Part shown: positions 1-64,000 of the stretch, piece by piece
Layout: each line of letters starts with the position of its first letter
Position numbering within the stretch: the stretch's first letter is position 1
DNA from: an uncultured delta proteobacterium
Lineage (GTDB): Bacteria; Desulfobacterota; Syntrophia; Syntrophales; Smithellaceae
NCBI GenBank assembly: GCA_963851005.1
Contig: CAWKNI010000002.1
Span: 6,156-70,155, forward strand
Direction of reading: 5' to 3'
Length of the DNA stretch: 64,000 bases
Translations under genes and position numbers: made by a program
The notes under the pieces: model-generated
The model's database searches: none
The model's input: only the letters and a program-made list of their open reading frames with translations
What the model was told of the DNA's origin: nothing

Positions 1-63
1 ATCAGGGAAAATAAACCACTCAGCATAATCAAAGAAGAGATCAAAAAAGAAACTTCTTCCCCC

Positions 64-681
64 ATGAGTATATCGAAGCAGTCTAATCTATCATCCGACA
101 AACACGCTGCCATCCTCTCGTCCTCTATCGCACTGTTCCTGGAAAAGGGATATGCTGAGACAAGCACATCCGATATCGCACATCATGCAAAAATAAGTAA
201 AGGGACCATCTACCAAAATTTCAGCAATAAGGAAGAAATCTTCATGGCCTGTTCAGACAGGATATTTCGTGACATGTATAATGATGTCTGGAATGAGATC
301 AAGGGAGAAAAAAAAATGGACCTGAGGTTGGCAAAACGAGGGAAGGCATTCTTCTCTTCATATCCCCAATGGATATCCATGATGAATCTTGTGAAAAGTC
401 TCTCGGTGGGCGACAATCATTCATTCCGGGCAAAATTCTATCAATTGATACAACAAATGGTTAATCCAATGATCCGAGAAATCGAGCACCTGAAACAAGA
501 AGGACTCATCCGGAAAGATATCGATTGCGATCTGGCAGGATACATCTTAATGGGAATGGCTGAATATGGTGCATGGCTGGTGATGTACGAGAATTATTCT
601 GAAGAAACGATCAGGCAAAGCTTGATGACCATCTTTTCTGAAGGGATTACCACCAAGCAATCCAGAAGGAACCATCTTTGA
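64..681 (+). CDS. TetR/AcrR-family transcriptional regulator
   Basis: 205-aa ORF. The N-terminal HTH signature TSTSDIAHHAKISKGTIYQNFSNKEEIF fits the TetR_N pattern, followed by a helical C-terminal half. Confidence 0.85.
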   Translation: MSISKQSNLSSDKHAAILSSSIALFLEKGYAETSTSDIAHHAKISKGTIYQNFSNKEEIFMACSDRIFRDMYNDVWNEIKGEKKMDLRLAKRGKAFFSSYPQWISMMNLVKSLSVGDNHSFRAKFYQLIQQMVNPMIREIEHLKQEGLIRKDIDCDLAGYILMGMAEYGAWLVMYENYSEETIRQSLMTIFSEGITTKQSRRNHL

Positions 682-1064
682 CAATACTAGATGTAATTAC
701 ATACGAGTTGTCCTGAACTACTCTTGGGACGACATTATCCAATGGACCTGCCTCCAGCACAGGTACCACTTGTTAAATTAAAGTTCATAAATTTTTGTTT
801 ATTTCAAATTGAAATGTTGTATGAATTGGTAGAATGAGAAAAACAATCTTACAGGAAGAAGTAAATGCCCTGCCATTTATAAAAATCACGTACCTAAATA
901 TCACTATTTCATTCTGAAATCAATAAAATGGGGAGTGTGTTTTATTCTATCTTAGTATTTGAAGACTCGATTTTCATAAAGACAATATGTTGTCTACTGA
1001 AATAATGACTTTGTATCGTCTTTGCACTTGATGTCAATAAAACTCTGTCCACCGACAATTAATT

Positions 1065-2297
1065 TTATACTGTTGTTTTCTTAAATGGCAATACTTTGGC
1101 TCCTACTTTTAATCCATCAAGATAATCCGCCCATGTTTGCATCATTTTACGTCTTTCATTTAAGTGAGCTGTTCGATTATAGGCGCGTCCGTTCGGGTCA
1201 CGAACTGCGTGAGCCAATTGATGTTCAATGAAGTCCGGTCTTACTTGCAATACTTCATCAAGAATAGTTCTAGCCATTGCCCTGAATCCATGCCCGGACA
1301 TTTCTTCTTTTGGATAACCCATAATCCGCAAAGCCACAAGAATAGCATTTTCACTCATGGGACGTTGAGGAGTTCTTTCTGATGGAAACAAATATCGTCC
1401 TGAACCTGTGAGTGTGTGAAGTTGCTTTAATATCTCTATTGCCTGTCGTGACAATGGCACAAGATGAGCTTCTTTCATTTTCATTTTACTTGCTGGAATA
1501 TTCCATTCAGCGTTTTCAAAATTAATTTCAGACCATTCAGCATGACGAAGTTCTCCGGGACGAACAAAAACCAAAGGCGCAAACTTTAATGCGCATTGAA
1601 CAACAAATGTTCCCTGATAACTGTCAATAGCCCTGAGAAGATTACCTACTTCTTTAGGTTCTATAATTGCAGCTCTATGAATAGTTTTTACGGGTGATAA
1701 TGCGCCTTTTAAATCTTCTGCCGGGTTACGATCGGCACGTCCGGTTGCAACTGCATATCTGAATACTTGACCACAAATATTTCTTGTACGGTGAGCAAGT
1801 TCCAATGCATCTCTTGATTCTATCCGCCTTAATACTGATAATAACTCAGGAGCTTTTATATCTTTTATTGGTCGTGAACCAATCCAAGGGAAAACATTTA
1901 TATCCAAACGGTGCATAATTTTATCTGCGTATTCTTCCTGCCATTTTGATTTGAATCTTTCCAGCCATTCCTTGGCTATGACCTCGAAGGTTTCAGTTTC
2001 TTCAACTTTTGCCTGTTTTTGTGCTTTGTGGACTGCGCCGGGGTCAATTCCATGTGCTATCTGTGCCCTTGCTTCATCTCTTCGCTTTCTTGCGTCTAGA
2101 AGGTTTATTTCAGGATATGCGCCGAAGGCTAATTTATTTTCCTTGCCGGCAAATCTATATTTGAAACGCCATAACTTTCCCCCGGAAGGTGTGACCAGAA
2201 GAAATAAACCGCCGCCGTCAAATAATGTGATGGGTTTATCTTTTGATTTTACTTTTTGAATCTTCATGTCGGACAATGGAATAATTCTCTTTGGCAT
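1065..2297 (-). CDS. Tyrosine recombinase, P4-type phage/island integrase (DUF4102 N-terminus)
   Basis: 410-aa ORF. N-terminal arm-binding region GGGLFLLVTPSGGKLWRFKYRFAGKE; C-terminal catalytic region HGFRAMARTIL...HQLAH...AYNRTAHL. It lies about 180 bp from the 3' end of tRNA-Asn. Confidence 0.9.
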   Translation of the reverse strand: MPKRIIPLSDMKIQKVKSKDKPITLFDGGGLFLLVTPSGGKLWRFKYRFAGKENKLAFGAYPEINLLDARKRRDEARAQIAHGIDPGAVHKAQKQAKVEETETFEVIAKEWLERFKSKWQEEYADKIMHRLDINVFPWIGSRPIKDIKAPELLSVLRRIESRDALELAHRTRNICGQVFRYAVATGRADRNPAEDLKGALSPVKTIHRAAIIEPKEVGNLLRAIDSYQGTFVVQCALKFAPLVFVRPGELRHAEWSEINFENAEWNIPASKMKMKEAHLVPLSRQAIEILKQLHTLTGSGRYLFPSERTPQRPMSENAILVALRIMGYPKEEMSGHGFRAMARTILDEVLQVRPDFIEHQLAHAVRDPNGRAYNRTAHLNERRKMMQTWADYLDGLKVGAKVLPFKKTTV

Positions 2298-2315
2298 AAA
2301 AGACCTCCTTTTTTT

Positions 2316-2365
2316 GGGTACCCGCGATATGTTTTAGGTACCTAATGGCTGTTATTGGGTACCCA
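2316..2365. promoter_or_regulatory. Three phased GGTACC-centred palindromes upstream of the integrase (candidate operator / arm-type sites)
   Basis: GGGTACCC (2316-2323), TAGGTACCTA (2335-2344) and TGGGTACCCA (2356-2365). Centres are about 20-21 bp apart, starting 19 bp upstream of the integrase start codon. Confidence 0.35.
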
Positions 2366-2414
2366 AAACAACTTTATTTTAATGGAGTGTATAACACGTC
2401 TTTGGACAAAAAAC

Positions 2415-2447
2415 AATAAAAAACCCGCTATTTCTAACGGGTTTTTG
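2415..2447 (-). terminator. Hairpin terminator downstream of tRNA-Asn (bidirectional in shape)
   Basis: Stem AAACCCG (2421-2427) / CGGGTTT (2438-2444) with A-run and T-run flanks. Read on the minus strand it follows the tRNA 3' end. Confidence 0.5.
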
Positions 2448-2477
2448 TATTTCCTAGTATCACCTAGGATTGTGTTC

Positions 2478-2553
2478 TGGCTCCCCAGCGCGGACTCGAA
2501 CCACGGACATGCTGGTTAACAGCCAGCCGCTCTACCGACTGAGCTACTGGGGA
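2478..2553 (-). tRNA. tRNA-Asn (anticodon GTT), CCA encoded
   Basis: 76-nt cloverleaf read on the minus strand: acceptor TCCCCAG/CTGGGGA, D-arm GCTC-AGTCGGTA-GAGC, anticodon arm GCTGG-CTGTTAA-CCAGC, T-arm CGTGG-TTCGAGT-CCGCG, discriminator G, CCA. Confidence 0.93.
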
Positions 2554-2769
2554 ATATTTGTTTTTTGCTGGCGCTACATAATATAAGAAGAGGCGGATGT
2601 CAACCCCCAATTGAATATTTATTAAAATATTAGATTACCTTGGCTATTATCTATAATAACTAAATTATTCAAATCAATTTGCGCATTTTGTAACTAAAAT
2701 ATTTTCTATTTAACCGTATCATTTTCTTGCCTCTGAAATCATGATGGGATATAAAAGCGTAATTCTATA

Positions 2770-3936
2770 ATGGTAAAAATGGTAATAAATTTGAGAGTTA
2801 AAGTTAAAGGCCAGAAATTTCTGAAAAAATACATACTGGATGAAGGATTGTGCACTGGTTGCGGCGCTTGCGTAAGCCTTTGTCCTTATCAGGTTATATA
2901 TCATGACCGGACGGTGCAGTTGCATAAATGTGATCTTGAAGATGGCAAATGTTATGCTTTTTGTCCCCGAACGGGGACCAATCTCGACACGCTGAGAGAA
3001 CTTCTGTTTGAACAGGATGATCTGACGCCGGAAATCGGCGCGGTGAAAGGTTATTATTTTTCTCAGGCTGTCGATCATGAGTTGCGCGAAATTGCCCAGC
3101 ACGGGGCAACGGTAACGGCTTTGATGGAATTGGCGTTAGCCGAAGGTTTGATTGATTCCGCCATTGTCTCTTCCCGCAATCAGGAATTTATGCAAAATGG
3201 TGTTATCGCCAGTGACAGAGGAGCCCTGCGAAAAAATGCCGGCAGCAAGTTTACTGTTTCGCCCACGATAGCGGCTTTTAATCAACTGGTCACGGAAGAT
3301 AAAGGGAATATAGGAGTCGTCGCGACTCCCTGTCAGGCTCTGGCGTTGGCCAAGATGAAGTTAGTGAAGGAAGGTAATTCCAGAATCGATCAACTGAAAT
3401 TGGTTGTTGGTTTATACTGCGGCTGGACTCTATCAGCGGATAAATATATAAAGTTACTGCTGGAGAAGAATATTAGTTTGGAATCAATCACGGGAATGGA
3501 TATTCCGGCAGGGAAGAACGTTTTGGAACTCTACATTAATGATAGCGTTAAATCCATTCCCGTTGATGAAGTGCAGGATTGTATCCAGGATGCCTGTCTT
3601 TATTGCATGGACAGTACGGCGGAATATGCCGATATTTCAGTTGGGGCAGCGCGTTTTTCCGATGACTGGGAAGAAGTGCGTCAATGGAATCAGTTAATTG
3701 TGCGGACGCAGAAAGGTAAAGAACTAGTGGACTTGGCGATCAAAAAAGGTGTTCTGGAAGTTAGGGAAACTTCGGCGGAGAGTTTGAAGGAACTGAAAAA
3801 TGCCGCTGTAAAAAAGAAAAAAGAAGCGCTAAAAAACATTGTCCGGAAAAGCGGATCAATAAAAAATCTTTTGTATTTGGATGGACGTGATCCGATGGTT
3901 AAAAAATATTTGGCAGTTGAAAAGAAAAGAGCATGA
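2770..3936 (+). CDS. FrhB/FdhB-family (coenzyme F420 hydrogenase/dehydrogenase beta-like) Fe-S flavoprotein
   Basis: 388-aa ORF. N-terminal 4Fe-4S motif CTGCGACVSLCP; later GVVATPCQALA, LVVGLYCGWT and CLYCMDSTAEYADISVGAAR, which are typical of the FrhB N/C domains. Confidence 0.75.
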   Translation: MVKMVINLRVKVKGQKFLKKYILDEGLCTGCGACVSLCPYQVIYHDRTVQLHKCDLEDGKCYAFCPRTGTNLDTLRELLFEQDDLTPEIGAVKGYYFSQAVDHELREIAQHGATVTALMELALAEGLIDSAIVSSRNQEFMQNGVIASDRGALRKNAGSKFTVSPTIAAFNQLVTEDKGNIGVVATPCQALALAKMKLVKEGNSRIDQLKLVVGLYCGWTLSADKYIKLLLEKNISLESITGMDIPAGKNVLELYINDSVKSIPVDEVQDCIQDACLYCMDSTAEYADISVGAARFSDDWEEVRQWNQLIVRTQKGKELVDLAIKKGVLEVRETSAESLKELKNAAVKKKKEALKNIVRKSGSIKNLLYLDGRDPMVKKYLAVEKKRA

Positions 3937-3940
3937 GTTT

Positions 3941-5881
3941 ATGAATAAATTATTATCACCAGCCAAAACCGAAGTTTTATTTATGGGCAATGAAGCCATC
4001 GCGCGCGGCGCGCTGGAGGCGGGCGTCAGTGTCGTTTCCGGCTATCCCGGCACACCTTCGTCGGAAGTAATAGAACGACTGTCGGAAGTCGCCGGCGAAA
4101 GAAACCTTTACGTGGAGTGGTCAACCAACGAAAAGGTGGCTCTGGAAGTCGCCGCTGCCGCGTCTTTTTCCGGTTTGCGTTCGATGTGCGTGATGAAACA
4201 AAACGGTGTCAATGTCGCCTCCGATTTTCTTCTGCATCTGTCTTCTTCAGGCACGCGCGGCGGAATAGTGTTGGTTGAGTGTGAAGACCCCGGCGCATTG
4301 TCGAGCGTCAACGAGGGGGAATCAAGGTATTTCGCGCGCATGCTGGAAGTTCCGCTTCTGGAGCCGGCCAATTTTCAGGAAGCCAAGGATTTGACCAAGT
4401 GGGCGTTTGAGTTGTCGGAAAAAATCAGAAATGTTGTCATGCTGCGCTCGGTCACGCGCATGTCGCACGCGAGCGGCAACGTCATTTGCGGCAAGCTGCC
4501 GCAGAAATTCCGCACAGCCCGCTTTGTTTCCGACGGTTCGATTATGGATCCGTTAAGAGGGCCGGTCGTCAGCACGCCGGTTGTTCTCAAACACAATCTT
4601 CAGCAGAAAAAATTACAGGAAGCTCAGGAACTTTTTGAAAAGAGTCCTTTTAATAGCTATTTTGGTCCCAAACGTCCGGAGCTTCTAATGATGACCAGCA
4701 GCGCCTGTTTTCTCTACAGCAGGGAAGCTGTCGATTTACTGGGACTGCAAAAGCGCGTCGGGATTTTGAAACTGAGTTGCACCTGGCCTTTGCCTGTGAA
4801 ACTTTTGAAAAAATATCTGCGCCTGACCGGTAAGATTATGGTCGTGGAAGAAGTGCTGCCATTCCTTGAAGAAAATATTAAAGTCGCCGCGATGGGAATG
4901 CTCAAAGATACCGGCATTAAAACTTTCTACGGGAAAATGGATAACACACTACCTTCAGCCGGTGAAATGAATCCCGAAATTGTTGTAGCGGCTCTGAGCA
5001 AAATAATGAAGGTCAAGCCAAAATTATTGCCGGCAAGTTATCTTCACGAAATTCAGAAAGTTGCGCCACTGGTTCCACCGCGGGAGCAGACATTCTGCCC
5101 CGGTTGTCCGCACCGCGCGTCTTTCTGGAATATCAACACAGCGCTGAAATTCGACGGTCGCGAAGGCATTGTCTGCGGCGATATCGGCTGCTATGCGATG
5201 GCGGCGCTTTGGCCGGCTATCGGTTTCCATACCGTGCGCACGCTTCATTCTATGGGATCGGGCACGGGGCTGGCCAGCGGCTTTGCCAAACTGGCGGGTT
5301 TCGGTCTGGATAAACCAGTCATGGCGGTTTGCGGCGATTCCACTTTTTATCACGCGGTTATTCCCGCGCTCGTCAACGCCCAGCATAACCGCGCGGATAT
5401 TACCTTCATCGTTCTGGATAACGCCGGAACGGCAATGACCGGATTTCAACCTCATCCCGGCATAAATGAGAGCGCCATTGGCGAACCTCTGCCAGCAGTT
5501 GACATTGCCGCAATCTGCCGCGCGATGGGAGCGAAAGTTGCTGTCAGCGATCCTTTCGATCTAGAAGAAACTAGCAAGATTCTCACATCTTTTATGGCCG
5601 AACGCGGCTCGCTGAAAGTTCTAATATTGAGGCAGATTTGTGCGCTCAGTCCCGAAAAGAAGGGAAAGAAAAAATATGAGATGAAAGTCAATGAAGAGCT
5701 ATGTCTGGGGGATAACTGCGGCTGCAACCGTTTGTGCACGCGCATTTTCCGCTGTCCGGCGTTGACGTGGGACAGGGCAAAAAAGAAAGCGGGTATTGAT
5801 GAAGTAATCTGTGCGGGCTGCGGCGTTTGTTATTCAATCTGTCCGCAAAAAGCGATAACGAGAACGGAGGCGGCGGGCTGA
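3941..5881 (+). CDS. iorA: Indolepyruvate:ferredoxin oxidoreductase, alpha subunit
   Basis: Start moved to ATG 3941 (MNKLLSPAKTEVLFMGNEAIARGALEAGV..GYPGTPSSE). TPP-binding GDIGCY / GDSTFYH motifs and a C-terminal CAGCGVCYSICP ferredoxin motif. The stop overlaps the iorB start (ATGA). Confidence 0.85.
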   Translation: MNKLLSPAKTEVLFMGNEAIARGALEAGVSVVSGYPGTPSSEVIERLSEVAGERNLYVEWSTNEKVALEVAAAASFSGLRSMCVMKQNGVNVASDFLLHLSSSGTRGGIVLVECEDPGALSSVNEGESRYFARMLEVPLLEPANFQEAKDLTKWAFELSEKIRNVVMLRSVTRMSHASGNVICGKLPQKFRTARFVSDGSIMDPLRGPVVSTPVVLKHNLQQKKLQEAQELFEKSPFNSYFGPKRPELLMMTSSACFLYSREAVDLLGLQKRVGILKLSCTWPLPVKLLKKYLRLTGKIMVVEEVLPFLEENIKVAAMGMLKDTGIKTFYGKMDNTLPSAGEMNPEIVVAALSKIMKVKPKLLPASYLHEIQKVAPLVPPREQTFCPGCPHRASFWNINTALKFDGREGIVCGDIGCYAMAALWPAIGFHTVRTLHSMGSGTGLASGFAKLAGFGLDKPVMAVCGDSTFYHAVIPALVNAQHNRADITFIVLDNAGTAMTGFQPHPGINESAIGEPLPAVDIAAICRAMGAKVAVSDPFDLEETSKILTSFMAERGSLKVLILRQICALSPEKKGKKKYEMKVNEELCLGDNCGCNRLCTRIFRCPALTWDRAKKKAGIDEVICAGCGVCYSICPQKAITRTEAAG

Positions 5882-6492
5882 TGAAGATGTCCTTAGTAAA
5901 AGAACCTACAAATATTATTATCACCGGTGTCGGCGGGCAGGGAAATGTCATGGCCTCGCGCGTGCTTGCCGGAATGTTGGTGAACGCGGGCTTTATCGTC
6001 ACCATCGGTGAAACCTTCGGCATGTCCCAGCGCGGCGGTTCGGTGATGAGTCATCTGCGCGTGTCGTCAACTTCCGTTTTAAGTCCGCAAATTCCGCAGG
6101 GCAGGGCGGATATTATCATCGCACTGGAACCGGTGGAAGCTTTGAGAGTTTTGGTCAAATACGGCAATCAGGATGTCGCTGTCCTGGCCAATTCACGCAT
6201 GGCTTATCCCATGGGAGTTATTACCGGCGAGTTTACCTATCCTTCTCTTGATGAAGTCAAAACAATGTTTATAAAACTTGCTGCAAAAAGCTGGCTGATT
6301 GACGCCACATCAGTAGCGGTTGATTTGGGAAATCCCGTTTTGAGCAATATCGTAATGATCGGAGCGCTGGCGGGCGCGTCATTGCTGCCGATTGACCGCC
6401 GCGCGTTTGAAAAAGAAATTATAAAAAACATGTCTACTGATAAACGTCAGATAAATTTGACTGCATTTGATGCCGGCATAAAAATGCTTTAG
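5881..6492 (+). CDS. iorB: Indolepyruvate:ferredoxin oxidoreductase, beta subunit
   Basis: MKMSLVKEPTNIIITGVGGQGNVMASRVL is typical of the gamma/IorB-type domain. Translationally coupled to iorA. Confidence 0.85.
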   Translation: MKMSLVKEPTNIIITGVGGQGNVMASRVLAGMLVNAGFIVTIGETFGMSQRGGSVMSHLRVSSTSVLSPQIPQGRADIIIALEPVEALRVLVKYGNQDVAVLANSRMAYPMGVITGEFTYPSLDEVKTMFIKLAAKSWLIDATSVAVDLGNPVLSNIVMIGALAGASLLPIDRRAFEKEIIKNMSTDKRQINLTAFDAGIKML

Positions 6493-6538
6493 CGCCCATT
6501 GTAACTTTCTTTGTAACCATGCAAACGGAGGGGATAAA

Positions 6539-6967
6539 ATGAAACAAATAATTTTAACATTGTGCGTCTTTTTTGCTTTCATAAACTTTACCTATGCTGG
6601 AGAAGAACTGTACGACTGCATTGACGCTAATGGTAATGCAATCGTCACGGATAGCCCTCAAGATGGAATGAAAAATTGTGTGTTAAAGGGCTCTAGTAGA
6701 GAACAATCACCAGAAGAACCGGCAAATGAAAAGGCTATAATGGAAAAAGATGATGCAGTTGCAAAAGCGAAAGAAACATCCAAGACAAGTTATAAACGCA
6801 TAAACAATTGTATTGATTGTTGCAACAACAAAATTCAAGTCTGCTATAATTATACTGCAGACAGCAGACTTTGTGTTGCAGAAGGTCAAAACTGTGCTGC
6901 TACTTGCAAATCAGAAGGCGCTTCTCTTTCATCATGGAGTGATTGTTGGTTTCAGTCTGACAAATAA
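6539..6967 (+). CDS. Secreted cysteine-rich protein with a DUF4124-like N-terminal motif
   Basis: 142-aa ORF with RBS GGAGGGG. Signal peptide MKQIILTLCVFFAFINFTYA; LYDCIDANGNAIVTDSP resembles DUF4124; the C-terminal third has 9 Cys. Confidence 0.5.
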   Translation: MKQIILTLCVFFAFINFTYAGEELYDCIDANGNAIVTDSPQDGMKNCVLKGSSREQSPEEPANEKAIMEKDDAVAKAKETSKTSYKRINNCIDCCNNKIQVCYNYTADSRLCVAEGQNCAATCKSEGASLSSWSDCWFQSDK

Positions 6968-7258
6968 TCAAATATAAATTTATTGTTTGGACATTGGATT
7001 TGAATACTTCACTGGTAATTTATATTGTTGCCGGCTCAAACAAATTGAGCCCCTGCAGGTAAACTCAACAAGCATTTTTTTCTGAAATAGACAAATCGTT
7101 ATCCTTGTCAGATTTGTTAACTTGCAATCCAAAATAAATAATACCGTGTTTTTTTCTTTTTTAAAAAAAGAAAATGTGCTAAATAGATACCCGCCCCATC
7201 TAAATAAGTAAAGTTCATATAAGTAACTGTCAGCAAATGAGTAAATGGAGAAATAATA

Positions 7259-7984
7259 ATGTTTCAACACAAGGCGATTCTGAATGTATTGTTATTTCTT
7301 TTTTCTTTAATATTATTTTTATCACTAACAGGTTGTGCGACTTTAGCCGTCGATCAGTTCATTTTACATCCTCGATCTGAGTTCGTTGATGAATTTACGC
7401 CAACAACTATTGAATTGGCAGGAATTTACTCCGGACGTGAAACAATTAATGGTCATAGTTATGCAATTATAACGGTCTTGAATGATTCCAATGATTGCAA
7501 GGAAAGACCTATCATTGAATTACTTTTGCCCATGGAAAAGAATTCTGATGCCAAATCAACGCTTCGTTTTGGCAAATCCCCAAAGGATCTGTTATCTGCA
7601 GGAGATATATATGCCGGCCAACCCGTGAGAATTGTCTTTTATTCTTCATCGAATGATAATGAAATAAACATTGATAAATCTATGACTTCAATGCTGTCCC
7701 GCCATAATTGGATTGGCTATGCTTCCGTGGTAATTGTCGGATATAAAAAAGGTAGTCGTAATATAGATAGACTTGCGTACAGAATTACTTCTGAAGCTAA
7801 TGATATTTTAGTGCGGCCATTTGATTGTAATGGGCTTTGTCATTCAACTTGGACATGTAAAAATAAGGAAGATAATGCCTCTGGAATAATTCTTATGCCT
7901 TTTGCTTTAGTATTCGACTTTATAACTGCCCCTGTTCAGGTGTGCCTCTCGGTAGTTAACCTTTTCATTCCTGCGGGGCCTTAA
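7259..7984 (+). CDS. Lipoprotein of unknown function
   Basis: 241-aa ORF. Signal peptide ending in the lipobox LTGC (FLSLTGCATL). No recognisable domain. Confidence 0.55.
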   Translation: MFQHKAILNVLLFLFSLILFLSLTGCATLAVDQFILHPRSEFVDEFTPTTIELAGIYSGRETINGHSYAIITVLNDSNDCKERPIIELLLPMEKNSDAKSTLRFGKSPKDLLSAGDIYAGQPVRIVFYSSSNDNEINIDKSMTSMLSRHNWIGYASVVIVGYKKGSRNIDRLAYRITSEANDILVRPFDCNGLCHSTWTCKNKEDNASGIILMPFALVFDFITAPVQVCLSVVNLFIPAGP

Positions 7985-8118
7985 ATCCTCTGTACAAATG
8001 TTGTTTTCACCTTAAGTGTCGTTGACAATTGAATAAATTTCTGTAAATATAAAAGCGTGGATGTCTGATAAATTATAAATTGATAGTTAGAAAATAATAT
8101 TTATGGGGAGGTATAGCT

Positions 8119-8898
8119 ATGCCTGAAGAAATAGATATTGATACATTTGATGATTCTAACGAACAAGCAGATATTAAAACTCCTGATGATTCTGAAAAAC
8201 GAGTGAACAACAATAAACCTAATAATTCTAAAAAACGAATGTTAAAAATCGGAATTTTTGCAATTCTTGTTTTTATAGTAATATTAATCGGTTTTGTTAT
8301 TGTGTTTTATGTAATGAATGAAACTTCTACTAATCCACCAAAACAAAAAGTGTCTAAATCAACTCCATCAGCAACAGCAAAACCGGCGAGAGTAGCATCG
8401 CCCCCACCAGTATCAACATCAAAACAAACTGTTCCGACTGCTGTCACCGAGAGTCCGGCTGCAAAAGAACAGTTGAATACTGATATTAAATTACAATCGA
8501 ATGATAACAATGGATACTTTAAAAGAGGCTATGCCTACTATGCACTCGGCAAGTATGAACTAGCCATCAAGGACTATAATGAGGCAATACGCCTGAAACC
8601 GGATGAAGTCGATGAATACAACAACAGAGGCGTTGCTTATGTTTATTTGAAACAATATCATAAAGCACAAGAGGACTTTGATGCAGCAATCAGATTGAAA
8701 CCTGATGATACCAGTGCTTATTATAATTACGCCTGTATGTTTGCTCTTCAAAAAGACTTCAAACAATCCTGCAAATGGTTGCAACAAGCAATGGAAAAAG
8801 GATATAAAGATTGGAAGCATATTAATGAAGATAAAGATTTTGACAATATAAGAAAATCATCATGTTTTATCGATATTCTCAAAAAACATGGGAAATGA
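8119..8898 (+). CDS. Membrane-anchored TPR-repeat protein
   Basis: 259-aa ORF with one TM helix (IGIFAILVFIVILIGFVIVFYV), a Pro/Ser/Thr-rich linker, then TPR units (AIKDYNEAIRLKPDEVDEYNNRGVAY.., AQEDFDAAIRLKPDD). Confidence 0.7.
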   Translation: MPEEIDIDTFDDSNEQADIKTPDDSEKRVNNNKPNNSKKRMLKIGIFAILVFIVILIGFVIVFYVMNETSTNPPKQKVSKSTPSATAKPARVASPPPVSTSKQTVPTAVTESPAAKEQLNTDIKLQSNDNNGYFKRGYAYYALGKYELAIKDYNEAIRLKPDEVDEYNNRGVAYVYLKQYHKAQEDFDAAIRLKPDDTSAYYNYACMFALQKDFKQSCKWLQQAMEKGYKDWKHINEDKDFDNIRKSSCFIDILKKHGK

Positions 8899-8929
8899 AC
8901 CGGTAGGTTGTCGCTAAATTTATTAATGC

Positions 8930-9892
8930 TCAAATCTTAAGAAACAATCGCCACCCGGCATACAGCGATCCCGGGACGAGATCCAGAGCGCCGGACGCTT
9001 CGGCGACTGGCGTGAATCCGCAGGCGTCGCAATTTATTTCACCCCGGTTTTTGACATAGCAGCCTTTCGTAATGGTACCATCCGGATCGACATTAATCAG
9101 AATATCATCACGGCAAGACCAGCGATTGTCAATCATTGCTTTGAGTCTGCTTGCCGAATTCAAAATGGGCAAACCCGATTTTTTCAGTTCCAGCAATTTA
9201 TAGACAGCAGCGCGGCGATCTTCCATTGAAAGAGCCAGGTCATCTTCTCCCTGATTGTAAGGATAGAAAAACTGAATGGTCATTCCTTGCAATGTCGGCA
9301 TTTCCTGCACCCACTTAGCCAAGGAATCCGCATCACGCCAGTTGTGACGATTCAGAGTGAAATGAATAAAAACCCGGGGATGATTAGTTCTTTTAATATT
9401 GGAGCAAATAAGGTCAAAGGAATCGCCCCTCAATTCATTGTGTGTTTCCTTGAGGCCGTCCAGACTTACCCACATTGCATGGGATAGAACATCCAGAGGC
9501 AGTGTGCCGTTAGTTGTCACTGCAACGCGCAGAAAGCGTCGTCTGGCATAAAGAACAAGATCGTGAAAGTGATAAGAGCCATCGCGCCACAGCAGAGGTT
9601 CGCCGCCTTCAAAAACAACAATTCGGGTGCCAAGTTGTCGCAGTGATTCCAGCGCAGTTATTGCCGTATCCCAGGACATGTGTGCTTCGTCATCATCAAC
9701 ACGAAGATGAAACGGGCATGCCCGACAGGCCAGGTTGCAGCAATAAGTAATCTTGAAACTGGCAAGCAGGGGAATTTTACGGCCCAATATTTTTCGCTGC
9801 AGAAAAAACCAAGGCAGGTCAAGAGGCCAGGGGATATGTGCAGTCTTTAAATTTTTTTCGTTTTTGTGCAAAGCGATATGAAATATCTCCAA
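8930..9892 (-). CDS. Radical SAM protein (possible SPASM-like Cys-rich C-terminus)
   Basis: 320-aa ORF with the CxxxCxxC motif CNLACRACPF, GGEPLL, and C-terminal cysteines CYVKNRGEINCDACG. Confidence 0.8.
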   Translation of the reverse strand: MEIFHIALHKNEKNLKTAHIPWPLDLPWFFLQRKILGRKIPLLASFKITYCCNLACRACPFHLRVDDDEAHMSWDTAITALESLRQLGTRIVVFEGGEPLLWRDGSYHFHDLVLYARRRFLRVAVTTNGTLPLDVLSHAMWVSLDGLKETHNELRGDSFDLICSNIKRTNHPRVFIHFTLNRHNWRDADSLAKWVQEMPTLQGMTIQFFYPYNQGEDDLALSMEDRRAAVYKLLELKKSGLPILNSASRLKAMIDNRWSCRDDILINVDPDGTITKGCYVKNRGEINCDACGFTPVAEASGALDLVPGSLYAGWRLFLKI

Positions 9893-9914
9893 CCTTAATA
9901 TTATTTATATAGAA

Positions 9915-9943
9915 CCTATAGGAACAAAAGAGATGCGTGTCAA
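9915..9943 (-). promoter_or_regulatory. Sigma70-like promoter for the radical SAM gene
   Basis: Minus-strand read: TTGACA (9938-9943), 17-nt spacer, TATAGG (9915-9920). It lies about 25 nt upstream of the start codon. Confidence 0.4.
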
Positions 9944-10158
9944 TATCATAAAAAAATAACTTTCGGAATTTATAACAGAAAAGCCTAAGTGTGAATAACC
10001 GCTGAAGTTAAAACGTTAGTTTAATTATTACTTTGTTGCCGTATTAATATATCATTCCGCGAGGTGGAAAGTAAAGACAAATTGGTATAAGAATTGATTG
10101 ACATTACGTGATGAGAACTTATATTATTCCCAACGTAAATCAACCAAGAGGTGAAATA

Positions 10159-11370
10159 ATGAAGGACATTTATTCGGCTATAAAAGTAACTGATAATGTT
10201 TACTGGGTTGGCGCCATCGATTGGACAATCCGGGATTTTCATGGATACACGACGCCCCACGGCAGCACATATAACGCCTATCTGGTGATGGCGGATGATA
10301 TTACCTTGATTGATACAGTTAAGGCGCCGTTTATGCGGGAAATGCTCTCCCGCATTAAATCTGTTGTCGATCCTCCCAAGATAAAATATATTGTTTCCAA
10401 CCATTCCGAGATGGATCATTCTGGCTGCCTGCCAGAGGTAATTGATTTCATTAAACCTCAAAAGGTTTTTGCTTCGACAGTCGGCGTAAAAACATTGAAA
10501 GAATTATTTCACGATGAGCATGAAATCATTCCCGTAAAAGATGGCGAAACGTTCAGTCTGGGTAATATGAATTTAACGTTTATGGAAACGCGCATGATTC
10601 ACTGGCCGGACAGCATGTTTACCTATCTGGATAAGGATGAGCTTTTATTTTCGCAGGACGCTTTCGGGATGCATTTGGCGACGCTGGAGCGTTTTGCCGA
10701 TGAAATTCCGGCGGCGACTCTGGAATATGAAGCGGCGACATATTATGCCAATATTGTTTTGCCTTATTCGCCGATAGTTCTGAAGGCTTTGGATAAGGTT
10801 GCGGCGTCAGGCTTGAAAATCAAAGTCATCGCTCCCGATCATGGGCCCGTCTGGCGCAAGGATATCGGCCGGATTATCGAGCTTTATAAGAAATGGGCCA
10901 TGCAAAAACCGACAGCGAAAGCTGTTGTTGTTTATGGCACTATGTGGCATTCTACCGAAAAAATGGCTAGCACCATCAGCGAGTCTCTTGCGCAGGAAGG
11001 CATCAAGGTAAAACTTATTTCCATGAATGAAACTCACCGAAGTGAAGTGGTTTACGAAGTGCTTGAAGCCGGCGCGCTGATAGTTGGGTCGCCTACATTG
11101 AACAACAACATTCTGCCGCAGATGGCGGATGTGATGACTTATCTGAAAGGATTGAAACCGGTAAATCTGATTGGCGCGGCTTTCGGATCATACGGCTGGA
11201 GTGGAGAATCGGTGAAACATCTGGAGACAATACTTAAGGAAATGAAGGTTGAAATCGCCGCTGAATCGATCTCCGTGAAGAATGTTCCCGATAATTCCGT
11301 TTTGGATAAATGTCGCGGGTTGGGGAAAACTATCGCGAAGGAGTTGCTCAAAAGGACGGGTGCCAATTAA
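10159..11370 (+). CDS. fprA: Flavodiiron protein (A-type flavoprotein / rubredoxin:oxygen oxidoreductase)
   Basis: Start moved to ATG 10159 (RBS AGAGGTGA). Metallo-beta-lactamase-like diiron motif NHSEMDHSG, followed by a flavodoxin domain VVVYGTMWHSTEKMA. Confidence 0.85.
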   Translation: MKDIYSAIKVTDNVYWVGAIDWTIRDFHGYTTPHGSTYNAYLVMADDITLIDTVKAPFMREMLSRIKSVVDPPKIKYIVSNHSEMDHSGCLPEVIDFIKPQKVFASTVGVKTLKELFHDEHEIIPVKDGETFSLGNMNLTFMETRMIHWPDSMFTYLDKDELLFSQDAFGMHLATLERFADEIPAATLEYEAATYYANIVLPYSPIVLKALDKVAASGLKIKVIAPDHGPVWRKDIGRIIELYKKWAMQKPTAKAVVVYGTMWHSTEKMASTISESLAQEGIKVKLISMNETHRSEVVYEVLEAGALIVGSPTLNNNILPQMADVMTYLKGLKPVNLIGAAFGSYGWSGESVKHLETILKEMKVEIAAESISVKNVPDNSVLDKCRGLGKTIAKELLKRTGAN

Positions 11371-11433
11371 ATAAAAAGAGTCATTCCGGAAGAGATTGTA
11401 CTTTTATGTATATTGGAGGCACGTTTTTTTCTT

Positions 11434-11570
11434 CCCCCTTATTTAAAGGGGGATCGAGGGGGATAATGAGAACATAAATAAAAATCCTCCCTAGCCCTCC
11501 TTTAAAAAGGAGGGAATACTGTGGTAAATATTTTTTTACCCCTCTTTATTAAAGGGGGAAAGAGGGGGAT
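11434..11570. repeat. Cluster of three hairpin-plus-third-arm repeats (C6 / AT loop / G6 / spacer / G6)
   Basis: CCCCCTTATTTAAAGGGGGATCGAGGGGGAT (11434-11464), inverted variant ATCCTCCCTAGCCCTCCTTTAAAAAGGAGGGAAT (11484-11517), and CCCCTCTTTATTAAAGGGGGAAAGAGGGGGAT (11539-11570). Confidence 0.8.
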
Positions 11571-11612
11571 TTGTAAAAATCTTTAACGGTAAAAAATATT
11601 GGGGAGAAAGAA

Positions 11613-11771
11613 ATGAAAAAATATGTTTGCGGAGTATGCGGTTACATTTACGATCCGGCCAAGGGAGATAAGGACGGCGGCGTTGCGAAGGGAACGGCTT
11701 TTGAAGATTTACCGGATGATTGGTCTTGTCCTATTTGCGGGGCGGCTAAAGACGAATTCGCCCCAGAATAA
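11613..11771 (+). CDS. rub: Rubredoxin (52 aa; absent from the supplied ORF track because it is under 60 aa)
   Basis: RBS GGGGAGAAAG then ATG 11613. Translation is [52 protein letters not shown], with both CxxCG knuckles. TAA at 11769-11771. Confidence 0.9.
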
Positions 11772-11775
11772 AGGT

Positions 11776-11901
11776 AACAGCCTCGTAAAAAGACCGGATG
11801 CTGTGTTGCGCTGCATCCCTCGTCATTGCGACGTACACTAAGAGTACGACTCATTCCTCGGGATTTGCGCGCCTTGCCTGCGGCCTTTTTACGAGGCCGT
11901 T
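11776..11901. repeat. ~125-bp long-palindrome intergenic element (family shared with 15588-15737)
   Basis: Outer arms CAGCCTCGTAAAAAGACCG (11778-11796) and CGGCCTTTTTACGAGGCCG (11881-11899) pair at 17/19. Internal motifs GTTGCGCTGCA and TTGCGCGCCTTGC recur in the second copy. Confidence 0.75.
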
Positions 11902-11982
11902 TGAAGATTGATAATTACATAACTTTTTAAGAGTTAATTGGTTTCCACCGGAAATAGAAATCTATAGATCGAGGATAAAAAC

Positions 11983-12480
11983 ATGGATAAAATTCAAGAT
12001 GCGTTGAATCAGGCGTATGCAGGCGAAGCAAAGGCCGCCCTGCGGCTTAAAGTTTACGCGCAAAAGGCAGAAGATGAAGGCTATACACAAATGGCAAAGC
12101 TTTTCCGCGTAATTGCCTTTTCGGAAGAGATACACGGCGCGAGAGCCTTGAGAGTGCTCAGGGAAATCAAGGGTACGGAAGAAAATCTCGCCGCCAGTTT
12201 TGAATCGGAAAAGAAGGTTGCCGAAGTCGCCTATGATCAATTCGTCAAACTGGCGGAAGAAGCGGGTAATAAAGAAGCTGTACTGCATTTCAGCCAAAGT
12301 AAGGATGTGGAAGAAACTCACGCCAAACTTTATAAAGAGGCCATGGCGCACTTCATGGAAGAGAGAGAAACAACTTACTATGTCTGTAAAGTTTGCGGGT
12401 ATGTAGCTGACGGTGTTCTGCCTGATGAATGTCCCATTTGCGGCGCTAAAGCGAAAATGTTTGAATCCTTTGATAAGTGA
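11983..12480 (+). CDS. rbr: Rubrerythrin
   Basis: 165-aa ORF. Ferritin-like diiron domain (AYAGEAKAALRLKVYAQKAEDEGY..SEEIHG..) plus a C-terminal rubredoxin-like CKVCGY...CPICG. Confidence 0.9.
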   Translation: MDKIQDALNQAYAGEAKAALRLKVYAQKAEDEGYTQMAKLFRVIAFSEEIHGARALRVLREIKGTEENLAASFESEKKVAEVAYDQFVKLAEEAGNKEAVLHFSQSKDVEETHAKLYKEAMAHFMEERETTYYVCKVCGYVADGVLPDECPICGAKAKMFESFDK

Positions 12481-12527
12481 AAGGCATTCCATAATAGCGT
12501 CTTGATTTAGAATAGTGAGGTTCATGG

Positions 12528-12938
12528 ATGATAGTTATAATAACGAGATGGCTGATAATAACCGTGGCCATTCTTCTTGCTTCGCAGTTTGTGCCGGGCA
12601 TCAAAGTGGATACCCTTTCCACGGCAGTCATTGCCGCCTGTGTTTTAAGCCTTATAAATATTTTTATAAGACCTGTTTTTGTTTTTCTGACCCTGCCCTT
12701 GAGCATATTGACGCTGGGAATATTTTATTTTTTTATCAACGCTTTTATGCTGGAGCTCGTCGCTTATTTTGTGTCGGGGTTTGTAGTCAAAGACTTTTTT
12801 TCCGCGTTTTTAGGATCGCTGATTATCAGCTTTGTCAGTTGGCTGGCCAATTCTTTTATTGCCACCCATAAGATTGAGAGGCCGGATAATCCGGATTATA
12901 TTGACTTGAAAAAAGGGGATAACGGCAAATGGCGCTAG
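12528..12938 (+). CDS. DUF360 / phage-holin-4_2 family membrane protein
   Basis: 136-aa ORF with four hydrophobic segments. [21 protein letters not shown]...[24 protein letters not shown] is typical of this family. RBS GTGAGG 7 nt upstream. Confidence 0.7.
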
Positions 12939-15586
12939 ACGCGACGCTCGACCTGACTCCGGCAATGAAGCAGTATGTCAAGATCAAGGAAAAATATCCT
13001 GATTGTATTTTGTTCTACCGCATGGGTGATTTCTATGAGATGTTTTTTGAAGACGCGGTAACAGCCGCGCCGGTTCTGGAAATCACTCTCACTTCCCGAA
13101 ATAAAGGCAAGGAAGACAGCGTGCCGCTTTGCGGTTTTCCCTATCATGCCGCATCCGCCTATATTACCAAACTTGTGGAAAAAGGATTTAAAGTGGCGAT
13201 ATGCGAGCAGATCGAAGATCCTAAAAAAGCGAAGGGCGTAGTCAAAAGAGAAGTGATCCGCGTCATCACTCCAGGACTTGTTCTCGATGAAGAAAATCTT
13301 GCCGCGGGCGAAAATAATTATCTGGCCTGCCTTTGTGCCTGCAGGGATTTACTTGGCCTTGCCTTTCTGGATATTTCCACGGGCGAATTTCAGATCAGCG
13401 AATTTACCGACCGTGAATTTTTCTTCACCGCCATTGCCGGATTGGATTTTAAAGAATTGATCCTGTCACGAGATTTTCCTGATAAGATATTGCTCAAAAC
13501 GCTGGAGGCGCAAATGCCTTCAATCCATATTAATTATCTGGAAGAAGATTGTTTTCAATCCACGCAGGCGGACGCTGTTTTAAATCAGAATTTTACCGCC
13601 GAAGTATTGGACAAGGCAAAAATAAAGGAACATCCGGCGGCAATAATGGCCTCCGGCGCCATTTTAAGTTATGTTAACCAGACGCAGAAAATCAGTCCCC
13701 AGCACATAAGTGAAATAAAATGGTATTCCACGGAAAATTTTCTTCTTCTCGATGACACCGCCCGCTGCAATCTGGAGATATTTACGACCATTCAGGATAA
13801 CTCCAAAGCCGGTTCTCTTTTTTCACTTTTTAATGAAACATTGACGCCGATGGGAACCAGACGCCTGCGTTGGTGGATGAATTACCCGCTGGTGAATGTG
13901 GAAAAGATAAAGACAAGATTGGCCGCGGTTGCCGAAATCAAAAATGATCATATCATGCGGTCGAATCTGCGCAAAATTTTATCACGCATTTATGATCTGG
14001 AACGACTGGCCGGAAGGGTGGCGCTAAAGGTGGCGAATCCTCGCGATTTAATCGCGCTAAAGATTTCACTTTCAGCCATACCGGAACTCAAAGCGATGCT
14101 GATGGATTCAACAACTCCGGCGATTGCCGCAATCCGCGCGCGATTTACGGAAATGAAAGCAGCAGTTGATCTGATTACGCGGGCGATAATTGACGATCCA
14201 CCGCAAAAAACGCAGGATGGCGGTTTTATTGCCGCAGGCTTCGATGAAGAACTGGATAAGTTGCGATCTGTCAGCCACGACGGGAAAAAATGGATTGCCG
14301 CTATGGAGGCCGGGGAGAGAAAGAAAACAGGAATCAATTCTCTGAAGATCGGGTTCAATAACATTTTCGGTTACTACATTGAAGTGACCAAGGCCAATGC
14401 CGCGCTGGTTCCGGACTCCTACATAAGAAAACAGACACTGGTCAACGCGGAGCGTTATATTAATCAGGAGTTGAAGGAATTTGAACAAACCGTTTTAAAC
14501 GCGGAAGAAAGAATCAAGGAACGTGAGCAGGAATTGTTTCTTGCCCTGCGCGATGATCTTAATCAATATATTACGGACATTCAGAATAATTCAAATCTCG
14601 TTGCCGAAATTGACGCTCTGGCCGCACTGGCGGAAGTTGCCGAAAAATATCATTATACCTGTCCCGAAATAGATGATGAAGATATCATTGAGATAAAAGA
14701 CGGACGCCATCCGGTCGTGGAGACGGCATTGAAAAAAGAAGGTTTTGTACCGAACGATTGTTTGATTGATTTGCAGAACAATAAATTGCTCATTATCACC
14801 GGCCCGAATATGGCGGGAAAGTCCACTTATATTCGGCAGGTGGCTTTGATTGTCCTTCTGGCGCAAATGGGAAGTTTTGTTCCGGCGGCCAGGGCAAAGA
14901 TAGGCATTGTTGATAAAATATTTACCCGGGTCGGCGCGTCCGATAGTCTGATTAGAGGACAGAGCACATTTATGGTGGAGATGACGGAGACGGCTGAAAT
15001 TTTAAAAAACGCAACCTCTCGCAGTCTGGTTATTTTTGATGAAGTGGGACGCGGGACTTCCACGTTTGACGGCTTGAGCATTGCCTGGGCGGTTGCCGAG
15101 TACATTCACGATTTCCGGGGATGCGGCGTCCGCGCTTTGTTTGCCACTCATTACCATCAATTGACGGATCTGGTGGTGACAAAAACAGGAGTGAAAAATT
15201 ATAATATCGCGGTGAAGGAGTGGGGAGAAAAAATAATTTTTCTGCGCAAGATCATGGAAGGCGGCACCAGCCGCAGTTACGGCATCGAAGTGGCGCGCAT
15301 CGCCGGCGTTCCTCAGGAAGTGATTGCCCGCGCCAAGGAAATACTGCGCAATCTGGAGAAGGGGGAATTTGACGAAATCGGCATGCCCCGCATTGTCCGC
15401 GGAACCCGCGAAGGAAAAAACGCCAGTCCCCAATTAAGTCTTTTCGCCAGAAAAGAAAGCGCGATTGCCCGGGAAAATAAAAATGAAAAAATTGTTACCG
15501 AACTTATAAATCTTGATATTCAATCTATGTCGCCTCTCGAAGCGCTCAACAAATTGAGTGAGCTGAAAGACAAAATATCAGAATAA
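12929..15586 (+). CDS. mutS: DNA mismatch repair protein MutS
   Basis: 885-aa ORF. N-terminal [21 protein letters not shown], Walker [12 protein letters not shown], and STFMVEM / DEVGRGTST motifs. Confidence 0.95.
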
Positions 15587-15587
15587 A

Positions 15588-15737
15588 GGGGCTGTTGAAA
15601 AACGCTCATCTGCGGCGTTGCGCTGCAAACCGCACCGCTCAACGTATTGAATATACGCCTCGCGGTTCAGTTTTTGCGCTCCTTGCATCTGAACATTTTT
15701 GAACAGCCCCTCAATCATGGGATTTTTGAACAACCCC
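15588..15737. repeat. Second copy of the ~125-bp long-palindrome element, plus an extra half-arm
   Basis: Arms GGGGCTGTTGAAAAACG (from 15588) and CATTTTTGAACAGCCCC (to 15710). Internal GTTGCGCTGCA and TTGCGCTCCTTGC match 11776-11901. Extra arm TTTTTGAACAACCCC near 15723-15737. It starts right after the mutS stop. Confidence 0.75.
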
Positions 15738-15903
15738 TGATATCTTATTTTCTTACGGAAGACTTTAACAATAATTATTTGATTTTCATCAAATATTATC
15801 GTACAAAATAAAAAATTCAACGAACAGTTTTTCTTAAACTGGCATATTAAAGATTACGTGTATTAATTGTTAGGTGTGAGGAAATAACCTCTAGAGAATA
15901 ACG

Positions 15904-17355
15904 ATGGCAAAAGCTAAGAATCCAGTTACTTTTTCAGATTATTTTGGCATTTCATCAGATAAACTTAACAAATTAGGTGTATTTGATCCTACGCTTGCTA
16001 TTGATACGAGATTATTCATTGATCCACTGCTGCTTCAATTTTCCGCGCATCATGAGATTAATAATACAGGTGTGAAAGAGTACAGGACGCATTTTGAAAA
16101 TGTAATTAAATTCCTGTCATATACTCAGAACAATGATGATATTGCTTGGCGAACCGCAAAAAGGCTTCTTGAATTTCATGAAATAAAAGGTACGTGTCTT
16201 GGGTATGGTGCTGGATCAATCTCGGGAAGTGGTTTTGGTTCGGCACTCACAAATCGTCTTTTGCATGTAGCTAAAGACATTGTAGATCTTGGTGTAAGAG
16301 ATCCAGACCTCTTCCCACTTATGGCACTTTTTGAGGCTGATATTGGGCCTGATCGAATCAGTGATATGGTCACCAATGTTATTATTGGTGCACTTTCAGA
16401 GTTCAACAAAAGAATTCTTAGTGAATTGGGCATAGTTGGTGAGGGCTTTGAATTACCTTCTGGCAAGATGTATTTTGTTTTAAATCCTTTTGAAGATTTT
16501 CGAACTCCAATTGTTCTAGTGCCAAATGATATATTAAGAAAGCTTCCTGTTGCTCAAGACTGGGATGAAGTGGCAGATGTCGCAATTAAAAATCAGGAAT
16601 TGCGCAATAGAGTAAACGTCTATATCGGCCATATTTGGGAAAAAAAATCAAAGCGCGATAAAGCCAAACTTAAATCTCAGGTTCTTACTAGTGAATCTTC
16701 TTTTAATGTTCTATTAGATATAATCCATACAGCTCCTTCTGTACCATATGATTCAATAAACGACCCAGATGGTCTAATTTCTTGGGCGCGCCTAGCACCA
16801 AAATATGTTTCGAATTATCCACTAAAAATACCATCGGGGAAATTGCCCCTTAGCTTAGAATCAGTTTTTGAAATTGTCAGAACTATTATATCTCAATTCC
16901 GTCAACTTGTAGAAAATAATGGACTTAATAGGGAACTTTTTACGAAGGATAAAAAACCGCGGCATGAATCATCTGCCCAAAGAATATTCTTTGCAGTAGC
17001 TTATAGCTATTGCAAGGCAAACGACATCGACATTTCACCCGAAATAGATACAGGCACGGGGAAAATTGATTTTAAATTTTCAATAGGCTTCGAATCTAGA
17101 GTGCTTGTAGAAGTCAAGCTATCCAGCAATAGTCAACTTGTATCAAGCTACGCAACACAACTTGAATTATATAAAAAATCTGAAGAAACCATGCAAGCAT
17201 TTTACTTGGTTATTGATGTTGGGGGAATGGGTAATAAAGACACCAGGTTGTTCAAAATGCGCAATGAAGCATCAGCGCAAGGATATCCTCTATCAGAAGT
17301 AGAATTTGTCGATGCTCGTTTGAAACCTACAGCCAGCAAAAGGCATAATATTTAA
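15904..17355 (+). CDS. Hypothetical protein with a C-terminal PD-(D/E)XK-like nuclease motif
   Basis: 483-aa ORF in a visibly AT-richer patch. C-terminal ESSAQRIFFAVAYSYC...GTGKIDFKF...SRVLVEVKL fits an E..D..E-x-K restriction-endonuclease-like core. The N-terminal ~330 aa are not recognised. Confidence 0.6.
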   Translation: MAKAKNPVTFSDYFGISSDKLNKLGVFDPTLAIDTRLFIDPLLLQFSAHHEINNTGVKEYRTHFENVIKFLSYTQNNDDIAWRTAKRLLEFHEIKGTCLGYGAGSISGSGFGSALTNRLLHVAKDIVDLGVRDPDLFPLMALFEADIGPDRISDMVTNVIIGALSEFNKRILSELGIVGEGFELPSGKMYFVLNPFEDFRTPIVLVPNDILRKLPVAQDWDEVADVAIKNQELRNRVNVYIGHIWEKKSKRDKAKLKSQVLTSESSFNVLLDIIHTAPSVPYDSINDPDGLISWARLAPKYVSNYPLKIPSGKLPLSLESVFEIVRTIISQFRQLVENNGLNRELFTKDKKPRHESSAQRIFFAVAYSYCKANDIDISPEIDTGTGKIDFKFSIGFESRVLVEVKLSSNSQLVSSYATQLELYKKSEETMQAFYLVIDVGGMGNKDTRLFKMRNEASAQGYPLSEVEFVDARLKPTASKRHNI

Positions 17356-17555
17356 AATTTAGTACTCAACAATTTCGGTCAGCGAATTCGCAATACTTGC
17401 CACTTATAAACACATTATGAAAGATAATACAAAAGATGACAAATCAAGAATGGTCAGAAAAAGATGGGGAAAGTAGAGGTTTTTATGATGGTGAGGGAAT
17501 TGATTATGGGGTAAGATAATATTAAATATTTTTTAGAAGATCAGGAGGGTTTATC

Positions 17556-18206
17556 ATGTTTAAGAAATCATTTTTAACAGGCACGGCAGCGTTAATTACA
17601 GTTTTTTTTATTACATCATCATGGGCGGCGGAATTATTGCCTATAAAGCTGCCGCCGCCGAATCTGAATGGCGGAAAATCGCTGATGCAATCTCTGCAGG
17701 CCAGAAAATCGTCGAGGGAGTTCAGCGCAAAAAAACTGCCGGTGGAAGTTCTTTCCAACCTGCTCTGGGCAGCCTTTGGAATTAACAGGCCGGATTCAGG
17801 GCGGCGCACAGCTCCTTCCGCCGTGAATTGGCAGGAAATTGATATCTATGTGGCCATGGCCGACGGCCTCTATCTTTACAATGCCAAAGAGCACGTTTTG
17901 AAACCGGTTGTCAAACAGGATATCCGGGAGCTGACGGGCAAGCAGCCGTTTGTAAAAGAAGCGCCTGTAAATTTAATATATGTCGCCGATTATTCCAGAA
18001 TGGGCGGAGCCAGTGTGGAGGATAGAAATTTCTATACAGCGGCGGATACCGGATTCATTGCGCAGAATGTTTATTTATTTTGCGCTTCGGAGGGGTTGGC
18101 AACGGTCGTCAGAGGTTCTATCGACAGGGATGTTCTGGCAAAAGCCATGGGACTTCGTGATAATCAAAAGATTGTTCTGTCCCAGACGGTCGGTTATCCG
18201 AAATAA
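17556..18206 (+). CDS. Nitroreductase-family protein with N-terminal signal/anchor
   Basis: 216-aa ORF. Hydrophobic N-terminus, then LQARKSSREFSAKKLPVEVLSNLLWAAFGINRP, which is typical of nitroreductase/SagB-like folds. Confidence 0.75.
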   Translation: MFKKSFLTGTAALITVFFITSSWAAELLPIKLPPPNLNGGKSLMQSLQARKSSREFSAKKLPVEVLSNLLWAAFGINRPDSGRRTAPSAVNWQEIDIYVAMADGLYLYNAKEHVLKPVVKQDIRELTGKQPFVKEAPVNLIYVADYSRMGGASVEDRNFYTAADTGFIAQNVYLFCASEGLATVVRGSIDRDVLAKAMGLRDNQKIVLSQTVGYPK

Positions 18207-18423
18207 TCAGGGTGAATTTAGTGCGGTGTTTAGTTGTCTAAGCAATAATATCTTCATAAATATTTGCTTGTAATGATGATGAATATTGGTTAATAAATAA
18301 CGGGAATTTGCTCAGTTGATAATGCTAAATAGAGCCGTTAATTAGGACTGGTTTAAATATGTTTGCTGACGTAAGTAATGGTGACCATAACCCATAGATT
18401 TTTCTGCAAAAAAGGAGGGTGAG

Positions 18424-19368
18424 ATGGGAGAAGGAATCAGCGATTACACAAAAAACTTGATTGATTTAAGGCGGCATATGTGGCTGGAAGGCGTGGAAGT
18501 GGAATTGCGCCGCCTTATCTGGCAAATTGCCGTTGTGGGCAAATATATTTCCGCGAAAATTCATGAGTCCAACAGAAAACTTGCCGGCTTCCAAAATGTT
18601 TATGGTGATGAGCAACTGGCGCTGGATCGCATTTCCGATGATATAATGAGAAATAAGTTGCAATTTTCCGGTTTCGTGCGGGAATACGCTTCGGAAGAAC
18701 TGGAAGATATAGTTAAAATCGGCACCGGCAAAGAAAAGTATATTGTAACGGCCGATCCGCTCGATGGTTCATCACTCGTCGATACCAATTTGGCTATCGG
18801 AACGATTATAGGCATTCATAAAGAATCCATCTTTGATGTCGGCAGAAAAACAATGGTGGCCGCGCTTTACATTACTTATGGTCCGCTGATTACGATGATC
18901 TATTCGGCGGGAAAGGGCGCGCATGAATTTGTTCTCGATCGGGAAGGCGAGTATGTTTTATCTCAAGAAAATATCAGACTGAAGGAGAAGGGTTCCATCT
19001 TTTCGCCGGGCGGACTGCGCCGTGACTGGACGCCGGAACATCTTAATTTTGTCGAACGGTTGGAGCGAGACGGTTACAAATTGCGATACAGCGGCGGTTT
19101 TGTTCCCGACATCAATCAAATTCTGATAAAGAAAGGCGGCATTTTTACTTATCCCGCCCTGAAAAAATCTCCTCAGGGAAAGTTGCGCCTGCTGTTTGAA
19201 TTGCAGCCCATGGCGTTTATTATGGAACAAGCCGGAGGCCTTGCGACCGACGGCAATCAGGATATTTTGTCCATCAAGGTAGAAAATGTTAATCAGATCT
19301 CGCCGATTTATATCGGCAGCGTTACCGAAGTGCAAATGGCAAAGGAGTTCTTATCATCACAGGAATAA
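18424..19368 (+). CDS. fbp: Fructose-1,6-bisphosphatase, class 1
   Basis: 314-aa ORF with EELEDIV..YIVTADPLDGSS..D.N..IGTI metal-binding motifs and C-terminal GG..YP / LRLL.E..PMAF..EQAGG. Confidence 0.88.
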   Translation: MGEGISDYTKNLIDLRRHMWLEGVEVELRRLIWQIAVVGKYISAKIHESNRKLAGFQNVYGDEQLALDRISDDIMRNKLQFSGFVREYASEELEDIVKIGTGKEKYIVTADPLDGSSLVDTNLAIGTIIGIHKESIFDVGRKTMVAALYITYGPLITMIYSAGKGAHEFVLDREGEYVLSQENIRLKEKGSIFSPGGLRRDWTPEHLNFVERLERDGYKLRYSGGFVPDINQILIKKGGIFTYPALKKSPQGKLRLLFELQPMAFIMEQAGGLATDGNQDILSIKVENVNQISPIYIGSVTEVQMAKEFLSSQE

Positions 19369-19389
19369 TACATATTGCGAGGATTAATT

Positions 19390-20784
19390 ATGATTTGCGA
19401 AGACAAGAAACAATTACTAAATGAATGTGCGAAAATCGTGGAACTGGACGGCAATGATGTTCGCATTCCGGATGAAGCAAAACTGAAAAACGAATTGATT
19501 GATGATTTGATTTTAACGGCGATATTCAGTTCCGATCAGGCAACTAGGGAAGCCGCCCGCTGGCTGATTCGGCGCGCCGGCGTCGCGTGTGGCATTGTTT
19601 CCGCTTCGATTCAACCGCTGTATGAGGCGATGGGAAGGGGAGAACTAAAGGGCTTCACTGTTCCGGCGATTAATATCCGGGGGCTGACTTACGATGCGGC
19701 TCAAGCTGTTTTTCGCGCGGCAATTAAAGGGCAGGTGGGCCCGGCGATTTTCGAAATTGCCCGTTCGGAAATTGACTATACATTGCAAAGGCCGATTGAA
19801 TATATATGTGCCGTGACTGCCGCCGCGATAAAGACCGGATATAGCGGGCCGATTTTTCTGCAGGGAGATCATTTTCAAATAAATGCCAAGAAATTTGCCG
19901 CCGATGCGGCTAAAGAAACACAAGCGGTAAAAAATTTAATTTGGGAAGCAATTGAAGCCGGATTTTACAATATTGATATCGACACTTCCACTCTGGTGGA
20001 TCTGACAAAAGCATCGGTCAAGGAACAGCAAAAGATGAATTACAGTCTGGCGGCTGAGCTGACCACGATGATCCGTGATTTGGAACCGGAAGGTATTATA
20101 ATATCAGTGGGCGGAGAGATAGGCGAGGTCGGCGGGAAAAACAGCACAGTGGAAGAGCTTCAGGCTTTTATGGAAGGGTATCTGGGAGAACTCAAAAAGG
20201 GCGGTGAATCACTGAAAGGTATAAGCAAAATCAGCGTCCAGACGGGAACAACACATGGGGGCGTTCCTCTGGCGGACGGTAGCGTGGCCAAAGTTAAAAT
20301 TGATTTTGAAGTTTTACAAAAATTATCTGAAGTGGCGCGTTCACAATACGGACTTTCCGGAGCCGTCCAGCACGGCGCATCCACTCTTCCCGATGAAGCC
20401 TTTGATCGGTTTCCGGCTATGGGCACAGCCGAGATTCATCTGGCCACCGGTTTCCAAAATATTATTTATGACAGTTCCAATTTTCCCAAAAATTTGAAAG
20501 ACAAAGTTTACGAATATATAAAAACTCAACTCAAAAACGAATGGAAGGAAAAGGATACCGAGGAACAGTTTATTTACAAGACGCGTAAAAAAGGGTTCGG
20601 TCCGTTCAAACTGGAAATGTGGCATCTGCCGGCCGAGACGCGCGAAAAGTTAGGCGGTGAACTGGAAAAACAATTTACTTTTTTATTTGAAAAACTCAAA
20701 GTTACTTCGACGCAAAAAATCGTTGAGAAATATGTTCAGCCGGTGGATGTGCAACTGGAACTTCCTGCCGCCTTGAAAGGCTGA
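19390..20784 (+). CDS. Class II fructose/ketose-bisphosphate aldolase family protein (long form)
   Basis: Start moved to ATG 19390 (RBS GAGGA). FTVPAINIRG, LQGDHFQ and AVQHGASTLPDE match class II aldolase signatures. Confidence 0.8.
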   Translation: MICEDKKQLLNECAKIVELDGNDVRIPDEAKLKNELIDDLILTAIFSSDQATREAARWLIRRAGVACGIVSASIQPLYEAMGRGELKGFTVPAINIRGLTYDAAQAVFRAAIKGQVGPAIFEIARSEIDYTLQRPIEYICAVTAAAIKTGYSGPIFLQGDHFQINAKKFAADAAKETQAVKNLIWEAIEAGFYNIDIDTSTLVDLTKASVKEQQKMNYSLAAELTTMIRDLEPEGIIISVGGEIGEVGGKNSTVEELQAFMEGYLGELKKGGESLKGISKISVQTGTTHGGVPLADGSVAKVKIDFEVLQKLSEVARSQYGLSGAVQHGASTLPDEAFDRFPAMGTAEIHLATGFQNIIYDSSNFPKNLKDKVYEYIKTQLKNEWKEKDTEEQFIYKTRKKGFGPFKLEMWHLPAETREKLGGELEKQFTFLFEKLKVTSTQKIVEKYVQPVDVQLELPAALKG

Positions 20785-20797
20785 AGTAAAATCGACT

Positions 20798-20852
20798 GTA
20801 ATCCCGCGACTTGGAATCCCAGGCTCCAGCCGGAGGCTCACTGCCACCCGCT
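20798..20852. repeat. Copy of the AATCCCGCGACTTG...GGCTCC-GCCGG repeat family
   Basis: GTAATCCCGCGACTTGGAATCCCAGGCTCCAGCCGGAGG resembles TGAATCCCGCGACTTGCAATTTCCCGGCTCCTGCCGGGGG at 32793-32840. Confidence 0.6.
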
Positions 20853-20886
20853 ACTCGGTTAAATTAGTTGATGGAATAATGACTGA

Positions 20887-21915
20887 ATGAAAGCGGCAAT
20901 CTTAGAGAAGATAACCGGTTTAGAAGAAAACAAGCAGCCCCTGAAAATTGTTGAAGCGCCTAATCCTGTGTTTGAGGCCGGGGAAATCCTGATTAAAATA
21001 TCCGCCTGCGGCGTCTGTCATACGGAACTGGACGAGATTGAAGGAAGAACTCCTCCAGCGAGATTGCCGATAATTCCGGGGCATCAAGCGGTCGGCATTG
21101 TTGCTCATCGCGGCAAGCTGGCAAAAAAATTTGAAATCGGCGCCAGAGTAGGAATAGGCTGGATTAACTATGCTTGTGGCCGGTGCCCGGCTTGCGTTTC
21201 CGGGAATGAAAATCTCTGCGGTGATTTCAGAGCAACGGGCAGGGATGTCGATGGCGGTTATGCCGAATATCTGGCGATAGCGGAGAATTTCGCTTTTGTC
21301 ATTCCTGAGGTTTTTTCCGATGTTCAGGCGGCGCCGCTGTTATGCGCAGGAGCTATAGGATATCGTTCTCTTCGCTTGGCCAATTTAGCCGATGGACAGC
21401 GTCTTGGGCTGGCCGGATTCGGCGCTTCCGCTCATCTCGTTTTGAAGATGGTTCGTTACCGCTACCCACATGCGGAAATATTCGTCTTTGCCCGCAACAA
21501 AGATGAACAGAGTTTCGCCCGCGAACTGGGCGCTGTCTGGGCGGGGGATATCAGCGCGGAATCTCCGAAGAAGCTCAATGCCATTATTGATACAACGCCG
21601 GTGTGGAAAACGATTGTTGAGGCTTTAAAAAATTTGGAACCGGCCGGAAGGTTAATCATTAACGCAATCCGTAAAGAAGACAGGGATAAGAATTATCTTC
21701 TGCAACTGGACTATGGAAATCATCTTTGGCTGGAAAAAGAAATAAAAAGTGTGGCCAATGTAACACGCCGTGATATCGAGGAATTTTTAACTCTGGCCGC
21801 TCGAATACCCATAATACCCGAAGTGGAGGAATATCCGCTTGACGAAGCCAATCGCGCTCTTGCCGAACTGAAAGAAGGAAAAATCCGCGGCGCCAAAGTT
21901 TTGAGAATCAGTTGA
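20887..21915 (+). CDS. Zinc-dependent alcohol dehydrogenase
   Basis: 342-aa ORF with catalytic zinc motif GVCHTELDEIEG, structural zinc CGRCPACVSGNENLC, and Rossmann GLAGFGASAH. Confidence 0.85.
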   Translation: MKAAILEKITGLEENKQPLKIVEAPNPVFEAGEILIKISACGVCHTELDEIEGRTPPARLPIIPGHQAVGIVAHRGKLAKKFEIGARVGIGWINYACGRCPACVSGNENLCGDFRATGRDVDGGYAEYLAIAENFAFVIPEVFSDVQAAPLLCAGAIGYRSLRLANLADGQRLGLAGFGASAHLVLKMVRYRYPHAEIFVFARNKDEQSFARELGAVWAGDISAESPKKLNAIIDTTPVWKTIVEALKNLEPAGRLIINAIRKEDRDKNYLLQLDYGNHLWLEKEIKSVANVTRRDIEEFLTLAARIPIIPEVEEYPLDEANRALAELKEGKIRGAKVLRIS

Positions 21916-21923
21916 ACTTATTT

Positions 21924-22769
21924 TTAAGTTTCATCCTGCCACGTTACAATATACTCCAGTGATTTTTCTTTCGGGGCAGTTGTATCTGTTTGCCATTTTC
22001 CCTTAAGGCCAGTCTCCTGCGCGGTTAACGCAAAATGACACATCGCGATACCCATATCGATATTTTGCAGAGAAACAGGCAACAAAACATTATAGCCGAA
22101 AGCGTGGGAGAGATAAAAATGAAAATTATTTTTTTTCGCTTCCCGTAAAATACGCCAGGGCTGTTTGTTGCCGGCTGAAGGAGCAAGCCGCAGATTTTCC
22201 AGCGCCTCCGCGTATTTCCCCGCTTGCGCCTGCGTCAAAGGCTGCGAAAAATTTTCGTCAAAGAAAATATCAGACCAGGGTTTTCTATTGCCGGCGCCGA
22301 CGCCCCAGCGCATCATTTTTTCTGTAATTGATTTTTGTTGAGCCGGATATCCGACGGGGCTTATAGTGGGCAGTAATTCACCTTCCCGCAAGTCAATTGC
22401 TTGAGCAAACCTGCTGCGCTGCAAAGTTCCACCCAGCCAGCAAGTTCCCAATCCCAATTGTGTTGCCTGTAGAATCAAATTCTCCTTACAATATCCGTAG
22501 TCTTCCATCGCCAGATGACCGTCCTGAACACTGCCCACAAGAAAAATCTGAGCGTTTTTAATTATGCCATATGTGCCCAATTTCTTCCATTCCTGAGGCG
22601 TTAATGAAGTCAGCTTGATTAATTTGAATTTCGGTTGATTGCCGAATGGCCCTGTATGAACGGCGTTAATTGAAGCGGAAAACTCCTTAAGAACTTTATC
22701 TTCAATAGGTCGTTCCGAATAGGTTCGACAGGATAGGCGCTTTTTGATTATTTCGGTTATTTCCGGCAT
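21924..22769 (-). CDS. Nitroreductase-family protein
   Basis: 281-aa ORF. RLSCRTYSERPIED and APSAGNKQPWR are typical nitroreductase motifs. Confidence 0.75.
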   Translation of the reverse strand: MPEITEIIKKRLSCRTYSERPIEDKVLKEFSASINAVHTGPFGNQPKFKLIKLTSLTPQEWKKLGTYGIIKNAQIFLVGSVQDGHLAMEDYGYCKENLILQATQLGLGTCWLGGTLQRSRFAQAIDLREGELLPTISPVGYPAQQKSITEKMMRWGVGAGNRKPWSDIFFDENFSQPLTQAQAGKYAEALENLRLAPSAGNKQPWRILREAKKNNFHFYLSHAFGYNVLLPVSLQNIDMGIAMCHFALTAQETGLKGKWQTDTTAPKEKSLEYIVTWQDET

Positions 22770-22865
22770 ATATTTTCCTCCAAAATTGTTGTTGGCAAAA
22801 TTCTTTTGTAAATGTATTATAGGCCTATATTATAAGAAAATATATTTGTAAAGTTTGTTCAATGT

Positions 22866-24446
22866 TTGTGGGAGTGCATTGTGAAGATAGCCAGTACTGA
22901 CGAAATGCGTTTAATGGATCGTTATGCCATTGAGAAGTTGGGGATTGCCGAAGAAATTCTGATGGAGAATGCCGGCATTGCCGCGGTTGATGTGCTGCGA
23001 AACAAAACCGGCATACGCGATAAGAGATTTGTCATTTTTTGCGGTTCCGGCAATAACGGCGGTGACGGGCTGGTCGTCGCCCGCCTGCTTCATTCCGGAG
23101 GCGGCCGGGTAAAAATATTTTTACTTGGCGATGCCGGCAGGTATCGAGAAGCGGCAAAAACAAATATGGCGATAATTGCTCGTCTGCCGATAGAGGTAGT
23201 TAAACTGGAAGGCGCGGCGGCCGCCAAAAAGGATGTTGCCCATAGTGATGTTGTTATTGACGCAATTTTCGGCACCGGCCTGGATCGTCCAGTTGCCGGA
23301 TTGGCCGCGGAAGTAATAGCGCTGATCAACAGAAGCAAAAAGAAAGTTTTATCTCTCGATATTCCTTCCGGCATTAACGGCAATACCGGCGAAGTAATGG
23401 AAATAGCCGTTAAAGCGGATTATACAGTTACTTTCGGTTTGCCAAAAATTGGCAACATGCTTTATCCCGGCTATGAATATGGCGGGGAATTATTTGTCAG
23501 CCACATTTCCTTCCCGCCATCGCTGACTGAAGGCAACGATCTCAAAATTGCAACCAATGATTATGTGGCGTTGCCCGGGCGGCCTGTCGAAGCCTATAAA
23601 GGTTCAATCGGCGATGTTCTTTTTATTGCGGGAGCGGCTAATTACTATGGCGCCCCGTATTTCGCGGCCATGTCCTTTTTAAAATCAGGCGGCGGTTACG
23701 CGCGGCTGGCCGCGCCGCGGTGTGCCGTTCCGGTTATTGCGAAGCGGGGCAGGGAGATTGTTTATTTGCCGCAGGAAGAGACAGCGGCAGGAAGCATTGC
23801 CCTTAAGAACAAAAGAAAATTGCTGGAGGCGGCGGCAAAAGTTGATATGGTGGTTATCGGCCCCGGCCTTTCCTTGCAGGAAGAGACGGTAAAGCTCGTC
23901 AAAGAACTGGCAGTTGCAATCAAAGTTCCTCTGCTCATCGATGGTGACGGTCTTACCGCAATTGCTGAAAATATAGGGATATTAAGCAGACGGAAATCCC
24001 CGACAATCCTGACTCCGCACATGGGGGAAATGTCGCGGCTTACCGGAGTGCCTGCTGCGGAAATCAGCCGCAACAAAATTGCGGTTTTGTGGGAGACGAC
24101 AGAAAAACTTAAAGCTACGATTATTTTGAAAGGCGCGCATTCACTGATTGGCGCTAGGGGCGGCAACGTTTATATCAATTTTAGCGGCAATGCCGGGATG
24201 GCCACAGCCGGTTCGGGCGATGTCCTCACCGGCTGCATTGCGGCAATGTATGGATTGGGATTAAAGCCTGATGAGGCGGCGCGCAAGGGAGTATTTCTCC
24301 ACGGCTATGCCGGGGATCTGGCGGCGGCAAAAAAAGGCGCCGACGGCATCACCGCAAAGGATATTATGGAATCTCTGCCGCAGGCGCTGAAGCACGACCG
24401 TTCAGGAGTTATCGGTGCAAAATATTATGAACCGTTCAAAGCATAG
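22866..24446 (+). CDS. nnr: Bifunctional NAD(P)H-hydrate repair enzyme (epimerase + ADP-dependent dehydratase)
   Basis: 526-aa ORF with a TTG start. YjeF-N domain (CGSGNNGGDGLVVAR, DAIFGTGL) and C-terminal carbohydrate-kinase domain (GPGL..., AGSGDVLTG). Confidence 0.88.
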   Translation: MWECIVKIASTDEMRLMDRYAIEKLGIAEEILMENAGIAAVDVLRNKTGIRDKRFVIFCGSGNNGGDGLVVARLLHSGGGRVKIFLLGDAGRYREAAKTNMAIIARLPIEVVKLEGAAAAKKDVAHSDVVIDAIFGTGLDRPVAGLAAEVIALINRSKKKVLSLDIPSGINGNTGEVMEIAVKADYTVTFGLPKIGNMLYPGYEYGGELFVSHISFPPSLTEGNDLKIATNDYVALPGRPVEAYKGSIGDVLFIAGAANYYGAPYFAAMSFLKSGGGYARLAAPRCAVPVIAKRGREIVYLPQEETAAGSIALKNKRKLLEAAAKVDMVVIGPGLSLQEETVKLVKELAVAIKVPLLIDGDGLTAIAENIGILSRRKSPTILTPHMGEMSRLTGVPAAEISRNKIAVLWETTEKLKATIILKGAHSLIGARGGNVYINFSGNAGMATAGSGDVLTGCIAAMYGLGLKPDEAARKGVFLHGYAGDLAAAKKGADGITAKDIMESLPQALKHDRSGVIGAKYYEPFKA

Positions 24447-26262
24447 GGGCGACTCTGTGAAGAATAAATCACTCCGGGTATTAATGGTTGAAGATTCGGA
24501 GGATGATGCACTGCTGGTTATCCGGGCGCTGAAAAAAGGCGGATACGATCCGGTGTATGAGCGGGTGGAAACCGCCGCTGCCATGAAAAAAGCCCTCAAA
24601 GGGAAACAATGGGACATTATCCTTTGTGATTATAAAATGCCAAAATTCAGCGGCCCTTCAGCCATAGCCGCATTAAAGGAAACAAATATCGACATTCCTT
24701 TCATCATTGTATCCGGAGTTATGAATGAAGATGAAGCCGTTGAATGTATGCGTTTAGGCGCTAATGATTATATCATGAAGGGTAACCTATCCCGTCTTTG
24801 CCCGGCCATAGACAGAGAATTAAAAGAGTTAAAAGTTAAAAACAAGCAAAAGCAGGCGGAATCTCCAAGAAGGGATGCACTCGAAGAACTGCGTCGGAGC
24901 GAGGAGAAATATCGAAGTATTCTTGATAGCATGCAGGAAGGCTATTTTGAGGTTGATCTTGCCGGCAACTTCACCTTTTTCAACGATTCAACGTGCTTAC
25001 TCCTCGGCTATTCCCAAGAGGAAATGATGGGCATGAATAACCGGCAATATACAGACAAAGAAAACACAAAAATACTTTTTAAAACGTTTAATGAAGTCTA
25101 TAGAACAGGGAAACCCGCCAAAGAATTCAATTGGCAGGTTATAAGAAAAGATGGGACAAATAAATTCTTTGAAACATCTGTATGGTTACTAAAAGATTCA
25201 ACAGATAAACTAACCGGGTTTAGAGGGATTATACGCGATAATACCGAACGCAAAAAGGTGGAAGAAGCCCTACGGGAGAGCGAGGAAAAATACCGGACCA
25301 TCCTCAAAGATATGGATGACATTTACTTTGAAGTAGATATCAAGGGGAATATCACGTTCGTTAATTCTTCTTGCTGTAAAACGAGCGGATACTCTGAGGA
25401 GGAACTGCTTGGAATCTCTTTTACGAAAATCAGTATACCTGATGGTATTGAAATGGTCAGGCAATATTTTGGCGAAATTTTCCTGACAGGCAAAACAGGT
25501 AAACCGTTTTTATGGAATTTAATGAAAAAAAACGGGGAACAGGGATTTTTTGAATTAGTCGCATCCTTGATCAGGGACAAACAAGGTAAACCTATAGGAT
25601 TCCGGGGAATAGGACGAGATATTACCGAGCGAAAACGGGCCGAAGATTTGCTTAAACAGACCCTTGCCAGTCTCCGTAAAGCTTTCGGCGCAATCATTAA
25701 GGTCATGATATCAGCCGTAGAGGCGAGAGATCCTTATACGTCAGGTCATCAGACCAGGTCTGCGGATATTGCCAGGTCTATTGCCACGGAGATGGGATTA
25801 CCCGCTGATAAAATTGACGGAATCCGGCTGGCCGGTTCCATCCATGACATTGGAAAATTATCTATTCCAGCGGAAATATTGGCCAAGCCTACTAAATTGA
25901 CAGACCTTGAGTTTTCTCTGATAAAAGAGCATCCCCAAATCGGGTACGAGATGCTCAAAGATGTTGAATCCCCGTGGCCGCTGGCGGAAATTGTTTATCA
26001 GCACCATGAGCGAATGAACGGATCCGGATACCCAAGAAAACTGAAAGGAGATGAAATTATCCTGGAGGCGAGAATTATGGCTGTATCCGACGTGGTGGAG
26101 GCCATGGCTTCGCACCGTCCCTATCGTGCCAGCTTGGGTATTGATGCTGCCCTGGAAGAGATCGAAAAAAATAAAGGGATTCTTTATGATGCCGCTGTCG
26201 TCGAAGCCTGTCTCAGATTATTTCGGGAGAAAAATTTCCATATTCGAAAGGCGCCGGAGTAA
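24415..26262 (+). CDS. Response regulator: receiver + two PAS domains + HD-GYP phosphodiesterase domain
   Basis: 615-aa ORF. REC (RVLMVEDSEDD...DIILCDYKMP), two coiled-coil/PAS units (EEKYRSILDSMQEGYFEVD, EEKYRTILKDMDDIYFEVD), and HD..HDIGK plus HHERMNGSGYP. An alternative GTG start at 24457 would remove the overlap with nnr. Confidence 0.85.
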   Translation: MQNIMNRSKHRGDSVKNKSLRVLMVEDSEDDALLVIRALKKGGYDPVYERVETAAAMKKALKGKQWDIILCDYKMPKFSGPSAIAALKETNIDIPFIIVSGVMNEDEAVECMRLGANDYIMKGNLSRLCPAIDRELKELKVKNKQKQAESPRRDALEELRRSEEKYRSILDSMQEGYFEVDLAGNFTFFNDSTCLLLGYSQEEMMGMNNRQYTDKENTKILFKTFNEVYRTGKPAKEFNWQVIRKDGTNKFFETSVWLLKDSTDKLTGFRGIIRDNTERKKVEEALRESEEKYRTILKDMDDIYFEVDIKGNITFVNSSCCKTSGYSEEELLGISFTKISIPDGIEMVRQYFGEIFLTGKTGKPFLWNLMKKNGEQGFFELVASLIRDKQGKPIGFRGIGRDITERKRAEDLLKQTLASLRKAFGAIIKVMISAVEARDPYTSGHQTRSADIARSIATEMGLPADKIDGIRLAGSIHDIGKLSIPAEILAKPTKLTDLEFSLIKEHPQIGYEMLKDVESPWPLAEIVYQHHERMNGSGYPRKLKGDEIILEARIMAVSDVVEAMASHRPYRASLGIDAALEEIEKNKGILYDAAVVEACLRLFREKNFHIRKAPE

Positions 26263-26413
26263 ATATTATAAAAAAATTTTTAAATGGCGATTCTAATTGA
26301 CGGAAAGTGTCATTAAGTAATTTATACCGCCGGTTGACTTTGTCTTTGCGATAGCTTATAACTCTTATACCAATTTGCAGTCAAAAGTATACCGAGGCGG
26401 CAAGGAAGAGGCG

Positions 26414-26513
26414 ACGCAGGCGTATTCTAATATACGTCGAGGAGCGGATGACCCCGGCCTGCGCCGGGGCAGGCTGTGCCAACAAAGGTAGACGAATGAA
26501 TGCGAATGGGTAT
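26414..26513. repeat. 100-bp repeat element, copy 1 (inverted partner at 28886-28985)
   Basis: Manual alignment to the reverse complement of 28886-28985 gives 96/100 identical positions. Contains the hairpin CCCCGGC-CTGC-GCCGGGG. Confidence 0.9.
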
Positions 26514-26540
26514 AATGTAATTTTATATTCATCAGGCTAT

Positions 26541-27839
26541 ATGAAAAAAACAGTAAGCATAGTAATTATTTTTATTCTTCTTTTTGGCGCTTTCCTGATA
26601 CAGGCCGTGGGTGCCGATTCGTCCGCCACATACAAATTTTCTGATCAGGAAATTGACGAACTCCTCGCGCCTATCGCCCTTTATCCTGATCCCCTGCTGG
26701 CTGTGATGTTGCCGGCCTCAACGTATCCGGAGGAAATTGACGAAGCGGAAGCATGGTTGAAAAAAGGCGGGACTGTCTCAGACATTAACGGACAGAGTTG
26801 GGATGAATCTGTCAAGGCAATTGCATACTATCCGGACATTTTGGACATGATGACCGGAGATTTGGACTGGACTGCCGATCTTGGCGAGGCCTTTCTTAAC
26901 CAGCAGGAAGATGTGACAAGATCAATTCAGCGTCTCCGATGGCAGGCTAGAGACATCGGCAATCTGGAGAGTAACAATAATCAGCAGGTTATTATCGACG
27001 GGGAAAACATCGAGATCATCCCGGCTCAACCGGAGTATGTGTATGTTCCCCAGTATGATGACTCTGTTGTATATGAAGAAGAATGGGCTCAGGGCTCTCC
27101 ACCCTTTATAACCTATGGTTTAGGTCTGGCAATTGGGGGCTGGTTGAGTATGGATTTCGACTGGCGCAACCATCACATAATCTATCACGGCTGGAATCGG
27201 CCGGGCTGGGTCAATCATGCCAAGCCTTATATCCACGTGACCAATGTTTATGTCAACAGAAGCAAGCCTTTCATAAATCAGGTATGGAGGCATGACATGT
27301 CCCACGGCGATCCTGAAAAATTCCGGGCATCACAACCCGGTCGCGCCGGCACAGGCTGGTTTGCACGCATGTCTGAAGCTAGGGGAAGAGATACAACATC
27401 GACAAAGCGCACGGGAGCAATCTTCGGTCCCGGGGGCGACACCAGTTCATTCAGCAATCGCGGCAGGCAAAGCCTTGGCGCAATCAATCAACGCCAGACG
27501 TCACCGACAGCCAGAGTTAGTAAACAACCATCCATGCCAGATTCTGGGCAAACTTCTGGTATCGGCCACGGCTCTTCACAGTTCCGTCCTGCCGCCGAAA
27601 GCGTACAGTCCCCCAAAACACCATCAGTTACCTTTGGCGGTTATAGGGGAGGAAATGAGGCAAGGGCTCAGAGCCTCCGCGGTCGGTTTAGCCGTCAGAG
27701 CGTTACTGAAATACGGCCATCAGCACAGCCTCGTTCTGCCGGACAAAGCATGCAGTCTTCCGGTATACCATCCGCCCCTGCAAGCAGAGGGAGTGCTTAT
27801 GAGGGGAGGGGTTCCTCCGGAGACAAACATGGTCGTTAG
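26541..27839 (+). CDS. DUF3300-family secreted protein with low-complexity C-terminal tail
   Basis: Start moved to ATG 26541 (signal peptide MKKTVSIVIIFILLFGAFLIQAVGA). LLAPIALYPDPLLAVMLPASTYPEEIDEAEAWL is the DUF3300 signature. The C-terminus is S/R/G/Q-rich. Confidence 0.8.
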   Translation: MKKTVSIVIIFILLFGAFLIQAVGADSSATYKFSDQEIDELLAPIALYPDPLLAVMLPASTYPEEIDEAEAWLKKGGTVSDINGQSWDESVKAIAYYPDILDMMTGDLDWTADLGEAFLNQQEDVTRSIQRLRWQARDIGNLESNNNQQVIIDGENIEIIPAQPEYVYVPQYDDSVVYEEEWAQGSPPFITYGLGLAIGGWLSMDFDWRNHHIIYHGWNRPGWVNHAKPYIHVTNVYVNRSKPFINQVWRHDMSHGDPEKFRASQPGRAGTGWFARMSEARGRDTTSTKRTGAIFGPGGDTSSFSNRGRQSLGAINQRQTSPTARVSKQPSMPDSGQTSGIGHGSSQFRPAAESVQSPKTPSVTFGGYRGGNEARAQSLRGRFSRQSVTEIRPSAQPRSAGQSMQSSGIPSAPASRGSAYEGRGSSGDKHGR

Positions 27840-27893
27840 CAAATGTCGTTTTTTTGTGTAAAAATTTTTTTAGCAACAGAGGATTTAATAAAT

Positions 27894-28886
27894 ATGGAAA
27901 GGAAGGGAATTATGGGTACAAGAAAGCAGAAACCAGCATGCCACCCATTATGGGGAAATGCTTTCATCGTTTTGTTTTTATTAACCGCAGTGTTTGTTTT
28001 TGCGTGGACTATACCTGTAGTCGGGGCGGCATCGCAGGATATCTTTTTCTCTCCCGAAGACGCCTTGAAAAGTCTTACTGATGCCGTCAAAACAAGAGAC
28101 AAAGCAGCGCTGAATCAGATTTTTGGGCCTTCCGGAGAAGACCTTCTTTCCGGCGACAAGGTACAGGATGCGGCGGAATTTGAAGAGCTTGCCAAACATC
28201 TGGCTGAAAAAACCAGCCTTGTAAAAGACGGCGATTCAAAGGTGATCCTGCATATAGGAAACGAGAATTGGCCCTTTCCTATTCCCCTAATGAAAAAAGA
28301 TAATCAATGGTTCTTTGACACAAAAGCAGGTAAAGAAGAGATACTGAACCGCAGGATCGGGGAAAACGAACTTACCGCGATGCTGGTCAGTCGCGCCTAC
28401 GTGAAAGCGCAGCGTGAGTATGCGCTTAAAGACTGGGATGGCGACGGGATACTTGCCTACGCGCAGAAATTCAGGAGCGATCACGGGAAAAGAAACGGCC
28501 TCTTCTGGAGAAGCGCTCCGGGAGAAGAGGTCAGTCCCTTGGGTGAACTTGTAGCAAGAGCCTGGCATGAGGGGTACAAGAAGGATAAAAAAGCATTCAG
28601 GGAGGAGCCACTGACGCCTTTTCACGGCTACTATTTCAAGACATTAACGAGTCAGGGAAAGAATGCGCCGGGAGGAAAATATAACTATATCATTAACGGT
28701 AACATGGTTGGAGGATTTGCTCTAGTCGCTTTTCCATCGAACTGGGGAAAATCAGGGGTCATGACCTTTATTGTCAATCAGCAGGGAAAAGTATATCAGA
28801 AAAATCTTGGGCCGGACACAGCAAAGATTGCGCAGGATATGAAATCATACAATCCCGATGCAACATGGACAAATGTTAAAGAATAA
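27894..28886 (+). CDS. DUF2950-family secreted protein
   Basis: Start moved to ATG 27894, followed by a TM/signal segment. FHGYYFKTLTSQGKNAPGGKYNYIINGNMVGGFALVAFPSNWGKSGVMTFIVNQQGKVYQKNLG matches the DUF2950 core. Confidence 0.8.
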   Translation: MERKGIMGTRKQKPACHPLWGNAFIVLFLLTAVFVFAWTIPVVGAASQDIFFSPEDALKSLTDAVKTRDKAALNQIFGPSGEDLLSGDKVQDAAEFEELAKHLAEKTSLVKDGDSKVILHIGNENWPFPIPLMKKDNQWFFDTKAGKEEILNRRIGENELTAMLVSRAYVKAQREYALKDWDGDGILAYAQKFRSDHGKRNGLFWRSAPGEEVSPLGELVARAWHEGYKKDKKAFREEPLTPFHGYYFKTLTSQGKNAPGGKYNYIINGNMVGGFALVAFPSNWGKSGVMTFIVNQQGKVYQKNLGPDTAKIAQDMKSYNPDATWTNVKE

Positions 28887-28985
28887 TACCCATTCGCATT
28901 CATTCGTCTACCTTTGTTGGCGGAGCCTGCCCCGGCGTAGGCCGGGGTCATCGGCTCCTCGACGTATATTAGAATACGCCTGCGT
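28886..28985. repeat. 100-bp repeat element, copy 2 (inverted relative to 26414-26513)
   Basis: Begins on the last base of the DUF2950 stop codon. 96/100 match to the reverse complement of copy 1. Sits between convergent genes. Confidence 0.9.
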
Positions 28986-29000
28986 TGTCTCTTTCCATTT

Positions 29001-30044
29001 CTAAACCGTCCCATTATTTGTAGGGCAAAAAAATCCGATTTCCCGGGCATAGGAAAACTGTCGCTGCCAGGGGATTCTGGGATGGACTTTCTCAAAAATA
29101 TCCGTTCCCGTAATTTTCAAAGATTCCGCATCCACCTCCACAGGATTATAGCCGCCGATAAAGCCGTAATCTGGACCGATGACGGGATTATTCCCCGGCA
29201 AGCAATCACATTCTACCGTGATATTAAGCAGGGCGTTGATGACGATGGTCTTTTCCTGAATTTTCTTCCATACGGCGGCCGCTGTCTCAATGAGCTTTTC
29301 CTGAAAAACAGTCATATTCGAATTCCAGAAGATTTCAAGCGCCAATTCCGGACACATGGCAATACATTGCGCGCAGCCGATGCACTTTTTCAAATCATAA
29401 TCGGGATAATCGGGTTCAGAGATCGTGGCTGCCTTTGTCGGACAGATATTGACGCAAATGCCGCAGCGGGTGCATTTTTTCTGATTCAGAACAGGATGAT
29501 AATCAGCATGCATTCGCTGTTTCTGCGCACGGGATGCAAATCCCATGGAGATATTTTTTATGGATCCGCCAAACAAAGAAACCATGTGTCCCTTGAAATG
29601 GGAGAAGATAACAAAACCTTTTGCTCTGTCGAAGATTGATCCAACCTGAACGGTTTCAAAGTGTTTGTAGCCTGCGGGAATGGATACGACATCTCGCCCG
29701 TCCATGCCGTCAGCAATCATTACAGGACATCCGAGAAATTCGGCCGTGTAACCGTGACGGGCCGCTGTATTCAGAGAATCTTCAGCGGTGCGCCTTCCGC
29801 CGGAATAGAGCACCGTTGTGTCAAAAACAAAGGGTTTGGCCCCCTGCGCGGTTAGCCAGCCGGCGATTTCTTTTGCGTAGTCGGGAGGCAGATATCCTTT
29901 ATTGCCCCGCTCTCCCCAATGAAGCTTGATTCCAACGCTGTCTCCGGAAGTAAACGGCGCCCGGAATTGTCCCAAGAGTATTCGCAAAGATTCAACATAT
30001 GGTTTTTTCTTATCCGTCACCGTTTCAAATAAAAAATCAGTCAT
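29001..30044 (-). CDS. DUF362-domain protein with inserted 2x[4Fe-4S] ferredoxin motifs
   Basis: 347-aa ORF with GIKLHWGERGN, KPFVFDTTVLYSG, CTRCGICVNICP and CIGCAQCIAMCP. Confidence 0.8.
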   Translation of the reverse strand: MTDFLFETVTDKKKPYVESLRILLGQFRAPFTSGDSVGIKLHWGERGNKGYLPPDYAKEIAGWLTAQGAKPFVFDTTVLYSGGRRTAEDSLNTAARHGYTAEFLGCPVMIADGMDGRDVVSIPAGYKHFETVQVGSIFDRAKGFVIFSHFKGHMVSLFGGSIKNISMGFASRAQKQRMHADYHPVLNQKKCTRCGICVNICPTKAATISEPDYPDYDLKKCIGCAQCIAMCPELALEIFWNSNMTVFQEKLIETAAAVWKKIQEKTIVINALLNITVECDCLPGNNPVIGPDYGFIGGYNPVEVDAESLKITGTDIFEKVHPRIPWQRQFSYAREIGFFCPTNNGTV

Positions 30045-30317
30045 TATAAAACCTCCTAAACTTTTTTTATTATAAATCTTTTTTCTTCTAATTGCATCAA
30101 AGAAAAAACCGCCTGAATTAAAAATTTATTAGGTAAGATTTGGCAGTTGACAAGAACAAAGGGGAAAACGATTTTTCAAGAGGACTGACACTTTGACTCA
30201 TTCCTTTCTCTGTCAGCAGCACATCACCCCACATTTAGCGATAAATACTTCATTGACATTAAAGACCGAATTTCTTATAGTTCAATTATAAAAAAGTTGG
30301 ATAGTCACGGGTATGAA

Positions 30318-30457
30318 CCCCAAAGCAAGCTGCGGGGTATTAAACCCTCCGCTGCGCGGGATAATTCGACCTACAAGTTTCAGCACACTTTGTTTCTGAA
30401 ACTTGGGTCTCATTACAACTTACCAATTCCGCTATGTCGCAGATGACCTTTAGGTTA
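30318..30457. repeat. Composite structured repeat (hairpin family CCCC-AAGC-AAGCTGCGGGG, then shared block with covarying hairpin)
   Basis: Shared block CCCTCCGCTGCGCGGGATAATTCGAC (30345-30370). Hairpin CAAGTTTCAG (30374-30383) / CTGAAACTTG (30396-30405), then GGTCTCATTA. GACCTTTAGGTTA at 30445-30457. Compare 32867-32955. Confidence 0.75.
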
Positions 30458-30587
30458 CTTCGCTTTCGGAATTGGAGTTTCAACAATAAGATCTGCGCAC
30501 TAATTATGGGCTTCCACACTTGCGATTTGCAATTGACACAGTTAGCATTATCTTTGACACATAATAAATAAAAAAGGAGGTATCGGA

Positions 30588-32270
30588 ATGGGTGACATTT
30601 GTTCGGAAAAACCGTGGCTGAAGAATTATGATAAGAATGTGCCGCCGACTCTGAAGTACGGGGACAAGACCTTTGCAGAAAAGTTTCGGGAGGTCGTGGA
30701 AAAATACCCAAACAAGACAGCCCTTATTTACATGGGCTCGCAGCTCACCTACCGCGATCTCGATGAGCTGTCCAACCAGCTTGCCCAGTATTTCATCAAG
30801 ATGGGCCTCAAGCCGGATGATGTGGTAGGTCTGCACATGCCCAATATTCCCGCCAACTATATCAGTATCATAGCCGTTCAGAAGGCGGGATGTGTATCCA
30901 CGGGACTGAGCCCCTTGCTTACGCCACATGAAATGGAACATCAGATCAACAACTCGAAGGCGAAGGTGATCATGACGGTAGATCTCCTCTTCGGAAAGAT
31001 TGCGGAAGTGGCTGACAGGACGAAGTTCTCCACCGTGGTCGTCTCGGAGATCGCCGATTTTCTGCCCGGTATGAAACGGGTCCTCGGCAAACTTCTCAAG
31101 AAGATTCCCACAGGCGAGGTAAATCCTCTTTCCGGTAAGACCGTGGCGAAATTCATGGACGTCATCCGGGAAATGCCGAAGGATCGGGTAGCCGTGAAAC
31201 GCAGTATGGAAGACATAATCTTCATGATGTACACGGGAGGGACCACCGGGCCATCTAAGGGTGCGCTCCTCACCCAGCGAAGCTACATGTCCAATCGGGA
31301 ACAGACCATCGCATGGCTTGATATAGGACCCGAGTTTTTTGCGCTCTCCGCTTTCCCCCTCTTCCACATCGCCGGGCTTGCCTTCGGTGGATTCATTCTC
31401 ACTGCCGGTGCCACCCAGATCTGCGTGCCGAACCCGCGGGATACGCATTTTATCATCAATGCGATCAAGACCTATAAGCCCCACGCTGTTGTGAACGTAC
31501 CAACGGTCTTCTTCGAATTAATGAAAAAACCAGAATTCAAGAAATTGGACCTGAGCAAACTCAGGTGGTGCTTGAGCGCTGCGGCGCCATTCCCCCCCGA
31601 TTATATCGAGGAACTCGAGGGCATCATCGGAAAAGGCAACTTCATCGAGCTGTACGGGATGACGGAAACCTCTCCGGTGACATGCTGCAATCCCCGCTAT
31701 GGAAAAAAGAAGGCAACCTCGATCGGTATGCCCCTGTCAGACACCGAGTTTAAGCTCATCGATCCCGAGACGGGACAGCCGGCGAAACCCGGTGAGCCGG
31801 GTGAGATCGCAGTGCGGGGACCCCAGCTTATGAAGGGTTACTACAACCAGCCTGAAGAAACGGCAAACGCCATCAGGGACGGATGGATGTTCACGGGAGA
31901 CGTGGCGAGGATGGACGAGGACGGTTACTTTTACATCGTGGACCGCGTTAAGGACATGGTAATTGTTTCTGGGTTCAAGGTCTTCACCCGCGAGCTCGAC
32001 GATGTTCTCATGAAACATGATGATATAGAACTTGCAGCTTCCATCGGCATCCCCGATCCTGATCGGCCGGGTTCCGAGCGGGTGGGCACTGCTATTGTGC
32101 TGAAACCCGGCATAGAGAAGAGTGAGGCTGAAAAAGAGAAGATCATCAAATATCTGAGGGAAAACGTGGCTCCCTACAAGGTCCCGAAGTTGATTGAATT
32201 CATGGATCAGCTCCCTACGAGCGGTGTGGGTAAGATCCTGAAACGCGAGCTCAAGAAAATAATGAAATAG
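30588..32270 (+). CDS. AMP-dependent acyl-CoA synthetase/ligase (long-chain fatty-acid-CoA ligase-like)
   Basis: 560-aa ORF with RBS AAGGAGG. AMP-binding motif MMYTGGTTGPSKGALLT, then YGMTETS, TGD..R.DEDGY and a C-terminal GKI.K. Confidence 0.9.
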   Translation: MGDICSEKPWLKNYDKNVPPTLKYGDKTFAEKFREVVEKYPNKTALIYMGSQLTYRDLDELSNQLAQYFIKMGLKPDDVVGLHMPNIPANYISIIAVQKAGCVSTGLSPLLTPHEMEHQINNSKAKVIMTVDLLFGKIAEVADRTKFSTVVVSEIADFLPGMKRVLGKLLKKIPTGEVNPLSGKTVAKFMDVIREMPKDRVAVKRSMEDIIFMMYTGGTTGPSKGALLTQRSYMSNREQTIAWLDIGPEFFALSAFPLFHIAGLAFGGFILTAGATQICVPNPRDTHFIINAIKTYKPHAVVNVPTVFFELMKKPEFKKLDLSKLRWCLSAAAPFPPDYIEELEGIIGKGNFIELYGMTETSPVTCCNPRYGKKKATSIGMPLSDTEFKLIDPETGQPAKPGEPGEIAVRGPQLMKGYYNQPEETANAIRDGWMFTGDVARMDEDGYFYIVDRVKDMVIVSGFKVFTRELDDVLMKHDDIELAASIGIPDPDRPGSERVGTAIVLKPGIEKSEAEKEKIIKYLRENVAPYKVPKLIEFMDQLPTSGVGKILKRELKKIMK

Positions 32271-32304
32271 GTTATCAAAGAAGAGAAAAAAGAGGGGATT
32301 TCAT

Positions 32305-32583
32305 ATGAGTAGAGAATACACATCAGGAACATTTTGCATCGACATCAAGTGCCCAAAGCATGCGGCACTTGAGGGACTAACTGATAACGCCTATATTAAA
32401 AAGAAGCAGGTGCATTGCAAAAAATGCTTTGCCTGGCGTTTTTTCATCTGGACAAAAGAACACAAATGGCGGATCGTACAAACCCAGGCGGAAATTTCAA
32501 ACAAGCAACTGGCCGCCATGATTAAGGGAATTGATCCCGTCAGGGTTGAGGATTTAACTGAAGACGAGATTATGTGCCTGTAG
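32305..32583 (+). CDS. Hypothetical small Cys-containing protein
   Basis: 92-aa ORF with RBS AGAGGGG 7 nt upstream, 34 nt after the ligase stop. CIDIKCPKH...HCKKC suggests a zinc-binding motif. No family recognised. Confidence 0.5.
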   Translation: MSREYTSGTFCIDIKCPKHAALEGLTDNAYIKKKQVHCKKCFAWRFFIWTKEHKWRIVQTQAEISNKQLAAMIKGIDPVRVEDLTEDEIMCL

Positions 32584-32792
32584 CAAAATACTGCCGACGA
32601 TATAGGTCAGGTGAGCGGGCTCACGTGACCTCGTCGTTGATGTTGATGACACGCTGGGTATGTGAAAGCGCGGCAATGCGGCGCTTATATTTCTTAAAGT
32701 ACAGGCTTATTGGAACAAATGGTAGATATCGACCTCGATTCTTTTCCCAGCGAGAAAAGAATTTCTTATTCATCTTCTTTTCTGAAGCGTTG

Positions 32793-32955
32793 TGAATCCC
32801 GCGACTTGCAATTTCCCGGCTCCTGCCGGGGGAAAAATGCGGTGTAACTCGCGGGAAGTCGCGTTATCCTCTGCTTCGCGGGATAATTCGACTTGCAAGC
32901 TTCAAATTGTGACCTTTAGGTTATGCACTTTGTTTTTGAAGCTTAGGTCTCATTA
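32793..32955. repeat. Composite structured repeat, second copy (direct orientation relative to 30345-30415)
   Basis: AATCCCGCGACTTG-type hairpin (32793-32866). Then TCCTCTGCTTCGCGGGATAATTCGAC (32867-32892), the hairpin AAGCTTCAA (32897-32905) / TTGAAGCTT (32936-32944) with GACCTTTAGGTTA in the loop, and GGTCTCATTA (32946-32955). Confidence 0.75.
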
Positions 32956-33132
32956 ATTGTCCAGACCTATTCTTGACTTGAGAGACGTTGTCCAATAAAT
33001 CTTATTTCAATTGTTGATTTCATCTACAAGTCCTCAACATTCGGCAGTTGTCAGAGTTGAAGATTAACATTTGAAATGTGCAACAGCAGATCTAATGGGT
33101 GGCAAACACTACATCTAGTGGCCAAGGTTCCC

Positions 33133-33161
33133 TTGACATACAAAACCGCGTTTCATATACT
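33133..33161 (+). promoter_or_regulatory. Sigma70-like promoter interrupted at its -10 box by the IS1595-family insertion
   Basis: TTGACA (33133-33138), 17-nt spacer, TATACT (33156-33161). The target duplication ATACTTAA starts inside the -10. The upstream block GTGGCCAAGGTTCCCTTGACATACAAAACCG matches the promoter modules at 51609-51639 and 54440-54470. Confidence 0.55.
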
Positions 33162-33181
33162 TAAGGGAACTATATACAATG

Positions 33182-33688
33182 TTACCCTAGAAATCCGTTA
33201 TTAGCTTTGGTTTGAAATTCGGCCATATTCCAAACCGCTATCAAAGCTGATTTTTCATGGACTTGTGACTTTAGCCATTTCATTGCATTCTTTTTATAGC
33301 CTGAACCGTCCATAAGGACTATAGTAGGAACGGCTGTTTTGATTATATTAAACAGTAAGAAGGGATATTTTTCATCAACTGAACCCGGAACTTGTTGCCA
33401 TTTACATTCAATGATTAAATCATCAGGGAAGAGGTCGCGATTAACGATAAAAAAATCACATTTGCGTGTGGTTTCATAGATGGTTTGTCCGACTGGTAAT
33501 TGTTTAAGATATTGTTTCCCGCCAATAGCTTTTCTGTTTTCAAAAGCTATTGTTTTATGATTCCAAAACTCAACATAACCTTTTTTTTGAAGAATTTGCT
33601 CAATGAATTGTTCAAGTAGATTTCCTGTACTATTTGCCTTTTCTCCACTACTGATAATTTCTGATAATGAGTTCTGTTTCTTTGCCAC
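33182..33688 (-). CDS. Small PD-(D/E)XK nuclease, candidate type II restriction endonuclease
   Basis: 168-aa ORF with a GTG start preceded by AGGGAG. CDFFIVNRDLFPDDLIIECKWQQ gives the D...E-x-K core. Overlaps the methyltransferase gene end by 41 nt. Its stop codon lies inside TIR-L. Confidence 0.6.
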   Translation of the reverse strand: MAKKQNSLSEIISSGEKANSTGNLLEQFIEQILQKKGYVEFWNHKTIAFENRKAIGGKQYLKQLPVGQTIYETTRKCDFFIVNRDLFPDDLIIECKWQQVPGSVDEKYPFLLFNIIKTAVPTIVLMDGSGYKKNAMKWLKSQVHEKSALIAVWNMAEFQTKANNGFLG

Positions 33689-34532
33689 GTTGATCTCCCT
33701 TACAAGATAAAAAGCGTGATGCCTGAACTTGTTCTATATTAAATCCATCGTAAAGTTTCCTGACAAAGTCATTATCAGAATTTGAAATCATAAACAAGCA
33801 TCTTGCCTTGTCTAATTTATGACAAAAAGTGGCCAACGCTTCATGGTCTTTATCCCCAAATCTACTACTATCATATCCATCGAAGGTCTTATGATAAGGC
33901 GGGTCAAGGTAATAGAAATTTTTCTGTTCTATTACCACTTGAGAAAACACATGCTGCTTAATTTCAACGCCCTGTAAGGCTCTTGAAACTAACCGCAAAT
34001 TATCTTCGTCCAGTATTGCAGGGGAAGTATAGCTGCCGATAGGCACATTAAAGTCTCCGTTTTTGTTGACACGGTAAAGCCCATTATAACAAGTCTTGTT
34101 GAGATAAATAAGAAGCGCGGCAACCTTGGTGGAATCTTTTTCTTTTGACAAACGTTGTCGGGAAGTAAGATAATATTCCTTGGAATGTTTGGCCACATGA
34201 ATTTTCAGATTAGTAATTAAGCGGTCAACATCATCACGCACAGCGCGAAAGGATAGGATAAGATGAAAATTAACATCTGAAAGATATGCTTTTTGTGGTT
34301 TGATAAAAAAGAATAAAGCTGCTCCACCTAAGAAAGGCTCGTAGTAACTATTATATTCTTTTGGCATTCGTTCTGTTAGTTCTTGAAGGATAGAACGCTT
34401 GCCACCCGCCCACTTCAAGAAAGGGCGTGCCATGGGTTCCAATAATACAGGTTTATTTTCATCAGCGATACCCGAAAGAACTTCGGTAAACGAGAAGTTA
34501 AGCGGCTTATGGTTTTTTTGTGGCATTATCAT
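33648..34532 (-). CDS. D12-class (Dam-like) N6-adenine DNA methyltransferase
   Basis: 294-aa ORF with FLKWAGGKRSIL (SAM-binding region) and YYLDPPY (catalytic DPPY). Confidence 0.9.
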   Translation of the reverse strand: MIMPQKNHKPLNFSFTEVLSGIADENKPVLLEPMARPFLKWAGGKRSILQELTERMPKEYNSYYEPFLGGAALFFFIKPQKAYLSDVNFHLILSFRAVRDDVDRLITNLKIHVAKHSKEYYLTSRQRLSKEKDSTKVAALLIYLNKTCYNGLYRVNKNGDFNVPIGSYTSPAILDEDNLRLVSRALQGVEIKQHVFSQVVIEQKNFYYLDPPYHKTFDGYDSSRFGDKDHEALATFCHKLDKARCLFMISNSDNDFVRKLYDGFNIEQVQASRFLSCKGDQRGKETELIIRNYQ

Positions 34533-34715
34533 TTAAAAGCCTTTCAAAAGTCTTTGAAGTTTTAAGTTAATCTTCCCCGTTGACTCCATAATATCATAGG
34601 CGTGTTCAGCGAGTATTTTATCCTCAGCATTGTAAAGTTCAATTAAAGACTTGTGCGCCAAATCAACAGCTTGTTGCGCTGCTTCAAGTTTTTCTTTGTC
34701 TAATTGAGAAATCAT
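34533..34715 (-). CDS. Small helical protein of unknown function inside the IS (between transposase and methyltransferase)
   Basis: 60-aa ORF. Its TAA stop directly abuts the methyltransferase ATG. Predicted coiled-coil-like sequence EKLEAAQQAVDLAHKSLIELYN. Confidence 0.45.
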   Translation of the reverse strand: MISQLDKEKLEAAQQAVDLAHKSLIELYNAEDKILAEHAYDIMESTGKINLKLQRLLKGF

Positions 34716-34734
34716 ATTCGTACTCCCCCTTTAT

Positions 34735-35655
34735 TTATTGGATAAGAATTTTATAAGGTAAGTTACTTGAATTCGCGGCATTGTTTATTACATTAGGGAA
34801 AATGGTTTTGAATTTTTCATCCCGCGTATTAAACCTATAAGTAAATTCATCTACATATTGTTGAAGATGTTTGTTGCTCATTGAATGGTATATCCCAACA
34901 TAACCGCGTTTAAAAATTGCCCAAAAACTTTCAGCGCAATTTGAATGAATCCCGCCATGTCTTACATATTCGCCGCGTGAATGAGAAATTGTCTCATGGT
35001 CGTATAACTTCCCTATCCGGTCATAAGAAGGGAAATCATCCGTAAAAAGTTTAGAACCTATTTTGATATTGTCAATAATGCGACTTTCGATGGTTCGCAT
35101 TTTCACATTATCAACTACTTGTGCGCGAGCCTCTCCACCACGTTGAATCATTCCAAAAACCGCTGTTTTGCCTTTAGTGTTTCTTCCTTGTGTCCCGCCA
35201 ATTCTCTTTCTCGCATGTTTGTTTTTCTCTTTGCCGCCGACATAGGTTTCGTCAACTTCGATGGTTCCAAATAATTGGCCGTTATTTTGTTTCATAGCTT
35301 TGCGAATTCTATGATCCATGAACCATCCAGTCTTTTGAGTAACGCCTACTTGTTTTGCAAGCTGAACGGAAGAAATTCCTTTCCGGCAAGTGGTAAGCAG
35401 ATATATAGCGATGAACCATTTTTGTAAAGAGATTTTGCTCTCTCCAAATATCGTTCCGGTCTTAATAGTAAAATCTTTATGGCAACGCGAACAGCGATAA
35501 CGCTTACCGTCTTTGAAGCGGTAAATAGTGGTATTCCCACAATGAGGGCAATATTCGCCATTCTTGAAACGAATCTGTTCAAAGAATTTATGGCAGGTTT
35601 CTTCATCCTTAAATTGATTTATGAATTCTACTATTGATGCAAAGTTCGTGTCCAT
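34735..35655 (-). CDS. IS1595-family (ISXO2-like) DDE transposase
   Basis: 306-aa ORF. N-terminal zinc ribbon CPHCGNTTIYRF..YRCSRCHKDFT, then ISLQKWFIAIYL, VDETYVGGKEKN, FTDDFPSYD, HSNCAESFWAIFKRG..GIYH.MS.KHLQQYVDEFTYRFN. Confidence 0.92.
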   Translation of the reverse strand: MDTNFASIVEFINQFKDEETCHKFFEQIRFKNGEYCPHCGNTTIYRFKDGKRYRCSRCHKDFTIKTGTIFGESKISLQKWFIAIYLLTTCRKGISSVQLAKQVGVTQKTGWFMDHRIRKAMKQNNGQLFGTIEVDETYVGGKEKNKHARKRIGGTQGRNTKGKTAVFGMIQRGGEARAQVVDNVKMRTIESRIIDNIKIGSKLFTDDFPSYDRIGKLYDHETISHSRGEYVRHGGIHSNCAESFWAIFKRGYVGIYHSMSNKHLQQYVDEFTYRFNTRDEKFKTIFPNVINNAANSSNLPYKILIQ

Positions 35656-35680
35656 TGTGGTTTTCCCCTTTCTTGACTAT

Positions 35681-35709
35681 AGTATAATGGATCACATTAG
35701 GGTTGTCAA
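35681..35709 (-). promoter_or_regulatory. Sigma70-like promoter of the transposase/R-M operon
   Basis: Minus-strand read: TTGACA (35704-35709), 17-nt spacer, TATACT (35681-35686), about 25 nt upstream of the transposase ATG, with RBS AAAGGGGA. Confidence 0.5.
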
Positions 35710-35734
35710 GTATTATTTTCAATTATTTTTCTAT

Positions 35735-35763
35735 TTGACTTTTAAAAGATACAGAACTAATTT
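35735..35763 (+). promoter_or_regulatory. Outward-facing sigma70-like promoter near the right end of the IS
   Basis: TTGACT (35735-35740), 17-nt spacer, TAATTT (35758-35763). It precedes the 56-aa ORF and points out through TIR-R. Confidence 0.35.
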
Positions 35764-35793
35764 TAACCATCTAAAAAAACAAAGGAGAAAACT

Positions 35794-35964
35794 ATGCCTA
35801 AAGAAGAATGCAAACATGGAAAGAAAGCACCTGTAGAGGTTTTAGAGAATCTCCCCAATTCACAAGGCGGGACAGGGCGGCATAAATGCTGCATCTGTGC
35901 TTATCAAATCGGATTTAAAGAAGGATTTGAAGAAGGACAGGGGAAACGGAAAAAAGAAGGGTAA
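35794..35964 (+). CDS. Unlisted 56-aa ORF with Cys motif at the right end of the IS
   Basis: RBS AAAGGAGAAAA then ATG 35794. Translation is MPKEECKHGKKAPVEVLENLPNSQGGTGRHKCCICAYQIGFKEGFEEGQGKRKKEG. The stop TAA (35962-35964) lies inside TIR-R. Confidence 0.35.
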   Translation: MPKEECKHGKKAPVEVLENLPNSQGGTGRHKCCICAYQIGFKEGFEEGQGKRKKEG

Positions 35965-36081
35965 TAATGTATATAGTTCCCATACTTAATTATATAAAAA
36001 TGAATTTCTTATCAATTAATTCAATAATTAAATCAGTGAATGCTCTTACACATAAAAGGAAACCTTGCACCTGGAGTCTTT

Positions 36082-36411
36082 ATGTCTGAACACATTCATG
36101 TCGCTTACGGTACGGAAATTATTTTAATGTCTGTAATATTTAAAGTGACTGCCGAAGGATGCCTGGCTTACGGTAATCGGAATCTACTTTATATTGAAGG
36201 TCTCACCACCGTCGGAAGCGCCTGCTGCGGCATGTTAGAATGTCGTGTTATCCATGTTCCCGGTTTTGTCGTATCCTGGTATTACAAAATAGACAATGCT
36301 TCGGGCAATGCATTAAGCAAAGTGGAGCTGGTCACTGATCCTTCCACTCTCGAAGATGTGAAAAAGTTATTGTTCAAAACATTTCCTTCATCACTATTTC
36401 TTTTTTCGTAG
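36082..36411 (+). CDS. Hypothetical protein (gene downstream of the IS-disrupted promoter)
   Basis: ORF 36040-36411 in the track. ATG 36082 (MSEHIHVAYG...) has a better RBS (GGAG). No family recognised; contains GSACCGMLEC. Confidence 0.4.
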   Translation: MSEHIHVAYGTEIILMSVIFKVTAEGCLAYGNRNLLYIEGLTTVGSACCGMLECRVIHVPGFVVSWYYKIDNASGNALSKVELVTDPSTLEDVKKLLFKTFPSSLFLFS

Positions 36412-36468
36412 CACCCTTCTTGCTTTTTGATGTTTAATCCAACTACTAGTTAAAAGAATAGTAATAAT

Positions 36469-37494
36469 TTATATTACAGGCCATGATACTTCACCCAGAG
36501 ACATACGGCACAGATCGGTAATAAATATTTTGGGTAAACCGGCCTTAGAGGTCTGATCGTGCAAAACTGTATCACACATAGGACAGATCGTGATCATTGC
36601 CTCGGCACGGTTATCAATCGCATCCTTAATGTTATCATTCTGGATATTCATCGCCAGTTCCTTCTTTACGGCGAGTGCAGGCCCGCCGCAGCATAGGGCA
36701 TTCAGACCCTCATATTTTCTTGAAACGCGTTCTACCCCAATTAGCTCGAATATGTCATTGAGCCATACATCCTGCTCAGGTATCCACCTGACGGCGCAGT
36801 TCGGTTGGTAGGCAACCTTCTTCTTCAGTTTGGTAATATCGTTTTGGTTGTTTTTAAGATAGTCACGCATGTATTCAAAAAGGTGCATGTATTTATAAGG
36901 CACATGAATACCAAGCTCTTTAGCTTTGACGTGAGCCAGAACATATCCTTCGTTATGAATATAAACGATATCTTTACCCAACGCGGCCAGCCCTTCAATA
37001 ACTTTTTGGCCATACCTTTCGGCAAGGCTCGCCCCGCCCATATGGGCCATACCAACCAATGAAGCGTACTTTTTCCCTCGCACAACGGTCATGCCTTTGA
37101 ACATCCTGCTTTCAAGTGTACCTTCTGGAAACTGTTTAAATACGAAGGAATCAAAGGAGAGGGCAGGCTTGTCCGGGTCTCCCTCTGTAACCTGGCCTCC
37201 ACTGCCACCGTCTTCAAACGCTTTGGTTACCATGTCAATAAAAGGTTTAAAGCTTACGACAATAGAACCGGTACCGATCTTCTCCTGCATTTTGTAGATA
37301 AGATCAGCCGGATCGGCTCCGGTCGGACAGTTTTGAAAACATGCATTACAGGTAATGCACCTATCCAGGATATCAGCCGTTTTTCCTTCCATGAGAAGTT
37401 TTATTTCGCTCACGGCCTTGCCCTTGTCGTAATCAACATAACGGCACTTTACCAGACAATCACCACATAAATCACACTTTGAAGCATCCCACAT
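36469..37494 (-). CDS. HdrD-like (Fe-S)-binding protein with CCG domain
   Basis: 341-aa ORF with CDLCGDCLVKC and CITCNACFQNCP cluster motifs; the C-terminal half has NALCCGGPA and ICPMCD (CCG-domain pattern). Confidence 0.8.
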   Translation of the reverse strand: MWDASKCDLCGDCLVKCRYVDYDKGKAVSEIKLLMEGKTADILDRCITCNACFQNCPTGADPADLIYKMQEKIGTGSIVVSFKPFIDMVTKAFEDGGSGGQVTEGDPDKPALSFDSFVFKQFPEGTLESRMFKGMTVVRGKKYASLVGMAHMGGASLAERYGQKVIEGLAALGKDIVYIHNEGYVLAHVKAKELGIHVPYKYMHLFEYMRDYLKNNQNDITKLKKKVAYQPNCAVRWIPEQDVWLNDIFELIGVERVSRKYEGLNALCCGGPALAVKKELAMNIQNDNIKDAIDNRAEAMITICPMCDTVLHDQTSKAGLPKIFITDLCRMSLGEVSWPVI

Positions 37495-37704
37495 TTTTTC
37501 ACCCCCATTAAAGTTGGTTGGGCAAAACCCTTTAAAGAAAAAGCGTCTCTTTTATCCCTTACAGACTTTTATCAATTTACAAAAAGGTGTGTACATGAGT
37601 ATGGTGAATATGTCTACAAGCTTATATCTGACCTGCCTTTTTTATTTACATAATTAACAATTACAATTTAAAAAACAGCATTTTTGCCAAAATCATCAAA
37701 TGCT

Positions 37705-37750
37705 TTGTAAAATAAAGCAGCCCCGAAACCTTTGTCCGATTCCGGGGCTG
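37705..37750 (-). terminator. Candidate rho-independent terminator after the reductase gene
   Basis: GC-rich stem CAGCCCCG (37718-37725) / CGGGGCTG (37743-37750). Read on the minus strand it is followed by CTTTATTTTAC. Confidence 0.4.
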
Positions 37751-37768
37751 TAATTTTAACTTGGAATT

Positions 37769-37869
37769 CCCCGTTGCTTGCAGCGGGGATGGATAAAGAA
37801 AAATCATCTTTCCATATTATCGGCGAAACGAAGTTGAGCCGACGTGATACCCCGCAGCTTGCTGCGGGG
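37769..37869. repeat. Pair of CCCCG-N-GCTGCGGGG hairpins (same family as 30318-30337)
   Basis: CCCCGTTGCTTGCAGCGGGG (37769-37788) and CCCCGCAGCTTGCTGCGGGG (37850-37869). The reverse complement of the second matches CCCCAAAGCAAGCTGCGGGG (30318-30337) at 18/20. Confidence 0.7.
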
Positions 37870-37910
37870 AGAGTTCATTCAAACTTTTCTTTTTACATTG
37901 CATTAAGTGT

Positions 37911-39611
37911 TTATTTTTCCCTTGGATACGGCCAAGCCATGACACCGCCTTCCATGACCTCGACATTTTCCCATCCGTTACCTTCCAGCACCAGCGCCGC
38001 TTCATAGCCGCGCAGTGAAATCTTGCAGTAACAAATGATTTCTTTGTTCTTATCTTCTGGAATCTCCTTCAATCGCTTGCGCAACACACCAAGGGGAATA
38101 AGCATCTCGCCGATGCCAAGGCGCATCTGTTCAAATTCATCAGGTCCCCGAACGTCGATGAGGAACGGTTTTTCGTTGGCGAGAACTTTTTCCCGAACTT
38201 CACTGCAACTGATGCCCTTGAGTCTTCCTTTTATTTTGTTTTGCATTATGTGCGCTGTAGCGATGAAGTGATCTATGGCCAGAGAAAAAGGCGGTGCGTA
38301 AGGGAGATCTGCATTTATGAGATCTTCGACAGTCAGCTTGCCTTGAATTGCCATCGCCCACTGAGCTATTTGCTTGCTGACGTTGCCCGGTCCGATGCAT
38401 TGAGCACCCAATAACTTGCCAGTTTTTCGATCAGCGATAAGCTTGGTGACCAGGAGCTTACCTTCCATGTATCCGGGTTTGTCAGGACTGGCGTTTATTA
38501 CCGTGATGATGTCACTATGTCCCCATTTTTTTGTGGCTGTCTCGGAAAGTCCCGTTGATCCTGCGGCATAATCGAAAACCTTACAGATGCCTGTCTGAAT
38601 AGTTCCGGGAAATGTTACACAATTTTCCGAAGCGGCGTTTTCACCAGCCACACGTCCCTGAAGGTTGGCCAAATCTCCATATGGCGCCAGAACTTTTTTG
38701 CCGGTAATTCTGTTCACTGTTTCCACACAGTCGCCCACGGCATAGATGTCCGGATCGGAAGTCTGCATGTATTTGTTTACATTTATGCCACCCAATCTGC
38801 CGATTTTCAAACCAGTTTGTTTGGCCAGTTTTACATTAGGAGTAACACCAATTGCCACCACCGCCAGTTCACAGGCCAGTTCAGTGCCGTTTTGCAGTTT
38901 CACCGCCGTCAGTTTGCCGTTTTCACCTAGAAACTCTGCAACGCCGTTGTCTGTGATGACATTGGCTCCTTTGCTTTTGAGATGGTTTTCCACGAGCTTG
39001 GCTAGTTCCCAGTCCAGGAAAGTCAGTAGTTGAGGCAGAAGTTCAATCACTGTGATTTCGATGCCCGTAAGTTGAAGCGCTTCACAGGTTTCGATGCCTA
39101 TCAAACCGCCGCCGATAACGACAGCTTTTTTGATCTTCTTTTCATCTCGGACTTTGCGCAGGAAATCGGTGTCTTTCATGGATTTTAAGGTAGTAATCCC
39201 TTCGAGTTCTAGACCGGGAATAGGTGGCATCTGAGAAACAGAACCGGTGGCAATAACGAGTTTATCGTAAGTCAGTGAGCCAGTTTCGCCTGTCGCAATA
39301 TTCTTAAACGAAACGGAATGGTTTTTTCGGTCGATTGCTGTTACTTCCGTGTTTACTTTCGCGTCTATGTCTTTGGCGTTCAGATAGAATGTTGGAGTTC
39401 TCACAACGCCCGTGGGTGTGCACAAAAGCATATTGCGGTCATTGAAATATCCGCCAATGTAATAAGGATAACCGCATGACGCCATGGAGAGATCCGCATC
39501 TTTTTGCAGAATGACGACTTCAGCATTGTTGTCGATTCTTCTGGCTTTCGCCGCCGCCTTGGGTCCAGCAGCTGAGCCGCCGATCACTATAATTCTTTTT
39601 CTTTTTGTCAT
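37911..39611 (-). CDS. CoA-disulfide reductase-family flavoprotein fused to a rhodanese domain (NADH-dependent persulfide reductase-like)
   Basis: 566-aa ORF with FAD motif IIVIGGSAAGPKAA, single redox Cys in SMASCGYPYYIGG, NAD motif VVIGGGLIGIE, and a C-terminal rhodanese with active-site loop CYCKISLRG. Confidence 0.85.
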   Translation of the reverse strand: MTKRKRIIVIGGSAAGPKAAAKARRIDNNAEVVILQKDADLSMASCGYPYYIGGYFNDRNMLLCTPTGVVRTPTFYLNAKDIDAKVNTEVTAIDRKNHSVSFKNIATGETGSLTYDKLVIATGSVSQMPPIPGLELEGITTLKSMKDTDFLRKVRDEKKIKKAVVIGGGLIGIETCEALQLTGIEITVIELLPQLLTFLDWELAKLVENHLKSKGANVITDNGVAEFLGENGKLTAVKLQNGTELACELAVVAIGVTPNVKLAKQTGLKIGRLGGINVNKYMQTSDPDIYAVGDCVETVNRITGKKVLAPYGDLANLQGRVAGENAASENCVTFPGTIQTGICKVFDYAAGSTGLSETATKKWGHSDIITVINASPDKPGYMEGKLLVTKLIADRKTGKLLGAQCIGPGNVSKQIAQWAMAIQGKLTVEDLINADLPYAPPFSLAIDHFIATAHIMQNKIKGRLKGISCSEVREKVLANEKPFLIDVRGPDEFEQMRLGIGEMLIPLGVLRKRLKEIPEDKNKEIICYCKISLRGYEAALVLEGNGWENVEVMEGGVMAWPYPREK

Positions 39612-39633
39612 ACGCCCTCCTTATCGTTGTTTG

Positions 39634-40587
39634 TTACACGAAGGTAAGTTTTGTTCCCGCCATATTCAGAATAAACCGTTCTTTAAAAGATTCCTCTATA
39701 AAAGCAACAGCCTTTCTGCCTGTGCAATGCGTCGGAATAATATAATCCGGATTGATTTTCTTGAGCTCTTCCGTTGTCTTATCAATGATTGGTTCAAACA
39801 TGGGACCGGAAAGATGGAAACCGCCCATGATTGCGTGAACCTTATCGATTCCGGTTACCTCCCGGGCATAGGTTACCGTATTGACGATACCGGCATGGGC
39901 GCAGCCGGAAAGAATCACCAGGCCTTTTTCCTTGAGATTCATGACAATCGATGTGTCATCCTCAATAGCATCCCATTTCTCGACATCGTTCTCCATACAG
40001 TGGGCCAGGAGCATTCCTTTCTCGAAATCACTTCGTTTCGGCACCTCGCCCAGAAAAAGAAATTTGTCGTCCAAAAGCAAACTGGGTTCTTTAGTTTCCG
40101 TGACTTTCAACCCCGCATTAGCGGCCATCTCCCGAGTGAACTGGGGAAAGTAAATCTTGAACTCTTCGCTGAACTTCATATAACGGGGGCTTTTAAAGAC
40201 GCCGGGATGGACGTTGAGCGGAACATTTTTTTTGCCTATCATGGCCGCCAGCTTATTCAAGCCGCCAAAATGGTCGCTGTGCCCGTGCGAAAGAACGGCC
40301 GCTTCAACTTGAGTCATATCAACATTCAGTCTTGAAGCATTATAGGCGGCGCCGTCTTCAGAAAAACCGAAGTCAAACAACAAGGTATTCGTCTTATCGC
40401 CGGTTGCTGCCTTTACAATGGCAGAAAATCCGTGTTCAGCACCGATAGACACCTTGATGTGACCATCTTTTATGGGCATTGCCCGAGCTACAACAGCATT
40501 GTTGTCCATTGCCGTAATATCTATGTAGTTATCCTGTAAAGTTAAAATCTCGATCTTATCCACTGCTTTCAACGTTGTTTTTGCCAT
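39634..40587 (-). CDS. MBL-fold metallo-hydrolase (COG1237-type)
   Basis: 317-aa ORF with the metal motif LSHGHSDHFGG and a later CAHAG. Confidence 0.8.
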   Translation of the reverse strand: MAKTTLKAVDKIEILTLQDNYIDITAMDNNAVVARAMPIKDGHIKVSIGAEHGFSAIVKAATGDKTNTLLFDFGFSEDGAAYNASRLNVDMTQVEAAVLSHGHSDHFGGLNKLAAMIGKKNVPLNVHPGVFKSPRYMKFSEEFKIYFPQFTREMAANAGLKVTETKEPSLLLDDKFLFLGEVPKRSDFEKGMLLAHCMENDVEKWDAIEDDTSIVMNLKEKGLVILSGCAHAGIVNTVTYAREVTGIDKVHAIMGGFHLSGPMFEPIIDKTTEELKKINPDYIIPTHCTGRKAVAFIEESFKERFILNMAGTKLTFV

Positions 40588-40738
40588 TTTATTAATTCTC
40601 CTTTTTCAATCAATTGGAATATTTATGCCAATGAGATATATTTCATCTGATGCTTGGATTATATATTATTTACCTGCTTTGCCAATCTTAATAAAAGTTA
40701 AGGTTTATCTCGATTGACAGTACTGATGAAATATCTTT

Positions 40739-41224
40739 TTATTTATACCCTCGCTTTTCCTTTTTTCGTACAGTCTTATCGTCCACTTCGTCCTGCCAGC
40801 CGCTTTGGCGCACATCGAAAAGGTCAAACTTTTGAGTGTATGGTTTGATGTCCAGAAGAGGTGTGCCGTCGAGAATATCCACACCATTAACATGAAGAAT
40901 CCGTCCTTCTATTCTTTCTAATTCCACAACGCTCAGTCCGATGGCATTGGGGCGACACGGCGCACGTGTTGCAAACACACCGTGTTCAATGTCCTGCAAA
41001 AAAGGTTTAACGATCAGTTTAAGCTGCGGCGACGACTGATGGAAATGATAAAGTAGATAAATATGGGAAAAACCTTCCAGGTCTCTTAATCCCTCCGCGA
41101 ATTCCGTGAACACTTCGATTTGTCCTTTGCAGCCTTGGGCATAAATTGGCTGAATGGGCGTCTTTCCCGCTATAGTATGTTCACTGTGGATTATGCCGAT
41201 GGGACTGTAGGTTAATCCTTGCAT
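40739..41224 (-). CDS. trmO: TrmO/TsaA-family SAM-dependent methyltransferase
   Basis: 161-aa ORF. GFSHIYLLYHFH...RPNAIGLSVVELERIEGRILHVNGVDILDGTPLLDIKPY is the YaeB/TsaA signature. Confidence 0.85.
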   Translation of the reverse strand: MQGLTYSPIGIIHSEHTIAGKTPIQPIYAQGCKGQIEVFTEFAEGLRDLEGFSHIYLLYHFHQSSPQLKLIVKPFLQDIEHGVFATRAPCRPNAIGLSVVELERIEGRILHVNGVDILDGTPLLDIKPYTQKFDLFDVRQSGWQDEVDDKTVRKKEKRGYK

Positions 41225-41298
41225 TGCTATGCCACCCTACCTTCAATGCCTTTGCTTATGTTAATGTTAGCTTGTTAATGCGTTATTGGTTTGGTTTT

Positions 41299-41667
41299 TT
41301 AACCGTTATGGCATTCATGCTCATGCTGGGCACAGGCGATTTCCGAATCTTCAAGGTTGCCGGAAAGCCAGCTTTCGGCAACGGCTTTAACGTCACCTGA
41401 ACATCCGCGCAGCACATCAATGCCATGGCTGTGCAATACGTTAACAGCTCCTTGTCCCATGTTTCCGGCCAGCATGAGTTTTACGCCCTGCTCGGCAAGC
41501 GTCTGGGCTATATTAGATTTGCAGCCGCAACCAGCAGGCGAAGCAATCTTTTCTTCTGCTGTTATTTTTTTCTGGCCGTCAATGGTGAATACCGTAAAGT
41601 GCTCACAATGTCCAAAGTGTTCGTCAATTTGATTTTGATACGATGGTAACGCTATTTTCATAAACAT
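41299..41667 (-). CDS. NifB/NifX-family (dinitrogenase FeMo-cofactor-binding domain) protein
   Basis: 122-aa ORF. IALPSYQNQIDEHFGHCEHFTVFTI and GVKLMLAGNMGQGA are typical of this small family. Confidence 0.8.
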   Translation of the reverse strand: MFMKIALPSYQNQIDEHFGHCEHFTVFTIDGQKKITAEEKIASPAGCGCKSNIAQTLAEQGVKLMLAGNMGQGAVNVLHSHGIDVLRGCSGDVKAVAESWLSGNLEDSEIACAQHEHECHNG

Positions 41668-41684
41668 CTCCTTTAAACAGTTTA

Positions 41685-42029
41685 TTAATTATTTTTTCTT
41701 ACCTGCGCTTTTTTTGCGTGGCAACAGGATTTTGTTTCATCTAAAGAAACTGTTCCACCTTCAATCTTTAGAGCTTTTCCGTTAATTAGAACATCGGCTA
41801 TTTTTTTGTGCGCCGCTTCGATTATCCTGCCGAAAGTCGGGCGGGAAATATTCATTTTAATAGCTGCATCTTCCTGATATAGTTCTTCGTAATCCGCCAG
41901 ACGAATTGCTTCAAATTCATCCAGATTTAGAACAATCTCTTCCAAATCCATAGTGGGTATCCCCCGTGGCTTGAAATAATTTTTATCAGGTATTCCGCAG
42001 ATATTACGGTGGCATTTAGGCCGAGGCAT
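41685..42029 (-). CDS. DUF134 (UPF0251) putative DNA-binding protein
   Basis: 114-aa ORF with MPRPKCHRNICGIPDKNYFKPRGIP...LDEFEAIRLADYEELYQEDAAIKMNISRPTFGRI. Confidence 0.85.
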   Translation of the reverse strand: MPRPKCHRNICGIPDKNYFKPRGIPTMDLEEIVLNLDEFEAIRLADYEELYQEDAAIKMNISRPTFGRIIEAAHKKIADVLINGKALKIEGGTVSLDETKSCCHAKKAQVRKNN

Positions 42030-42055
42030 TTCTCTATATTACTCCTTTTTGCACT

Positions 42056-42084
42056 ATTATAAGCATATGCTCATAACTTGTCAA
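42056..42084 (-). promoter_or_regulatory. Consensus sigma70 promoter with an embedded palindrome (DUF134 operon)
   Basis: Minus-strand read: TTGACA (42079-42084), 17-nt spacer, TATAAT (42056-42061). The 18-bp near-palindrome TATAAGCATATGCTCATA (42058-42075) occupies the spacer. Confidence 0.6.
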
Positions 42085-42256
42085 GGATTAATTTCTCCTT
42101 TTTTCTGGAAAAGTAGATAACGAAAATGATTGTTCTTGCGTTTTTGCGATAATATATTTATTGTCAGACTACAATGAATGGCCGAAGTATTATTAATGGT
42201 AAACAAATAACCATACGGTTTCCTTCAGCTTTAAATAAATGGGAGGGCATTGATAT

Positions 42257-42625
42257 ATGAGCTTCACTAATGCGTTTCTGTATGTTTTCACCGGTATGCT
42301 GGCAGGATTATTAAGCGGCCTCATCGGTATCGGCGGCGGAACTATTATTGTTCCGATTCTCGTGATTTTTGCCGGTCTTTCCCAGAAAATGGCCCAAGGA
42401 ACAACTCTGGCTTTATTGGTTCCGCCAATAGGCATACTTGCTGCGTGGACATATTATAAACAAGGATATGTCGATTTTCCGATTGCTGGGTTAATTTGTA
42501 TTGGTTTTATCTTTGGCGGTCTAATTGGCGCAAAATTTGCCACTAATTTATCTAATCAAACATTGGAAAGAATATTCGGGATAGCATTACTGATTATCTC
42601 AATAAAAATGATTTTCACTAAATAA
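42257..42625 (+). CDS. Half-size TauE/SafE (TSUP) family membrane transporter
   Basis: 122-aa ORF with four TM segments and GLIGIGGGTIIVPILV, typical of TauE-like proteins. Confidence 0.75.
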   Translation: MSFTNAFLYVFTGMLAGLLSGLIGIGGGTIIVPILVIFAGLSQKMAQGTTLALLVPPIGILAAWTYYKQGYVDFPIAGLICIGFIFGGLIGAKFATNLSNQTLERIFGIALLIISIKMIFTK

Positions 42626-42694
42626 AAATTGATAAAAGAATTATCGATTGACGACTAGATAAATAAATATATTACATTTTGAAGGGAAGTAAAT

Positions 42695-43255
42695 ATGGAA
42701 TCAGGTTTTTCATCTTTGGCCGGAGCAGCTGCCACTCTTTTTGGACTTGTGTTGGTATCGCTTGTCTTTGCCTATACTACTGCTATTGCAAGAATAGACA
42801 GTATTGGTGATTTTTCTCATTTCGCCTCATGGGTATGGGCCGCAGGGTTTTCTTGCTTTCTTTATTTTTCCTGTTGTTTTCTTATTTCTTTCCGATTGAT
42901 GGAAGATGAAATATGGCTTCCCGCCATTGTGGGAATTGCCATGATGATAACTATTTCTCTTATCATATCTCTCTACAAAGAGTTGCACTGGCTCCGCATA
43001 ATGACACATGAAGACCGTTCAGAGTTCAAAGGATTGTTCTGGACACAGGCAATTCTGCCTGTAATTATTTTTATATTTTTCCAAGTTATGATCTGGCGAG
43101 CCATTATGCGGCTGTCAATAAATTCTTTTGGGGCATCAATGTACACCGCACTGACGTACACTCTTTTCTTTGCCGCCATGAGGGCTGTGATCCTAGTTAG
43201 TGCTTCGTTTTCTGCCATTGTAATTCTTCACAATTGTAAAAAGATGAAAGAATGA
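42695..43255 (+). CDS. Integral membrane protein of unknown function
   Basis: 186-aa ORF with about six hydrophobic segments. No family recognised. Confidence 0.5.
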   Translation: MESGFSSLAGAAATLFGLVLVSLVFAYTTAIARIDSIGDFSHFASWVWAAGFSCFLYFSCCFLISFRLMEDEIWLPAIVGIAMMITISLIISLYKELHWLRIMTHEDRSEFKGLFWTQAILPVIIFIFFQVMIWRAIMRLSINSFGASMYTALTYTLFFAAMRAVILVSASFSAIVILHNCKKMKE

Positions 43256-43265
43256 AAAAATAATC

Positions 43266-43799
43266 ATGAAATTTTTAATAAATGCCTGGCAACAATTACC
43301 GGCCAAAATTAGTCCCACCATTTTCAGTTTTGGTTCATTTCAACTGCGCTATTACAGCCTGATGTATATTGTCGCTTTCGTTGTCGTTTATTTCTTAACT
43401 CTCTACCGGATAAAAAATGAAGGCTATGAATATAAAGCGGAAACTATACAGGATTATCTTGTCTGGGCGATGCTTGGAGTGATAATCGGCGGCAGATTTG
43501 GTTATGCCTTGTTTTATAATTTCGGCTATTACTTCCAGCATCCGCTTGAAATAATTTTGCCTTTTGATTTTTCTCATGGGTTTAAATTTATCGGAATCAG
43601 TGGCATGTCTTATCACGGAGGACTTATCGGTATTGTTATTGTTTCCATTTTATTTTGCCGCAAGCATAAGATTAAGCTCTGGAATTTCATTGATCTGTTC
43701 TGTCCAGCAATACCTCTGGGCTACACCTTTGGCCGGATCGGAAATTTTATCAACGGTGAGCTTTGGGGCCGTGTAACTACCGTGCCCTGGGGTGGGTAA
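43266..43799 (+). pseudogene. lgt: 3'-truncated prolipoprotein diacylglyceryl transferase
   Basis: 177-aa ORF. It matches the Lgt N-terminal two-thirds (YYSLMYIVAF, GGRFGYALFYNF, GMSYHGGLIG, GRIGNFINGELWGRVTTVPWG) but stops right after the VPWG block. The C-terminal ~100 aa expected from E. coli Lgt (291 aa) are missing. Confidence 0.6.
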
Positions 43800-43983
43800 T
43801 AATTTATTGATTATAGGTGGCAGTGAGGTACGGCAAAGAACGGCCCTGAGAGCGCAGGATGTTTGATAAGTAAATGAATGGTCTGAATATTATCAACGTC
43901 TGGAGGAGATAAAAATAAATAATAAAAAGCGTAATTTCGATCAGGAAGCCGCTAACTGGGATCAGGTTCCTGGACGTGTAAAA

Positions 43984-44544
43984 TTGGCACAGGATATCGC
44001 TCAGAGCATGATCCAGGAGATAACCTTAACACCCGATATGGACGTTCTGGATTTCGGTTGTGGGACAGGATTGTTGACAATTGCCTTACAACCTTTTGTC
44101 CATTCCATAACCGGTGTGGATAGCTCCCAAGGAATGCTTGATGTTTTTGAATCAAAGATAAAAGAACATAATTTGAACAATGTAAAAGCCGAATACATTG
44201 ATCTGGACAACGGTGATGTTCTGACTGGCTCCTATCATCTTATTGTCAGCAGCATGACTTTGCATCACATTAAAAACATAACCTCTTTGTTAAAACAATT
44301 TTATTCGATTTTGCTTCCATCCGGCCAACTGGCTATTGCCGATCTGGAACCAGATGACGGCCAGTTTCATAGCAATAATGAAGGTGTATTTCACTTCGGA
44401 TTTGATCGTGAAAATTTGCACCGAATGTTTATAGAAATAGGATTTCGAGATGTTCGGTATCTGACAGCCGCTCAGGTTGAAAAACCGGTTGAAGGTGACC
44501 ATACTCGATTGTTTTCAATGTTTCTGAAAATTGGCCGCAAATAA
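43984..44544 (+). CDS. Class I SAM-dependent methyltransferase (canonical start uncertain)
   Basis: Motif I VLDFGCGTGLL. The reading frame is open back to 43870, and the conserved-looking FDQEAANWD lies upstream of the first canonical start (TTG 43984). A strong GGAGGAG sits at 43902-43908. Confidence 0.75.
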   Translation: MAQDIAQSMIQEITLTPDMDVLDFGCGTGLLTIALQPFVHSITGVDSSQGMLDVFESKIKEHNLNNVKAEYIDLDNGDVLTGSYHLIVSSMTLHHIKNITSLLKQFYSILLPSGQLAIADLEPDDGQFHSNNEGVFHFGFDRENLHRMFIEIGFRDVRYLTAAQVEKPVEGDHTRLFSMFLKIGRK

Positions 44545-44601
44545 AAAACAGTTTAAAATATATTAGTAGAATTGTTATAATTATCATTAAAACATCAACT
44601 T

Positions 44602-44928
44602 CTACTTTATAATCTTGCTTTTCATCGTCTTGGCAGCGTCTTCAAGCGATCCAAGATTCAAAACATCTTTGTAGCCAATTTTTTCGAGGGTTTCCTTCGC
44701 TATTCCCGATCTCCGTCCGCTTCGACAATAGAGGTAAATCCGTTTGGACTTGTCTTTAACAACCGTTCCTATCCTTTCCCCTATCAATTCGTAAGGAATC
44801 AGTATAGCCCCTTCTATATGACCATTGTTCCACTCGGTTTCTGTTCTGACATCGATAATGAGCGGTTTTCCGCCTTCAGCACAGAAAGATGAAAAGGCCA
44901 TCCCTAAAATCATTCCAGTAGTTATCAA
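44602..44928 (-). CDS. Exported single-domain rhodanese (sulfurtransferase)
   Basis: 108-aa ORF with a hydrophobic N-terminus, IIDVRTETEWNNGHIEGA and the active-site loop YCRSGRRS. Confidence 0.85.
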   Translation of the reverse strand: MITTGMILGMAFSSFCAEGGKPLIIDVRTETEWNNGHIEGAILIPYELIGERIGTVVKDKSKRIYLYCRSGRRSGIAKETLEKIGYKDVLNLGSLEDAAKTMKSKIIK

Positions 44929-44976
44929 AAAGAATAAAAACTTTTTGATTTCTTCTCCCTATAATCTTCTACTTTC

Positions 44977-47900
44977 CTAATTAGTTATATTCTTGCCCGT
45001 CAAGTAATCAATCATCGGTTGCGTAACCAGCGGCACAAGATCACCGATCATGTGCGGCATAAGACTATCCATTACTTTCGGCATCAGTTCCGGCATCTGC
45101 TCACGCATATAATCGGGCATGGCAATCTGCGCGGCAACTCTGTCGAGCATCGTCGGCATTACCTTCGGCATCATCATAGGCAGTAATCGGGGAAACAAAA
45201 CAGGAAACATGGGTTTCATTAAATTGAGCGCACCGGGAATCTTTCCCATGACCCGCATCATCGGACCCATACCGAAGGGCATGGCGTCAATCAATTGCGG
45301 CCACATCGTGCCCATTAAATTGGCAAAACCTTGTGGCGTCATCAAAGATATGAAGGCATCGAAAACGCCCCATTGGCTGTGCACATCGGGGTTAGGATCG
45401 GGAAAATCATATCCAAGGGCGTTTCCGGCCAGATGCGCTAAATCCACGACATCCACCGGTATATTTTTCTTTTTCGCGGTTATACGCAACTGCACCTGAC
45501 AGCAGGGACACAGTGCCAATACTTTTTGGGCACCTGCTTCCACCGCTTCATCCAGTCTTGTTTTACCGATCTCGGCAGCAACCGGCGGATCTTTAATCAA
45601 AGACAGAACACTCCCGCAGCAATGGGCGTTTTCATGGTTATGCTCCATTTCGACAAATTGAACGTTAGGGATCGCCCTGATCATATCACGCGGTGGTTCA
45701 TACACACCGGATGCCCTGCCGATATGACAGGAGTCATGCCAGGTGACCTTTACCGGCTTAATATTATTCGCTGGAAATTTGAATTCACCGGATTTTATTT
45801 TTTCGGCGATAACTTCAGAGTAATGTTTGGTCTTGATGTTGTATTCAATGCCCAACTTCTTTGCCCATTCGGGATAGACATTGCGCCACATCATGTCGCA
45901 AGCTGGACATGATGCAATGACAGTATCAGCACCAGTTCGCTTTACAACTTCTATGTTTTTGCGCATAATATCTTCAAAAAGATCCCATTTACCGGCGACC
46001 AGCATCGGCGTGCCACAGCAATTCTCCGGTTTGCCGGCGTAAACAAAATCCACACCGGCGCGGTCAAGCAATCTTACGGTTGCCATACCGATGTCGTGCT
46101 CCACATAGCTCACCGTGCATCCTGCAAAATACATTGCCGGTGCTTTGCGTCCGGGACCATGTTTCTCTTTAAGATCTTCAGGAAACCAGTCTGCCCTGTT
46201 TTTGCGGTAACCAGCCCAGATGTTGCCCTCGGAACGTAGCGCTTCAGCCATCATTTCAAATGGAGGAAAGGTCATCCGTTTTTCCTGATTGATCAGTTTG
46301 CCGCGCAGTTTCATCCAGGAAGGCTCTATGGGCAAAGCCGCGGAACAGCGTAAGTTGCAAAGCTCGCAGGTTGTACAGACCAGAAAAGTATCAATCTGCG
46401 CCTGAGTCCATTTGGCTCTTCCTTCCAGATATTCCCTCAACCAATACCATTTGCCTCGCGGGCTCTGGCTCTCCCAACCGCGGCCGTAAAATTGATCGCA
46501 CTCCTCCACACAGTAACCGCATTGAGAACAGCTATAAGCATACCAGACAACGTCAGATGGAATATCACTTACGGGATAAGTTTTTCTTTCTCCAATACGA
46601 GTAATAACATAATTGCCGAAAGGCCGGATCAGTGGCTCAACGATAGATCCTATGCTCACGGCGCTGTCCATCAGATTGTAACCCATGACCTTTCCGGGAT
46701 TGAAAATACCCTTTTCATCAATCTGTTTTTTAAAAGCTTTCAGCTTAGCCAATCGTTCTCCACCAAATACTTTGGAGGCTTTAGCCTTGAAATATAAACC
46801 GGTGGAATAGGCCCGACCGCCGTTGGCTTCCGCAATTTTCATAATGGATAATGAAAGACTGAAAACAAAATTGTAACTGAACTTGCGCTGATCGGCGGGA
46901 ATAAATCCCAGAACAACCACTTCCGGCTTTCCATCCTTGCCCTTGCGAATAACCGTGCCTTCCTTGACAATGGGTTGATTGATTTTTTTTTCGACTTCCG
47001 CCATGAAGTTACCCAACCGTGAAAGGGGAATGACAACTTCAGCGGGAACCAGACTGGGACCAAGGCGCTTGACCACCATAATTTTGAAACGGTTTTTCCA
47101 TTCATGTTCGGCGATGCGCTCACTTAATATTTCACCCTGACAGCGGCGCAATATTTCTTTCAGCTTGGCTTTACCTTGCGCCGCATCTTTTTTATGAAAA
47201 GCTATTGTGGCAACATAAGAAGCAGGCAGAAGCACTCTTTCTTCAATTGGATGACCGTTGTGTTCCATCAATGGCGAACGATTTTTCATTTCCGCCATCC
47301 GGGGATTGATGAAAACCAGAGACCACAAAGGCAGATCCGCTTTCACTATATCTTCCACAATCATTTGCAGAGCATCAGCTTCCGGGCAGCCGATAGCAAT
47401 AATTTCAAGTTCTTCTTTCGGTTGAACTTTCATGGTTAAATCAATGATAAAACCGGTTGTGCCTTCGGCATCGGCAATTAAGTCCAAATCTGTGCCGGTA
47501 AAGACGCGCACAGAACCATCGGGCAACACTACGCGGGCAGAAACGACATTTTCCCGAAACCAGCCGTATTGGTAGGAACCGAAACCAGCACCGCCCTGCG
47601 CCAGCCAGCCGCCGACAGTCGAGCCGGGATAACTGGACGGATATAGATTTACGGTAAGCCCCTCTTTAGCCAAAGCTGCGTCAACTTTTTCCCAGACAAC
47701 CCCGGCCTGACAGGTAACCGTCATGGCTTGCTTATCTATGGATAAAATTTTATTCAGACGGAAGAAATCAACTACAATCCCTTTTTTAATGGGCAAAACC
47801 CCGCCATAACCGGAAGAAGCTTTCGCCCTCGGCGTAAGAGCAATATTGTTTTGGCCGGCCCAGTTAGTGAGATTAACCAGCTCTTCTTCGTTTTGGGGCT

Positions 47901-48054
47901 GAACAATCGCGTCGGGAACTGTTTTGCCGATAAGCGGCGCAATAAGAGAAGGTATTGCAGCTATATCATGGCTGTATAACACACGCTCCACTTCATCAAA
48001 ATTCACACGATTGCCGAATTGCCCCTCCAGATATTCTTTCGTCTGCTGGTTCAT
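44977..48054 (-). CDS. Fusion of FAD-binding (GlcD-like) oxidase with a GlcF/HdrD-like Fe-S/CCG module and a Met/Pro-rich tail
   Basis: 1025-aa ORF. N-terminal FAD_binding_4 region; CSQCGYCVEEC and CTTCELCNLRC clusters; two CCG-type motifs (CCGTP..CPACD, HCCGS..CPCCQ); Met-rich C-terminal 121 aa. Confidence 0.88.
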   Translation of the reverse strand: MNQQTKEYLEGQFGNRVNFDEVERVLYSHDIAAIPSLIAPLIGKTVPDAIVQPQNEEELVNLTNWAGQNNIALTPRAKASSGYGGVLPIKKGIVVDFFRLNKILSIDKQAMTVTCQAGVVWEKVDAALAKEGLTVNLYPSSYPGSTVGGWLAQGGAGFGSYQYGWFRENVVSARVVLPDGSVRVFTGTDLDLIADAEGTTGFIIDLTMKVQPKEELEIIAIGCPEADALQMIVEDIVKADLPLWSLVFINPRMAEMKNRSPLMEHNGHPIEERVLLPASYVATIAFHKKDAAQGKAKLKEILRRCQGEILSERIAEHEWKNRFKIMVVKRLGPSLVPAEVVIPLSRLGNFMAEVEKKINQPIVKEGTVIRKGKDGKPEVVVLGFIPADQRKFSYNFVFSLSLSIMKIAEANGGRAYSTGLYFKAKASKVFGGERLAKLKAFKKQIDEKGIFNPGKVMGYNLMDSAVSIGSIVEPLIRPFGNYVITRIGERKTYPVSDIPSDVVWYAYSCSQCGYCVEECDQFYGRGWESQSPRGKWYWLREYLEGRAKWTQAQIDTFLVCTTCELCNLRCSAALPIEPSWMKLRGKLINQEKRMTFPPFEMMAEALRSEGNIWAGYRKNRADWFPEDLKEKHGPGRKAPAMYFAGCTVSYVEHDIGMATVRLLDRAGVDFVYAGKPENCCGTPMLVAGKWDLFEDIMRKNIEVVKRTGADTVIASCPACDMMWRNVYPEWAKKLGIEYNIKTKHYSEVIAEKIKSGEFKFPANNIKPVKVTWHDSCHIGRASGVYEPPRDMIRAIPNVQFVEMEHNHENAHCCGSVLSLIKDPPVAAEIGKTRLDEAVEAGAQKVLALCPCCQVQLRITAKKKNIPVDVVDLAHLAGNALGYDFPDPNPDVHSQWGVFDAFISLMTPQGFANLMGTMWPQLIDAMPFGMGPMMRVMGKIPGALNLMKPMFPVLFPRLLPMMMPKVMPTMLDRVAAQIAMPDYMREQMPELMPKVMDSLMPHMIGDLVPLVTQPMIDYLTGKNITN

Positions 48055-48152
48055 AAATAACCTCCGGTTTCCGATAAATTTGCCAAGTCGAAAACAAGTT
48101 GATTGGCACGACAGGGAGTTGATCTATCGTGCCAGTTTAAATTTAAATATGT

Positions 48153-49346
48153 TTAAAAAGTGTAGGCAACTCCCATATCAATTGAGTACTGTGACATTTC
48201 TGTTTCATATGAGCTGATATACTGTGACGGATTAGAGCCGCTAATTTTTGCTGTCGGTGAATACATGCCGCCGATGTTAAGTGTGAATTGTTTGGTAATA
48301 TTAATTCCAATACCTGCGGTAATGTGATGTTCAGAAACTGCTGGGAAAGCTATATTTTCGAATGCCCGGTTGCTATCAAGAGGCATTTTGCCGTAGTTAT
48401 AACCGGCTCGTAATACCACCATTGGATTAACTGTGTACTGAACGCCTAGTTTGTAGACGAACTGGTCGCTCCAATCCATATTCCAGGGCATGGCTCCACT
48501 GGCGTTGGCCGTGTATTTGGGCAGGTTTTGCCCATTGGTATCTGACCAGTTTATCCATTCGACATCAAAACCAATGGATAAATCTTTGATTGGTTTTATA
48601 CCTAAGCCTATTGTCGCCACTTGGGGCTGATCAAATTCTATATTATCTATACCGGCAGCTGTGTTAAAAGAAAAATCCTGAAAATAGCTTTTTGTCTCGT
48701 AGGCCAATCCAATCTGGATCATATCTATTGGTTTGACCAACACTCCGATAGTTGCTCCGTAACCGAAAGACGATGCGCCCATATGTGGCAGCTGGTCTGC
48801 AGGACTTGCGTTGGCAACATTAAATTCCATGGTCGCGTACATAATGTTGACTGCAACCCCGACGGACACTTTATCATTGATTTTGTAGGAAAGGGCCGGC
48901 GCGAAACGCATCTGTGAATACGCTGTATAGGTGGTGCTTCCGTAAAGATTTGCGGGATAATCAACACCCATACCGGCCACACCGTATGCACCTACCCCAA
49001 ACTTAAATTTATCACCAAGTGGGATGATCAAGCCAAAAGCAGGAACTGGTGATGCGCCTCGGTCAGAATCAATTTCAGCCCCATTAGCTCCCCCGGTTGC
49101 CTTATAGTCAACGGAAGGCTTGAAATATGAGGCACCAAAATCTATCCGCCCAGGCAAATCGCTCATACCGGCCGGATTGGTCAGTACTGACGCGGCATCA
49201 AGCGGGAGTCCCACACTCACCCCACCCATGGAATCCTGCACCGGACCGAAGCCGATCATCCGCATACCGTTGGTCGCGTAAACACTGCTCGCCATCAATA
49301 CTGCGCAAACAATACTCATTAAGGACAACCTAATTATTTTTTTCAT
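48153..49346 (-). CDS. FadL/OmpP1/TodX-family outer-membrane channel for hydrophobic compounds
   Basis: 397-aa ORF with a signal peptide, NPAGMS motif, alternating beta-strand pattern, and a C-terminal ...GVAYTF. Confidence 0.85.
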   Translation of the reverse strand: MKKIIRLSLMSIVCAVLMASSVYATNGMRMIGFGPVQDSMGGVSVGLPLDAASVLTNPAGMSDLPGRIDFGASYFKPSVDYKATGGANGAEIDSDRGASPVPAFGLIIPLGDKFKFGVGAYGVAGMGVDYPANLYGSTTYTAYSQMRFAPALSYKINDKVSVGVAVNIMYATMEFNVANASPADQLPHMGASSFGYGATIGVLVKPIDMIQIGLAYETKSYFQDFSFNTAAGIDNIEFDQPQVATIGLGIKPIKDLSIGFDVEWINWSDTNGQNLPKYTANASGAMPWNMDWSDQFVYKLGVQYTVNPMVVLRAGYNYGKMPLDSNRAFENIAFPAVSEHHITAGIGINITKQFTLNIGGMYSPTAKISGSNPSQYISSYETEMSQYSIDMGVAYTF

Positions 49347-49484
49347 ACTTCCTCCTTTTTCTCCTCAAATTTTTTAATATTTTCGATCAATTTTATTACG
49401 ATGAATTCGTCACAAAATCCTCCAGCGCAATCTTTTAAAAAAATATTTTGGGCCGACTCACCATAATTACCTAATGTGCGTAAT

Positions 49485-49865
49485 TTATTTTCGTTTAGCG
49501 GCAGTTTTGCGTTTCACTGATCTGTTACCAGATACGTCATTAAACTCTTTAACCATACGGGCAACTTCTTTTCCTCTTGCCCTGTGTTGTTCAACTAATA
49601 CTTCCCGCATTAAAGTGCAGGCCTGAATGATTTTAGGGTTGGAAATCGAATAAAACAATTGCTGTCCTTCACGCCGGGATACAATAACCCCTTTTGATTT
49701 CAACACATTCATATGCTGGGACATGCTTACTTTGTTTAAACCAGTTTCGTGCATGATTTCCTGATTGGATATTTCTTTGTCTTTAAGCAAATTAATAATT
49801 TCCAAACGCTTATCATTGGCAAAAATCTTACAGATATCAGCCTGAAGCTTAAAAATATTTTTCAT
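49485..49865 (-). CDS. ArsR/SmtB-family transcriptional regulator
   Basis: 126-aa ORF with FANDKRLEIINLLKDKEISNQEIMHETGLNKVSMSQHMNVLKSKGVIVSRREGQQLFYSI. Confidence 0.85.
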   Translation of the reverse strand: MKNIFKLQADICKIFANDKRLEIINLLKDKEISNQEIMHETGLNKVSMSQHMNVLKSKGVIVSRREGQQLFYSISNPKIIQACTLMREVLVEQHRARGKEVARMVKEFNDVSGNRSVKRKTAAKRK

Positions 49866-49949
49866 TTACCCTCCATCAACGATCAAAAGATTAAACTTCA
49901 TAACAGTAATTAAATTCCATGTTTGAGTTAACCAATAGTTTATTAGTTA

Positions 49950-49992
49950 ATATAGTTGCAAACTATATAACTCTTGTTTTCATACATGTCAA
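49950..49992 (-). promoter_or_regulatory. ArsR promoter with overlapping palindromic operator
   Basis: Minus-strand read: TTGACA (49987-49992), 17-nt spacer, TATATA (49964-49969). The palindrome ATATAGTT-GCA-AACTATAT (49950-49968) overlaps the -10. Confidence 0.55.
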
Positions 49993-50199
49993 TATAAATA
50001 TTAGAATTAGCAAAAGTTTAGCAGAATTGAGAAATAAAGAGTTATTATTTAACACATAATACAAGTATTGGGGGAGCAGGGCACACTCTTTCTAACGGTT
50101 TTTTAAGCTAAAATAGGCTTATAAGTAATAAGTCGCCAATCTTATAAAAACAATTGATCATATTAGTTTCATTAGTTGGTTAACTTTGGTCGACTCCCG

Positions 50200-51525
50200 T
50201 TATTTCCGAGGGGCAACTCTGCGATAGTTCATATTCGACATGAATGCAAAACACATCGCCGTGAAACTGCGGGTTTTTCTAAAGGTTGATGAGGCTTTGT
50301 GAAACAACACAGGCAAGGCGTATATTTGTCGGTTAATCTCTATCATCTTACGGTACAACTGATCAGGCTCCATACTGCCAGGCTTATGAATCACTTCGGT
50401 CATATCATAGTGGTCCCAATCTTTATGAAAATCAGTATAGAGTAATCGCTGCTCTTTACAATATCGGTCAAAAACCCGCGTGCCCGGTAGCGGAGTCAGG
50501 AATGTAGTCTGCATCACATCTATGTCATGATGAACCATGTAGTCGGCACGTTGTTGCAGTTTATCTGGGGTATCTCCATCCATCCCGAAGATAAAGGCTC
50601 CTAAAACTGCAATACCTGCACGGTTGATGTGACGGAATGCATGGGAATAATAATCTACTCCACGATTAATATTGAGCTGTTTATGGACTTCTTCTAGGGC
50701 ATCGACTTGCTCTGCTTCAAGCCCCAGGAAGACCATCTTGCAGCCAGCCCGGCTTGCCCAGGAAACCACTTCATCATCATCCCCAAAGTTCAGCGAAGCC
50801 TGGCAGAACCACCACTTGTTCAGCTTACGCTCCACCATCCCTTTGAAAATTTCCAATGCCTGCTCACGTGAATCCTTTCCGTACCCAATGATGTTATCAT
50901 CCACAAAGAATATCATTTTCTCTTTTATAGTTTCCAACTCGGCCAGTACTTCACCAGGAGGACGACGGCGGTATCGTCTCCCATTGAAAGCGCTAACCGA
51001 GCAGAATTCACAGTCCATCGGACAACCTCGCGAGGTTTGCACAGAGGCGAACATATAGCCAGGATTAAACAGGTCACGTCGCGGGCTCGGCATACCTGAC
51101 AAATCAGACCAGTCGCCCTTGTATATCTGCTGGAGACACCCGGCATCAACATCGACTATTACACGCGGCCATACAGTTTCAGCCTCGCCGACAACCACGG
51201 CATCTGCAAAACGAAGGGCTTCTTCAGGGCACATGGAGGCATGGATGCCCCCTATAATGACAGGTACACCTCGCTGTCGATAAATCGAAGCGATTTCGTA
51301 TGCCCGATTCGTAGAGGCAGTAAATGCCGTAATACCAACCAAATCCGCTTTTTGATAGGAGAAAGGCTTCCAGTTCTCATCAAGCAGCGTTACATCCCAC
51401 GAGGGAGGGGTGGCGGCTGCGACAATTCCTAAGCCAATAGGAGGAAACCGTGAAGACCTGTTAACAGTGAGCCCTACACGGGCAGGATTCACAGGGTTGA
51501 TCAGGACGAGATTTCTATTTTTCAT
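50200..51525 (-). CDS. B12-binding-domain radical SAM protein
   Basis: 441-aa ORF. N-terminal cobalamin-binding-like Rossmann region (VGITAFT..., VIIGGIHAS), then SRGCPMDCEFCSV. Confidence 0.88.
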   Translation of the reverse strand: MKNRNLVLINPVNPARVGLTVNRSSRFPPIGLGIVAAATPPSWDVTLLDENWKPFSYQKADLVGITAFTASTNRAYEIASIYRQRGVPVIIGGIHASMCPEEALRFADAVVVGEAETVWPRVIVDVDAGCLQQIYKGDWSDLSGMPSPRRDLFNPGYMFASVQTSRGCPMDCEFCSVSAFNGRRYRRRPPGEVLAELETIKEKMIFFVDDNIIGYGKDSREQALEIFKGMVERKLNKWWFCQASLNFGDDDEVVSWASRAGCKMVFLGLEAEQVDALEEVHKQLNINRGVDYYSHAFRHINRAGIAVLGAFIFGMDGDTPDKLQQRADYMVHHDIDVMQTTFLTPLPGTRVFDRYCKEQRLLYTDFHKDWDHYDMTEVIHKPGSMEPDQLYRKMIEINRQIYALPVLFHKASSTFRKTRSFTAMCFAFMSNMNYRRVAPRK

Positions 51526-51595
51526 ACCTGTTGCCTCGTTAAATTAGTCAGATTAATCTTCTTTAATTGATAAGATTTTGCTTTTGGATGGCTAA

Positions 51596-51624
51596 ACTAT
51601 AGAAAGTACGGCCTTGTATGTCAA
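51596..51624 (-). promoter_or_regulatory. Sigma70-like promoter of the B12-radical SAM gene (promoter-family member A)
   Basis: Minus-strand read: TTGACA (51619-51624), 17-nt spacer, TATAGT (51596-51601). The extended block 51609-51639 is shared with 33118-33148 (26/31). Confidence 0.55.
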
Positions 51625-51774
51625 GGTAATCTTGACCACAAAATGTGATCGTGAATTTTGTTGATTACCAATTGAAACCCCTTATGCCAACCTGTCGGCA
51701 CAAATAAGAATGAAAATGATGCTTGCGTTCAAGGCATCTGTTCGATTATTATATTACACATTTTTGAATACCGT

Positions 51775-53004
51775 TTGGATAATCAATTTTCAGGAGAAAT
51801 CTCGAAGAATGGAGGAAAGTCTCAAATAGATAAGAATAAGGTAGCCCTCAAGGCCTCGATCATTTTTTATTTCATAATCTGCTTTGAAATTCTGATCATG
51901 ATCAGTCCTTTCGCTGGGTTTTTTTATACCGCGTTTAGTCCGGTCCTCGTGGGGATCGCCAAGTATCCGGCGACCAGATGGTTAAGTGCGTTTTTCTTCA
52001 CGCACATGGTCGTTCCACCCACGCCTTTTTTAAAAGCGTTTCGCATAGCCGGGTCGGTTTTTTTTCTTCTTGGGTCTGCATCTTTTCTTGTTGCAGCGTT
52101 TCAGGTCTATTCGAACAAGTTTCGGAAAAAGGGACCGGCACTTCGGATGTTCTATACCTCGATCAGGCACCCGCAGTACCTGAGTCTCGGAGTTGCTGGT
52201 ATGGGGCTGGCAATCCTTTGGCCTCGCTTCCTCGTCGTAGTCCTCTGGCTTCTTATGGTACTTGTCTACTACTTCCTCGCCAAGGATGAAGAAGGACGAA
52301 TGCAGAGACAATTCCCTGATTCTTACAGGGAATACATGCAAAAAACAGGAATGTTTCTTCCAAAGAGAATTGAGGATGTGCTTGCTCCATTATCAGTCCT
52401 TGGCAAGGTAGGCATGTTTGCTGTGCTCGTCGCTTTCGTGCTTGGCGGCGCCTTTCTTCTCAGGGATTACACGGTGAAAAACCTTCCGTTATGGAAGGGT
52501 TCAAACATCGTGACACTCGCAGTTTTTCCTGACGATGAGCTGGTCATGGATCGCCGAATGCCCGAGATTCTACAACTCGAAGAGGTGAAAACGCACGTAA
52601 AACAAAACGAACCGTATCTTGTTTACTTTCTGGCAACTAACTATGTCATGCAAGGTCTCATTGCGGACACTGGGAGCACCTGGCATCTCTTTGAACGCCA
52701 TCGGACGATTGCTAGGTTCATCGACTGGATTATTCATCCCTTCAGTCATTTGGGTGGGGTTCATCATTCAGTATTCGAACCAGAGGCTCAATCCGGGCAT
52801 CACGATGGCAATACGGTGAGGAGGCTCATTTTCGTCAAGCTCTCCAATGTGGCATTGAACCAGCCGTCAGATGCGTTTTCGATAAACGCCGCGAGGACGC
52901 CGGATTTCATGATAGATATCGACGTCCACGAAATGAAGATTATCGGATCAAAAGTTCTTCCGGTGGAGACAGCTTGGAGAAAGGTCCCGACACCGTCTTT
53001 TTGA
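51775..53004 (+). CDS. ICMT/PEMT-like membrane methyltransferase fused to an unknown ~190-aa C-terminal domain
   Basis: 409-aa ORF with a TTG start and several TM segments. RHPQYLSLGVAGMGLAILWP...AKDEEGRMQRQFPDSYREYMQKTGMFLP is the isoprenylcysteine/phospholipid methyltransferase-type motif. The C-terminal domain is not recognised. Confidence 0.7.
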   Translation: MDNQFSGEISKNGGKSQIDKNKVALKASIIFYFIICFEILIMISPFAGFFYTAFSPVLVGIAKYPATRWLSAFFFTHMVVPPTPFLKAFRIAGSVFFLLGSASFLVAAFQVYSNKFRKKGPALRMFYTSIRHPQYLSLGVAGMGLAILWPRFLVVVLWLLMVLVYYFLAKDEEGRMQRQFPDSYREYMQKTGMFLPKRIEDVLAPLSVLGKVGMFAVLVAFVLGGAFLLRDYTVKNLPLWKGSNIVTLAVFPDDELVMDRRMPEILQLEEVKTHVKQNEPYLVYFLATNYVMQGLIADTGSTWHLFERHRTIARFIDWIIHPFSHLGGVHHSVFEPEAQSGHHDGNTVRRLIFVKLSNVALNQPSDAFSINAARTPDFMIDIDVHEMKIIGSKVLPVETAWRKVPTPSF

Positions 53005-53244
53005 TAGAACTCACATAACATTCAAAGAAACAAGCACGGCAATTAAAATATTTTAAGGATTTGCGTTTGAAACGTTATATTCTTGGCGACCATACTAAAA
53101 ACACATTACAGTCAACTATCCTTAAAATAAATCTTACCTTATTTTAAATATTAATCTTCACTTACCGGTGTTATTCAGATTGATTTGTGGTAAATAAAAT
53201 GTATAGTAAAATTATAAGGCAATAAAATAACTAGGAGGCACGAA

Positions 53245-53514
53245 ATGAGCAAAGCTGATTTGATCGAAGAAGTGGCAAAGGTTACATGCAGCAAGAAAGA
53301 AGCCGTACTGGCAGTAGACGCAACATTGGCAGCAATCAAAAAAGCGCTTAAAAAAGGTGATGCTGTTACACTGGTGGGATTTGGTACATTTGGTGTTAAG
53401 AAAAGAAAAGCCCGCACAGGCAGGAATCCCCAAACAGGCAAGGCCATTAAAATCGCCGCAAAGAAGGTTGCCGTATTTAAAGCCGGGAAAGGTTTGAAAG
53501 ACGCAGTAAAGTAA
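53245..53514 (+). CDS. hup: HU-family nucleoid-associated DNA-binding protein
   Basis: 89-aa ORF with [21 protein letters not shown]...[45 protein letters not shown]. Confidence 0.92.
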
Positions 53515-53537
53515 ATCAACTATTCATCATGTACATT

Positions 53538-53574
53538 GAGCCGTTTCATGCTTAGGTGGGACGGCTTTTTTTTA
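53538..53574 (+). terminator. Rho-independent terminator after hup
   Basis: Stem GAGCCGT (53538-53544) / ACGGCT (53561-53566), followed by a run of T. Confidence 0.7.
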
Positions 53575-53598
53575 TTAATTTATGTTCATTTTCTCAAG

Positions 53599-53627
53599 CC
53601 TAACAATTAATATCCGAATTTCGCTTT
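53599..53627. repeat. 29-bp direct repeat, copy 1 (partner at 54079-54107)
   Basis: CCTAACAATTAATATCCGAATTTCGCTTT versus CCTAAAAATTAATATCCGAACTTCGCTTT, 27/29 identical. Confidence 0.8.
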
Positions 53628-53629
53628 AT

Positions 53630-54052
53630 TTATTTTTTGGACTTAACCTTCTTTACATGAACCTTTTTCATCTTCAGTGGCACATTGCCCTTCTTGGGAT
53701 ATACCTTGACGGTCTGCCTATGGCCGGATGCGTTCGTCAAGTCTTTCTTGGCTAACTTCTTACCTATTGTACCATGGTTCGTTTTTACCTTCCTTACAAT
53801 CTTTTTAACTGCTTTTTTCTTTGGAGTTGCTTTTTTTATAGTTTTCTTTGGTGTTGACATCAGGGGGGAGCTCTTTACAAGACGGGCTTCATCAGCCGAG
53901 TCAGAATTTGTCTTCCTAAACTCATTAAGCTGTGCGATTATCATAGAGGGAGGCTTAATAAAGTCAGGACCGTACCAGAGATTGCCATTCCACGTATAGC
54001 ACCTGTCTTCAATTGTAACTATGATTGCGGACTTGGCTTTTTCTTTTTTCAT
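53630..54052 (-). CDS. Lysine-rich basic protein of unknown function
   Basis: 140-aa ORF. The N-terminal ~55 aa look globular (CYTWNGNLWYGPDFIKPP). The C-terminal half is a K-rich low-complexity tail (PKKTIKKATPKKKAVKKIVRKVK...KKVHVKKVKSKK). Confidence 0.55.
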   Translation of the reverse strand: MKKEKAKSAIIVTIEDRCYTWNGNLWYGPDFIKPPSMIIAQLNEFRKTNSDSADEARLVKSSPLMSTPKKTIKKATPKKKAVKKIVRKVKTNHGTIGKKLAKKDLTNASGHRQTVKVYPKKGNVPLKMKKVHVKKVKSKK

Positions 54053-54078
54053 TTTATCTCTACCCGCATTTTCATCCT

Positions 54079-54107
54079 CCTAAAAATTAATATCCGAACT
54101 TCGCTTT
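54079..54107. repeat. 29-bp direct repeat, copy 2
   Basis: See 53599-53627. This copy lies 27 nt upstream of the Lys-rich gene start. Confidence 0.8.
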
Positions 54108-54174
54108 GCTATGTTTTACCTTCTCTTCTATTCCTTTTGATTATCAGTAATTTTTTAAAAACACTTTCTTAGTG

Positions 54175-54390
54175 TTAATGGTTTAGCCTAATGTTATCAT
54201 CAATTTCGATGCTTTCCTCTTGCCCCTGAGATTTGGAATTTACTCCTATAAGCACATCGAGTTTGTTGTTGATGCTTTCTAGATTTTTTACAATTTCATT
54301 GATTTGTGATGCCCAACGGAATAGAGCAACATAAATGGCTATATTAATACTTAGAAACAAAAGGAAAGTAATTATCGTATCATTTCCCAT
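54175..54390 (-). CDS. Small single-pass membrane protein
   Basis: 71-aa ORF with RBS GGGAGG, one TM helix (IITFLLFLSINIAIYVALF) and a coiled C-terminal part. Confidence 0.45.
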   Translation of the reverse strand: MGNDTIITFLLFLSINIAIYVALFRWASQINEIVKNLESINNKLDVLIGVNSKSQGQEESIEIDDNIRLNH

Positions 54391-54433
54391 ACAAACCTCC
54401 CTAAGTTCTATATAGTTCTTATTAATTGATTAA

Positions 54434-54462
54434 ACTATAAAATTGTCGGTCCTGTATGTCAA
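54434..54462 (-). promoter_or_regulatory. Sigma70-like promoter (promoter-family member B)
   Basis: Minus-strand read: TTGACA (54457-54462), 17-nt spacer, TATAGT (54434-54439). Flanks CAAGATTTCATTGACATACAGGACCG and TATAGTTTA resemble member A. Confidence 0.55.
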
Positions 54463-54639
54463 TGAAATCTTGTGGTGTGAATTGTGTTTATTACGGATTG
54501 TAATGTTGGATATATTTCTAAGACAGCAATGTGTGGAAGTAAGAAATAACCTTGACACTCACTGTCAGGTTAAATTCTGTTTAGGGCACATCAATACAGG
54601 GAGCCTCCGGTCCCTACCGGTGGGGGCTCCACTACCAAA

Positions 54640-54750
54640 TTTTTTAAAATTAAATTTTTTCCTTGACAATAATTTGTCGGAGGATTAATGAATTTAATAG
54701 TTGGTTGAACGTCCAATCAAAATAAATAGAAGGATAATCAAATCGGGGGC
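54640..54750 (+). promoter_or_regulatory. Promoter-operator-leader module, copy 1 (upstream of the AOR operon)
   Basis: TTGACA (54663-54668), 17-nt spacer, TAATGA. After 9 nt comes the 20-bp near-palindrome TTGGTTGAACGTCCAATCAA (54701-54720; 16/20 self-complementary). The block is about 110 nt and alignable with 58505-58614. Confidence 0.6.
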
Positions 54751-54783
54751 GCTCTTAAGAAACCATTAATAGGAGGTAATGCT

Positions 54784-56697
54784 GTGGCGAGCAAATACAA
54801 GGGCTACATGGGAAAGATACTGGATGTGGATCTTACAATGGGGAATATCGGTGAGTATAACTTGTCGGATCGCGACAGGGAGCGGTTCATAGGAGGCAGA
54901 TACATCTCCACAAAGATACTCTGGGATCAAATGAAGCCCGGCATCGATCCGTTATCGCTCGATAATATTCTCATCGTAATGACATCTCCCTTGACCGGCA
55001 CAGGCGCCCCATCAACGAGCCGTTATGACATCTCCGCCAAGAGTCCACAGACAGGTACCATCGGACATTCCAACAGCGGTGGAAATTTCGGTATACATCT
55101 GAAGAGGGCAGGCTGGGATGGTGTAATAATCAGGGGAAGAGCAAATGCCCCAGTTTATCTGGACATTAACGAAGATAAAGTAACGATCAAGGATGCCTCA
55201 CATTTATGGGGAAAGGATATCGAAGAGACAAAGGAACTGATGGGCGACAAGAAGGCAGGCAAGATGGTCATCGGTCCGGCCGGAGAGAACCTTGTAAGAT
55301 ATGCAATCGTAGTTTCCCAGGACAGGGCACACGGGCGTTCAGGCATGGGTGCGGTGCTGGGATCGAAGAACCTCAAAGGCATTGTTGCTCAAGGGAAGAA
55401 AAAGATTGAACTCCATGATCCGGAAGGTTTCCGGGAAACCATCAAGAAGTGGATAAAAATGCTCCAGGCGCATCCGGCAACGGGCGAGTTCGCCCCCAAG
55501 TATGGCACATCGGGGTTTTTGAAATCAATATCCGATCATAACGCTCTTCCCACAAAGAATTTCTCTTCAGGTCACTATGAGGATGCCCAAATGCTTACGG
55601 GCCAGACCCTTGCCGAAACAAGGCTTATAAAGAACGACGGTTGCCAGTCCTGCCCGATACGCTGCGCCAGAATCGTGGAGCTTGACGGCCGTCAGATCAA
55701 GGGACCTGAGTATGAGGTCTTGTGTCTGCTGGGGTCAAATCTGCTCATCAATGATATGGATGCGATCATACGCTGGAACTATGAACTGGACATTCTGGGA
55801 CTTGATACAATTTCTACCGGTACGGTGCTAGGCTTTGCGGCCGAGCTCAATGAAAAGGGCATGTGGAAGAATGGCATTGAATTCGGAAAAAAGGATAACA
55901 TCTCGGCTGTTATACGGAATATTGCTTTGCGCCAGGGCATCGGCGCAGATCTGGCCGAAGGCGTGCGGTACCTTTCGAAGAAATACGGCGGGGAAGATTT
56001 TGCTCCTCATTCCAAGGGCATGGAATTCGCCGCCTACGAACCTAGGGGAGCTGTCGGCCACGGCTTAGGCTATGCTACGGCAAACCGTGGCGCCTGCCAT
56101 CTTGATGGCGGTTATATGATCTATTTTGAGGCGACCGGTCCGGCAATCCTCGATCCCTACGACTACCGGTCCAAGCCGAGTTATACCATATTAGATCAGA
56201 ATCTCCTGTCCTCAATCAGCGCCGGAGGAAGTTGTCTGTTTACATCTTGGACAGTCCTGCCTTCCATCACCTTCAAGGTACCGAATTCCAAGATCGTGAG
56301 CTGGCTGGTCACGCAGATATTGACATATTCATGGCCCACAATAGAACTTACCTTGAAAATGCCATCCTTTATGATGAGATATCACCTCCCTATGCTTCCT
56401 CATTCCAAAGCCATAAAACAGGCTACAGGCATGGATATGGATTTCGGAAGATTCATCAGGATGGGAGAGAGAGGCTTTACTCTGGAACGGCTTTTTAATA
56501 CACGAGAGGGATTTTCCGCCAAGGAAGACACACTGCCCAAACGGTTCACCGATGTAGAACAGATCCCCGGGAAGACCAAGACAAAGGTTCCCCTCGGTAA
56601 AATGTTGCCCGCGTATTACAAGCTACGGGGGTGGGATGCAAACGGTATCCCGACGGCTAAGACACTGAGGAAGCTGGACTTGGAGGATTTGCTATGA
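54784..56697 (+). CDS. Tungsten/molybdopterin aldehyde:ferredoxin oxidoreductase (AOR family)
   Basis: 637-aa ORF with a GTG start after AGGAGG. YMGKILDVDLTMG..., GGRYISTKILWD, CQSCPIRC, and GLDTISTG are typical of AOR N- and C-terminal domains. Confidence 0.92.
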   Translation: MASKYKGYMGKILDVDLTMGNIGEYNLSDRDRERFIGGRYISTKILWDQMKPGIDPLSLDNILIVMTSPLTGTGAPSTSRYDISAKSPQTGTIGHSNSGGNFGIHLKRAGWDGVIIRGRANAPVYLDINEDKVTIKDASHLWGKDIEETKELMGDKKAGKMVIGPAGENLVRYAIVVSQDRAHGRSGMGAVLGSKNLKGIVAQGKKKIELHDPEGFRETIKKWIKMLQAHPATGEFAPKYGTSGFLKSISDHNALPTKNFSSGHYEDAQMLTGQTLAETRLIKNDGCQSCPIRCARIVELDGRQIKGPEYEVLCLLGSNLLINDMDAIIRWNYELDILGLDTISTGTVLGFAAELNEKGMWKNGIEFGKKDNISAVIRNIALRQGIGADLAEGVRYLSKKYGGEDFAPHSKGMEFAAYEPRGAVGHGLGYATANRGACHLDGGYMIYFEATGPAILDPYDYRSKPSYTILDQNLLSSISAGGSCLFTSWTVLPSITFKVPNSKIVSWLVTQILTYSWPTIELTLKMPSFMMRYHLPMLPHSKAIKQATGMDMDFGRFIRMGERGFTLERLFNTREGFSAKEDTLPKRFTDVEQIPGKTKTKVPLGKMLPAYYKLRGWDANGIPTAKTLRKLDLEDLL

Positions 56698-56853
56698 TCT
56701 TAAGTATGAAGAGGTGAAGGGAGAATACAGCGCAAAAACATTGCCGGTGGGAGTGCTGGCCGCGTCTGCGGATTTTTGTTCATGATAATTAGACCGTTAT
56801 TGATATAGTCCAAGTATGAACAAGCAGTGTCTTACTGGAAAAAGAGGAAGGTA

Positions 56854-58488
56854 ATGGAATTTGATTTTGCAGTGATAGGAAGCGGTTTCGGGGGCAGTGT
56901 ATCGGCGTTGCGGCTTGCGGAAAAGGGATACAGCGTTGTCGTGCTGGAAAAAGGCAAATGGGTGACCCCCCTGGATATGGAAGACGCATCCAAAAGCTTG
57001 AACAAGCTTATCTGGAATCCTGCGCTGGGCATGAGGGGCTTTTTCACCTATGATTTCTTTCGGCATGTTTCCATTGTTGGCGGTGTTGGCGTCGGCGGCG
57101 GAAGTCTCGTTTATGCAGCGACCACATTGAGGCCGAAGCAAGCCTTTTATCAGGATTCGGCCTGGAGCAATCTCGGAATCGACTGGGAAAAGGAGCTGAA
57201 ACCTCATTATGATACCGCTTCTAAAATGCTGGGTATAGTTAGAAATCCGGTAATGGATGTCATGGACGACTACCTGAAAGACGTGGCGGAGAAAATGGGA
57301 GCGGGCGATACATTTGGTCCTACCGATACCGGCATCTACTTCGGGATACCGGAAGTGATTGTTGATGATCCCTTCTTCAATGGGAAGGGGCCTTCACGGT
57401 CAGGTTGTTATCTCTGTGGCGAATGTCTCACGGGATGTAAGCACGGTTCGAAAAATAGCCTGGACAAAAATTATCTCTATCTTGCCCAGAAATACGGGGC
57501 GACAATCCTGCCGTACCGGGAAGTCACAAACATTATTCCTCAACAAAACGGCACATATGTCCTGAAGGTAAAGGACAACTCCGGGCTGTGCAAAAAATCT
57601 TCCGATATTAAGGCAAAAAAAGTAGTCGTGGCGGCAGGTGTTCTAGGAACACTGAAGTTGCTGTTTAGATGCAAACAAGTCACAAAAACTCTGCCAGATA
57701 TATCCCGGCAGCTGGGTGTGGTTGTCAGGACAAATAGCGAATCCATTGTAGGTGTTTTGCCCAAACAGGAGGATTTGGATCTTTCCCACGGCACAACGAT
57801 ATCATCGGACTTTTATCCTGATAAATATACACATATCACCCAGAACCGGTTTCCCGAGGGCTACAGTTTCATGAAATATTTCAGCGTTCCCCTTGTGGAT
57901 GACGACCATCCCGTAAGGAGAACTCTGAGAACTCTGGGCAAGATGATTTTGAATCCTCTGGATATCTTTCGGGCAATTTTTGCTAAAAACTGGCACAAGC
58001 GAATCATCGTCCTGACCGTTATGCAGAACCATGACAACCAGCTTTCCTTCAAGTATGGCCCCAGCGCCGTGTTTTCTTTTTTGATGCGCCGTTTAAAGTC
58101 AAAGACCGTTCTGGGGAAAGAAGCGCCGGTAAATATTCCCGTGGCCAACAAGGCGTGCGCCATTCTGGCAGATGTAGCCCAGGGAATGCCCATCAATGTC
58201 AGCAACGAAAACCTGATGAATATGTCGACAACAGCCCATATTCTCGGCGGTTGCCACATGGGATCTTCTCCCGAGAACGGTGTTATCGACACATCACACC
58301 GGGTTTTCGGATACGATGGTCTTTATGTGTGTGACGGTGCGGCAGTTTCGGCCAATGTAGGCGTTAATCCCGCTCTTACGATCACGGCGCTTGCGGAACG
58401 GGCGATGAGTCTTATTCCGGATAAGAAATCAGCCCCGGATGGTTTTTTACGAAACGCCCCTAAATTAAGGATTTTACCGAACAATTAA
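56854..58488 (+). CDS. GMC-family FAD oxidoreductase (cholesterol-oxidase/alcohol-oxidase-like)
   Basis: Start moved to ATG 56854 (RBS AGAGGAAGG). FDFAVIGSGFGGSVSALRLAEKGYSVVVLEKG, and a C-terminal HILGGCHMG...VCDGAAVSANVGVNPALTI. Confidence 0.85.
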   Translation: MEFDFAVIGSGFGGSVSALRLAEKGYSVVVLEKGKWVTPLDMEDASKSLNKLIWNPALGMRGFFTYDFFRHVSIVGGVGVGGGSLVYAATTLRPKQAFYQDSAWSNLGIDWEKELKPHYDTASKMLGIVRNPVMDVMDDYLKDVAEKMGAGDTFGPTDTGIYFGIPEVIVDDPFFNGKGPSRSGCYLCGECLTGCKHGSKNSLDKNYLYLAQKYGATILPYREVTNIIPQQNGTYVLKVKDNSGLCKKSSDIKAKKVVVAAGVLGTLKLLFRCKQVTKTLPDISRQLGVVVRTNSESIVGVLPKQEDLDLSHGTTISSDFYPDKYTHITQNRFPEGYSFMKYFSVPLVDDDHPVRRTLRTLGKMILNPLDIFRAIFAKNWHKRIIVLTVMQNHDNQLSFKYGPSAVFSFLMRRLKSKTVLGKEAPVNIPVANKACAILADVAQGMPINVSNENLMNMSTTAHILGGCHMGSSPENGVIDTSHRVFGYDGLYVCDGAAVSANVGVNPALTITALAERAMSLIPDKKSAPDGFLRNAPKLRILPNN

Positions 58489-58504
58489 TCCGTACTTAAT
58501 TTAT

Positions 58505-58614
58505 TTTAAAAAAATTAAAATTTTTTCTTGACAATAATCGGAGGGAGGATTAAAGAAATAACAAGTTGGTTGAACGTCCAATCAAAAAATTAAGAGGATG
58601 ATCTCATCCGGGGC
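58505..58614 (+). promoter_or_regulatory. Promoter-operator-leader module, copy 2 (upstream of the PHP/thiolase-like operon)
   Basis: TTGACA (58528-58533), 17-nt spacer, TAAAGA. After 9 nt comes the identical TTGGTTGAACGTCCAATCAA (58566-58585). The leader block GAGGATGATC..ATCCGGGGC is shared with copy 1. Confidence 0.6.
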
Positions 58615-58638
58615 AATGTTAATGTTCAGTCGGTATAT

Positions 58639-59187
58639 ATGCTATTAAAGGGATGTTTACATACGCACACAACTTGCTCGGATGGTAAACTGTCACCACA
58701 GGAAGTAGCCAATGAATATGAATCAAGAGGATATGATTTTATAGCTTTTACCGATCATGATTACTTGCTTAAGCCCAATTACCGGGAGATATACGGGCAG
58801 GTAAAGACAAACATGATCATATTTTATGGCATCGAGTTAAGCGTCTTTGTCAATGGAAATATACATGTGTCAAAAATTGAAGGTGAAAATGAGGTGCTAC
58901 ACATATTCAACCACATCGGCGAATACGACTTTACCCCGGAGCAGTTGCTGGTTCGGCTGGCGGAACTGGAAAAGAAGTATCCTCTAGATGCGGTGGAAAT
59001 AACGACAAAAGGGTATCGCGATATAGTTTTTGAATCACTCGATATAGCGTATCCCAAACTGGCATCTGATGACTCGCACACACTGGGCGGTATCGGCAGG
59101 GCATGGATAGAATTGGACGCGCAGCGGAGGAAAGATTCCATCATAAGAGCGATAAAAAAAGGAAAATGTTGGAATTGCTACATATAA
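58639..59187 (+). CDS. PHP-domain metal-dependent phosphoesterase-like protein
   Basis: 182-aa ORF. CLHTHTTCSDGKLSPQEV...GYDFIAFTDHD fits the PHP motif pattern. Confidence 0.75.
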   Translation: MLLKGCLHTHTTCSDGKLSPQEVANEYESRGYDFIAFTDHDYLLKPNYREIYGQVKTNMIIFYGIELSVFVNGNIHVSKIEGENEVLHIFNHIGEYDFTPEQLLVRLAELEKKYPLDAVEITTKGYRDIVFESLDIAYPKLASDDSHTLGGIGRAWIELDAQRRKDSIIRAIKKGKCWNCYI

Positions 59188-59242
59188 CAAAAGAGGATTT
59201 ATATAATCCTTTATAAAGTCACATCAAATAGGAGGAATGGTA

Positions 59243-60397
59243 ATGGCGAAAAAAATTGCCGTCTGCGCAGTGGCGCAGATTAAAAATGATCCGGAATACA
59301 AAGATCTTCGTTTCCAGAACATGCTGCTCGAGTGTTTCGAGTCAATCATGGACCAGACCAAGGTTACCTTCGACATGGATAAAGGCATCAGAACCATCAT
59401 CACGTGCTCGGATGACGTGTTCGATGCGCGAACCATATCCAACAACGGCATAACGGATGTCGTGGGCGCGCACTTTCGGGGCGAGGAAAAGATGGCACAG
59501 GAGAGCATCAATGGCTTGGGTTACGCTATGGCATGCATACTATCAGGCCATGATGACTTGATCCTTTTCATGGGTCACTGCAAGGAGTCCCAGGGCGAAA
59601 GCCGCAGGATGGTTTCCAACTTGGCCTATGATCCGTTCTACTGCAGGCCTCTCGGTATGGACTATCACAACGCAGACGCCTTACAGGCTCGAGCTTACAT
59701 GGAAAAATCGAAAGTAACTGACGAACATCTTGCCAAAGTAGTGGTACGCTCGCGGAAGAATGCGAAAAATAACCCCTATGCGCGAAAGAATAAAATTGTA
59801 ACCGAAAAAGAAGTGATGAATTCGCCGATGTATTCGGACCCGTTGCGTGAACTGCACATTTATCCGGTCACCGACTGGGCGTATGGCATGCTCCTATGCA
59901 GCGAAGAACGGGCGAAGGAGTTTACAAAAAAACCCGTATGGATTACCGGGTACGGGAGCTGTATGGATTCATATTTCCTCGGTGATAAGGACATTACCTC
60001 AAATTTTTCACTTAAAAATGCGGCACAGCGGGCATACGCCAAGGCCGGTATAAAAGATCCCAGAAAAGAGATTCAGCTTTTCGAGCTTAGCGACCACGCC
60101 GCATACCAGCTTCCGATGTGGGCCGAAGGTGTCGGCATTGCCGATGAAGGTAAAGGTGGCAAATGGATCGACGACGGCGGCATGGATAAATTTAATCTCA
60201 ACCTGTCAGGGGGACAGCTCAATGGCAATCCTCTTCTTCTTGGGGGTGCGGCCAGAGCCATTGAATGTTACTATCACCTATCCAATCAGGCAGATGACCG
60301 CCAGGTAAAGGGTGCAAAGCGGGCAGTCGCCCAGGCGGCAACCGGCGGGGCCGGGCAGCATCAGGCCGTAATCGTAATGGAAGCGCAGGGAGGTTGA
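59243..60397 (+). CDS. Thiolase-like protein A (SCP-x/DUF35-partner type, non-canonical active site)
   Basis: Start taken at ATG 59243 (6 nt after GGAGGA). Thiolase-fold length and layout. The C-terminal block NLSGGQLNGNPLLLGGAA sits where thiolases have N.SGG....GHP.GA.G. Confidence 0.8.
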   Translation: MAKKIAVCAVAQIKNDPEYKDLRFQNMLLECFESIMDQTKVTFDMDKGIRTIITCSDDVFDARTISNNGITDVVGAHFRGEEKMAQESINGLGYAMACILSGHDDLILFMGHCKESQGESRRMVSNLAYDPFYCRPLGMDYHNADALQARAYMEKSKVTDEHLAKVVVRSRKNAKNNPYARKNKIVTEKEVMNSPMYSDPLRELHIYPVTDWAYGMLLCSEERAKEFTKKPVWITGYGSCMDSYFLGDKDITSNFSLKNAAQRAYAKAGIKDPRKEIQLFELSDHAAYQLPMWAEGVGIADEGKGGKWIDDGGMDKFNLNLSGGQLNGNPLLLGGAARAIECYYHLSNQADDRQVKGAKRAVAQAATGGAGQHQAVIVMEAQGG

Positions 60398-60400
60398 ACA

Positions 60401-61600
60401 ATGGCACATAAAAAGAAAAATAGAAATGTTGGAATAATAGGTGTTGGACAGACAAAACATTCCAGCCATCGGGAGGATGTCAATCAGCCTGAGTTGATCT
60501 ATGAAGCCGTCAGCCTTGCTCTTAAAGATGCAAATCTGACCATGAAGGACATCGATTGTGTCGTTCACGGCAATATGGAGCTCTTTGAGATGGTTCACTC
60601 GCCGGATCTCTGGCATGTGTTGGGAACCGGCGCCTATGGAAAAGATTGCATTAGGATCACGACCGGTGGAACTGTCGGGGCTACCATTTCATGCGCTTCA
60701 GACAATCTCGTGGCGTCGGGGATGTATGATATCGTAATGGCCATCGGTTTTGAGAAACTGCAGGAAGGGCACACTACCGGCGGCATCACCAACATGGCAG
60801 ACCCTCTCTGGTTCAGGAAAATACAGGCTGGCGCGCTTACCGGGTCCTCGGCTTATGATGTCGAACGGGAATTCGGCGTTGAGCGTGCGGACAAGGCATC
60901 GCTGATATATCGCATCATCATGGATAAGCACGCGGCGCTTAATCCCAACGCACACCGCGCCTTTGGCCTTGAATTCAGCCAGATCGACGACCTCATCAGG
61001 ACTTCACCGAAGCTCGTCGGCAATCTCAAGCTCATCGAAATGTGTTCGCAATCAGACGGAGCATGCTGTGTCATCTTCGCCTGTGAGAAGAAAGCAAAAG
61101 ACCTAACCAAGACGCCGGTTTGGATACGAGATCATATCACCGTTCACAAGGAAGAAACATTCAACATATTCGGATATAACAGAGCATTTCCTGTTATGAA
61201 GTCGCATAAATTTGCGGCGGAACAACTCTTCAAGAGGAACGGCATTACAGACCCCTTAAATTATTTTGATGTTTTTGAAATGTATGATCCGGCCTCATGG
61301 TGGGCCATTGACTGGCTCAGAGACTTCTTCGACCTGAAAGGTGATGAGCATCTCAAGCTCATTGAAAATAAGGAGATCATGATTGGTGGCAAAATGCCCA
61401 TTAACCCGTCAGGCGGCGTGATTGGCTCGAACCCAATCGGCGCGACCGCGCTGATCAGAGTGGCCGAAGCGGCTATGCAGGTGCGCGGCAATGCCGGTCC
61501 GCACCAGATACCGACTCCGGTCAATCACGCTCTGGCGTCAGGGTTCGGCGGCACCATGTGGACAGTGCTGACAATGCTCGAGAAGGAACTTAACTGGTAG
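60401..61600 (+). CDS. Thiolase-like protein B (SCP-x type, non-canonical active site)
   Basis: 399-aa ORF. RNVGIIGVGQTKHS, candidate nucleophile region TISCASDNLVASGMYD, and C-terminal INPSGGVIGSNPIGATA (SNP where GHP is expected). Confidence 0.85.
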   Translation: MAHKKKNRNVGIIGVGQTKHSSHREDVNQPELIYEAVSLALKDANLTMKDIDCVVHGNMELFEMVHSPDLWHVLGTGAYGKDCIRITTGGTVGATISCASDNLVASGMYDIVMAIGFEKLQEGHTTGGITNMADPLWFRKIQAGALTGSSAYDVEREFGVERADKASLIYRIIMDKHAALNPNAHRAFGLEFSQIDDLIRTSPKLVGNLKLIEMCSQSDGACCVIFACEKKAKDLTKTPVWIRDHITVHKEETFNIFGYNRAFPVMKSHKFAAEQLFKRNGITDPLNYFDVFEMYDPASWWAIDWLRDFFDLKGDEHLKLIENKEIMIGGKMPINPSGGVIGSNPIGATALIRVAEAAMQVRGNAGPHQIPTPVNHALASGFGGTMWTVLTMLEKELNW

Positions 61601-61610
61601 GAGGATAATC

Positions 61611-62801
61611 ATGGCAGAATACTGGGGAATAAAAGTAGAAGATATATTCAATACGATGAAAGAGCGTTTCCGTCCCGAAGGCGCTAAGGATGTCGATGCG
61701 GTTTTCGGTTATGATATCGAAAACGAGGGGAAATGGAAACTGACGGTAAAGAACAACGAAATGGTGATCGAGAAGACCGACAACCTTTCCGGATGCATTG
61801 CGACTATGAAAGCCGACGGCGAGACGTTTGTTGGAGTAAATACCGGCAAAGTTGACGCCACGAACGCCTTCATGAGCGGTAAGGTCAAGGTTGAGGGCGA
61901 CATCGGTGCATTTGGGAAGACCGGCAAACTCTTCCGCAAATATGTGATTGCCAAGAAGGAGATGACGACGAAGGATTATCTCGCAGACATGTTCGCGACG
62001 ATTGTGCCGCGGTTCAAGGCTAAAGAGTCCGAAGGGATTGAAGCCTCTTTTGCTTTTGATCTCGGCGGAGCGGACGGCGGCAAATGGACCGTTTTCATAA
62101 AGGATAAAGTATGCACGGTCACGACGACCATCGAGGGTAAGCCAACGGTTACGCTGGAATTCAACGAAGCTAGAGATTATGTCGATTTTATACTTGGGAA
62201 GATTGACGCTCAGAGCATCCTGGCTGCGGGAAAGGCTGCTGCCAAGGGCGATATCAATATGATGGCGACAAAGTGGCCTGTGTTGTTTGAAAAATACAAA
62301 GATCCCATGGCCGGTGCTGTGCAGGAACAGGAACTGTTGGTGCTAAAAAAGACCATATCTGTCGACCAGAAGTTTTCCACCGGCCCCGTCATGGGCAAGT
62401 TCCTCAAGGGATTGAAAGATAAAAAAATATACGCGAATAAATGCCCCAAGTGCGGTCGCTTACAGCTGCCGCCGCGGGAAGTGTGTGCCGAATGCCGGGT
62501 GCGCGCCACTGATTTCCTTGAGGTTGGCCCAAAGGGTGAAGTCCGCTATATGGACATAGTCTACTACGCCATGCCTGATCCGCTTACCGGCGTGGCCAGA
62601 GAAACCCCGTACGGGTCGATCTTTGTCCTCCTGGACGGATGTACAGGCAATGAAACCCTGACACATTTTATCAGAAAAGACCAGATAGAGAAAATCCAGC
62701 TGGGATGGAACGAGAAAAAGGGTACACGTGTCCGCCCCGTCTGGGAGGAAAATAGAATCGCTGATATCTGGGATATTAAATATTTTGAAATAGATGAGTA
62801 A
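61611..62801 (+). CDS. SCP2 - SCP2 - DUF35 (zinc-ribbon/OB-fold) fusion protein
   Basis: 396-aa ORF. Two sterol-carrier-protein-2-like units (..TNAFMSGKVKVEGDIGAFGKTGKLF; ..ILAAGKAAAKGDINMMATKWPVLF), then the zinc ribbon CPKCGRLQLPPREVCAEC and an OB-fold. Confidence 0.8.
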   Translation: MAEYWGIKVEDIFNTMKERFRPEGAKDVDAVFGYDIENEGKWKLTVKNNEMVIEKTDNLSGCIATMKADGETFVGVNTGKVDATNAFMSGKVKVEGDIGAFGKTGKLFRKYVIAKKEMTTKDYLADMFATIVPRFKAKESEGIEASFAFDLGGADGGKWTVFIKDKVCTVTTTIEGKPTVTLEFNEARDYVDFILGKIDAQSILAAGKAAAKGDINMMATKWPVLFEKYKDPMAGAVQEQELLVLKKTISVDQKFSTGPVMGKFLKGLKDKKIYANKCPKCGRLQLPPREVCAECRVRATDFLEVGPKGEVRYMDIVYYAMPDPLTGVARETPYGSIFVLLDGCTGNETLTHFIRKDQIEKIQLGWNEKKGTRVRPVWEENRIADIWDIKYFEIDE

Positions 62802-62812
62802 GGAGTAAGTAT

Positions 62813-64000
62813 ATGACAAAAAAGCAAATGAAAGGTTATGAAGACAGCTTTGTGGTTGAAGGTAAAATGGCGCTCCCTTATACTTACTTCGCCGGCCGGG
62901 TTGGCAGCAAGTTCATCACAACCATCCGGGACCAGAAGAAAATCATGGGAGTGAAATGTCCTGCCTGCAATATCGTCTATCTGCCGCCAAGGCAGGTATG
63001 CGAAAAGGACTTTACCGACATCCGCGACAAATGGGTCGAGGTAAGTAATACCGGCAGAGTTACCAACTTCACAGTGGTGCGCTATGACGACAAGCACCTG
63101 CCAAGGAAAGCGCCCTTTGTGCTGGCCCTTATAAAATTGGACGGCGCGGATACGCCTTTTATGCATATTCTTGAGGAATGCAAAATAGAGGACGTAAAGA
63201 TAGGTATGAAAGTAGAGGCGGTTTTCGCCAAAGAAACGACGAACACCATTCTGGATATTGATCATTTTAAACCGGCGCCTGAAAGAGTTTCTGTTCACGA
63301 GATTAACGCGGCCAGGAAGCAATGGGTTCCCGAAGATGAACCCGATACTAAAGAAAAACGAAAAGGAGGCAAACCCAATATGTCAAAACCCGTTATTATC
63401 ACCGCGGCGCTTACCGGAGCTGCCACAATGAAGAATCAAAACCCGTCAGTGCCTTATACACCGGCGGAGTTCGCGGAAGAAGCATACAAGTGCTGGAAAG
63501 CTGGAGCGGCCATGGTGCATGTGCATGCCCGTGAAGAGGGAGGTATGGCCACCCATGATCACGCGAGAATCAAGGCAACCTACGATGCTATTAAGGACAA
63601 ATGTCCGGACATCATTGTCTGCCTGACCTCCGCAGTCGGCATGAACAAAACAACAGAGCAGCGGTTATCCCAGATCGTGGCGATCAAGCCCGAAGTGGCG
63701 TCGCTGAACACCAACACGATGAACTTCGGCATCGTTGACCGCAAAACAGGGAAGATATTCATCGATTATGTGTTTGAGAATACTTTCACCATGCTGCAGG
63801 ATTTCGGCAAGGCTATGGAAGAAAACAGTGTGAAGCCGGAAATCGAGTGCTACGATATGGGCGGACTCGACAACGCCATTCTGATAGGCAAGCAGGGTAT
63901 CTTCACCGACCCGATGAACTTCAATTTCGTCTGGGGAGTCGCGGGTGGACAGCAGTTCCGGGCTGAATCATTCATTGCCATGATGAACGCGCTTCCCGCG
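62813..64000 (+). CDS. DUF35 (zinc-ribbon/OB-fold) protein fused in frame to a BKACE-family (3-keto-5-aminohexanoate cleavage-like, DUF849) enzyme; 3'-partial
   Basis: Not in the ORF track. ATG 62813 follows AAGGAG. I read all 396 codons to the window end without a stop. The DUF35 part has CPACNIVYLPPRQVC...GRVTNFTVV. A ~37-aa linker follows, then MSKPVIITAALTGA...PYTPAEFAEEAYKCWKAGAAMVHVHARE (BKACE signature), starting at an internal ATG 63380 that has its own AAAGGAGG. Confidence 0.75.
   Translation, partial: MTKKQMKGYEDSFVVEGKMALPYTYFAGRVGSKFITTIRDQKKIMGVKCPACNIVYLPPRQVCEKDFTDIRDKWVEVSNTGRVTNFTVVRYDDKHLPRKAPFVLALIKLDGADTPFMHILEECKIEDVKIGMKVEAVFAKETTNTILDIDHFKPAPERVSVHEINAARKQWVPEDEPDTKEKRKGGKPNMSKPVIITAALTGAATMKNQNPSVPYTPAEFAEEAYKCWKAGAAMVHVHAREEGGMATHDHARIKATYDAIKDKCPDIIVCLTSAVGMNKTTEQRLSQIVAIKPEVASLNTNTMNFGIVDRKTGKIFIDYVFENTFTMLQDFGKAMEENSVKPEIECYDMGGLDNAILIGKQGIFTDPMNFNFVWGVAGGQQFRAESFIAMMNALPA

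Follow-up and report, generated by a model that had tools for sequence, protein, structure and literature searches.

Whether a DUF35 domain and a beta-keto-acid cleavage enzyme (BKACE, DUF849) are truly encoded as one protein, and what the first would do for the second, is the question raised by a reading frame at the end of the 64,000-nucleotide stretch of Smithellaceae DNA analysed here (the window). The preliminary description of this DNA had proposed such a fusion and had suggested that it physically connects the BKACE to two thiolase-like proteins encoded upstream. We found that the fusion ORF is a genuine, evolutionarily maintained gene. In the reading that we prefer, to which we assign a probability of about 0.6, the fusion is genuine, its BKACE would be docked through DUF35 on the neighbouring proteins ThlA and ThlB, and a retained internal start would give free BKACE as well.

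One reading frame encodes a DUF35 module, a charged linker and a BKACE barrel

The fusion ORF occupies 62813..64000 on the forward strand, comprises 396 sense codons without a stop and runs off the window end. Translation bore out this frame as it had been read before, from ATG 62813 with the Shine-Dalgarno sequence AAGGAG (62800..62805, forward strand) 7 nt 5' of the full-length start. A stop-free run of 396 codons has a chance of about 1e-10 at the window's GC content of 44%. The gene recurs identically in an independent assembly, L002, where the full-length fusion is 475 aa, and its end is expected about 240 nt past the window. The ORF list held only ORFs that do not run off the end of the source, and the fusion is missing from it because it extends beyond that end. 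The antisense ORF of 252 aa at 62564..63322 (reverse strand), earlier dismissed as spurious, is indeed so, having no Pfam match and lying opposite two conserved sense-strand genes.

Pfam confirmed the proposed order of DUF35, charged linker and BKACE from codon 190, with DUF35 now set at residues 1-154 and the linker at 35 aa. The DUF35 module (62813..63274, forward strand) ends at HFKP and was identified by Pfam, by PDB matches to 3irb and 6esq_E and by Foldseek. Its C-terminal OB fold is present (OB_ChsH2_C, PF01796, residues 74-138, 54.6 bits versus a cut-off of 27.1), and zf-ChsH2 (PF12172, residues 40-66) scored 18.7 bits, below its cut-off of 23.2. The zinc-ribbon residues C49, C52 and C63 are invariant, while at the fourth ligand position the window protein has Asp66 where distant members have Cys; a C3H1 variant of the zinc ribbon is known in Shy (PMC12329534). 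In the AF2 model, the DUF35 module is folded, the linker is of low confidence and the barrel is confident. Foldseek superposed the DUF35 part of the model on the ChsH2 DUF35 domain 6ok1_B with a TM score of 0.66-0.69, and on 6ok1_B, 3irb and 6esq_E with a range of 0.63-0.69. The module has a conserved N-terminal segment (residues 17-34), and residues 11-32 are nearly invariant among fusions yet modelled with pLDDT <50, as would be expected of a segment that binds a partner.

The BKACE module (63380..64000, forward strand) is a TIM barrel recognized by Pfam (PF05853; residues 193-393 and 213 bits for the part inside the window, 308 bits for the complete protein). The C-terminal third of the module lies beyond the window. 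It matches the Kce structure 2y7d with E = 2.7e-48, the HxH and GxEDN motifs being aligned, and the BKACE part of the model superposes on Kce 2y7f with a TM score of 0.92 and an rmsd of 2.4 (Foldseek). The Zn motif H236-V-H238 (63518..63526, forward strand) aligns with HxH of Kce, as G-L-E428-D429-N does with the second motif, and both are invariant in 25-26 fusion proteins; the Zn ligands of Kce are H46, H48 and E230. The fusion's BKACE has its fold and its Zn and catalytic motifs in common with Kce (2y7d), but it is not a Kce equivalog: it scored 273 bits on NF052387 against a cut-off of 382, Glu14 of Kce, the amino-group-binding residue, aligns with Ala, and two insertions follow NTNTMNFG relative to Kce. 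A role as Kce in lysine fermentation was rejected on the sub-cut-off score, the Glu14-to-Ala replacement and the absence of kam, kdd or kal genes nearby; a search of the fusion operon for lysine-fermentation genes found none. Several of the MAGs come from peat, and this had raised the idea of a phloroglucinol/triacetate pathway, which we also rejected, as the 3,5-dioxohexanoate enzyme model gave 181 bits versus a cut-off of 430 and neither a reductase nor a cyclohydrolase gene was seen. Public databases already hold fused proteins under the automatic name '3-keto-5-aminohexanoate cleavage protein', which is misleading for the fusion.

The fusion is widespread, and its junction retains an ancestral start

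Fused proteins are common: about 90 protein clusters of ~475 aa carry both PF01796 and PF05853, down to 63-68% identity, and species-representative genomes hold 75 fused loci, in Smithellaceae/Syntrophaceae and in many Spirochaetota. In five distant loci, DUF35 and BKACE are separate adjacent genes. The preliminary description had named separate genes at all homologous loci as evidence against a fusion, and these counts, 75 fused loci with only five distant split ones, dispose of that objection.

The charged linker of 35 aa (residues 155-189, APERVSVHEINAARKQWVPEDEPDTKEKRKGGKPN; 63275..63379, forward strand) contains 8 K/R, 7 D/E and 4 P and has a pLDDT of 57-72 in the AF2 model. Across fusions, linkers are 31-41 aa long and occur in 69 distinct versions of highly varied sequence, with zero stops or frameshifts. 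Where the two genes are separate (five loci), DUF35 terminates with HFEP(V/M/A)-stop, precisely on the linker boundary, and is followed by a spacer of 42-177 nt that contains GGAGG and the BKACE ATG. Because the DUF35 stop of the split loci falls where the linker starts, the linker is, as read from these alignments, the former intergenic spacer, now translated. The ancestral arrangement was a pair of adjacent genes, DUF35 and then BKACE; the DUF35 stop codon was lost, and the former spacer is now read as a flexible charged linker of ~35 aa.

The earlier claim that the BKACE part has its own Shine-Dalgarno sequence and an ATG at 63380 held up, and both elements are conserved at the nucleotide level. 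The in-frame ATG (Met190; 63380..63382, forward strand) aligns with the starts of stand-alone BKACEs in split loci and is the ancestral BKACE start; a conserved GGAGG (63365..63369, forward strand) lies 10 nt 5' of it. GGAGG occurs in 54 of 72 distinct junctions versus 2.9% of 8196 other internal ATGs, and the internal ATG is kept in 69 of the 72 and absent from three. The motif is encoded in two codon registers that define two linker classes, K-G-G (AAA GGA GGN) and E-R-R (GAA AGG AGG). In 53/53 junctions, GGA or GGG encodes the first Gly of K-G-G (37% elsewhere), and the Arg codons of E-R-R are AGG or AGA in 34/34 (37% elsewhere), statistics that treat related sequences as independent, so that the codon p-values are inflated. 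By these codon and junction counts, an in-frame start with a properly spaced Shine-Dalgarno sequence is conserved beyond amino-acid constraint. At one locus, L051, ATG and Shine-Dalgarno sequence are both gone together, and in one subclade (L022-L035, L076, L081) the latter is weakened to AAGGGGG; this subclade and the three junctions without an ATG indicate that the internal start is not indispensable. Since the ancestral Shine-Dalgarno sequence and ATG are retained inside the ORF, untethered BKACE is probably also made from the internal start, and the earlier suggestion that both a fusion and a free BKACE could be produced is plausible. The predicted free isoform is ~31 kDa, with the N-terminal peptide SKPVIITAALTGAATMK or its Met form, and the full-length product ~52 kDa. 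Mixed products would allow a BKACE oligomer in which only some subunits are anchored.

Two other explanations of the junction have to be weighed. The window could hold an artefact in which a lost stop or an indel joined two separate genes: a very close relative, L001, is annotated with a DUF35 gene of 156 aa and a BKACE gene of 286 aa, and some short contigs carry a BKACE annotated on its own (286 aa, 82-96% identity). The split in L001, however, comes down to a single inserted G (1 bp), and the same assembly also has split ThlB, CoA-transferase and DUF35 genes. The fused frame recurs in L002 and in the 75 loci, obtained in many projects and on many sequencing platforms, and all 69 distinct linkers are open. 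We therefore rule the artefact out on L002, the ~90 clusters, the 75 loci and the L001 indel, and regard its remaining chance as negligible. A relic deserves more thought: GGAGG-ATG could be the slowly decaying remnant of the ancestral start, or a translational pause site, with only the full-length protein mattering. The subclade with the weaker AAGGGGG and the three junctions that lack the ATG and are still fused would fit a relic, and phylogenetic relatedness makes the conservation counts overstate independence. Set against this, the two linker classes have otherwise diverged beyond recognition, yet both have kept GGAGG(N6-10)ATG, each in its own codon register; synonymous codons are strongly skewed towards the Shine-Dalgarno sequence, and L051 lost ATG and Shine-Dalgarno sequence jointly. 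We consider a relic or pause site unlikely, though more probable than the artefact.

The fusion lies in a large operon whose thiolase-fold proteins lack the nucleophilic cysteine

The fusion belongs to a conserved operon of more than 15 genes, among them four thiolase-fold genes, four DUF35 modules, an ACAD pair, a HadA/HadB-like MaoC pair, two ligases and a 3-oxoacid-type CoA-transferase. The MaoC subunits are small (137-160 aa), and Pfam found no DUF35 in them. The first gene of the conserved core encodes a small PHP-domain protein (58639..59187, forward strand; Pfam), in a position kept in 62 loci, and is followed by ThlA (59237..60397, forward strand), ThlB (60401..61600, forward strand) and a second DUF35 fusion, the SCP2-DUF35 protein of 396 aa (61611..62801, forward strand). 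The last combines SCP2 (two stretches) with zf-ChsH2 in Pfam, has PDB matches to 3irb and to SCP2 proteins, and is encoded directly upstream of the fusion in all loci compared; it probably serves that complex as its other docking subunit, next to the fusion. A duplicated minimal module consists of ThlA-ThlB-SCP2DUF35-fusion, without Thl3/Thl4. The operon was apparently shared between Smithellaceae and Spirochaetota by horizontal transfer.

In all four thiolase-fold paralogues, Gly takes the place of the nucleophilic Cys, and the upstream proteins mostly lack the catalytic His. ThlA, without canonical catalytic residues (SDHA, GNP), is probably a partner or structural subunit, and ThlB, with Gly at the nucleophile position, YDPA for HDCF and SNP for GHP, is a candidate aldolase-type subunit. 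At the HDCF position, the four read YDPA (ThlB), SDHA (ThlA, no Tyr), YDAF (Thl3) and YQPY (Thl4); the second catalytic residue, Tyr344 in Ltp2 and Cys304 in Sal, has no clear equivalent in ThlA, ThlB, Thl3 or Thl4. The aldolase signature of Sal and Ltp2 is Gly in place of the nucleophilic Cys together with a catalytic Tyr in a Y-D-x-x motif (PMC12329534). Judged by these motifs, ThlA and ThlB look like Ltp2/Sal-type aldolases or inactive partners, not thiolases. Of the two thiolase-like proteins said to be encoded just upstream, the thiolase-fold pair at 59237-61600 is thus real, but its members are not thiolases, as the nucleophilic Cys is absent, and the fusion's direct neighbour is the SCP2-DUF35 gene.

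Several assignments of the operon were tried and rejected. PhlACB-like C-acyltransferases and OleA-like condensation enzymes both use a catalytic Cys, and either function is unlikely here, given that this Cys is absent in the four paralogues. An archaeal-type thiolase/HMGCS channelling complex fails on the missing catalytic Cys and on HMGCS, a domain that Pfam did not find in the operon. A lipid acyl-CoA, bulky or branched, is the probable substrate, and an igr-like 'aldolytic beta-oxidation' would process it. Steroids are hinted at by a GMC enzyme, by SCP2, by a member of the 3beta-HSD family and by the igr-like layout, but we did not make a firm steroid assignment: the cholesterol-oxidase-like GMC enzyme scored 511 bits versus a cut-off of 850, the NCBIfam models nearest to the 3beta-HSD-family protein are OleD-type beta-keto-acid reductases, the ACAD and hydratase genes received generic names only, and the NCBIfam results for the operon held no steroid-specific assignment. 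We also considered the Smithella C6 propionate-dismutation pathway, whose enzymes are, to our knowledge, unknown. Our literature search found no support for the operon in that pathway, the operon occurs just as often in Spirochaetota, and its ACAD and MaoC genes are typical of beta-oxidation; we judge such a role very unlikely.

DUF35 most likely docks the BKACE onto ThlA/ThlB

By analogy with solved complexes of DUF35 and thiolase-fold proteins (6esq, 6ok1, 7pxp, 5m3k and Shy-Sal), the DUF35 module most likely anchors the BKACE to ThlA/ThlB, the pair encoded two genes before the fusion. In ChsH2 and Shy, it is a hydratase that the DUF35 domain attaches to a thiolase-fold aldolase, Ltp2 and Sal respectively (Shy-Sal: PMC12329534), and the SCP2-DUF35 protein would dock alongside the fusion's DUF35. 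The genomic evidence that favours docking includes the adjacency of these genes and the duplicated module in which ThlA, ThlB, SCP2-DUF35 and the fusion stay together. In a mirror-tree comparison of 24 loci, DUF35-module distances co-varied best with those of SCP2-DUF35 and ThlA (partial r 0.67-0.70, versus 0.17 with the module's own BKACE domain), though the differences are modest and the proteins share one operon history. In the same 24 loci, BKACE distances co-varied more with the CoA-transferase than with ThlA/ThlB.

As ThlA and ThlB lack thiolase catalytic residues and look aldolase-like, the tether would set the BKACE beside an enzyme that releases acetyl- or propionyl-CoA. The BKACE would consume acetyl-CoA and a labile beta-keto acid to give an acyl-CoA and acetoacetate, and the latter would pass to the CoA-transferase, whose gene follows just downstream. 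The length and flexibility of the linker make strict channelling unlikely; its ~35 aa argue for co-localisation rather than a sealed channel, a doubt that the authors of the Shy-Sal structure voice for that complex too (PMC12329534).

DUF35 could instead work in cis, as an acyl-CoA- or CoA-binding accessory of the BKACE or as an aid to solubility or oligomerisation, with no docking on a thiolase fold. The first DUF35 structure paper proposed acyl-CoA binding (PMC2954200); acetyl-CoA is a BKACE substrate, and the stronger co-variation of the BKACE with the CoA-transferase than with ThlA/ThlB points the same way. A thiolase-fold partner is bound, however, in every DUF35 complex compared, the split ancestral state has DUF35 as a separate protein, the operon's DUF35 modules and thiolase-fold genes stand at 4:4, and the distances of the module follow those of ThlA and SCP2-DUF35, not those of the BKACE to which it is joined. 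Taken together, these points make a purely cis role improbable. A bolder version of the docking model is scarcely less doubtful: the operon as a whole might be an ATP-saving 'aldolytic beta-oxidation' machine for bulky lipids in energy-limited anaerobes, with a DUF35-tethered BKACE in anchored and free subunits. Its lipids would be steroid-, hopanoid- or isoprenoid-like and its hosts such as Smithella and uncultured Spirochaetota. The BKACE would use the acetyl-CoA released by the aldolase to convert the beta-keto acid directly into the next acyl-CoA and acetoacetate, ATP-dependent re-ligation would be avoided, and one gene with a retained internal start would supply a partly tethered BKACE oligomer.

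Relation to known DUF35 systems

The closest precedents for docking of the BKACE through DUF35 are ChsH2(MaoC-DUF35)-Ltp2 and Shy(DUF35-MaoC)-Sal, in which, as in the fusion, a catalytic domain is covalently and flexibly linked to DUF35. Their DUF35 docks on a thiolase-fold protein with Gly for Cys and a Y-D-x-x motif (PMC12329534), whereas here we infer the docking. Their operons, like the present one, also contain an ACAD pair, a MaoC hydratase pair and acyl-CoA ligases. The cargo differs: ChsH2 and Shy carry the MaoC hydratase of the preceding step, which the BKACE fusion does not, its cargo being a BKACE TIM barrel, while the hydratase subunits of its operon are free of DUF35. The thiolase-fold partner would be the heterologous pair ThlA/ThlB rather than a homodimer as in ChsH2-Ltp2 and Shy-Sal. 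A second DUF35 protein with SCP2 domains and strictly anaerobic hosts also set the present system apart, as does the conserved internal start, none having been described for ChsH2 or Shy.

In the archaeal thiolase/HMGCS/DUF35 complex (6esq), a DUF35 scaffold holds a second pathway enzyme by a thiolase-fold enzyme, as we propose here, and its DUF35 chain, 6esq_E, matches the fusion's DUF35 in sequence and fold. That complex has a free DUF35, a canonical thiolase and HMGCS as its second enzyme; the present operon has a fused DUF35 and thiolase-fold proteins without the catalytic Cys, and it lacks HMGCS. PhlACB (5m3k) and BbsAB (7pxp), both PDB matches of ThlA and ThlB, are thiolase-fold assemblies that need a DUF35 subunit, and PhlACB pairs two different thiolase-superfamily subunits, as in ThlA/ThlB. 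PhlC and BbsB use a catalytic Cys, and DUF35 is unfused in both assemblies, which, unlike the fusion, contain no BKACE. BKACE is also fused to a pathway neighbour in the bifunctional Kal-Kce protein (NCBIfam NF052389), but the partner in our fusion is a docking domain, not an enzyme. The preliminary description knew of no described tether between DUF35 and a BKACE, and our literature search likewise found no paper that links BKACE/DUF849 with DUF35 or describes a DUF35-BKACE architecture. Since ChsH2 and Shy already join an enzyme to DUF35, what is new lies in the cargo and not in the principle.

DUF35 is increasingly recognized as a general adaptor for attaching pathway enzymes to thiolase-fold proteins, and BKACE would be a new class of its cargo. 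The 'thiolases' encoded beside the fusion should not be read as thiolases. The fusion is also a clear natural record of how a tether is born, through stop-codon loss and translation of a spacer, and the suggested production of tethered and free enzyme from one ORF would be an inexpensive way to set the stoichiometry of a multi-enzyme assembly. Finally, the fusion flags a large, conserved and uncharacterised catabolic operon in hosts of peat, digesters and sediments, organisms about whose carbon metabolism little is known.

The DUF35-BKACE fusion is a real feature

On the forward strand of the window, the region 62813–64000 was confirmed by translation as 396 sense codons in an open frame that runs past the window end, an event with a chance of ~1e-10 at 44% GC, and the ATG at 62813 is preceded at 7 nt by the ribosome-binding site AAGGAG. 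Pfam locates a DUF35 module at the N-terminus (zf-ChsH2, weakly, at residues 40–66; OB_ChsH2_C at 74–138) and a beta-keto-acid cleavage enzyme (BKACE, DUF849) from residue 193 (6.6e-63), with a charged linker of 35 residues (155–189; 8 K/R, 7 D/E, 4 P) between them. The BKACE part has its own Shine-Dalgarno sequence (SD), GGAGG at 63365–63369, 10 nt upstream of an in-frame ATG at 63380 (codon 190). The fusion is absent from the ORF track because the automated listing omits ORFs running past the sequence end, and the 252-aa antisense ORF is spurious, having no family match and lying opposite conserved genes. All elements of the sequence observation in the preliminary description were thus confirmed.

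As an artefact, the fusion would stem from a lost stop or an indel at the junction. Using the complete gene 5' of the fusion as query, we recovered two further contigs. One of them, L002, comes from an independent Logan assembly; its junction shows no difference from that of the window, and the fusion it encodes is 475 aa in full. On the other, L001 (ENA ERZ25039480 contig_89751), which is almost identical to the window, DUF35 (156 aa) and BKACE (286 aa) are called separately, owing to one inserted G relative to the window (GCGC[G]CTG) that yields a TGA. L001 has many single-base indels, which split not only the fusion but also the thiolase-fold gene ThlB, CoA-transferase A and a DUF35 gene; its assembly is therefore indel-prone. 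Among 5.8 billion proteins searched, ~90 clusters of roughly 475 aa had both Pfam domains, at identities down to 63–68%, derived from JGI, ENA, NCBI and Logan and, where named, called "3-keto-5-aminohexanoate cleavage protein". One fusion protein (P0069; L064 10001–12038) is extended at its N-terminus by a further ~40 aa with many Lys and Ala residues, for a total of 518–524 aa. Scanning species-representative genomes gave 80 loci and, over all loci examined, 75 are fused and 5 distant ones split; the closest fused loci come from Smithella/Syntrophaceae MAGs from peat (95%), and many others from Spirochaetota/Leptospirales MAGs. The fusion is therefore real and no artefact.

Sequence and structural model suggest two functional modules

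The BKACE part aligns with 3-keto-5-aminohexanoate cleavage enzyme (Kce; 2y7d, E = 2.7e-48; Foldseek TM 0.92), and it retains the H-x-H and G-x-E-D-N motifs, which do not vary across the fusion family. We ruled out Kce itself: Ala replaces Kce Glu14, there are two short insertions and the score falls below the equivalog cut-off (273 vs 382 bits), so this BKACE is not Kce. AlphaFold2 modelling of a member with 96% identity gave a folded DUF35 (pLDDT 80–87), a linker of low confidence (57–72) and a confident barrel. For the DUF35 part, Foldseek matches (TM 0.63–0.69) are SSO2064, the DUF35 of ChsH2 in complex with Ltp2, and the DUF35 from the archaeal thiolase/HMGCS complex. Residues 11–32 are nearly invariant (GK-ALPY-YF-GR-GS-F) yet modelled at pLDDT <50, a profile typical of a segment ordered only on a partner. 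The zinc ribbon's second half (residues 63–66; 62999–63010) is C-E-K-D in the window protein and its close relatives where distant members have C-E-R-C, so Asp66 has apparently replaced Cys as the fourth zinc ligand. Judged by sequence and model, both modules look functional.

The linker probably derives from an intergenic spacer and ends at a conserved internal start

In the five split loci (L072, L074, L075, L077 and L079, from Deltaproteobacteria, Syntrophales, Desulfomonilia and one MAG labelled Bacteriovoracaceae), DUF35 and BKACE are separate adjacent genes in the same order. There the DUF35 gene ends in HFEP(V/M/A)-stop, exactly where the linker of fused proteins begins (HFKP-A...), followed by a 42–177 nt spacer with several stops and then GGAGG and the BKACE ATG. 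The simplest reading is that the DUF35 stop was lost and the former spacer became translated as linker. The two genes share a reading frame in 5/5 split loci despite these stops, which may be chance given about three independent lineages. Fused linkers span 31–41 aa (median 36), are rich in K, E, A and R and vary greatly in sequence; all 69 distinct versions are uninterrupted. That so fast-evolving a linker stays open argues for selection on the covalent connection.

The internal ATG is kept in 69/72 distinct junctions, and an exact GGAGG lies within 20 nt upstream in 54/72. Among 8196 other in-frame ATGs in these operons the rate is 2.9%, and among called gene starts it is 42%. Linkers end in one of two ways, ...K/R-G-G-K/R-P-D-M (AAA GGA GGN ... 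ATG) or ...E-R-R-K-A-M (GAA AGG AGG AAA GCN ATG), and so represent one nucleotide motif read in different codon registers as different amino acids. In the first class, the first Gly codon is GGA in 40, GGG in 13 and GGC/GGT in 0 junctions (n = 53; 24%, 13% and 62.5% elsewhere in the same genes); in the second, Arg codons are AGG in 30, AGA in 4 and CGN in 0 (n = 34; 26%, 11% and 63% elsewhere). Formal p-values are inflated for synonymous codons counted over related sequences, but the skew is clear. Exceptions comprise AAGGGGG in one subclade, CTG in place of the ATG in L044 and L080, and L051, which lacks both ATG and SD. The internal start is thus conserved as DNA, not as protein, and we infer that most members produce free BKACE from Met190 alongside the full-length protein.

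The fusion belongs to an operon of thiolase-fold and DUF35 proteins

Synteny across loci is very well conserved: PHP, ThlA (59237–60397, +), ThlB (60401–61600, +), SCP2-DUF35 (61611–62801, +), the fusion, acyl-CoA ligase, CoA-transferase A and B, DUF35, Thl3, Thl4, DUF35 and an unknown 287-aa protein, followed in many loci by an acyl-CoA dehydrogenase (ACAD) pair and, in L008, then by a HadA/HadB-like MaoC hydratase pair and a second ligase. The operon holds four thiolase-fold genes and four DUF35 modules, a ratio also seen in split loci L077 and L079. The preliminary description placed two thiolase-like proteins just upstream; ThlA and ThlB (59237–61600) do have the thiolase fold, but they are not thiolases and SCP2-DUF35, with two sterol-carrier-type SCP2 stretches and then a zinc ribbon/DUF35, lies in between; this further DUF35 fusion is absent from that description. 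In some Spirochaetota this protein is much longer (513–618 aa).

All four thiolase-fold paralogues, which pair as ThlA/Thl3 and ThlB/Thl4, have Gly at the nucleophilic-Cys position (59237–61600; L004 16222–18536). The HDCF motif of SCP2-thiolases is replaced by SDHA (ThlA), YDPA (ThlB), YDAF (Thl3) and YQPY (Thl4), and the catalytic His of the GHP motif is kept only in Thl3, with Asn in the other three. Gly at the nucleophile position together with Y-D-x-x is the signature of steroid side-chain aldolases (Ltp2, YDHF; Sal, YDCY; PMC12329534). By these residues none of the four is a thiolase, and calling them "acetyl-CoA acetyltransferase" or the like, as databases may, would be wrong.

Besides the full operon, three Spirochaetota MAGs (L080 776–14950, L044, L045) carry a duplicated minimal module of ThlA, ThlB, SCP2-DUF35, fusion, ACAD pair and MaoC, adjoined in L080 by a 3beta-HSD-family/OleD-like reductase, a PRK07121 FAD protein and a ligase. 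The partners with which the fusion travels are therefore ThlA/ThlB and not Thl3/Thl4. Pairwise-distance co-variation of its DUF35 module (partial r 0.70 with SCP2-DUF35 and 0.67 with ThlA, vs 0.42–0.51 with Thl3, Thl4 and the free DUF35s) also weakly links it to the ThlA side, and the BKACE module co-varies best with the CoA-transferase. Between Smithellaceae (Desulfobacterota) and Spirochaetota MAGs, the operon is 80–90% identical at the protein level (L022, L025, L027, L028, L031, L033 vs L003–L021), which points to recent horizontal transfer of a >15 kb cluster between phyla sharing anoxic habitats.

Upstream of the operon (54784–58488, +) lie an aldehyde:ferredoxin oxidoreductase (AFOR) and a GMC oxidoreductase related to cholesterol oxidase ChoxAB (511 bits, below the cut-off of 850). 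This arrangement occurs in the Smithella subgroup only, marking a variable accessory region. In L001, genes for a 219-aa unknown protein and an FMN reductase are additionally present between AFOR, GMC and PHP, and upstream there is an rve transposase. Elsewhere, the reverse strand encodes a 1025-aa fusion protein joining FAD-binding_4/FAD-oxidase_C to two 4Fe-4S and two CCG domains (within 44977–51525), a FadL/TodX-family outer-membrane channel for hydrophobic compounds (48153–49346), a B12-binding radical SAM protein (50200–51525) and a tRNA (2481–2553), the window's sole hit to Rfam at gathering threshold.

Relation to known systems and proposed mechanism

Our literature search found no paper linking BKACE/DUF849 with DUF35, or Smithella with the fusion's BKACE, in line with the preliminary description, whose author knew of no described case of such a tether. 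Enzymes fused to a DUF35 adaptor are known from ChsH2 and Shy, although their cargo is a hydratase, and a BKACE is joined to a pathway neighbour in the Kal-Kce fusion (NF052389). New here are BKACE as DUF35 cargo, a linker origin from intergenic spacer visible in present-day loci, a conserved internal start within the fusion gene and an uncharacterised operon common to Smithellaceae and Spirochaetota, whose proteins are 80–85% identical between the two.

BKACEs, including Kce, convert a beta-keto acid and acetyl-CoA to acetoacetate and a shortened acyl-CoA, and Kce, described as a tetramer, has four chains in its crystal. DUF35 domains bind thiolase-fold proteins, and those of ChsH2 and Shy tether the preceding-step hydratase to the aldolases Ltp2 and Sal (PMC12329534). 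The DUF35 module of the fusion would anchor BKACE on the ThlA/ThlB complex, beside SCP2-DUF35, bringing an aldolase-type source of acetyl- or propionyl-CoA next to a BKACE needing acetyl-CoA. A flexible tether of 35 aa would keep the enzymes close together without forming a sealed channel. A BKACE oligomer in which only some subunits are anchored could be completed by free BKACE made at the internal start. So tethered, BKACE would handle a decarboxylation-prone beta-keto acid, and the CoA-transferase encoded downstream would receive the acetoacetate. In layout the operon is similar to the igr/ChsE-ChsH-Ltp2 system; this similarity, along with SCP2, the cholesterol-oxidase-like GMC and the upstream aldehyde:ferredoxin oxidoreductase, suggests a bulky or branched lipid as the substrate.
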